34,015 nt of DNA from positions 1 to 34,015 of the IMG/VR virus record IMGVR_UViG_3300044216_000963; one strand, 5' to 3'. The first letter of the stretch is position 1, and each line of letters begins with the position of its first letter. The position numbers were made by a program, and so were the translations under genes. Below, in pieces: positions 1 through 34,015 of this stretch. The stretch is from a virus (Duplodnaviria; Caudoviricetes). A model generated the notes under the pieces. The model was not told the DNA's origin and did not search any database. It saw only the letters and a program-made list of their open reading frames with translations.

Positions 1-434
1 TTTATCACACTCGTGATGGTGGTGCGATGTTACGCCTAAACAGGCTAACCAGTGATGGTGCTATTCAACAGTTTCAAAAAGACGGCTCCACGGTTGGCTC
101 AATAGATGTAAGTGGTTCTGCCACTTCTTACAATACATCCTCAGACCACCGCCTTAAAGAAAATGTAATGTACGATTGGGATGCTACGACTAGACTAAAG
201 CAACTCAAGCCAGCACGATTTAACTTTATTGTCGATCCTGATACCACAGTTGATGGCTTCCTTGCACATGAGGCACAGGCGGTTGTGCCAGAGGCTATCA
301 CAGGAACAAAAGACGAAGTTGATGATGATGGCAACGCAGTCATGCAAGGCATAGACCAAAGTAAACTTGTGCCTCTTTTGGTCAAAACAATCCAAGAACT
401 AGAGGCACGTATAGCAGCACTGGAGGCAGGATAA
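1..434 (+). CDS. Tail fibre/spike C-terminus with intramolecular chaperone (peptidase S74) domain, 5'-truncated
   Basis: Frame is open from the window start. YNTSSDHRLKEN autocleavage motif, GFLAHEAQAVVPEA, and C-terminal coiled coil LVPLLVKTIQELEARIAALE. Confidence 0.9.
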   Translation, partial: YHTRDGGAMLRLNRLTSDGAIQQFQKDGSTVGSIDVSGSATSYNTSSDHRLKENVMYDWDATTRLKQLKPARFNFIVDPDTTVDGFLAHEAQAVVPEAITGTKDEVDDDGNAVMQGIDQSKLVPLLVKTIQELEARIAALEAG

Positions 435-742
435 TGGCAATAGAATACACATGGACAATAAGTCAAACTGAATACGAAACCACAAGCGGAAGCAAAGGCA
501 TACAGGTGCTGCACTGGCGCTGCACAGCAGTTGATGGTGAGCACTCTGTAAGCTCTTATGGCACGACAAGCCATACACCTGATCCATCTTCAAGTGACTT
601 CATAGCTTACGAGAGTGTTACAGAAGCTAACTGCATAGCTTGGGTACAGGCACAGATAGACAAGGATGCCACTGAAGCTAATCTAGAAAAGGGTATAGAT
701 AATCTTAAAAATCCACCAACCATGAGTGGAGTTCCTTGGTAA
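434..742 (+). CDS. Tail-fibre-associated protein
   Basis: Coupled to the fibre gene (TAATG). YTWTI...HWR...FIAYESVTEA...WV...GVPW pattern is typical of small proteins following marine phage fibres. Confidence 0.6.
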   Translation: MAIEYTWTISQTEYETTSGSKGIQVLHWRCTAVDGEHSVSSYGTTSHTPDPSSSDFIAYESVTEANCIAWVQAQIDKDATEANLEKGIDNLKNPPTMSGVPW

Positions 743-743
743 G

Positions 744-980
744 ATGGAAATGGAGTTGCTATGGAGTGCTGGACTAACTGGTTTACTTGGTATAGTAGGC
801 TGGATTATCCGTAGTCAACACGCAGAAACACAACGTATGCAAGTCCTACTAAATAAAACACGAGAGGAGATGGCTCGTGACTATATGACTAAAGCAGAAG
901 CTAACAGTGATATAAATAGAATAATAGACAGACTGGAGGCTCTAGACGCAAAGCTAGATAGAATTATAGAGAGAAGATGA
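744..980 (+). CDS. Small membrane protein (N-terminal TM plus coiled coil), holin-like
   Basis: LLWSAGLTGLLGIVGWII hydrophobic segment then coiled coil IIDRLEALDAKLDRII. ATG at 744 follows the previous stop. Confidence 0.55.
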   Translation: MEMELLWSAGLTGLLGIVGWIIRSQHAETQRMQVLLNKTREEMARDYMTKAEANSDINRIIDRLEALDAKLDRIIERR

Positions 981-1438
981 TAGATCCCATAACGGCTATT
1001 GCAGGTGCTACTGCTGCCTTTAACACACTGAAGAAAGGCATACAGGTTGGCAAAGACCTGCAAGACATGGGTGGCACTATGGCTAAGTGGGCTGGTGCGA
1101 TAGCTGATCTAGACTTTGCAGATAAACAGAATCAGAAACCTCCGTGGTACAAGGCTCTAGGTGGTGGTGTAGAGGCACAAGCAATGGAGATCTTTGCAGC
1201 AAAACAGAAGGCTGCATCTATGAGAGCAGAATTAAAAGACTTTATATCTGTGGTATATGGACCATCTAAATGGCAAGAGATATTAGAAATAGAAGCAAAA
1301 CTTAGAAAGCAAAAGAGAGAACATGAATACAGACAAATGGAAATCAAACAAACAATCATCGAATGGGCTACAGGTATTTTACTCTTTATTATTTCCGTTG
1401 GCCTTTTGTTCGGTTTTGTATGGATAGGAACTAGATAA
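977..1438 (+). CDS. Hypothetical protein with C-terminal TM helix
   Basis: 153-aa ORF with ATGA overlap, MIDPITAIAGA start and hydrophobic C-terminus. Confidence 0.7.
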   Translation: MIDPITAIAGATAAFNTLKKGIQVGKDLQDMGGTMAKWAGAIADLDFADKQNQKPPWYKALGGGVEAQAMEIFAAKQKAASMRAELKDFISVVYGPSKWQEILEIEAKLRKQKREHEYRQMEIKQTIIEWATGILLFIISVGLLFGFVWIGTR

Positions 1439-4400
1439 TGGCAACTACATTTGGAAGCAGTGAGTCTTACGAGGACACTCAAGCACGAGAAAGTGCTGCA
1501 GATAATAGACCTCCTCCCCCAACCTCTATCCCCCCTGTTGAGGAAGCACCACCTCCAGCAGATGATACACCAGTAGATGATGGTCTTCCAGACTTAGGGC
1601 CAATGCCAGACAGGACTGATGTATTTTTAGGTGGTGACGATAGAAACAGAATGGGGGATGCTAGTTTTAACCTAGCTAAGTTCTCTGAAGACTTTGTGAA
1701 AAGATTTTCTACTGTTAACAGAGCAGGAGAATCTAGTCTTAGTTTTAGTAAACTGCAAGAGGCAACTCCTCAAGAGTTAACTTTATATGATTTAAATAAA
1801 GATGGAAAAATAGATGTTACTGATGCACTAGATATACAAACTGCTGGTGGAGCAACTCGAATAGGGGGAGAAAAGCTACAATCAATATATAATGCAATTC
1901 ACGATAACTCTGCTTTGATGGAAAAATTAGGTTATAGGTCTGACCCTAAAACATTCTTACTGGATGATGGTAGAGAAGTTACTGTTGATAACCCTACACT
2001 TACTAAATCTTATCAAGATGTTAGATTTCCAGAACAAATTTTAAATGAGAGTGCTATATTTTCTGGATATGATAATGATGCAAATAATCCGATGAAGAGA
2101 CATATGACTGTTGATGCATTTAAAGAAAATAGAGACAGAGCTAAAGAAAGTTTACCAAATATAGAACAAGGTTTTTTTAATTCTAAACAGTATGCAGACT
2201 GGTATGCTAATACTTTATTTGGCATAGGCACAATGGATGTGCGTAGGAGTCCTTACTTTGGTATGCAAGGTTCTGGTAGTATAGGTGCTGCTCAAGATGC
2301 AGCCTATGAAGATTATCTTAATTCTACAGGAAATCAAAGTTATCTAGTTGATGGAGATGATTTTAAACCTTATATGGGGGTAACTCTTCAGGATGGTCAG
2401 CAAGAACCAGCTACAGACATGCAGGTTGTTGGAAGGGAAGATGTATCTGATACAGGTTCAACTTCACCATTTGCTGGGATACAGATGGGAAGTGGTCAAC
2501 AAGATCAAACAGTTGACACTGTAGTAGACCCTGTGCAAGAAGAAGTAGTTACTTATGGTGATACAAATGTAGGGGATCAAACACAAGAGGCATTTGGTCC
2601 AGTTGCAGACTCAAATATAACTACATATGATCCTGCTGGTGATAGCTCTGCTCAAATAGATACAACAGGTGGTGCTACTACAACTGACACAGGACTTAAT
2701 ATTGCTGCTGCCCCTGCTGCAACTACATCTTTTAGTCCAAGAAGTGCTACTAGATCTGTAGCATCAGATACTGCTGGATTAGGTTCTGTGCCTACATTTG
2801 GTGGTGGATATCAACCAGGCACTGTTTATGAAGGGACACAGTTTGAAGCCAGAGATAGTGGTATAGAAACTGTAATGTATAGGAACCAAAGAGGACAGAT
2901 GATACCAGTCACACTAAGAAATGGTAAACCTATTACTTATGTACCACCTGGGTATGTTAGATCTATGTCTGAGGGTGGTGCCGTTATGCCACTAGAGTCA
3001 GAGCATAATTTAGCTAATAAATTTCTTGGGTACACTGGTGAGAAATCTAGACCTGCTCTTGATGATTTTTACAAGTCTAATCCTGGAGCAGCAGCACGTA
3101 TGGGTGAATATCAAAAAGCTGTAACTGGTATGTCTTATGGTGGTTATACTGGTGGACCTGCAGAGAGAGGTAGAGGAGCACCTGCAGCTAGTCCTGCCCC
3201 TAGATCACAACCTGCAGCAGGTATAGAGAGGGGTAGAACACAACAACCTAGAGTGTCTAGTCCTACACCACAGGCTACCACTCAAAGATCTATGGGTGCT
3301 CCTGCGCCTAGACAAAGGGACAATGACAGAAGCACACCACCTAGAGTAGCTACGACACAACAACAAACACGACAAACCTCTCAACCTAAAGCCATGCAGT
3401 TTTCTGATAAAGATAAAGGTGTTTCTATATCTTACTTTAACTCTCAAGGTGAACAAATAGGGGTCGGTGATAAAAGAACCAGTAGACTTAGTTTTAAAGA
3501 TCCTATGACAAGGGACATTGCAAAAGATTTACAAGATACAGGACAAAGCTATGAGGTACGTAATAACGAATTATTAACTAGTAACTCTGTTCTTGAAGGA
3601 TCTAAAGTATTTTTAAAAGCCCTTAGAGATAAAAAACTTCCTGTATCTTATACTTCAGGTAATGCAACATATTCTTTAGAAGCAAACTTTATAGAAGAAG
3701 ATACTGGTAGGGTTAATATCCCAGGGGGTAGTTATTTCGCTGGGGTAAAACTTACAACTCCTAATGATTTTTTATTAGACTTGGTAAGAAAAATGTCTGG
3801 GCAAAATACTCTAAATAGGGGTGGAGTAATTGGTGGCTATCAAGAGGGTGGAGCATCTAGTGATCTATCAGGTGAAGGAAACATAGATCCAGTAACTGGT
3901 TTTGAAACAATAAGTTATAAAGATGATATAATACCTATGTTTGGTGATGCAGTGACTCAAACTATGCAACCTGGACAAGCCCCTGTATCTTACATAGAAG
4001 AAGATCAAAGTCAGTTTTTAGATGCCTCTGCTGGTAGAGTAAGTGATGTAGCTCCCTATGCAAGTGCGGCTACTGTAGATACGGTTGAAACAGCAATGAC
4101 TCCTGGTGTAGCAGATACAGCTACTTATGGCGCTACTACTGCTGCTGGTGCAGTAAGAGATGAGACTGCAAGAACAACTGCAGCTACAGGAACAGTAAGT
4201 GAGGGTGCTCAGGTAGATGCAGCACAAGGCACTGTATCCGATGCAGCTATGGCTGATGCAGCACAGTTTGACTCTAACTTTATTAATAGAGTTAATATGG
4301 GTGAGATGAATGTTACCTCTAGTCAACTTGTAAATGCAGCAGGTCAAGATGAGGTAGCACCAGCAGTTAAGATAGCGCAGTCCTCTGGCATTGACCCTGC

Positions 4401-6075
4401 AATAGCTCAACAGGCAACAGTGTCTGTAAACGAGTTACCAGAGGCTGCTACTATAGCAGAATCTAACATGGCTCAGGCTAAGGTAGCACAGTCTGGTGGT
4501 TTACTTAGAGAAGAAGCTACAGCATATGCTGCAAAGTTAGATACTTTTAGTGTTGACAATGGTACACTAGCTAAAGCCATACAAGGTGAGGTAGGTGCTC
4601 TAGGAACTGTACAAGGTCAGTTAGAAAACCTGATGAGTCAGTTTGATGATGGTACACCAGCTTGGGCCGCAGGAGCTATGAGAGCCGCTAATGCTGCTAT
4701 GGCTGCAAGAGGACTAGGTGGTAGCTCTATGGCTGGTGCAGCTATCTTACAGGCTGCTATGGAGTCTGCATTACCTATTGCACAACAGGATGCTCAAACA
4801 TTTAACCAGATGAACATGAGCAACCTTAACAGGAGACAACAGGTTGCTCTGACTAATGCTGCTGCACAACAAGGGCTTGCTCTACAGAACTTGTCTAACG
4901 AACAACAGGCAGCACTACAGAATAGTACAAATGCTTTTGCTCTGCAGACACAAGACTTGTCTAACATGCAGCAAACATTCTTGGCTAACGCACAGATAAA
5001 GTCTGCACTACAGGGTCAAAACCTTAGCAATCAACAACAAGCCAACTTAGTTACAGCAGCTAGATACGCTGAAGTTTCTAACATGAACTTAAACAACAGG
5101 CAACAGACTGCTTTAACTAATAATGCAAACAACCTACAGATTGAGCTGTCAAATTTATCTAATAAGCAACAGGCTTATGTATCTAATGCACAACTTGCTG
5201 CAGCATTGCAAGGTAAACAAATAGATAATCAACAGCAAGCAGCTATACAAAATGCAGCTAGATTTGCAGAGGCAGCTAATATAAACTTTACTGCAGAACA
5301 ACAAGAACAATTACATAACTCTGAACTTATGAAAACTGTAGGTTTAGCTAATTTAAGTAATAGACAGGCTGCTGTATTACAAAACGCTGCTACTCTTGCT
5401 GCTATGGATACGGCTAATTTAAATAATAGACAACAGGCTGCGGTACAGAATGCTCAAAGTTTCTTACAAATGGACATGGCTAACCTGACTAATGCACAAC
5501 AGACTGAGATATTTAGAGCACAACAAAACATACAAGCGTTGTTTACTGATCAGGCTGCTACTAATGCTGCATCACAATTTAATGCTACCAGTGAAAACCA
5601 GACTAATCAATTCTTTGCATCACTAGCATCACAGACCTCACAATTTAATGCAACACAAGTTAATGCTACAAATCAGTTTAATGTAAATGCTGTAAATGGT
5701 ATCAGGCAATTTAATTCTAATTTACAAAATCAAAGAGATCAGTTTAATGCTAATAATGGTTTAGTAGTGGCACAAGCTAATGCACAGTGGAGACAGAATA
5801 TAGCAACTTTAAATACTGCTGTACAAAATGAAAGCAACATGGACTTTGCTAAGACAATTAATGAATTGACAGAAAATAACTTAGATCACATCTGGCAAAG
5901 AGAAAGAGATCTAATGCAGTACAATGTAGAGTCAATAGAAAACTCTAGAGATCGTGGTATGCAGATACTTCTTGGTTTACAAGACCTAGAAAGTTTAAGG
6001 GAAAGAATAGCAGCAGGTGAAGATCGTGCTCAAAATGATTTCTTGTTTAGTTTTCTGTTTGATATTTTTGATTAG
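1438..6075 (+). CDS. Large putative internal virion (ejection) protein with Q/N/A-rich repetitive C-terminus
   Basis: 1545-aa ORF in the structural arm with low-complexity segments and many NLSNxQQA-type repeats. Function inferred from position and composition. Confidence 0.65.
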   Translation: MATTFGSSESYEDTQARESAADNRPPPPTSIPPVEEAPPPADDTPVDDGLPDLGPMPDRTDVFLGGDDRNRMGDASFNLAKFSEDFVKRFSTVNRAGESSLSFSKLQEATPQELTLYDLNKDGKIDVTDALDIQTAGGATRIGGEKLQSIYNAIHDNSALMEKLGYRSDPKTFLLDDGREVTVDNPTLTKSYQDVRFPEQILNESAIFSGYDNDANNPMKRHMTVDAFKENRDRAKESLPNIEQGFFNSKQYADWYANTLFGIGTMDVRRSPYFGMQGSGSIGAAQDAAYEDYLNSTGNQSYLVDGDDFKPYMGVTLQDGQQEPATDMQVVGREDVSDTGSTSPFAGIQMGSGQQDQTVDTVVDPVQEEVVTYGDTNVGDQTQEAFGPVADSNITTYDPAGDSSAQIDTTGGATTTDTGLNIAAAPAATTSFSPRSATRSVASDTAGLGSVPTFGGGYQPGTVYEGTQFEARDSGIETVMYRNQRGQMIPVTLRNGKPITYVPPGYVRSMSEGGAVMPLESEHNLANKFLGYTGEKSRPALDDFYKSNPGAAARMGEYQKAVTGMSYGGYTGGPAERGRGAPAASPAPRSQPAAGIERGRTQQPRVSSPTPQATTQRSMGAPAPRQRDNDRSTPPRVATTQQQTRQTSQPKAMQFSDKDKGVSISYFNSQGEQIGVGDKRTSRLSFKDPMTRDIAKDLQDTGQSYEVRNNELLTSNSVLEGSKVFLKALRDKKLPVSYTSGNATYSLEANFIEEDTGRVNIPGGSYFAGVKLTTPNDFLLDLVRKMSGQNTLNRGGVIGGYQEGGASSDLSGEGNIDPVTGFETISYKDDIIPMFGDAVTQTMQPGQAPVSYIEEDQSQFLDASAGRVSDVAPYASAATVDTVETAMTPGVADTATYGATTAAGAVRDETARTTAATGTVSEGAQVDAAQGTVSDAAMADAAQFDSNFINRVNMGEMNVTSSQLVNAAGQDEVAPAVKIAQSSGIDPAIAQQATVSVNELPEAATIAESNMAQAKVAQSGGLLREEATAYAAKLDTFSVDNGTLAKAIQGEVGALGTVQGQLENLMSQFDDGTPAWAAGAMRAANAAMAARGLGGSSMAGAAILQAAMESALPIAQQDAQTFNQMNMSNLNRRQQVALTNAAAQQGLALQNLSNEQQAALQNSTNAFALQTQDLSNMQQTFLANAQIKSALQGQNLSNQQQANLVTAARYAEVSNMNLNNRQQTALTNNANNLQIELSNLSNKQQAYVSNAQLAAALQGKQIDNQQQAAIQNAARFAEAANINFTAEQQEQLHNSELMKTVGLANLSNRQAAVLQNAATLAAMDTANLNNRQQAAVQNAQSFLQMDMANLTNAQQTEIFRAQQNIQALFTDQAATNAASQFNATSENQTNQFFASLASQTSQFNATQVNATNQFNVNAVNGIRQFNSNLQNQRDQFNANNGLVVAQANAQWRQNIATLNTAVQNESNMDFAKTINELTENNLDHIWQRERDLMQYNVESIENSRDRGMQILLGLQDLESLRERIAAGEDRAQNDFLFSFLFDIFD

Positions 6076-6083
6076 GTGAAATA

Positions 6084-6776
6084 ATGGCACTATATACTAA
6101 AAAATCTTTGGAAGAGATAAGAAGCCAACTAGCTGAAGAGGATGCTAGAACAACAAAGGCTGTTAGAAAAACAGATAGACCTTATTTCATGAGGCGTAAT
6201 AGAGTTGATACAACATCTCCTTTAGGGGTTAGTGACCCAGTTGAAGAATTAATGGCAGAGTTTTCTTCTCGTTCAGCTACTATTGTTCGTCAAACAAGTG
6301 CTATTGCAAATGCAAAATCAAAGAATAGGCAACTAAAAGAAGAAATAACAGATTTGTCACCAACAGCAGAGGCAGGCGATCAAATATTTGTTAAGGGTGA
6401 AAAGGGTAAGCAACCGTTGACTATAAGAAATAATAATCCAGGCAATCTTAGATTTGCAGGTCAGGATGGTGCAGAAAAAGGTGAGGGAGGTTTTGCTAGA
6501 TTTAAAACAGCAGAGGCTGGTATGTTAGCAATGCGTAAACAAATAGTATTAGATACTCAAACCCGTGGACAAACATTAAGAGAGTTTATTAACAAGTATG
6601 CACCACCTAGCGAAAATGAAACAACTAAGTATTTAAAAACTGTATCTAATACAATAGGAATTGATCCTGATCAAAAAGTTCCTGAAAACTTAATAAATGA
6701 TTTGCAAAAAATTATGATACAACTAGAGGGTGGTAAAGTATCATTAGACTATTTTATGAGAGAAGATGAAGAATGA
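6084..6776 (+). CDS. Virion-associated lysozyme-fold (peptidoglycan hydrolase-like) protein
   Basis: IRNNNPGNLR, FARF..AEAG..A and TL..FINKYAPPSENET..Y motifs of phage virion lysozyme-like proteins. Confidence 0.7.
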   Translation: MALYTKKSLEEIRSQLAEEDARTTKAVRKTDRPYFMRRNRVDTTSPLGVSDPVEELMAEFSSRSATIVRQTSAIANAKSKNRQLKEEITDLSPTAEAGDQIFVKGEKGKQPLTIRNNNPGNLRFAGQDGAEKGEGGFARFKTAEAGMLAMRKQIVLDTQTRGQTLREFINKYAPPSENETTKYLKTVSNTIGIDPDQKVPENLINDLQKIMIQLEGGKVSLDYFMREDEE

Positions 6777-7300
6777 GTATAGTATTAGCTGCACCTATTC
6801 CAGGTCAATCATTAACTAAAGAACCTAAAAACATGCGCTTTGAGAGACCTCCTGATATTGCGAGTCCTCTTGAAGCACTGGATATGCACATAGATAACAT
6901 TACTAGACCAGAAGCATTAAGAGATGCTTTTCATTTTTTAGAAGAAGGTCTTGATCTTGTGTCTCTTGTTGAAGGTATATTGCGTAGTGCCGTAATGGGT
7001 GGCAGACATAGCTTAGATGTTAGTCTAATTATTGCGCCAGTATTACATGAATATATTAGAGGTCTTGCACTAGAAGCTGATGTAGAATTTGAAGAGGGTT
7101 TTGATAAGGCTCAAGATGATGGTATTGAATATACCAGAGATGCAAAACGTGCTAATGATATCCTACAACAAATGAAGAAAGAACAAGGTATGCCCATAGA
7201 TGAACCTATGGAAATGCAGCCTGAAGAAAAAGAAGAGCCAATGGTGGAGACTGAGGATATGCCCCTCACCCCACAAGGGCTGATGTCTAGGAGAGTATGA
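6773..7300 (+). CDS. Hypothetical (probable virion) protein
   Basis: 175-aa ORF with APIPGQSLT..P...ERPP start, translationally coupled on both sides. Confidence 0.65.
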   Translation: MSIVLAAPIPGQSLTKEPKNMRFERPPDIASPLEALDMHIDNITRPEALRDAFHFLEEGLDLVSLVEGILRSAVMGGRHSLDVSLIIAPVLHEYIRGLALEADVEFEEGFDKAQDDGIEYTRDAKRANDILQQMKKEQGMPIDEPMEMQPEEKEEPMVETEDMPLTPQGLMSRRV

Positions 7301-8274
7301 TGAAATTTTCATGGGCTGGTCTTAATGATGCATATCAAAGAAAAAGATTAGAAGATAGGGCAGACAAAGAAAGAGAAGAGGAGATAGCTCTTGCTCGTGA
7401 AAACACTTTGTTAGAACTTGGTTTAACCAGAAATAGAGATAGAGCAAAATTTAGAAGTAGCGAGCCTTACAGAGAGGCAGCAGAAGCTGTTATAAAGTTA
7501 GAAAAGAGACTGGAAGATATAACATTCGTTGATGATACACAAAAAAACTTTTTTGATAAATTAAAAACAGATCCTTTTGCTGTAAAAGAGGTATTTGATT
7601 TTATAGAAGAACAAGAGACCGAGTATAACAACTCTGTTAAACTGCTCGATCTCCCCCTTATGATAGATATAGTTACATCTAATGCACCTGTTGATCAACA
7701 GATAGATATTATTGGACAGATAACAAGTCAATCTTATGTTGGAGAAGAAGGAAAACAAAACTTTATTGACATGGCTTCTAAGTTAAATAACATTGTAACT
7801 ACACCTGGTCGTAATGTGTTTATTGATATAAAACCAGGAACTAGATTAGATCCAGTAAAAGTCAGTGCCAAAGAAGAAGCAATGATAGACATGGTAATAA
7901 ATAGTATTGTTAGCCCTGCTCTTACATACCAAATTAACAACCCCAACGACACTAAACTTAATGGTATACTAGAAGATGTTTATAGTGATAATTCAGCTAT
8001 AAAACAAAGAGGTCTTATACAATTATTTAATTACACACCATCAGGTAGAAATAGTTCTTTTGGTAGCCTTGCAGAACTTGAGGCGTTGATAAAAGCCAAC
8101 CCTGCATTAAGAGGTTTTCAAGAAACTAGTATTGGAAAAACAATACTCCAAGGCTACGTCTATCCAACACCTCCTCAAGAATCTATAGACGAATTAAGAG
8201 CAGATCCAAGTCCTGAGAAAAAACGAATTTTTGATTTAACATATGGTCCAGGAAAAGCAGATAGTTATTTATAG
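7297..8274 (+). CDS. Putative internal virion protein
   Basis: 325-aa ORF with RBS AGGAG, lying between virion genes. Confidence 0.6.
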   Translation: MMKFSWAGLNDAYQRKRLEDRADKEREEEIALARENTLLELGLTRNRDRAKFRSSEPYREAAEAVIKLEKRLEDITFVDDTQKNFFDKLKTDPFAVKEVFDFIEEQETEYNNSVKLLDLPLMIDIVTSNAPVDQQIDIIGQITSQSYVGEEGKQNFIDMASKLNNIVTTPGRNVFIDIKPGTRLDPVKVSAKEEAMIDMVINSIVSPALTYQINNPNDTKLNGILEDVYSDNSAIKQRGLIQLFNYTPSGRNSSFGSLAELEALIKANPALRGFQETSIGKTILQGYVYPTPPQESIDELRADPSPEKKRIFDLTYGPGKADSYL

Positions 8275-8281
8275 GTAGATA

Positions 8282-11200
8282 ATGACACAAAACGTAGTAC
8301 CCGAAGATTTTTTTCTAAAGTTTCATAACAAACAAACTCAAGATGTAGTACCTAGAGATTTTTTTCTAAAGTTTCATGAAACAGATACTGAAACTAAAAC
8401 TAGGGAAATTAATGAGATAGGGTTGCCTGAGGCTGGCACATACTCTGAGAATGATATGTCAGAGGATGATAATATGTTTTCTGTTGTAGAAGCATATATG
8501 ATAGACCGTTATGGTAAAAGATATGTAGAGAAACAATCTAGAGATGATCTTGTAGATGCGTTCTTAAATAATAGGAGAGGAGTTAGTGGAGGTAACAGTG
8601 TTCGTAATTTTGAGGAGACAAGATTTTTAAATAGAATACAAGATGACCCAGTAAAAATGGCTACGGCAGGTAAAGCCTACAAACTTTACGAAGATATGGC
8701 AGGATTGTTTAGCAAAGAACTTACTGTTGGAGAAAAGGTAGAAGGTAGTTTAGATTATATACGTACCTTTTTATTAGATCCTGTAAATGCTGTTGGTGGT
8801 ATATTAGGTAAAGTTGTTGGTGGTGGATCTGTTAGAGTTGCTTCTAATGTTGGTCAAAAAGCAGCTATGGAGGCAATGAAAAAGACCGCAGGCACAGGTG
8901 CAAGTGCTAAAACTGTAAAGAAAAAAGGTGCTGAAGCATTTAAAAAAGCCATAAGAGAAGCAGGTAAAGAAACGCAAAGAAACGCTGCTAGGTTTGCATC
9001 AGAGTTAAAAAATACCAGAGGTTTTAAAAGACTAATTCAAAAGGGTGCTGTAGCGGAGATAGCCACAGTTGCTAGTATAGATGCAATAGCTGCTGCAGGT
9101 ACAGATGCATTATATCAAAATGGCTTAATAAGAACAGGTGTTCAAGAAGAATTTAGTACTATGCAACTAGGTATTGCTGCCCTTGGTTCTGTTATTATGG
9201 GTGGAATACAAGCTGGTAGAGTTATGGCTAGAGGAGAAATTGGACCTCAGGCTTCACCATTAGTAACAGGGGGTGTAGAAAACAGAAAGGATGTACTAAA
9301 AGATTTAACACAGGATCTTATAAAATATGGGGAGATGCAGATACCTATTACTAAAAAATGGGAAGCTAGGGTTACAGATGGGCAAGAACTTTCTGATCTT
9401 GATTCTGATTTTTTTATAGAGTTGCTTTTAGGTAGACACTCAGAGGATGGTGAAGAGGTATTGTTTGAGGGGATATCACAAAAGGCAGCTAGAAATAATG
9501 TTTACTGGATAGAAGAATCAGACGAGAATGTAGGTAATTGGGTAGCAGAAATTATTGCAACATCAGAGCAGAAAGATGTGGATGAATTTGTAGATGCTTT
9601 TCGTAAAGCCACTGGCAATAAGTTAAGACAAATCTCTGCTAAGAAGATGACTCCAGAAAAACTAGCAGATACATTTGCAAATAAAATAAGTCAGTCTGCT
9701 AGAAATCTAAATGCTCTTAAACAAGTGGCAGATAGAAACTCTTTATCTATAGAAGATTTAGATGTAGAAACTTTTATTGCTACTGAGGCTGATCTACCTT
9801 TTAAAACAATAAAAAGAGAAACTGATAATCCAGAGATGAGTGGATTTGAAAAGTTTTTAGAGTTAACCCCAGATGCAATAGTAAATGCACAGAATAAAAC
9901 TATTAGACTATTAGTTTCTAATCCATCTACAAGTGCATTGAATGTTATTGGTTGGGGTGCTCATACATCTCTTAACACTGTATCTGATATAGCCTTAGCA
10001 ACTGTATATTTAGGTAAAGGTGGGTTGCAGAAGCTAGCCTTTATGGGTAACAGGGGGGACAATGATTTAAGAATAGCAAAACAGATAATGGCTACTACTT
10101 TGTTTAAGGGTAGGACAGTACTTGATCCTAGCATGACCAGAGCACATTTTGAAACCATGTTATCTAGAAATGCAAAAGCTATGGAGGCACTAGATAGCAC
10201 ACTCCCTGGAGGTGTAGAGAATGCAACTAAACTTATAACTGATGGAGAGTTTTCATCTACTGCACGTATGTTAGACCTTAAATCAGAACAAGTTGTTGAT
10301 ATGATACAAATGCTTAGTTTAGTTAAAGCACAGGATAGATTTACTAAGTCTGTAGAATTTGTATCTCAAATGGATAAAGCATTAAGACTACAATTTAATA
10401 AAGGTTGGGATGAATTTTATACTGACCCTAATGCAAGTAAACTTATGCAAACTAAAGAGTATTCTAGAATAGAAGCATTAGCTGTAGAGAGAACTTTAGA
10501 AACTATTTTTTCAAAGTCTTATAAAGGTAAAGGTGCTTTAGGTCAGATAGCTGGTGCTATTGAGGATGCTAGAAATATACCTGGTATAGGTTTAATGATT
10601 CCTTTTGGTAGATTTTTTAACAACACTGTTGATTTTGCTTTTCAAGCCAGTCCTATAGGTCTCTTTGGTAAATTAATGGGGTTTTATAAAGATAAAACTT
10701 ATAAAGAATTATCAGCAAAAGCTACTGTGGCTGTTGGTTTTGTGGCTTATTTATCACAGGATGAGGATGAAAAAAGAAGACAGGGTTTGGGTTTGTATGA
10801 AACTAGAACTCCAGGTGGTACAATAATTAATCAACAGTTTGACTATCCTTTATCTTTATTTAAAGCTGTTGCTCGTGTTATATCTATGCTTAATGCAGGA
10901 GAAACACCAACAGAAGATATGTTATCTCAAATATCTAGAGACTTTACTTTAGGAGGTTTACTTAGAAACTTAGATAGATCTCAGAAAGATATGGCAGAGT
11001 TATTATATCATGCCTTTAGATTAGAGTTAGAAGACGTTCAAAGATCTGCAATAAAAGTTAGTAGGGGTATTATTGCTCAACCTATAAATGCAGGTACAAG
11101 ATTTTTAGAACCACTTAATATTGTGGCTGGTGTTGTTCAAGGGGGTCAACAAAAAACAATAGATAGAGAACAAGGCAATAAATTTGTAAATGATGCCTTT

Positions 11201-11797
11201 CGTTACTTTGATAACATCATGCCTATCTTTGTGGGTGAGCGTCCAGAGTTGCAGTCTGCTGCAGTGGGTACAATTATACCGCCAGCGACAAAAGTATTTG
11301 GTATTAGACCAGTTGAGTTAACAGACACATCTGCTCTTTTAAACATGCTTGGTTATAGTAATTTTGAATTAAATGCAGAACGAAAGATAAGAGAGCAAGC
11401 ACCTAGAGCTGCTAATGAATATAATAGAATTTTATTCTCTGTGATAGAGGCAAAGTCTAAAGCACTTATGGATAACGAAGGGTTTAGAAACGCATCAATA
11501 GAAAGACAAAGATCTATATGGGACAAAGAAAAAAATGATGCTAAAGAGGCTGCAAGAGAAATTATAGTATTACAATATAGTGACTCTCATCCTGTCCATG
11601 GGTCAGTAGTAGACTTACAATATGATTTAACTAGAAAACATAGTAGGTCTGAGATAGATAAAGCTAGAGAAGAATTAGAACTCTCTGAGGATTTAGGTGA
11701 CTTAAACAGAGGTCAACTAATACTCCTCAGAGAATACTTTGATGTTAAAAAAACGGTAGATGAGATTAAAGATAATAAAATACTTAGGGGAAACTAG
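8282..11797 (+). CDS. Large putative internal virion protein
   Basis: 1171-aa helical ORF, last gene of the structural arm, positioned like podovirus ejection proteins. Confidence 0.65.
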   Translation: MTQNVVPEDFFLKFHNKQTQDVVPRDFFLKFHETDTETKTREINEIGLPEAGTYSENDMSEDDNMFSVVEAYMIDRYGKRYVEKQSRDDLVDAFLNNRRGVSGGNSVRNFEETRFLNRIQDDPVKMATAGKAYKLYEDMAGLFSKELTVGEKVEGSLDYIRTFLLDPVNAVGGILGKVVGGGSVRVASNVGQKAAMEAMKKTAGTGASAKTVKKKGAEAFKKAIREAGKETQRNAARFASELKNTRGFKRLIQKGAVAEIATVASIDAIAAAGTDALYQNGLIRTGVQEEFSTMQLGIAALGSVIMGGIQAGRVMARGEIGPQASPLVTGGVENRKDVLKDLTQDLIKYGEMQIPITKKWEARVTDGQELSDLDSDFFIELLLGRHSEDGEEVLFEGISQKAARNNVYWIEESDENVGNWVAEIIATSEQKDVDEFVDAFRKATGNKLRQISAKKMTPEKLADTFANKISQSARNLNALKQVADRNSLSIEDLDVETFIATEADLPFKTIKRETDNPEMSGFEKFLELTPDAIVNAQNKTIRLLVSNPSTSALNVIGWGAHTSLNTVSDIALATVYLGKGGLQKLAFMGNRGDNDLRIAKQIMATTLFKGRTVLDPSMTRAHFETMLSRNAKAMEALDSTLPGGVENATKLITDGEFSSTARMLDLKSEQVVDMIQMLSLVKAQDRFTKSVEFVSQMDKALRLQFNKGWDEFYTDPNASKLMQTKEYSRIEALAVERTLETIFSKSYKGKGALGQIAGAIEDARNIPGIGLMIPFGRFFNNTVDFAFQASPIGLFGKLMGFYKDKTYKELSAKATVAVGFVAYLSQDEDEKRRQGLGLYETRTPGGTIINQQFDYPLSLFKAVARVISMLNAGETPTEDMLSQISRDFTLGGLLRNLDRSQKDMAELLYHAFRLELEDVQRSAIKVSRGIIAQPINAGTRFLEPLNIVAGVVQGGQQKTIDREQGNKFVNDAFRYFDNIMPIFVGERPELQSAAVGTIIPPATKVFGIRPVELTDTSALLNMLGYSNFELNAERKIREQAPRAANEYNRILFSVIEAKSKALMDNEGFRNASIERQRSIWDKEKNDAKEAAREIIVLQYSDSHPVHGSVVDLQYDLTRKHSRSEIDKAREELELSEDLGDLNRGQLILLREYFDVKKTVDEIKDNKILRGN
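8285..8377 (+). repeat. 51-bp-period tandem duplication at the gene start
   Basis: TQNVVPEDFFLKFH / TQDVVPRDFFLKFH; the DNA agatttttttctaaagtttcat occurs twice. Confidence 0.85.
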
Positions 11798-12006
11798 TTA
11801 TTCTCTAACATATAGTCTGCCCACTTGTATGCTTCTTTTCTTATCTCTGACATACTCATACCAACATTACCCATAAGAACCACCATCGCTTGACCAGCAA
11901 AATACCTACGTGCATTTAAAGTTACTGCTGCTTTTTGCGATGAAGTTTTCTTCTGTAGTTCTTGATAAGCCTTAGCCTCCTGCTCTAATTTTGTTAATTT
12001 TTTCAT
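11794..12006 (-). CDS. Hypothetical phage protein (RxYFAxxAM motif)
   Basis: ARRYFAGQAM...AY.WADYML motif common in small phage proteins. Confidence 0.7.
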   Translation of the reverse strand: MKKLTKLEQEAKAYQELQKKTSSQKAAVTLNARRYFAGQAMVVLMGNVGMSMSEIRKEAYKWADYMLENN

Positions 12007-12154
12007 TCTGCTTTACTTTCTCTAGGTTCTTAAAGTAGGCCCTATTAAAACCTAATTGCCAATCCCTGTGTTGCCAGAACTTATATTTATTATGATAGGG
12101 ATTAATTAGTTCGCCTCTTTTAAAGCTTAGTTCACCTTGTTCACATGGAGTCAT
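11972..12154 (-). CDS. Small protein with Rmf/CrpP-like pattern
   Basis: G..SF..G...NPY........W..GF..A. ATG at 12154 overlaps the upstream stop. Confidence 0.55.
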   Translation of the reverse strand: MTPCEQGELSFKRGELINPYHNKYKFWQHRDWQLGFNRAYFKNLEKVKQNEKINKIRAGG

Positions 12155-12387
12155 TTTTTGATTTCTTTCATTGTGTCTATCATTTTTTCTAGATACCATT
12201 GTGCTTTCTCCATATCCTCTACTGGGTTTCCTTTGTAAGTGTGTCGGTGTTGATACTTGATTACATTGCCATGGCAGAAGGCTTTGAAACCCTCCAACCC
12301 TAGCGTTTGCTTTATATAATCAATACATTCAATACCATCACCAATTGTGTAGTGTACAGGTTTATTTACTGGGCTGTAGTCTGACAT
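12151..12387 (-). CDS. DUF3310 / T7 gp1.7-like nucleotide kinase family protein
   Basis: VNKPVHY...IECIDYI...FCHGNVIKY..R...KG..EDMEKAQWYL signature. Confidence 0.85.
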   Translation of the reverse strand: MSDYSPVNKPVHYTIGDGIECIDYIKQTLGLEGFKAFCHGNVIKYQHRHTYKGNPVEDMEKAQWYLEKMIDTMKEIKK

Positions 12388-12388
12388 T

Positions 12389-14293
12389 TTATGCTCCTAT
12401 ATCTACTACTTCACAAACGTCGCCAGTACATGCTAGTGTCTGACTAGACTTCGTTGTATCCTCCTCTTCATAGCTTGAAAGTTTAGACCAGTCAATAGAC
12501 TTTGGCATTAAACTTAATAAAGTTTTATAGTCGTTCATACCTACCTCTTGATAAGGTGCTTGTTGATAAGTGTGTTCACTATAAGGCAAGAAAGATACAC
12601 CAGACATCTCATCAAAATGCTTGTGAACAAATGCACCTACCTCAAACCACTCATCAGGTTTTACATTAACCGTAATACTTGGTTTGTGACAACACCAATG
12701 TCTTTGATATATAAGCCAAGTTTCTAGTTGTTCAATGGCTGTAAGGTCTTTTGTAACTGTTGCACCATCAGGGGCTTTGATTGGAAAACTAAATACAGTT
12801 GTATGCTCTGGCTTCATTACATCAGGTTCACTTGGTATACCTTGATCTTTCATAAAGGTGGTAAGGGGGTCTTTATTATCTCCTCTAATGGTTCTAATAT
12901 AATGATGTGCATAGCGTGGGTGTATCCCAGAGGCACTGTCAACTAATTGGGATACTGTTCCACTGGGTTTGACACAGGTAATAGCTGTTGACTGGGGAAT
13001 ATCCAAGCGATCAGCCCACATAGCATTAGAATTAACAGCAATTTCACGTAGATGTTCAAGTGTTTTATCAAGACCTTTGTTCCTTCTTGTCAGTAGCTTG
13101 TTATCCATTATCCCCGTGAGTGACACACCCAACAGTCTCTCTTCTTCGGTGTTACGCTGCCACACTTTTCGCAAGTATGGGAACTTGGTGTAGGTGGATT
13201 GAACTGTTCCCAAAATTGTTGCAATACGTACCTTTCGCTCAAGATCGTCAATAGTATCCGTAGACCTAACAACAACTTCCGTAAGATTACAGAACTGATA
13301 CGGCCTAAGTATAATCTCAGAACACGGATTAGTCCCAAAGTCCCAGTCAGGATCACGCCTATTATATTTACTAACTTGTTTCTTAGCTGCTTCACGATTG
13401 AATATACCACGTTCTCCACTCCCAGACTCTACCAGAGAAGTCCACTCACGCATAAATGATATGGCATCTGGCTTTTCTGTATAGGCTACAGAGTTATTAG
13501 CTAGTGCTCTGTGAGGGTCATTCTCCCACCAAGCACCAGACTTAGCATGACGCATACGATCATCAGATAAGTTAGATAGACTAATCATTGCTGACCTACG
13601 TACACCTCCCATAACTATGACCTCACCAATCTTACACATAATATCGTGGCACTGTATGCTTGATAGCTTGTAACCTTGTGCCTCTTTAAATGTATGTACG
13701 GTAAAGTTAAATAGATCTACTAGGGGGCCAGGACCAGAGGCTCTACCACCAAAGGTCTTTAACCTAGCTCCTGCAGGACGAACTAAACTAATGTCCCACT
13801 TTGGGATCTCACCACTATAGAGGAGTGCTATTAATTGTCTGAACGCTTTTGCCCAACCTTCTTTACTGTCTCTAACGACGATGGTAGTTTCACTATCGAA
13901 GAGTGTTGGTACTTCGGGGAGCTTGCTGATGAACTGTCTCTCAACGGAGAACCCAACGCCAGTACCACACAAGAGGATGAACATAGCCTCATCAAAAGAC
14001 TTGGGGTCATCTACTGGTAGATAGCTACAGTTATAACCTGCAGTATTATCCCTGTTTAAAGCTGGACCTGCAGTCATCATAGCCCTCATAGAAGGCATAA
14101 CCTCTAGTCCAAGTATAGCATCACGTATTTGATTTACGTAACTATCATCACCTATTACTGGTCTGATGACATTATCCATATACCTCTCAACTGTCTCAGA
14201 CCACTCTTCTCTTCGCTTCTCTTTATCAAGCCAACGTGCATATCTTGATTTATGTATAAAGGCTTGGTATTCTGTGGGTAAATAATTATTCAT
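12389..14293 (-). CDS. nrdJ: Class II (adenosylcobalamin-dependent) ribonucleotide reductase
   Basis: PSMRAMMTAG, YNCSY, GGVRRSA, TNPCSEI, KPSGT and C-terminal CTGDVC. No beta subunit nearby. An in-frame upstream start (GTG near 14368) is possible. Confidence 0.93.
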   Translation of the reverse strand: MNNYLPTEYQAFIHKSRYARWLDKEKRREEWSETVERYMDNVIRPVIGDDSYVNQIRDAILGLEVMPSMRAMMTAGPALNRDNTAGYNCSYLPVDDPKSFDEAMFILLCGTGVGFSVERQFISKLPEVPTLFDSETTIVVRDSKEGWAKAFRQLIALLYSGEIPKWDISLVRPAGARLKTFGGRASGPGPLVDLFNFTVHTFKEAQGYKLSSIQCHDIMCKIGEVIVMGGVRRSAMISLSNLSDDRMRHAKSGAWWENDPHRALANNSVAYTEKPDAISFMREWTSLVESGSGERGIFNREAAKKQVSKYNRRDPDWDFGTNPCSEIILRPYQFCNLTEVVVRSTDTIDDLERKVRIATILGTVQSTYTKFPYLRKVWQRNTEEERLLGVSLTGIMDNKLLTRRNKGLDKTLEHLREIAVNSNAMWADRLDIPQSTAITCVKPSGTVSQLVDSASGIHPRYAHHYIRTIRGDNKDPLTTFMKDQGIPSEPDVMKPEHTTVFSFPIKAPDGATVTKDLTAIEQLETWLIYQRHWCCHKPSITVNVKPDEWFEVGAFVHKHFDEMSGVSFLPYSEHTYQQAPYQEVGMNDYKTLLSLMPKSIDWSKLSSYEEEDTTKSSQTLACTGDVCEVVDIGA

Positions 14294-14354
14294 AGCTTTT
14301 CCTGTTCTACTATCTACCATAGGTAAGTTATCTTTATCCCAGTTTTCTATCTCT

Positions 14355-14561
14355 TCACGAGTCAGCACTATCTTCTCCTTTATCAAGAGATCCTCTCAAA
14401 CGATTAACAATTATCTCTCCCCTAGTTTTTACAGAACTAAGTTGATAATTTAATTGTTGTTGGATATTGGTGTTATATTGCAACTCCATTACCCAAGAGT
14501 TTTGCTCCTCTGAAAAATCAGAAGTGTCATATTCGACATCATCAATTGTTAGTTTAGTCAT
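14355..14561 (-). CDS. Hypothetical protein
   Basis: 68-aa ORF (LTIDDVEYD..DFSEEQ then coiled coil), overlapping neighbours in the operon. Confidence 0.65.
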   Translation of the reverse strand: MTKLTIDDVEYDTSDFSEEQNSWVMELQYNTNIQQQLNYQLSSVKTRGEIIVNRLRGSLDKGEDSADS

Positions 14562-14742
14562 TTTCTATTACCTCACATTTGGTTACTGTTATATCATCAA
14601 TATCATAGAGTGCGTCTTGTACTAGCTCACCTATGACTTGGCAGTTGTTTCCCTCTACTTCTAGGAAATTTGCATCTCTATCTACAAAAATAGTTAGAGT
14701 TACCTCGTAGGGAAAACCTAAGTTATACTCCCTTTTTATCAT
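14554..14742 (-). CDS. Hypothetical protein
   Basis: 62-aa acidic ORF in the operon. Confidence 0.55.
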   Translation of the reverse strand: MIKREYNLGFPYEVTLTIFVDRDANFLEVEGNNCQVIGELVQDALYDIDDITVTKCEVIEND

Positions 14743-14787
14743 TAGTCAAGTCTTCCCTCTTTGAATCTTAGATTTTTTACAAGTTCA

Positions 14788-15561
14788 TCACTTGCCATAG
14801 ATATCTCGTAATCTTCCCAACGAGACAAACTCTGGTTCATAATACCCGTTTTGGATATTTCTTTTAATAATAACTCCCTTCCACCATTCCAAGTTTGACT
14901 GCCCAGCCCAACCCTCTTGCGCCCCTTTGAAGCACCCTGCGACCAAGCCGATAGTCGGATTAGGGTGAGCATCATCCTTAAAAAACATACTACGCTTATG
15001 ACTGTGACCAACAGTAGTACTGCAATGGCGTTTTTGGATAAGCCCATAAGCATGGTGTATACCAGACAAAGCTGTACCATAATTACCACTAGCAATGTAG
15101 TGAGCATACGAGACACCATCGTAATCAGCGATGGAGGGGGCTGAGTTATTATATTCGTGGTATTCATCAAACCATACATCCGTATTTAAATGACTAAAAG
15201 ATAGACCAAATTTACTACCTTCTAGCCTTGGGTCATTAGCTATGGCTTTCTTAATCCTGTTTTCATGATTACCTTCTAAGCCAAAGAAAGCAGGACGTTT
15301 CTTTTTCATTTGCCTAAACTTACGTCTTATTCTTTCTTGTGAGTCATTGTAACATTGGATATCTGCCTCATAGCTTTGTGCTACAATAGCTTTAGGATAT
15401 CTTGTATCATAACTATTTAGTGATTTTAAGTCTGCACCATCTCCTAAGTCTACAACATAGTCAGGTCTTATATCATAGAGCAGATCACCTAGCCAATTAA
15501 ATCTATCATTAGATACTGATGGATCTGCGTGAGCACAGGTAAATACTACTGCTGTTTTCAT
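14788..15561 (-). CDS. Calcineurin-like metallophosphoesterase
   Basis: CAH (variant of DxH), DLGDGAD, GNHE and GHSH motifs. Confidence 0.85.
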   Translation of the reverse strand: MKTAVVFTCAHADPSVSNDRFNWLGDLLYDIRPDYVVDLGDGADLKSLNSYDTRYPKAIVAQSYEADIQCYNDSQERIRRKFRQMKKKRPAFFGLEGNHENRIKKAIANDPRLEGSKFGLSFSHLNTDVWFDEYHEYNNSAPSIADYDGVSYAHYIASGNYGTALSGIHHAYGLIQKRHCSTTVGHSHKRSMFFKDDAHPNPTIGLVAGCFKGAQEGWAGQSNLEWWKGVIIKRNIQNGYYEPEFVSLGRLRDIYGK

Positions 15562-15812
15562 GTCATGTGTTCCTTGTATTTATCATCAACCACTAAAGGT
15601 TCAATAGATCTGGCAAAATATTTCTGCCATTCGTATGCATCATCCATAGTCTCAAACCAAAAATTAGCGGGTTGTATCATTCCGTCTATCTCTGTTTTGC
15701 AGACCATATACCAACCCATACCATCAGGTGCGTCTAGTAGTGAATCTATATCCTCATCATCTTCGTCTAGACTTACTGGGCCTTCTAGTATTCCCCATAC
15801 TTTTATTGTCAT
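15558..15812 (-). CDS. Hypothetical protein
   Basis: 84-aa acidic ORF with RBS AAGGAG, coupled to the next gene. Confidence 0.65.
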   Translation of the reverse strand: MTIKVWGILEGPVSLDEDDEDIDSLLDAPDGMGWYMVCKTEIDGMIQPANFWFETMDDAYEWQKYFARSIEPLVVDDKYKEHMT

Positions 15813-16149
15813 TCCAACTCCTTAATAGTTTAGTGTAGTGATCTAATCCTATCATCACTATCCAAGGTTTACGATCTGATCTATAACAAACAACTGGTTC
15901 TCCTTTACTATGAGAGGACGCTTGTTCTATATATTTGTACGCTGTTTGCATCCCTGACTTTCTTCTTTTTACTTCTATTGATAAAGGTAGTTTTTTTCTA
16001 GCAGCAGGTGAGAATTGTATATCTTCGCCAGTATCACCCATTATGCACCCCTTGATATCATCTGGTTCAAACTCAGGAAATGTTTCAAGCAACTTATCTC
16101 TTATCTCGTTTTGACCAAGCCTACCTTTTGCTTTACCACTACGAGTCAT
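15757..16149 (-). CDS. PD-(D/E)xK nuclease, putative Holliday junction resolvase
   Basis: KAKGR.GQ...GEDI...SIEVK motif in the replication module. Confidence 0.75.
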   Translation of the reverse strand: MTRSGKAKGRLGQNEIRDKLLETFPEFEPDDIKGCIMGDTGEDIQFSPAARKKLPLSIEVKRRKSGMQTAYKYIEQASSHSKGEPVVCYRSDRKPWIVMIGLDHYTKLLRSWNDNKSMGNTRRPSKSRRR

Positions 16150-16996
16150 CTTTTATCTCTGGCACGTTAGGCTCATATTCTACATGAGTTAAGAACACAG
16201 GGCCAGTCTTATAAATAAAAGTTCTGAGATTGGGCCAACACCTTTTCTTAAAGTCACAATAACTACACGGCATAGACAACTTCATATTGGGACTGGTCTT
16301 GCTCTGAGCTACAGGTGGTATCCTGTCTTCAGGTATCTTACCCTTGATCATAGATTTTATATGCTCTACTTCTTTCTTTTTGTTTTTTAACTCCTCTGTA
16401 AAGTCATGTACATCTAAGCAAATACTGCCGTTAACTTTATCTATTGCAAGAAAACCACCATGAGTTTTGTTAGTAACTAGATCATCATCTTTTCCTGCAT
16501 ACACGTAAGATGATAGTTGTGATATATAACCAAACGGATCATCATCTCTCAGAGTCCCTTCCTTAAACTTTTTGAATGCGTTAGGACTACAAGACTTTAC
16601 ATCAATGGTCATACCATCAATCACTGCATCTCTATGTCCTTTGATGCCATGAACATCTAATCTATCTTGCTCACCTACAACAGAGTGTCCTGTCTGTTTT
16701 GCTATTGTTAGGGCTAACTCTTCTATGACATCCCCATAGAAAAATTTAAACAAGGTGTTAGCACGTAATGGTTCTCCTTTATCTTTGCAATTAACCTTAA
16801 ACCAAAGTTTACGTTTACAGGGTGTACCTAAAGCAGACAAACCAAGATAGCTTCTAGGCTCAGGTGGATGTGAGAATCTCTTGGTAGATAAGGCAGATAT
16901 ATTATCTCCCATATTTTTAGCTAAGATATTAGACCAAAGACCTTTACCTTCTATGACAGTATACATATCATCTACAAGTGTGTCTATTGTTTTCAT
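16139..16996 (-). CDS. Cas4-like PD-(D/E)xK exonuclease with probable 4Fe-4S cluster
   Basis: N-terminal GTPCKRKLW, GHRD...IDVKS, Q.SSY and C-terminal CSYCDFKKRCW. RBS GGAG before ATG 16996. Confidence 0.85.
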   Translation of the reverse strand: MKTIDTLVDDMYTVIEGKGLWSNILAKNMGDNISALSTKRFSHPPEPRSYLGLSALGTPCKRKLWFKVNCKDKGEPLRANTLFKFFYGDVIEELALTIAKQTGHSVVGEQDRLDVHGIKGHRDAVIDGMTIDVKSCSPNAFKKFKEGTLRDDDPFGYISQLSSYVYAGKDDDLVTNKTHGGFLAIDKVNGSICLDVHDFTEELKNKKKEVEHIKSMIKGKIPEDRIPPVAQSKTSPNMKLSMPCSYCDFKKRCWPNLRTFIYKTGPVFLTHVEYEPNVPEIKDDS

Positions 16997-17005
16997 GTTA
17001 TCTCC

Positions 17006-17060
17006 AAAAAATGAGGGGTGAGTGTTATGGAAGTACGATGCGGAGGACACCCACCCCTTC
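17006..17060 (-). terminator. Stem-loop with U-tract downstream of ssb (terminator, attenuator or processing site)
   Basis: Minus strand GGGGTGGGTGT...ACACTCACCCC followed by TCATTTTTT. The loop is unusually long (about 20 nt). Confidence 0.55.
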
Positions 17061-17063
17061 AGT

Positions 17064-17567
17064 TTAAAACAGTACTTGTTCTTGAGTGGCTGATACTGTT
17101 TTTAGTTCAGGCTTCTGTGTGGCCTGTGGAGTGATGTTATATTGCACATGGTCTGTTACCATCACCCTATCTAAGCGTTGACCTGATACGTCATACTGAG
17201 TGTCATAAATGGTTATATCTACTTCAACCATAGATCCGTTACCAATTAGACCATCATCCTCTAGTGACCAAGGGCTACCATCTAATTTTGTAACAACTGG
17301 TGGACCAGATGACCACTCATTTCCAGTGTCATACCTACGCTCAAATTTAATTCGTTGGCCTCTTCCCTCTAGATCAGGTTTAGGTTTCTTACTACATCCA
17401 GCAGCCATAAGCCTCTCTATACTATCATCATCTAAAATAAGATCAATAGTACAGCAGCCATCCCACTGTCGATATCTACCACCATAACCTTCCATGTCAC
17501 GATTCTGTGGGAATACTTTTGCCCATTCTGCAATTCCGCTTACAGTTACTTTTCTTGGTTTAGCCAT
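17064..17567 (-). CDS. Single-stranded DNA-binding protein (T7 gp2.5-like)
   Basis: G.AEWAKV, LIGNGSMVEV motif, C-terminal Phe, and position between polymerase and exonuclease. Confidence 0.7.
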   Translation of the reverse strand: MAKPRKVTVSGIAEWAKVFPQNRDMEGYGGRYRQWDGCCTIDLILDDDSIERLMAAGCSKKPKPDLEGRGQRIKFERRYDTGNEWSSGPPVVTKLDGSPWSLEDDGLIGNGSMVEVDITIYDTQYDVSGQRLDRVMVTDHVQYNITPQATQKPELKTVSATQEQVLF

Positions 17568-17580
17568 TTAGTTCTCCTTC

Positions 17581-19413
17581 TTAGTGTATCTCACTGTAGT
17601 TGTTACCGTATTGTATGTCAATACCTAATGTAACATTTAATTTAAGATTTTTGTTTAGTTTGTCAATAGCTGACTGAAGATAATTTGTATGTATATTCTC
17701 CTCTCCTTTTCTGATTACGTTGATTGATTCATCATGAAACTGCCCTACGATATTGGGTCTAGCACCACGATAATAAGCAACCCATTTATCAAAACAGTAT
17801 GCGCCTGTGCTTTGGTTAATAGTAGAGAAAGCATCCTTTTCATATCGTAGGCTATGCCAGAACTTGCTAACTGGATTTTGTACCCACATATCACCACCAA
17901 TAGATCTAATCTTTTGGTCTTCTGCGAACTGTTTGACTGACCAGTTACGATCCCAGTATGCGTCTAAGAGAGTTTGTGCATCTGCCTGAGACATACCTGT
18001 TTCTCTTGATAGTTTACTAGCACCAATACCATAAGTAGCAGAGTAGTTAACTACCTTAAAGTTTTTACGTAACTCTTTTAGCTCAGGCATCTCACCCCTA
18101 TTATACTTTTCTATCTGCTCCTCGTTAGCATAACCTGCATGCTTTGCCAAGTCTAAATGTGGATCAAATCCTGGTCGTGACATTTCTGCAACATAATCTG
18201 GATCGTAAGGATGCATGTAGTGGCGCTTGCAAGTATCCTCTAGTGAAGTCATATCAGCACCACATAATAAATAACCTTGAGGTGCAACAAGACAACCACG
18301 TATTTCTTTACCCCAAGGTTTATCTACTCCTGGCAAGTTGACCAAAGGTTTGTTGTGTTTGAAGCGTAGTGTATTGGTAAGACCACTGATCTCTGCCTTG
18401 ACATACCCATCACGTTCACATTCTATAAAAGCCTCAAAGATACTTAACCTATGTTGTATTACGGTTAAGCCCTCAAGAACTTTAACAACTGGTTCTTTCT
18501 CTGCAAGAAGTAATACAGAAGGTGTAAGCTCCCCATTCTTTCTTACTTGTGGTATACCCCTATCACCATCAAACTTATAGTAACATGGCTCCCAACCAAG
18601 AGAGAACAGCCAGTTCTTTACCTGCTCAGATGAACTAGGATTAGCAGGTTCAACACCCTTAACCACAGACACAACACCCTCGAAGTTTTTAGGTAAATCA
18701 TTATCAGATAAAAGATCTAACCAACGCTTACCATGAGATGATAATGAACCATCTTTCTTGTGCATAACTTTAGGCTTAGACTTCTCAGACATAACCTTAC
18801 GCATAGGCATAACATCAATAAGCTCTTCTATTTTTTGTTCCTGCAATGATTTAAGTTGTGAGATGCAACTGTTAGCTTTAGCAACATCTAACTTCCAACC
18901 TTGCATCTCTGCTTCTCTGGCACAGTCCATCTTGAACGACAGATAACGAAAGAACCTATCCAACTCTACCTTGTTATCTTTGTAGAGGAACATAAACTTC
19001 TTCAGTAAATCTTGCCACAAGATCCAGTTTATTTTTACATCCTGTTCACAACGATGTGTGTATTCCTCTAGTGTTAGGTTTCTCCAGTCATTAATCTCTG
19101 GCTTAGGTATACCATAGTCATCACCAAAGTATTCAAGACCATGACGTGACCTGTCAAAGTTTATTACCCATGACATAGGTAGAGTGTCAAACAGTTGAGC
19201 CTTGATCTTGATACCAAGTATCTTCTCAAGAACTGGTATGTCATAGCGGATAATATTGTGACCAATTAAACCATCTTCCCTACGTAGTATCCTACGCATG
19301 TAGTCATAGTCATTAGTAGTCTTAACCTCTGATCCATCACGAGTGTATGATAAACAGTGTATCTTTGTCACATCCTCTAGTAAACCATCAGTCTCAATAT
19401 CAAATAATATCAT
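17581..19413 (-). CDS. Family A DNA polymerase with 3'-5' exonuclease
   Basis: ExoI FDIETDG, ExoII GHNIIRYD, motif A GADMTSLE, motif B RKNFKVVNYSATYG, motif C FHDE. Confidence 0.95.
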   Translation of the reverse strand: MILFDIETDGLLEDVTKIHCLSYTRDGSEVKTTNDYDYMRRILRREDGLIGHNIIRYDIPVLEKILGIKIKAQLFDTLPMSWVINFDRSRHGLEYFGDDYGIPKPEINDWRNLTLEEYTHRCEQDVKINWILWQDLLKKFMFLYKDNKVELDRFFRYLSFKMDCAREAEMQGWKLDVAKANSCISQLKSLQEQKIEELIDVMPMRKVMSEKSKPKVMHKKDGSLSSHGKRWLDLLSDNDLPKNFEGVVSVVKGVEPANPSSSEQVKNWLFSLGWEPCYYKFDGDRGIPQVRKNGELTPSVLLLAEKEPVVKVLEGLTVIQHRLSIFEAFIECERDGYVKAEISGLTNTLRFKHNKPLVNLPGVDKPWGKEIRGCLVAPQGYLLCGADMTSLEDTCKRHYMHPYDPDYVAEMSRPGFDPHLDLAKHAGYANEEQIEKYNRGEMPELKELRKNFKVVNYSATYGIGASKLSRETGMSQADAQTLLDAYWDRNWSVKQFAEDQKIRSIGGDMWVQNPVSKFWHSLRYEKDAFSTINQSTGAYCFDKWVAYYRGARPNIVGQFHDESINVIRKGEENIHTNYLQSAIDKLNKNLKLNVTLGIDIQYGNNYSEIH

Positions 19414-21020
19414 GCAGCTATATCTCCTTTCTGTCTATACGGTGCATCCTCAGTCAGGATAGTGGTGATAGGATCATAGTATAGTGACCCTGCATGCCCT
19501 AATTTAGCAAACGGTCTGTTCTTGTCAACCATAAAGTTAGTTGTATTCTGAATTATCTCATCCTCTGATTCAACATCTCTGTCTATCTTTAAGCATATGA
19601 TTGCTTCTTCTTCAAGGGACGCAGCATACTTTGTTCTACCATCATCATTAACCTGTGATATAAAGATCACACCAATATCTAACTCCTTGGCTAACTGTGC
19701 CATACGTGAGCCTAGTGTAGTCAGCGTACTGGTAGCACCATCAACACCTGTGCTAGATAGATATGCAAGACGTTGTACATGGTCTACGAATATATAGTCA
19801 GCACCAAAGACAGTAGCAGCAGTCCTAGTGTGATCAAGAAGTTTAAGCGGGTCATCATGGCTCCTCATCTCAAAGATTATTGTACGATTATTTTCTGTGT
19901 CAGCAGCTATCTGTGCAGCCTCTACCACCTGATCAAGACTTATGTTATTGTTATGGGCATCAAGATTAGTACGTACATTGCAGCCTAGATGATAAGTTGC
20001 CATCGCACGATAGGTGGTAGATTTCATTTCTTCCATGTGCAACAGAGCTATACGTGTCTCAGGTGTACGAAGCAATCCATTTTCAAAGTACCTTATTACC
20101 TCAGTCTTGCCAGTGCCACGGGGTGCTTTGATAAACGTAAGGCCACCCTTAACTAATCCACGTATCTTATCATCAATACCACTGTGACCAGTAGGCACAT
20201 AAGAGTAAGGGTTCTCTGTACGTATTGCTACATCTACATCTTCATCAGATATAAAAAAGTTATCAGGTGAATATTTCTGTGGTTTACGTGCAGCCCACAT
20301 CAACTCTTCACCATCCCCTGCAGTTAAGAAATCATTAGCATCTTTGTGCTTTGTCATAGGGACATAGAAAAACTTCTCAGGAATAACAGAGTAAAGTTTA
20401 TCTGCTGCTGATCTACCTGCTGCATCTAACTCACCTGCATAGATCACCATAGGAAATGAGTTAAGATAGTCTAGGTTTTGTTGCAAGAATTTATTACTGA
20501 TTGCAGCACTTGGTATAGATTTAACCGGAAACTTTTCACCTAGTATCTGATATAAACTGGCTGCATCAAACTCACCCTCTGTAAGATACAATCGTTGGCT
20601 AGTGCCTGAATTAAATTCTGGGCCAAACAGGTGAGCCATACCTGCACCTACATCTTTTTGCCAAGTCTTTTTCTTATCATCATAAGATCTATATTTAGTG
20701 GTGTGTGGGTATTTATATGCGTATCTGACAGGCTTACCACCCTCTCCCAACTGTAGCTGTATCTGATACAACTGACAAACCTCAGGTTTAATACCACGTA
20801 TATCTTCATACGTCATACTCTTAATAGGTACATCCATTATATTAACTCTCCTTTTTACTGGGTATTGTTCTGCTGCCCAATCGAAGGTAGGCTCTTTACT
20901 TGGGTAAGAGTTACCACAACTGTGACAGTAGCCATAGCCATCATCGTTCCAATTAAATGCATCACTTGACCCACAATCTTCAAAGGGACAAGCTAAGTGT
21001 GGTGTATCACCTTCTGCCAT
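19410..21020 (-). CDS. Primase-helicase (T7 gp4-like)
   Basis: Zn ribbon CPFEDCGSSD...CHSC, Toprim TEGEFDA, Walker A APRGTGKT, Walker B IFVDH, KNR. RBS GGAGG before ATG 21020. Confidence 0.93.
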   Translation of the reverse strand: MAEGDTPHLACPFEDCGSSDAFNWNDDGYGYCHSCGNSYPSKEPTFDWAAEQYPVKRRVNIMDVPIKSMTYEDIRGIKPEVCQLYQIQLQLGEGGKPVRYAYKYPHTTKYRSYDDKKKTWQKDVGAGMAHLFGPEFNSGTSQRLYLTEGEFDAASLYQILGEKFPVKSIPSAAISNKFLQQNLDYLNSFPMVIYAGELDAAGRSAADKLYSVIPEKFFYVPMTKHKDANDFLTAGDGEELMWAARKPQKYSPDNFFISDEDVDVAIRTENPYSYVPTGHSGIDDKIRGLVKGGLTFIKAPRGTGKTEVIRYFENGLLRTPETRIALLHMEEMKSTTYRAMATYHLGCNVRTNLDAHNNNISLDQVVEAAQIAADTENNRTIIFEMRSHDDPLKLLDHTRTAATVFGADYIFVDHVQRLAYLSSTGVDGATSTLTTLGSRMAQLAKELDIGVIFISQVNDDGRTKYAASLEEEAIICLKIDRDVESEDEIIQNTTNFMVDKNRPFAKLGHAGSLYYDPITTILTEDAPYRQKGDIAA

Positions 21021-21022
21021 AG

Positions 21023-21193
21023 TCACTCTTCCTCCAAACAAAACTCACACCACGTATTGGGTGTAGGGCATCCACAACTTACACATAGATTAAATCCAAC
21101 AGTATTACAAGCCTCTTTTTCTTTAGCCCTCTGTCTTTCTTCTTTAGTCATAGGACGTATCTTTTTTATTGGGGTATCTAATGTATATTTCAT
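21023..21193 (-). CDS. Small Cys-rich (Zn-finger) protein, absent from the ORF track
   Basis: 56 aa by manual translation: MKYTLDTPIKKIRPMTKEERQRAKEKEACNTVGFNLCVSCGCPTPNTWCEFCLEEE. Fills the operon gap. Confidence 0.65.
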   Translation of the reverse strand: MKYTLDTPIKKIRPMTKEERQRAKEKEACNTVGFNLCVSCGCPTPNTWCEFCLEEE

Positions 21194-21214
21194 TTTCTAC
21201 CTTCTACTTCATCT

Positions 21215-21541
21215 TTATTCATCATTCTTTTCCACTATTGTCATAACAGATTGGTTCCTGCCAGATTTACCTTTCCTTTTATCGCCAAGTCTTACTATGT
21301 AACCTTTCCTCTCTAGTGCTGAGAATCTAGCAGTTATGGAACTGTAAGGATAAAAAGGATGTAAGGCTAGTATATCATCCGCTATACAACCACTACTACC
21401 AAAGCTTTTTATAGTATCATATACAAGCTGCTCAAGTTTTGTTGTATCTACTGCTTCTGAAGATTCTACACTTGTAATGATACTATTAGAACGTCTTAGT
21501 TTATAAGGCTCTGTTCCAAAGTTAAATTCTTTATTCATCAT
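21215..21541 (-). CDS. Winged-helix DNA-binding protein
   Basis: G.IADDI......YSSITARFSALERKGYI....KRKGKSGRNQ.V pattern. Confidence 0.65.
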   Translation of the reverse strand: MMNKEFNFGTEPYKLRRSNSIITSVESSEAVDTTKLEQLVYDTIKSFGSSGCIADDILALHPFYPYSSITARFSALERKGYIVRLGDKRKGKSGRNQSVMTIVEKNDE

Positions 21542-21567
21542 GTTCTCCTTTTACATAGTGCCATAGT

Positions 21568-22299
21568 TTATTCAAACAACTCTCCCCCATCTCCATCATA
21601 CCATGCTTGATTTACAGGGTTTGCATCTTCCCACTTGTTAATATCTTCTAGTTTTTCTTTTTGATAACCATTAACTTTTACAAGCTCTGGCCATGACACA
21701 GGAAATAATCTTTTCATTTGATCTCCAATACTTCTAGCAACTAATCGTGTTTCATATTGTGTATCACTGGCACAACGTAGGTTACACATATCAGCAAAGG
21801 CATCAAGACTACCTGACCAATACCACTCAGTCATGGTAGATTGTGGCAGTACCATACGTGCTTGCTCTGGTGCTACTCCCTCTTCAAGAAGTTCTTTATA
21901 GACTCTGAGAGAGGTATAACCAATGAAGTCTGTCTCTGCTTTGGGGTATACAACACCATCACTTCCTTGCTTCTTATCTTTAGAACGTCCTCGCCATGTC
22001 TTAGGCTCATAAAACTCAGGCTCTTCATCTACATACCTACGACTGATTTCATTCCAGCGTAAGAACTTGTGCTTGACTAACTGTCTAGCTACAAAGATGG
22101 GAGCTTTGACATGAAAGGTAGCAAAACAGTGACCAAAGGGTGACATGTGTTTATGTTTTGCTAAATATTTAATTAGATTTTCATCTTTCTCTGTTAAATA
22201 AATCCTACCCCGTGGAATTTTTTTACCAAAGCTGACTCTGGCAGAGTTAACGACAGTAACATCACTGCCCATATAATCCATCATTGTTACCATAATCAT
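21568..22299 (-). CDS. thyX: FAD-dependent thymidylate synthase
   Basis: VVNSARVS, HMSPF.H, APIFVARQLVKH...NEISRRYV, PEQARMVLP, LR....TQ.E. Confidence 0.93.
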   Translation of the reverse strand: MIMVTMMDYMGSDVTVVNSARVSFGKKIPRGRIYLTEKDENLIKYLAKHKHMSPFGHCFATFHVKAPIFVARQLVKHKFLRWNEISRRYVDEEPEFYEPKTWRGRSKDKKQGSDGVVYPKAETDFIGYTSLRVYKELLEEGVAPEQARMVLPQSTMTEWYWSGSLDAFADMCNLRCASDTQYETRLVARSIGDQMKRLFPVSWPELVKVNGYQKEKLEDINKWEDANPVNQAWYDGDGGELFE

Positions 22300-22394
22300 T
22301 TATTTTTCTCCTTACAACTAGGACAAGATGTATGTTTACTTGTATCAAAGGGTTTTTTACACTTGTCACACTCCACTAATTTAATTCTTCTCAT
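22296..22394 (-). CDS. Tiny Zn-ribbon protein, absent from the ORF track
   Basis: 32 aa MRRIKLVECDKCKKPFDTSKHTSCPSCKEKNK, coupled to both neighbours. Confidence 0.55.
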   Translation of the reverse strand: MRRIKLVECDKCKKPFDTSKHTSCPSCKEKNK

Positions 22395-22810
22395 CATACC
22401 TTTCTACCCCTAAGTGCGAAGAACAAACCACCAACCCATAGTAATACATGTAAGTTATCGTACAGTAAAACATCTAACAGACTATCAGGTTCACCCACCC
22501 ATATCACACCTGTCATTATGCAGCAGATAACTAAACCACTAAACCTTGTAACCATATCCTCTACCCAAGGATGATCTAGGTGTAGATAAGTAAAAGATAT
22601 CAACCCACCTATTATTAATCCCATACCTGCACCTAGCTCACCGTAAGCTGCAAACCACCACACGATGTACGGTAGTTCAAATGCCTCAGCATCATCAATA
22701 CTTATAGGCAACTTAGACAAACCTTGTTGTATAAATACAATGGCCAAAGGTATCCTTAGCAACCAATGAGATAAACAGAACTCAGGTATCATGTTTAAAA
22801 TCTTATTCAT
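22394..22810 (-). CDS. DoxX-family membrane protein
   Basis: LLRIPLAIVFIQQGLSK and GELGAG.GLIIG motifs with several TM segments. RBS GGAGG. Confidence 0.8.
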   Translation of the reverse strand: MNKILNMIPEFCLSHWLLRIPLAIVFIQQGLSKLPISIDDAEAFELPYIVWWFAAYGELGAGMGLIIGGLISFTYLHLDHPWVEDMVTRFSGLVICCIMTGVIWVGEPDSLLDVLLYDNLHVLLWVGGLFFALRGRKV

Positions 22811-23156
22811 GCTCACCTCCAAACATCCTACTACTGGTTACATTATCGGTAGGATCTATTTTAGATTTTTTCTCAGCCTCTTTGTAAACCATTGCGGTAA
22901 TAAATATACCTCCGATTAGTAGAGAGTGGCCCATCCCACTGATTGCAAACCAGAACATGTTACCTATCCACAATGCAAAGATTGCACTCCACATGTATGC
23001 CAGTATTTGAAAGACTGCATGTGCAGCCATTGGATCAAGCCTTTGAATGTGACGTAACGGAGAATTCTGTATAGTCATCACACTGTCCCATGCCTCTTTA
23101 AATAAATCAAAGACACTAACAATGCTCAAAGGCACAACCTTTAATTTGTTACTCAT
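22803..23156 (-). CDS. Hypothetical membrane protein
   Basis: Two hydrophobic helices (FQILAYMWSAIFALWIG; HSLLIGGIFITAMVY). Confidence 0.7.
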   Translation of the reverse strand: MSNKLKVVPLSIVSVFDLFKEAWDSVMTIQNSPLRHIQRLDPMAAHAVFQILAYMWSAIFALWIGNMFWFAISGMGHSLLIGGIFITAMVYKEAEKKSKIDPTDNVTSSRMFGGEHE

Positions 23157-23368
23157 TTTTTATCCTTTATATTTAAGTTCATTGGTGAGTATGCTTCACC
23201 ATTATATTGAGAGCCTGACTTATCTGGCCCTGTTTCAACACCACTATTACAACCAAATACAACCACCATCAAAAATATAGTGCTGTAAATGAAAGCCCTC
23301 TTAGACCACAGAATAAACAAGTCAAAAGTTTTTTCTGCCTCTATCTGTGCTGCTTCTCTAGGTGTCAA
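23153..23368 (-). CDS. Single-TM protein resembling aa3 cytochrome c oxidase subunit IV
   Basis: TTG start after AGGAGG. EKTFDLFI followed by one TM ending GCNS. Resemblance judged by eye. Confidence 0.45.
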   Translation of the reverse strand: MTPREAAQIEAEKTFDLFILWSKRAFIYSTIFLMVVVFGCNSGVETGPDKSGSQYNGEAYSPMNLNIKDKK

Positions 23369-23630
23369 CTTTACCCTCCTGTTGGTTTTTAAATCCCTGC
23401 AATTTATTAAACTCATTTTGATCTATACAGTTAACCATCTCTACTGCACCAGGTAGCATACCATTATACGCCATCATAAGACCGTGAACGTAATTCATTA
23501 TGCTTGTTCTGTCAGTAAGTGTAACCCTACATTCAGCCTCAGTATTATAAACTGGGTTTGTAAATACAAACGTGTCTCTTGTTCCATCTTCATTCCAAGA
23601 TAAAAAGAGTACTATTGCATACCATTTCAT
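23358..23630 (-). CDS. Hypothetical protein with hydrophobic N-terminus and two Cys
   Basis: RBS GAGGAGG; MKWYAIVLFLSW...YNTEAEC...VNC. Confidence 0.65.
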   Translation of the reverse strand: MKWYAIVLFLSWNEDGTRDTFVFTNPVYNTEAECRVTLTDRTSIMNYVHGLMMAYNGMLPGAVEMVNCIDQNEFNKLQGFKNQQEGKVDT

Positions 23631-23631
23631 A

Positions 23632-23841
23632 TTAAGATGCCTCCTCTGTTTCACCAATCATTTCGTCCCACTCCTCTGATGTTACACCAGTCATTATGAA
23701 CTCTCTTTGTTCAGGTGTCAAGTGGGGCATTGCATCATGTATTAGAGTTCCAGATACCCAATCAGATATTTGATCCTCTGTAACATCTAAGTCCATACTA
23801 CTTGTCTTGTGACTGAATGGACTTGTCCTTGTAATAATCAT
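23632..23841 (-). CDS. Hypothetical phage protein
   Basis: LI.DAMPHLTPEQREFIMTG.T.EEW motif; RBS AAGGAG. Confidence 0.7.
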   Translation of the reverse strand: MIITRTSPFSHKTSSMDLDVTEDQISDWVSGTLIHDAMPHLTPEQREFIMTGVTSEEWDEMIGETEEAS

Positions 23842-23959
23842 AAAAGTTCTCCTTATGTTTAGGTTTACGTTTAGGTTTCTTTTTATCTGGCACTACCCTC
23901 GGTTTATACTTAGGTTGCCTTAGATCTTTTGCAATGGGGTTCTTAATGTATTTTTTCAT
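23798..23959 (-). CDS. Small basic protein, absent from the ORF track
   Basis: 53 aa by manual translation starting MKKYIKNPIAKDLRQPKYKPRVVPDKKKPKRKPKHK. Fills the gap. Confidence 0.55.
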   Translation of the reverse strand: MKKYIKNPIAKDLRQPKYKPRVVPDKKKPKRKPKHKENFYDYYKDKSIQSQDK

Positions 23960-24131
23960 CCCAAAAATCCCCCCACCTATCTTGCATAGCTAAGTTAAAC
24001 TCTGTGTTATCTGCAATGAAGGATAACAAATCATACAACTCATCTGCGTAATCGTCGTGTAGAGTTCCCTCTTTAAAACAATCAGCCCAAAATCTCAGGA
24101 CATTAGGCGGTATCGTTCGTTTTCGTTTCAT
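23943..24131 (-). CDS. Hypothetical protein
   Basis: 62-aa ORF with GAGGGG RBS-like sequence. Confidence 0.5.
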   Translation of the reverse strand: MKRKRTIPPNVLRFWADCFKEGTLHDDYADELYDLLSFIADNTEFNLAMQDRWGDFWDEKIH

Positions 24132-24885
24132 TACGCCACGCCCCCTCTTCACAGAATAATCCACAATCTACATCATAATCTTTCATCTTGTGTCCTTTCG
24201 CTTTTGGATCTAGATCCTCTAATAATATTCTTATATTGTTTACTCTAACAAGTCTAGCCCCAATCTTTTTTGACTGTTCCATCCTGTCTTTGAATACCTC
24301 AGGGTGTTTCTCTCTGACAAAGTTCCAATAGGTAGGTGAGGTAGCCTTTACACAACCTATACAATTGGCATTGGAATAGCCGTTTAGATAGAGACTAGGT
24401 AATCTTATGCCAGCATCCATGATTATGTTAAAACAATGTTGTTTAGTGTATCCCTTATCTACCAATGGTGTTAATAAAGTATCACGCTCAGTCATCTTAA
24501 ACCTATCTGCCCTACCTTGTTCTTCTGATGTAAACCCAAGTACAGTCCAGTCAGGTTTATGTATAGCCTCCCAGTTCTGCCTAGGTTTTTTCTTTAACTC
24601 CAGTGTACAAGGTGCGCCACTAACCCCAGACATATACTTCCTGTCATCCCACACCTCTTTAACAGATCCTCTAGGATACTTGGTAGACTTTACGTGTTCT
24701 ATCGGGTGATCTAGCCAGTCTTGTACATCACGTAAGAACCTTTGATTATCCTCACCCTCTTCTAGTATTGGATTGTTTAGTATAGAAACCTTATTATCTT
24801 TTCTATAAACATCCAGAGTAACTCTAGCAGCTACAGCAGATGCAGCACCGCATGAAAACCACACTGCTATATGTTGGTCTTTCAT
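24103..24885 (-). CDS. PP-loop (adenine nucleotide alpha hydrolase) / PAPS-reductase-like protein with Cys motifs
   Basis: VWFSCGAASAVAA PP-loop-like motif, APCT.ELK, VLGFT.EE..R, PL, NANCIGCVK and C-terminal CGLFC. Confidence 0.75.
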   Translation of the reverse strand: MKDQHIAVWFSCGAASAVAARVTLDVYRKDNKVSILNNPILEEGEDNQRFLRDVQDWLDHPIEHVKSTKYPRGSVKEVWDDRKYMSGVSGAPCTLELKKKPRQNWEAIHKPDWTVLGFTSEEQGRADRFKMTERDTLLTPLVDKGYTKQHCFNIIMDAGIRLPSLYLNGYSNANCIGCVKATSPTYWNFVREKHPEVFKDRMEQSKKIGARLVRVNNIRILLEDLDPKAKGHKMKDYDVDCGLFCEEGAWRNETKTNDTA

Positions 24886-25763
24886 CTTTGTCTCCTTTCA
24901 AGTGCAGACTTTGCTGTTTTAAGATTAAATTTATTGTACGGATTGAGGCTGCTTACGTGCTTGTGTCCTGTCACAGATTGTATTGCAAGGTGATCCACCT
25001 CTCCCTCTATCATCTGTACTATTGCAGTCTTACGCAGATCACCCACCTGCAAATCCTCAGGTAGGCCACAGTCAGCTTTTACTTCTTTGAGTAGGGCAGT
25101 CATCTGCTGCACTGTTAGCGGCCTGTAGCCACCGTCTGAGGCTCTGTGATTAGGCACTACATAATCTTGGAAACCCCAGTCAATCTCTTGTTGTTTGAGC
25201 ATAGGGTATAACTCATCAGGTATTGGCAACTCTACCTCTGCCCCACGTTTAGTCTGAGTGATATCTACTTTATGTTTATGCCAGTCTATTTGACTAAAGG
25301 TTAGATTGCGTACATCAACAGGACGTTGACCCCACTCATAACACATATAGACAATCAACCCTATGTTACGCCAATCAAACTTAGAGAAGGCGGTATCTAA
25401 AAAGGTCATTACCTGATCGTGCTCCCAAACGACAGACCTAGGTTTGCTTGTTCTCTTTTTTACAAACCTCATAGGATTACGACTAATATGCTCAAGCATA
25501 ATATGATGGTTCATGACGACAGAGAATACAGTTGCTAGATGGTTTGCATTAGCTGTACTATCCTCTGCCTCCCATGTATCGTATGCCTCATTGCAGGTTT
25601 CAATAGTCATATTTTTGATAGATTTATTACCAAACTTACCACCATCAATATAGGTATTGTTGATCTTGTGTAAGTTATACTTGTAGGTTTTCTGAGAACT
25701 AGACGACAGATTAAGGTAAGCCTTACTGTTTAAGTAAATATTAATAGCTTTCCATAACCTCAT
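24882..25763 (-). CDS. Tyrosine recombinase / integrase-family protein
   Basis: GQR..D (R), QTKRG (K), GDLRKT (HxxR variant), TGH, terminal PY. RBS AAGGAG before ATG 25763. Confidence 0.85.
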   Translation of the reverse strand: MRLWKAINIYLNSKAYLNLSSSSQKTYKYNLHKINNTYIDGGKFGNKSIKNMTIETCNEAYDTWEAEDSTANANHLATVFSVVMNHHIMLEHISRNPMRFVKKRTSKPRSVVWEHDQVMTFLDTAFSKFDWRNIGLIVYMCYEWGQRPVDVRNLTFSQIDWHKHKVDITQTKRGAEVELPIPDELYPMLKQQEIDWGFQDYVVPNHRASDGGYRPLTVQQMTALLKEVKADCGLPEDLQVGDLRKTAIVQMIEGEVDHLAIQSVTGHKHVSSLNPYNKFNLKTAKSALERRQR

Positions 25764-25849
25764 GTTATCTCCTTTTGTTAAGCTTATAGTTATACCTAAA
25801 GTATTAATTATATCAAGTATTAATAACACTTAAGGTATAATATTATATA

Positions 25850-25878
25850 TAATTATCACAGATTATAACCTTTGTCAA
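25850..25878 (-). promoter_or_regulatory. Sigma70-like promoter upstream of the recombinase
   Basis: TTGACA-17-TAATTA (or 15-GATAAT) in an AT-rich intergenic gap. Confidence 0.55.
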
Positions 25879-25882
25879 CCCT

Positions 25883-26833
25883 CTACCATGAATTACCTCG
25901 TCGTCTTGCATAGCTATTGATGTAGCTTGTGTCGTTTAGATGTAGTTCTTCTGCCATTGCGTCAACTGTAAATCCATACTCACATAGCAGCTTGGCTACC
26001 TCATGTTTGTAGACACCGATGAAATCTTCCATGTCATCTGCTTCACTATCATTATAACCATAATAATTATACTTGTCATAGTTGTAATAACCAATGGTCT
26101 CATACACATCAGGATCACGTACAAATACTAGCTTAGACCAGTCAGCTGCAAGTAACTGAGTTACTAATTTGTCAAGGTAAACAAGGTCTTGTGTCTCGTT
26201 CTTAGTGTGCTGATTGTAATAACCTACGCTGATATTTGTACACTCAGATACATGATAGATGAACTCATTACTATCTGTATAACTACCACCATCATCACCT
26301 ATAAGTTGTGGAAGATCTAGTGCATCGGCAAAAGATTTAGCAAACTCGTCGGAGCAAGTACGTACACCTGACTGATGTGTAATCACAGACTTGTCACCGA
26401 ATCTGTCAAAAGATATCACTGCGTCAATATCACTCAACCATTTGGGTTCAGACTTGACCAACGCAGAAGAACCTTTGCAACCAACTTCTTCAGCAGCAAA
26501 GATACAGTACATACCCTCGATACCTGCCTCAATCATATTGAGTATTACATAAATGCCAGTAGTACAATCTGCACCTAAACAATTACTGAGGGTCTGATCA
26601 GCAACAGATACTACATCATTCATGACAATAAGTTTCTGCATACCTTCTGTTTTGTGGACAGTATCGTGGTGAGCAGTAAAACATATCCTAGGTTTCTGAC
26701 CTATCTGTAGAATGTAATTACCATCTATGTCAGGCCTACCAAATACTGGCTCTAAGAATCGTTTACAGAACTGACGTTGGGTTGTTGTACCTTCTGGTCG
26801 CTTATATGAAAGCATCTCAATTAGGGAATACAT
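25883..26833 (-). CDS. M28/M20-clan zinc peptidase
   Basis: AHHDTVH, LGADCTTG, AEEVG, SFDR and YNQHT..E metal-ligand motifs. Confidence 0.85.
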   Translation of the reverse strand: MYSLIEMLSYKRPEGTTTQRQFCKRFLEPVFGRPDIDGNYILQIGQKPRICFTAHHDTVHKTEGMQKLIVMNDVVSVADQTLSNCLGADCTTGIYVILNMIEAGIEGMYCIFAAEEVGCKGSSALVKSEPKWLSDIDAVISFDRFGDKSVITHQSGVRTCSDEFAKSFADALDLPQLIGDDGGSYTDSNEFIYHVSECTNISVGYYNQHTKNETQDLVYLDKLVTQLLAADWSKLVFVRDPDVYETIGYYNYDKYNYYGYNDSEADDMEDFIGVYKHEVAKLLCEYGFTVDAMAEELHLNDTSYINSYARRRGNSW

Positions 26834-28452
26834 TATTCATTATCTCCTTCTTCCCATTCATTTGTTTTATCATTAAGAATATATCCTAATCCCTTGGCCT
26901 CGTCAATAGATAATACATCACCACTGAATGAAAGAATTGCGGCCTGACCATTTGGATACCACTCACTATCACCATCAGATACAAAGTATTCATCATCAGT
27001 GTGAGGTGATATCCATGTGTTATCATACTCACAATAGCTACAGTCCTCTGTTCTCCAAAGATTACCACCATTATCCTCAACTGCTTCACCATCACCAACA
27101 ATAGACTCATGGTATGAGTTTTGATCAATGCCCCATCTAGATTGTGAATATACCATTACAGATTCACGCTCATGGCAATCTTCGTGAATGTACTCACAAT
27201 AGAAATGCTCTTCATAGAAACACTCCTCACAGTATTGATGACCAGTATACTCTGAGTATCTAGCATCATCCTCATACACTGTCTCACCACACTCATAGCA
27301 AAAGCCACAACCATTCTGTAAGATACCTGAATAATCACTAGCATCTATCTCACCACCATATTGTATAACTAGGTTATCACCATCATCAGTCAATGCTTGT
27401 GGACCCAGATCAATATAGGGCGCAATATAACCACCACGATATTCTACACGCAGCAACTTAGCACCCTCCCAAGCACCAGACTCACACAAAGTATAGTCAC
27501 TATCACACTCTTTGAGCTTGGTACGTATCATGTCAATAGACTGTTCAGTAGTGCCATAGATAGGCCCAGCACGATAGCTACCATTTTTAACATACACAGT
27601 ACAGCGAGAGCCAATCAGACCTTTATCATCCTCAGTGTAAAAGATCTTGAAGTCACCACTGGCATAAGCAGATGCAGGGTGCATAGGAAAACCTGAGAAC
27701 TGAGTTGATTCATGACAATCAGGATTGGTCTTGTACCTCATACATGAGTTTGCCATGGACTTGTTTGAAAAGGTAGTAGTGATGTTTTCCATGGGGGCTT
27801 GTTTGCCCGAATAAGCATGAGAGAAGTCATCTTTTGTGTGACCAATATGTACGGTAAAGTCACGCTGCACAAACTCACGAAGATATTTATCCACCATGCT
27901 ATCCACCTCAGTATCTGACAACTCAGGAAACATGAGAGAGATTGCACGACCGGGCTTCATGGCTACCTCACGGTCTTGATCACGATCTTTTAGAGATTGG
28001 TACAGACTGATCTTACCATCAAACTTTTGTGATCTAAATGGTTGGAATGCACGTAGACGCCACGAAAATCTAAACTTATTTAGATCCTTGTAAGTAGTGG
28101 GTGTAGAACACTGTAAGACAGACTCCAGCCAGTTGAACAGGCGAGTATCCTTCTTGTCCCAAGGATCAATATCACCATATCTGCCCCATATTTTGAGGAC
28201 AGGATCAGTCTCACTGTCATCAGTGGTATACACACGTTTGACTATAAATGCAGTACCTTCAGAGGGTTTAGTAAACCCATGCAAATGGTAGATGTTACCA
28301 CTGTCGAGCATGATACTGCCAAAGACTGCACCCTCATCACCATGAATAGACACGCGATCCATCGCATAAGGTTTGCCTCTACGGATATCTGTACCCACCT
28401 CAATATAGTCAGGCAGGGCATCAGGGTTGATCATAATAGCTTCAAACGGCAT
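26833..28452 (-). CDS. Hypothetical protein with an 'SCMR' core and C-terminal Cys-rich Zn-finger repeats
   Basis: MKPGR, NSCMRY, HP..AY, GSRC.VY, PIYG, PYID, then CYECG...YCEEC...YCEY..EDC...CSYCEY. Confidence 0.75.
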   Translation of the reverse strand: MPFEAIMINPDALPDYIEVGTDIRRGKPYAMDRVSIHGDEGAVFGSIMLDSGNIYHLHGFTKPSEGTAFIVKRVYTTDDSETDPVLKIWGRYGDIDPWDKKDTRLFNWLESVLQCSTPTTYKDLNKFRFSWRLRAFQPFRSQKFDGKISLYQSLKDRDQDREVAMKPGRAISLMFPELSDTEVDSMVDKYLREFVQRDFTVHIGHTKDDFSHAYSGKQAPMENITTTFSNKSMANSCMRYKTNPDCHESTQFSGFPMHPASAYASGDFKIFYTEDDKGLIGSRCTVYVKNGSYRAGPIYGTTEQSIDMIRTKLKECDSDYTLCESGAWEGAKLLRVEYRGGYIAPYIDLGPQALTDDGDNLVIQYGGEIDASDYSGILQNGCGFCYECGETVYEDDARYSEYTGHQYCEECFYEEHFYCEYIHEDCHERESVMVYSQSRWGIDQNSYHESIVGDGEAVEDNGGNLWRTEDCSYCEYDNTWISPHTDDEYFVSDGDSEWYPNGQAAILSFSGDVLSIDEAKGLGYILNDKTNEWEEGDNE

Positions 28453-28609
28453 ATTCTATCTCCTCATATTCTTCTTCTGTTACAGCACTACGCAAAAGTA
28501 AATCCGCATAGACATTACCAAAGATTACATTTTTATTGATCCACCAATAGCAAGAGAGATCAATCCCCTCCTCTGCCAGTACATCATGTACATCATAGTT
28601 ATCCACCAC
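28442..28609 (-). CDS. Small acidic protein, absent from the ORF track
   Basis: GTG start after AAGGAG; about 55 aa VDNYDVHDVLAEEGIDLSCYWWINK...EEIEYAV. Fills the gap. Confidence 0.5.
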   Translation of the reverse strand: MVDNYDVHDVLAEEGIDLSCYWWINKNVIFGNVYADLLLRSAVTEEEYEEIEYAV

Positions 28610-28967
28610 ACTTCTCCTTTACATAAACATGAGGTCTATTGTTTTCATCCAAGATCAAGATGGCATACTCCGCCTCATGTATTGGTTCATGGGTATGCAC
28701 ATCATAAAAGTAACCATATTGATAAGGATCATACCTGACCTTTTTCAATCCGTCAATAGCTGGTTTTACATCTAGGGTTTCCATCTCTCCCTTCACAAAA
28801 GCATGGACATTCTTCTGCCTATCTCTGAGAACAGCAGCTCTCCCCCCTGCCCTGACAACGAAGGTAGGTCTATCCACCCTCACCAACGTGGCATAGAATA
28901 CGGGCGTACTCTTTGCACGAATAGAATACACCCTCTTATTGATGTTATAATATATTTCTCTGATCAT
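28599..28967 (-). CDS. Conserved hypothetical early phage protein
   Basis: YYN..K..YS, F.V...GR..VLR..QKNVHAFV.G, V.YDPY....F pattern. Confidence 0.75.
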   Translation of the reverse strand: MIREIYYNINKRVYSIRAKSTPVFYATLVRVDRPTFVVRAGGRAAVLRDRQKNVHAFVKGEMETLDVKPAIDGLKKVRYDPYQYGYFYDVHTHEPIHEAEYAILILDENNRPHVYVKEKCGG

Positions 28968-29194
28968 CCATCATACTCCTTTTGTAAATCAAAATACTTT
29001 TGGTAATCATCATCACTACCTAGTCTAGCATCCTCATCCCATTCAAGAAATTGAGTGAGGCTATCCCACCCAAGGTCACACTTAGACGGATCAATGGTAT
29101 CTGTTAGCTCACCATTTGGTTGAACGAAAAAAGGCCATCCATCAGATGCAATCCACAGTTCAAGTTTATTAGACAAATTTTTGGCGTCCATCAT
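28964..29194 (-). CDS. Hypothetical early protein
   Basis: 76 aa from ATG 29194 with AAAGGA RBS. Confidence 0.6.
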   Translation of the reverse strand: MMDAKNLSNKLELWIASDGWPFFVQPNGELTDTIDPSKCDLGWDSLTQFLEWDEDARLGSDDDYQKYFDLQKEYDG

Positions 29195-29309
29195 ACATCC
29201 TTTCCAGAAAATCCTCACAATGAGGACGTATAGTTTGTGACTGGCGAAAAAATTTTGAGAATGGGGGCGTCTAATACCTCACATTTTCAAAAAAGTATCT
29301 GAATAGATA

Positions 29310-29340
29310 CAGGAAAACCCTAGAAAATTCCCTAGGGTTT
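29310..29340 (-). terminator. Terminator-like hairpin after the first early gene
   Basis: Perfect 9-bp inverted repeat AAACCCTAG (29315-29323) / CTAGGGTTT (29332-29340). Confidence 0.55.
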
Positions 29341-29355
29341 ACTCTTTATCTACTC

Positions 29356-29868
29356 TCAAGCTGCTTTCTTTGAAGCTTTAGCAACCATAAGCGCCTTTAC
29401 TTGTGTATTGATTGCAGCAACAAGCGAAGCTTCTGTCACGTTCTCTTTAGCTATGCGCTTGGCTATTTGTTCTGCAAACTTGGACAAATCAAAAGCATTT
29501 TCTGTTTTATCTTCGCCTTTGATTGCAGCGAGTAAATTGCCGCGAATTGATAGACCGTCTTTAACTGCATTTTTAAAACGGTCTAGTGCATCATTGTCCA
29601 CATTGTCGCCTAACGTAATGACAAGCGATTTTTTGTCCTTAGCAATTTTTGTTTTTGCTTCAGGAAAGATAATGGCAACAATTTGCTGCACTGTTTTTGC
29701 GCCGTGTGTATCACCATTTTTGCGCAACCGAAACAAAGCGGAAGCAATGTTACGACTATCACCACCTATTGCAAATGTTACTAGGTCAAGTAATCTCGCT
29801 GCTGCAATTTTTCCTGATCCCATATTTGAAACAAAAGCATTTTCAATTTTTTTGATATCGTTGGTCAT
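29356..29868 (-). CDS. First early gene: basic, Ala/Lys-rich hypothetical protein
   Basis: 170 aa, RBS AAAAGGA, ends KASKKAA. Confidence 0.75.
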   Translation of the reverse strand: MTNDIKKIENAFVSNMGSGKIAAARLLDLVTFAIGGDSRNIASALFRLRKNGDTHGAKTVQQIVAIIFPEAKTKIAKDKKSLVITLGDNVDNDALDRFKNAVKDGLSIRGNLLAAIKGEDKTENAFDLSKFAEQIAKRIAKENVTEASLVAAINTQVKALMVAKASKKAA

Positions 29869-29886
29869 AGTATTTTATCCTTTTAG

Positions 29887-30406
29887 TAGGGTTTCGAATT
29901 AGAACATATCAGAATTAATATGCTCAAAAATGAAACCCTAGGACATCGCCTAAACCATGCCCTAGGATAATTTTACTCTTTCACAATCCCATCTTTACTC
30001 TGCTAGATTGTGATTAGATCAAAACCAATTGATTAAATCTTATATCACTGCATTAACTTAATAACGTCTTAACTTGATTGTTAGCCTTTGGCTATAAACC
30101 TCAGGAACAAGCTTTGATTTACTGTATTGGTCCAATAGTTTTCTATTCTTTTTTAAACTCCTAAAGAAAACGCTAATCGGTACAGCTCACAACGTTGCAA
30201 AGTATCGACGGGTAACTAGATCATTTTCACCAATTTAATAAGAGTATCTTTGAGGCTCTCATTGATTACTTGCCTAGTCGCTGCCGAAACCACCTAGCGT
30301 TCATGATCGCTATATAAGTAAATCCTCAAGGGTACAGAGGATCGCTAGGTACTAGCAGGGTTTCACACATGATACGCAGGGAAACCGGGACCGCGTTTTT
30401 TGTCAC
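29887..30406 (-). ncRNA. Putative large structured RNA or 5' leader of the early transcript
   Basis: No ORF of 60 aa or more. At least nine helices, several with G-U pairs only on the minus strand, and an upstream promoter candidate. Confidence 0.6.
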
Positions 30407-30412
30407 AACCCG

Positions 30413-30441
30413 TACATATTAATGGCCGAAAAACCCGTCAA
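30413..30441 (-). promoter_or_regulatory. Sigma70-like early promoter
   Basis: TTGACG-17-TATGTA. The missing -7 T is common in alphaproteobacterial promoters. Confidence 0.5.
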
Positions 30442-30654
30442 GACCATAAGCTGGCAAAATATACTAATGTCCCATTTCATATACCTATTTCCCTTTAATC
30501 AAATAAATTAGTACAATAGGATAGGTGCTGTATCCAATAGGTACGTTTTTGGGATTAACTGCATTTTAGCTATTTTTAAATTATAATGAGTTATCCAATT
30601 TTTCCGCCAGCGCTACTAACGAATAGCCAACTGCACGATGGGGTAGGGTTATTT

Positions 30655-30768
30655 TACCCTAAAGTATAGGCGATATGGGATTGTAGATAGCTCTATGGTT
30701 CATTAGTATGTATATACTGAATTGTGCATCTCCTATCCTTCCCCACACTTGCCCTATACTTTTGGGTA
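30655..30768. repeat. Long inverted repeat
   Basis: TACCCTAAAGTATAGG (30655-30670) versus CCTATACTTTTGGGTA (30753-30768), 15/16 complementary. Confidence 0.75.
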
Positions 30769-31077
30769 TAATTTGGTAAAAATTGGGTACAAACAATATA
30801 ACATTGTCTATAAACCCTATAAAAAAGAGTATGTTACTCGCGCAATAAATATTAATGTCTAATCCAAAGGTATAACAGCCCCTATCCTTATGGGTAGGCA
30901 TGGGCCACCCCCCGGTACTACGTAGCGTATGCACACCCAATGACAGAGATGGGGTTTTTAAGTCCTGAAATATTCTGTAACAAAACGTGATAATTAATAT
31001 TTTTTAATTGTAAGGTAAAAAATTAAGAAATATTTAAGTGATGATAGAGATTTTTTGTAAAAAAGTTAAAAAAGGTA

Positions 31078-31105
31078 TTGACACGGCGGCTATATGTGAT
31101 ATAAT
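31078..31105 (+). promoter_or_regulatory. Consensus sigma70 promoter
   Basis: TTGACA-16-TATAAT with an A-rich UP-like tract upstream. Confidence 0.7.
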
Positions 31106-31121
31106 TAAATATAATATAAGA

Positions 31122-31270
31122 TAATATCTTAAGTTATACCTAAGAGTGATACCTTAGAGTCCTAATACCAAGAAGTTTAATAATCTAAAGTGATAATCTT
31201 AAGTAATAACCTTAAGTGTCTATTAATTTTATTTAGATTTATTAGATTATAAGAGGTAATAACCTTATGT
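31122..31270 (+). repeat. Array of degenerate 13-bp repeats (about RATAMYCTTAAGT)
   Basis: Units at 31122, 31135, 31148, 31164, 31179, 31192, 31205 and 31258. Confidence 0.8.
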
Positions 31271-31325
31271 AATTACTTAATGTACAGGGTGTTCAACTTT
31301 TTTCTGTCGTTCCAAAGAAAAGGTG

Positions 31326-31354
31326 TTGACATCTTGGATGATACAGGATATAAC
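31326..31354 (+). promoter_or_regulatory. Sigma70-like promoter abutting a start codon
   Basis: TTGACA-17-TATAAC, 5 nt before ATG 31360. Confidence 0.65.
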
Positions 31355-31359
31355 TAGGC

Positions 31360-31611
31360 ATGTCTAAACCAAAAATGTATTCTTCAGACAAAGTTATAGA
31401 AGAATTTTATAATGCTCTTGCCAGTGAAGACGAAGGAAGATTACGAAGAGTACATATTCCTAGATCTGATGTATTTTATGTCAGAGAAAAGATCTTCCAG
31501 GATACAGGAGTTAAGTATTCTTTAGATCATGTGGAACGTTCAATGTATTTAGAAGGTATGTTGGACGTTAAAGACGTTTTAGAACCTAGAAGAAAGAGAA
31601 AGTATGGCTAG
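31360..31611 (+). CDS. Hypothetical protein, first gene of the late arm
   Basis: 83-aa ORF directly after a promoter. Confidence 0.7.
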   Translation: MSKPKMYSSDKVIEEFYNALASEDEGRLRRVHIPRSDVFYVREKIFQDTGVKYSLDHVERSMYLEGMLDVKDVLEPRRKRKYG

Positions 31612-31819
31612 TACAATTATAGATGACTACAAAATCTTCCCAAGGTTGATGATGTTGGTGGTAACTATTTTAACTTACCAGTCTGTACACTGGTATATGT
31701 CTTTACCTGACCCCACTAACGGTCAAGCAGGACTAGTTTCAGTCTGTATGGGTGCACTAACAGGTTGTTTTGGCATATGGATGAATAAAGAAGCTAAGAC
31801 AGATCGTGGAACAAAATAA
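31604..31819 (+). CDS. Two-TM membrane protein (holin-like)
   Basis: IFPRLMMLVVTIL...W.M.L.DPT..Q.GLVS...GALTG.FGIW, located near the endolysin. Confidence 0.65.
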   Translation: MASTIIDDYKIFPRLMMLVVTILTYQSVHWYMSLPDPTNGQAGLVSVCMGALTGCFGIWMNKEAKTDRGTK

Positions 31820-32028
31820 TGTATGTAATTGTTTTAGTGATGTTCTTGAATGGGGGCCATAAGATAGCCTCAGATCAGATACTATATCCAAATCAAGAGA
31901 TGTGTGAAGTTGCAGAGGCAGTGCTATTACAAAAACTAGAGGCTTCTAAACCTACCCCAGACTCTTTTGTAATTACTAAATGTGTAGAAATGTCTTTTGC
32001 TAAAGAATCAAAAGGAATATCACTATGA
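31819..32028 (+). CDS. Hypothetical protein with hydrophobic N-terminus and two Cys
   Basis: MYVIVLVMFL...YPNQEMC...KC, translationally coupled. Confidence 0.6.
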   Translation: MYVIVLVMFLNGGHKIASDQILYPNQEMCEVAEAVLLQKLEASKPTPDSFVITKCVEMSFAKESKGISL

Positions 32029-32411
32029 TCCAGGCATTAATAGGACCGATAGCAGAACTGGCTGGTGGATGGCTAAAAGGAAAAGCTAGTGCACAGGCTG
32101 CAGCATCTAATCTTAAACTTGTAGAGGCAGAGGCAAAAGCTACCATTATGAAGTCTGCTGCTACCTCAGAAGCTGACTGGGAAAAGATTATGGCTCAAGG
32201 TTCTCAGTCTAGTTGGAAAGACGAGTGGCTAACGATTTTATTTTCAATACCTCTTGTACTTGTATTTACAGGGGACTGGGGTAGAGAAATAGTAGCAAAT
32301 GGTTTTGTTGCTTTGGAAACAATGCCTGAGTGGTATCAGTATACGCTAGGTGTAATTGTAGCTGCCAGCTTTGGTGTCAGATCAGCTACGAAGTTTTTTG
32401 GGAGGAAGTGA
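32025..32411 (+). CDS. Putative holin (3TM-type)
   Basis: SWKDEW.TILFSIPLVLVF...MPEWYQY.LGVIVAASFG.R, upstream of the endolysin. Confidence 0.7.
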   Translation: MIQALIGPIAELAGGWLKGKASAQAAASNLKLVEAEAKATIMKSAATSEADWEKIMAQGSQSSWKDEWLTILFSIPLVLVFTGDWGREIVANGFVALETMPEWYQYTLGVIVAASFGVRSATKFFGRK

Positions 32412-32515
32412 TGGCACGTAAGAAACCTGCACCTAAAAAAGGTAAAAAGGGTATGGCAATAATCATATCAGTTTGCCCACCTAAAAAGAAACCTGTAAGA
32501 AGGAAAAAGAAATAA
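32411..32515 (+). CDS. Tiny Lys/Arg-rich protein
   Basis: RBS GGAGG; 34 aa MARKKPAPKKGKKGMAIIISVCPPKKKPVRRKKK; coupled on both sides. Confidence 0.6.
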   Translation: MARKKPAPKKGKKGMAIIISVCPPKKKPVRRKKK

Positions 32516-32967
32516 TGGCATTCAAGTTAAGTGAGAGAAGTCTTCGTAAGTTAGAGGGTGTAGAAAAAGACTTGGTAAATGTGGTTCTAGAAGCCATAAA
32601 ATTAACTAAGGTAGACTTTGGTGTAACCTATGGACTACGTACATTAGAGGAGCAAAAAGAATTATTTGATTCTGGCAGATCACAAACTATGAAGAGTAAA
32701 CATTTAGATGGTAGGGCCGTAGATGTTGTAGCTTACTTTGGTTCTAATATTTCTTGGGAGTTAAATGTTTATGATGATATTTGTGATGCCTTTGCGGAAG
32801 CTGCTAGAAGAAATTCTGTGGCTATTAAATGGGGAGCTGCGTGGAGTGAAGGGGACATTAGGATGTATCAGGGTACTGCAGAAGATGCCATGAATGCATA
32901 CATTGACCTTCGTAGATCGCAGGGACGTAGACCATTTATTGATGCACCACATTTTGAAATGATTTGA
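32515..32967 (+). CDS. Endolysin, peptidase M15 (L-Ala-D-Glu peptidase-like)
   Basis: S.RS...LEGV, GLRT.EEQ, SKHLDGRAVD, WG..W, DAPHFE. Confidence 0.9.
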   Translation: MAFKLSERSLRKLEGVEKDLVNVVLEAIKLTKVDFGVTYGLRTLEEQKELFDSGRSQTMKSKHLDGRAVDVVAYFGSNISWELNVYDDICDAFAEAARRNSVAIKWGAAWSEGDIRMYQGTAEDAMNAYIDLRRSQGRRPFIDAPHFEMI

Positions 32968-32992
32968 CGGTAAAAGTTTTTTATAATATAAT
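32964..32992 (+). promoter_or_regulatory. Sigma70-like promoter
   Basis: TTGACG-17-TATAAT. Confidence 0.7.
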
Positions 32993-33057
32993 TTATAATA
33001 GGGAGTGTGTGGGTAAGAAGAGAACCGTCCTTGTTCCCCTCACAGATTAGGATTAGC

Positions 33058-33369
33058 ATGGCTGAGAAAAAGAACCGTAAAGGCAAACGTAAAGGTACAG
33101 GCATGAAAGGGTTGACCATTAAGGGTGGTCATAAACGTTCTACAGAGTCTGGTGCTGGCATGACAGAGAAAGGTGTTAGAGCATATAGACGTAAGAACCC
33201 TGGATCTAAATTAAAAACTGCAGTAACAGAAAAAAGTCCTTCTAAAGCTAGAGCTAAAAGACGTAAATCCTTTTGTGCCAGATCTGCAGGACAGATGAAA
33301 AAGTTTCCTAAAGCAGCTAAAGATCCTAACAGTAGATTACGTCAAGCAAGAAGAAGGTGGAGATGTTAG
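33058..33369 (+). CDS. Highly basic conserved phage protein (DUF6321-like)
   Basis: GMT.KG..AYRRKNPGSKLK...RRKSFCARS.GQ...DPNSRL..ARRRW.C. Confidence 0.75.
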   Translation: MAEKKNRKGKRKGTGMKGLTIKGGHKRSTESGAGMTEKGVRAYRRKNPGSKLKTAVTEKSPSKARAKRRKSFCARSAGQMKKFPKAAKDPNSRLRQARRRWRC

Positions 33370-33549
33370 ATGGCTAAAACAAAATCAAAAGTAAATCAAG
33401 CGGGAAACTATACTAAACCAGCTATGCGTAAAAGAATGTTTAGTGCAATCAAATCAGGATCAAAAGGTGGTAGACCTGGGCAATGGTCGGCAAGAAAAGC
33501 CCAGCTACTAGCAGCCAGGTATAAAAAAGCAGGAGGGGGCTATAAATAA
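33370..33549 (+). CDS. Small basic phage protein, absent from the ORF track
   Basis: 59 aa MAKTKSKVNQAGNYTKPAMRKRMFSAIKSGSKGGRPGQWSARKAQLLAARYKKAGGGYK. Confidence 0.75.
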   Translation: MAKTKSKVNQAGNYTKPAMRKRMFSAIKSGSKGGRPGQWSARKAQLLAARYKKAGGGYK

Positions 33550-34015
33550 TGAAAATAAAAAATATTTTACTTTTTACATTTTTTACATTAGGTGTAACAA
33601 ATGTTTTACATGCAAGAGATTATGTTAGCATTGCTGGTTCTTCCACTGTCTTACCTTTTGCAACTATTATTGCAGAAGAATTAGGTAATAATCCTATGTA
33701 TAAAACTCCTGTAGTTGAATCTGGTGGTTCGTCAGTAGGGAAAAAAGGTGTATGTGAAGGTACTGGTACAGAGTTTATTGATATTGGTAATGCGTCATCT
33801 CGCATGAAGCCAAAAGAGTTAGAGTTTTGTAATAGTAATAATGTAGAGGTTACAGAAATAAAAGTAGGTTATGACGGTATTGTTGTAGCTAATTCAAAGA
33901 AGGGCCAGCTTTTAAATATTTCTAAATCAGATTTAGGTAAAGCACTTACTGCACAGATTGCCCTAGAAGATGGAACTTGGATAGATAACCCTTATGACAA
34001 ATGGAGTGATGTTAA
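33549..34015 (+). CDS. pstS: Phosphate ABC transporter substrate-binding protein, 3'-truncated
   Basis: Signal peptide, then ARDYVSIAGSSTVLPFA, VESGGSSVG, DIGNASSRMK..E, EIKVGYDGIVVA. Frame open to the window end. Confidence 0.9.
   Translation, partial: MKIKNILLFTFFTLGVTNVLHARDYVSIAGSSTVLPFATIIAEELGNNPMYKTPVVESGGSSVGKKGVCEGTGTEFIDIGNASSRMKPKELEFCNSNNVEVTEIKVGYDGIVVANSKKGQLLNISKSDLGKALTAQIALEDGTWIDNPYDKWSDV

Follow-up and report, generated by a model that had tools for sequence, protein, structure and literature searches.

What does a phage encode in the gene-free DNA that precedes the first gene of its early arm? The question is raised by the window studied here, the whole 34,015-nt stretch of IMG/VR record IMGVR_UViG_3300044216_000963 (completeness 61%), in which an initial annotation had noticed a densely paired region and proposed an unfamiliar RNA. 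This gene-free DNA specifies a folded RNA of several domains, conserved among relatives, that matches no Rfam family, and we regard the existence of a selected RNA structure there as close to certain. The conserved core of this leader sits where sister phages carry what reads as a copy of the alphaproteobacterial rRNA boxA; the distinctive feature of the locus is a lineage without boxA, and the core that replaces it.

Genome context

The structural genes form a rightward block (27-11797), which abuts a leftward arm of ~18 kb running from 29868 to 11794, and a second rightward block begins at 31360. The structured stretch precedes the first gene of the leftward arm, as had been proposed; the gene-poor gap that holds it was put at ~500 nt and is in fact ~1.5 kb (29869-31359). 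The arm encodes a primase/helicase, DNA polymerase, nucleases, ribonucleotide reductase, thymidylate synthase, an integrase and a peptidase. No phage RNA polymerase was found among the 38 ORFs compared with PHROGs and the 15 compared with Pfam, and the window holds no tRNA genes.

The DNA polymerase is most similar to that of Roseobacter phage CRP-6 (54.7%), with Zobellviridae-like phages also among the best matches, and ORFs of 1545 and 83 aa match CRP-2, CRP-9, CRP-207 and HMO-2011. HMO-2011-type phages proper have a DNA polymerase with DnaJ central-domain CxxCxGxG motifs; assignment to that type was rejected on the polymerase matches and on the lack of a CxxCxGxG motif. The pairing of a cobavirus-like DNA polymerase with HMO-2011-type structural genes is shared with CRP-9-type roseophages, as far as the accessible part of PMC8528129 describes them, but in CRP-9, as in CRP-13, there is neither the RNA core at the record ends nor the 170-aa gene family in the first 4 kb. 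We infer a host in the Roseobacter group.

Several other features of the window were recorded. Auxiliary genes encode a PAPS reductase-like protein, DoxX and a phosphate-binding PstS-like protein (24106-24885, 22397-22822, 33549-34013), and 26836-28452 encodes a 539-aa early protein with a cysteine- and acid-rich C-terminal part and no PHROG or Pfam match, adjoined by a zinc peptidase. A perfect (12/12) extended sigma-70 type promoter at 31078-31105 would drive the rightward block and is followed by AT-rich 13-nt direct repeats and palindromes (31179-31283), a candidate replication origin. The non-coding block at 30875-30965 is conserved in 48 fetched loci, resembles a block in the ends of CRP-13, CRP-1, CRP-2 and CRP-603, and is possibly a genome-end or packaging signal; the contig ends of the fetched loci are not sharply clustered there.

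The first early gene and its relatives

Relatives were gathered through the 170-aa protein encoded by the first early gene: 23 homologues, then 13 viral and 43 metagenome loci, 19 more loci for a distant clade, and further members among loci fetched with their neighbouring genes. Clades A and B make up the lineage of the window (38-95% identity), clades C and D the distant lineages; duplicates and loci with truncated upstream DNA (L084, L096, L108, L109, L127 and others) were left out of the counts. The family amounts to 194 clusters at 50% identity. The predicted model (pLDDT 88) found no clear match in the PDB (best Z 7.1), while in BFVD the best match was an unnamed 166-aa protein (E 4e-3), with weak matches to uncharacterised podophage proteins of 160-215 aa, and in the ESM Atlas the fold matched unnamed viral clusters. 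For the proposals that the RNA acts as a decoy, in anti-defence or as an RNP with this protein no positive evidence emerged, the protein having no Pfam match over the cut-off, no PHROG match and no clear fold match.

The association of the leader with this gene proved sound: the RNA core was found only upstream of the 170-aa family. A long leader precedes the family gene in every homologue found, except in the cobavirus PQ867845, where the gene is ORF6 and lies away from the leader. Used as sole query, the 170-aa protein retrieved no viral contig and no isolate. Protein searches for prophage copies, run without a positive control, found none in GTDB and none in 401 genomes of the family of genome G001, and a search for the core in 151 of those 401 genomes, likewise without a positive control, gave no match. 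At DNA level the leader had no match in 50,697 phage records, and among 80 loci neither blastn nor nhmmer, given this one sequence as query, detected a leader homologue. The record ends of eight isolates contain neither boxA nor the core, and CRP-13, CRP-2 and CRP-603 have almost no leader.

Some neighbouring arrangements are worth recording. In two loci (L089:81-563 and L134) the RNA core is separated from the family gene by one additional small gene, which brings a long hairpin of its own. A motif 3' of the 170-aa gene (29238-29259) is conserved in clade A relatives; its core and a site upstream of the promoter (30597-30610) form a 14-bp, 93% inverted repeat that flanks leader and gene, and the two may be protein-binding sites. 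The ends of CRP-9 (L309) and CRP-207 (L311) have their own unrelated leaders of ~330 nt with a long hairpin before the Shine-Dalgarno sequence (SD), and no boxA was found in them.

A folded RNA on the minus strand

The region has no ORF of at least 30 aa on either strand in 29903-30399, and the sense strand has no SD-led ORF of at least 8 aa. The minus strand folds better than expected (29870-30420, -150.9 kcal/mol, z -3.99, none of 100 shuffles as good), and the same comparison for the plus strand gave z -1.61, with 5 of 100 shuffles as good. This strand-specific folding, together with the covariation described below, bears out the view that a minus-strand RNA is under selection. Most of the excess, measured in 120-nt windows, comes from the 3' part (z -5.5 and -6.4 within 29860-30019); local excess is slight in the conserved core (z -1 to -2), which is supported by covariation, not local energy.

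All eight two-arm helices and the 30082-94 hairpin listed initially can be found in the letters, and in both imperfect helices the imperfect positions are indeed G-U on the minus strand. Three of the helices nevertheless need revision. The helix 29981-88/30006-13 has a pair probability of 0.00 because its bases are taken by a conserved long-range helix (30197-212/29988-30003, probability 0.99). The helix 30322-27/30337-42 forms in the window (0.9), but its register is not kept in relatives. The helix 29937-46/29957-66 has four bases in common with 29887-95/29932-40, and its outer three pairs accordingly have a probability of at most 0.07.

The letters of the proposed promoter are present (Table 1), and transcription would start near 30406. 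A consensus promoter scanner did not list this site because its -10 box lacks the last T. The -35 box has no counterpart in L095, the closest relative; at the corresponding position clade B leaders show a TTGACA/TTTACA-type box, 17 nt of spacing and a -10 box that is T-less.

Table 1. Features of the early leader and first early gene (window coordinates)
Feature	Position	Strand	Description
Candidate host-type promoter	30413..30441	-	-35 box 30441-30436 (TTGACG), 17 nt, -10 box 30418-30413 (TATGTA)
5' hairpins (D0)	30359..30411	-	30359-64/30381-86, probability ~0.8
Domain 1	30281..30358	-	covarying stem, invariant UA/UG step, 4-nt bulge 30290-30287
Domain 2	30214..30279	-	stem with loop-E / bulged-G type loop, AGUA 30270-30267, GAA 30228-30226
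Domain 3	29988..30212	-	long-range closing stem, probability 0.99, variable interior
Domain 4 hairpin	29937..29966	-	kept in clade A
Domain 5	29887..29940	-	long hairpin: 7 bp, internal loop, 12 bp; ends 5 nt before SD
Shine-Dalgarno-like AAGGA	29878..29882	-	sequence
First early gene	29356..29868	-	encodes lysine-rich 170-aa protein, predicted mostly helical; phage family with unassigned function
Long interrupted hairpin	29300..29355	-	directly 3' of stop codon; z about -5, both strands

Conserved core and variable domains

The core, formed by domains 1 and 2, is present in 34 of 35 clade A/B leaders, L130 being a divergent member, and its identity to that of the window is 80% in L095 and 34-59% in the others. 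Profiles built without the window and L095 recovered the window core as the top match in the 34 kb (E 5e-5 to 2e-4), and a profile of clade B alone also had it as best match (E 8e-5). Its stems covary across clades A and B, so that the prediction of covariation in relatives held. On the coding-DNA tree, 13 pairs showed 44 double-sided changes, 16 single changes that keep the pair and 6 breaks, with pairs parsed by hand from anchors on invariant motifs and with change counts somewhat inflated by mosaic haplotypes (the L009 group). Among 485 pair cells, 96 are G-U and none is A-C, about 68 of the G-U cells coming from two nearly invariant pairs. The sense strand is better folded than the antisense strand in eight of ten relatives.

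The bulge of domain 1 is GUUU in 33 of 35 leaders and GUCU in the other two. For the seven outer pairs of the domain, 34-35 of 35 sequences have a standard pair (for one of the seven, 12/12), with up to four pair types each, and in an alignment fitted to that very helix the outer helix is 96.7% paired, with five of six pairs altered on both sides. The 8-bp helix 30292-99/30343-50 is its inner continuation, and only the first pair of it stays in register across the set. In domain 2 the signature reads xGUA in 32 of 34 leaders (AGUA in 21) and GAA in 33 of 34, between covarying flanks; from this signature we take the loop to be a loop-E/bulged-G motif, and it would probably adopt loop-E geometry in three dimensions. 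The inner helix of this domain is 96.5% paired in an unfitted alignment (0/500 shuffles reached this, and slid controls gave 26-53%). L082 and L135 have domain 1 only, without the loop-E stem.

Outside the core conservation is looser, and leader length in clades A and B ranges from about 280 to 540 nt. The D0 hairpins align only between the window and L095. The closing stem of domain 3, which holds a 2x2 GA/AA loop (30206-05/29995-94), was found in 23 of the 30 leaders parsed, with four in which it was not found and three parsed elsewhere; the domain is missing in the subgroup L091/L133/L136/L146, and its interior is not conserved even between the window and L095. Neither a partner for the GUUU bulge nor a consistent kissing loop was found, nor was a conserved pseudoknot in clades A and B.

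Hairpins bracket the gene. In 18 chosen leaders, domain 5 (19 pairs) is 88.1% paired, with double-sided changes in 14 of the 19 (0/500 shuffles), and a hairpin stands before the SD in all 24 leaders folded. Domain 5 is a predicted site of RNase III cleavage. The hairpin after the stop codon recurs in 14 of 14 relatives folded and is a candidate second processing site or terminator.

A boxA in the sister clades

A matrix trained on the C/D sites themselves found a boxA-like site in every one of the 26 clade C/D leaders (13-23 bits) and in none of 35 clade A/B leaders, where the best scores (up to 7 bits) are at shuffle level. The best score for the window is 1.0 bit, against a shuffle mean of 3.6, and near its leader no boxA within one mismatch was found. 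Conversely, the core is absent from every C/D leader searched with the core models. The C/D motif, CGYUAUUUGAMAWU, lies near the leader 5' end. A scan of GTDB with this motif found at least 120 loci, and among the matches listed 20 lie 180-280 nt before a 16S rRNA start, the position of the boxA of rrn leaders; 18 of these 20 are classed as Alphaproteobacteria, including Paracoccaceae, and two are titled Bosea. NusB-NusE bind boxA to start antitermination, according to the available part of PMC3177189. On the protein tree the exchange of boxA and core amounts to one switch, and therefore does not constitute repeated co-evolution.

The C/D leaders contain 350-600 nt of folded RNA beyond boxA, with other structures than those of clades A and B, mostly folded above shuffles (L080 is not). 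With such folding beyond boxA, extensive structure could have some other role in every clade.

Clade C leaders, which occupy 500-600 nt upstream of the family gene (L007, L051, L064, L065, L161-L165, L172), represent a second, different folded RNA that is led by boxA, reaches z -7.3 and has no Rfam match; it has an apparent covarying pseudoknot, in which the loop of the first domain pairs with a segment after the conserved AUCCAU..GGUAAA. The boxA-led leaders of clade D (400-550 nt; L002, L013-L015, L021, L022, L042, L044, L080, L173, L175) have a short GACA..CCCGAU element in common with the domain 1 hairpin of clade B, hinting at a possible exchange of modules between leaders. In the cobavirus PQ867845 (Cobavirinae, L308:440-926), ORF1 is preceded by a leader of ~480 nt that includes a boxA-like site and a long hairpin. 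Among the GTDB matches listed, 41 alphaproteobacterial sites, many in Bradyrhizobium, have no adjacent detected 16S or 23S start (L189-L307, for example L189, L206, L216, L227, L250 and L262) and may head prophage, CRISPR or other non-coding transcripts.

Comparison with known RNAs

Rfam 15 gives nothing for the leader region, in keeping with the initial failure to recognise a family. Over 28500-32500 at E up to 5 the only match was a plant miRNA model (E 2.6) outside the region; 18 related loci gave no matches at the gathering score, and 16 loci at E up to 10 gave three weak matches, none in a leader. Group II intron, T-box, c-di-GMP riboswitch, hatchet and twister-sister were rejected by eye, with no defining elements or Rfam signal, and a sarcin-ricin loop mimic was rejected because there is no GAGA tetraloop.

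The initial annotation left open whether this was a large ncRNA or a complex leader. The evidence favours a 5' leader and not a stand-alone RNA of the ROOL/GOLLD kind, because no terminator-like site was found between the core and the SD, no tRNA is present, and the size and the middle of the RNA vary. With ROOL, GOLLD and OLE it shares a phage origin, a length of several hundred nt, multiple domains and an unassigned function, as these RNAs are portrayed in the accessible part of 10.1101/2024.12.08.627333. It differs in having no Rfam match, no tRNA island and no conserved pseudoknot in clades A/B, in its strongly varying size and middle domain, and in running into an SD and a gene; a processed 3' end is possible.

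The leaders of rRNA operons and the lambda nut and pL N-leader offer another parallel: the window leader, too, is a promoter-proximal untranslated RNA ahead of the first early gene, and the sister clades of the 170-aa family carry a copy of the rrn boxA at this place. The lambda N leader carries an RNase III site, and the window leader likewise has a long hairpin before its SD. The window leader and its clade differ in lacking boxA. Lambda N itself is short, arginine-rich and disordered, whereas the 170-aa protein is predicted to be folded and helical and matches no family.

HK022 put shows that a phage RNA alone can drive antitermination; it is a two-stem RNA that binds the beta' zinc-binding domain in E. 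coli, as given in the available part of PMC9378689. Like put, the leader is an early phage cis-RNA with adjacent bulged stems, for which we propose action on host RNA polymerase. A put-type two-stem RNA was rejected, judged against the description in the accessible part of PMC9378689: the core is larger (~145 nt, within a leader of 280-540 nt), has other motifs, including a loop-E stem, and belongs to a probable Roseobacter-group phage.

For domain 5 the nearest likeness is to the early RNase III signals of T7. RNase III sites occur on most T7 transcripts, and an internal loop leads to a cut in a single strand (PMC3867540, in its available part). Domain 5 has the same build, ~19 bp with an internal loop and varying sequence with pairing kept, and lies just before a gene; a similar hairpin follows the 170-aa gene. 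Cleavage of domain 5, in contrast, is predicted; the proximal and distal box rules are degenerate, and the comparison covered length, pairing and position.

Function of the leader

From the promoter-like site onwards the order is core, variable domain, RNase III-like hairpin, SD, gene 1, a long hairpin and the 18-kb arm. The reading we tentatively prefer, at somewhat below an even chance, is a cis-acting antitermination leader that replaces boxA and is cut by RNase III. Host RNA polymerase would start near 30406 soon after DNA entry, domains 1 and 2 would fold co-transcriptionally, and the face formed by the bulge and the loop-E would be presented to RNA polymerase, a Nus factor or the 170-aa protein, making elongation through the leftward arm more processive. 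A subsequent RNase III cut in domain 5 would leave the SD of gene 1 free and detach a leader fragment of ~480 nt. This cis-acting processivity signal is favoured because sister clades put a known antitermination signal at the same place, and the swap with boxA gives it indirect support. Against it count the single boxA/core switch on the tree, the long folded RNA that accompanies boxA in clades C/D as well, the size of the core and its unlikeness to put, a -35 box that L095 does not keep, and the absence of both boxA and core from L090 and several cultured relatives. The leftward arm shows no enrichment of terminator-like sites (12 found, six on the minus strand; shuffles 8.3 +/- 3.3), and promoter-like sites occur within it at 28756, 26906 and 23721. 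A bolder version, which we hold to be possible though doubtful, is that in domains 1-2 one marine roseophage lineage has a new class of antiterminator RNA in place of a host-mimicking boxA, and that this RNA modifies alphaproteobacterial RNA polymerase directly or through the 170-aa protein, which may then be a non-lambda N analogue.

The same anatomy could instead describe a precursor, from which an RNase III cut at domain 5 frees a stable RNA of ~480 nt (domains 0-4) that acts in trans early in infection, decoying a host protein or serving it as a scaffold, perhaps together with the 170-aa protein. A multi-domain fold with invariant unpaired bases suits such an RNA, the long structure is kept in the boxA clades too, and domain 5, which covaries, would leave its 3' end well defined and protected by a hairpin (PMC3867540, accessible part). 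The range of lengths, the loss of domain 3 in one subgroup and its unconserved interior sit poorly with it, as does a window without the tRNA that usually accompanies ROOL and GOLLD; no target or partner was found, and we see this as a fairly unlikely account. Translational or stability control of gene 1, for instance through an operator to which the lysine-rich protein would bind in autoregulation while domain 5 gates the SD, would explain why the core was found only upstream of this gene family, why domain 5 ends so close to the SD and why hairpins lie on both sides of the gene. We find it distinctly unlikely: in the window 330-490 nt separate the conserved core and the SD, clades C and D combine the same protein family with unrelated leader folds, L089 and L134 place another gene between core and family gene, and in the cobavirus the family gene is sixth, away from the leader. 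Pairing as a by-product, whether of DNA hairpins or protein sites at a genome end or of generic 5' structure that shields the first transcript, is very improbable. The region is near the conserved non-coding block that is possibly a genome end, and the core alone has little local folding excess; but the covariation is G-U rich and strand-specific, and the invariant loop motifs are typical of RNA tertiary or protein contacts.

Significance

To our knowledge, RNA-only antiterminators are known from few systems, of which HK022 put is the structurally solved one. No published description of the leader RNA was found, the supplement of PMC10690425 being readable in part only; six leader motif strings were not found in the readable part of its supplements (three of six files), and the leader may be among the 10,000 candidates of that study. 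A literature search combining 'HMO-2011' and 'noncoding RNA' returned 0 papers, and the available part of the Minerva preprint (10.64898/2026.09.22.753630) holds nothing on a leader RNA.

One phage gene family thus has two alternative leaders at the same place, a copy of the host rRNA boxA and a new folded core whose bulge and loop-E bases are nearly invariant, and this swap makes function directly testable by terminator read-through. If the antitermination reading is true, the boxA leader and the structured core would be a natural swap pair before the same gene in the same position, and would allow a test of how an RNA makes polymerase processive. If the mechanism differs, the leader still represents a new RNA family of marine podophages with good covariation, from which an Rfam-style model could be built and whose structure could be probed.
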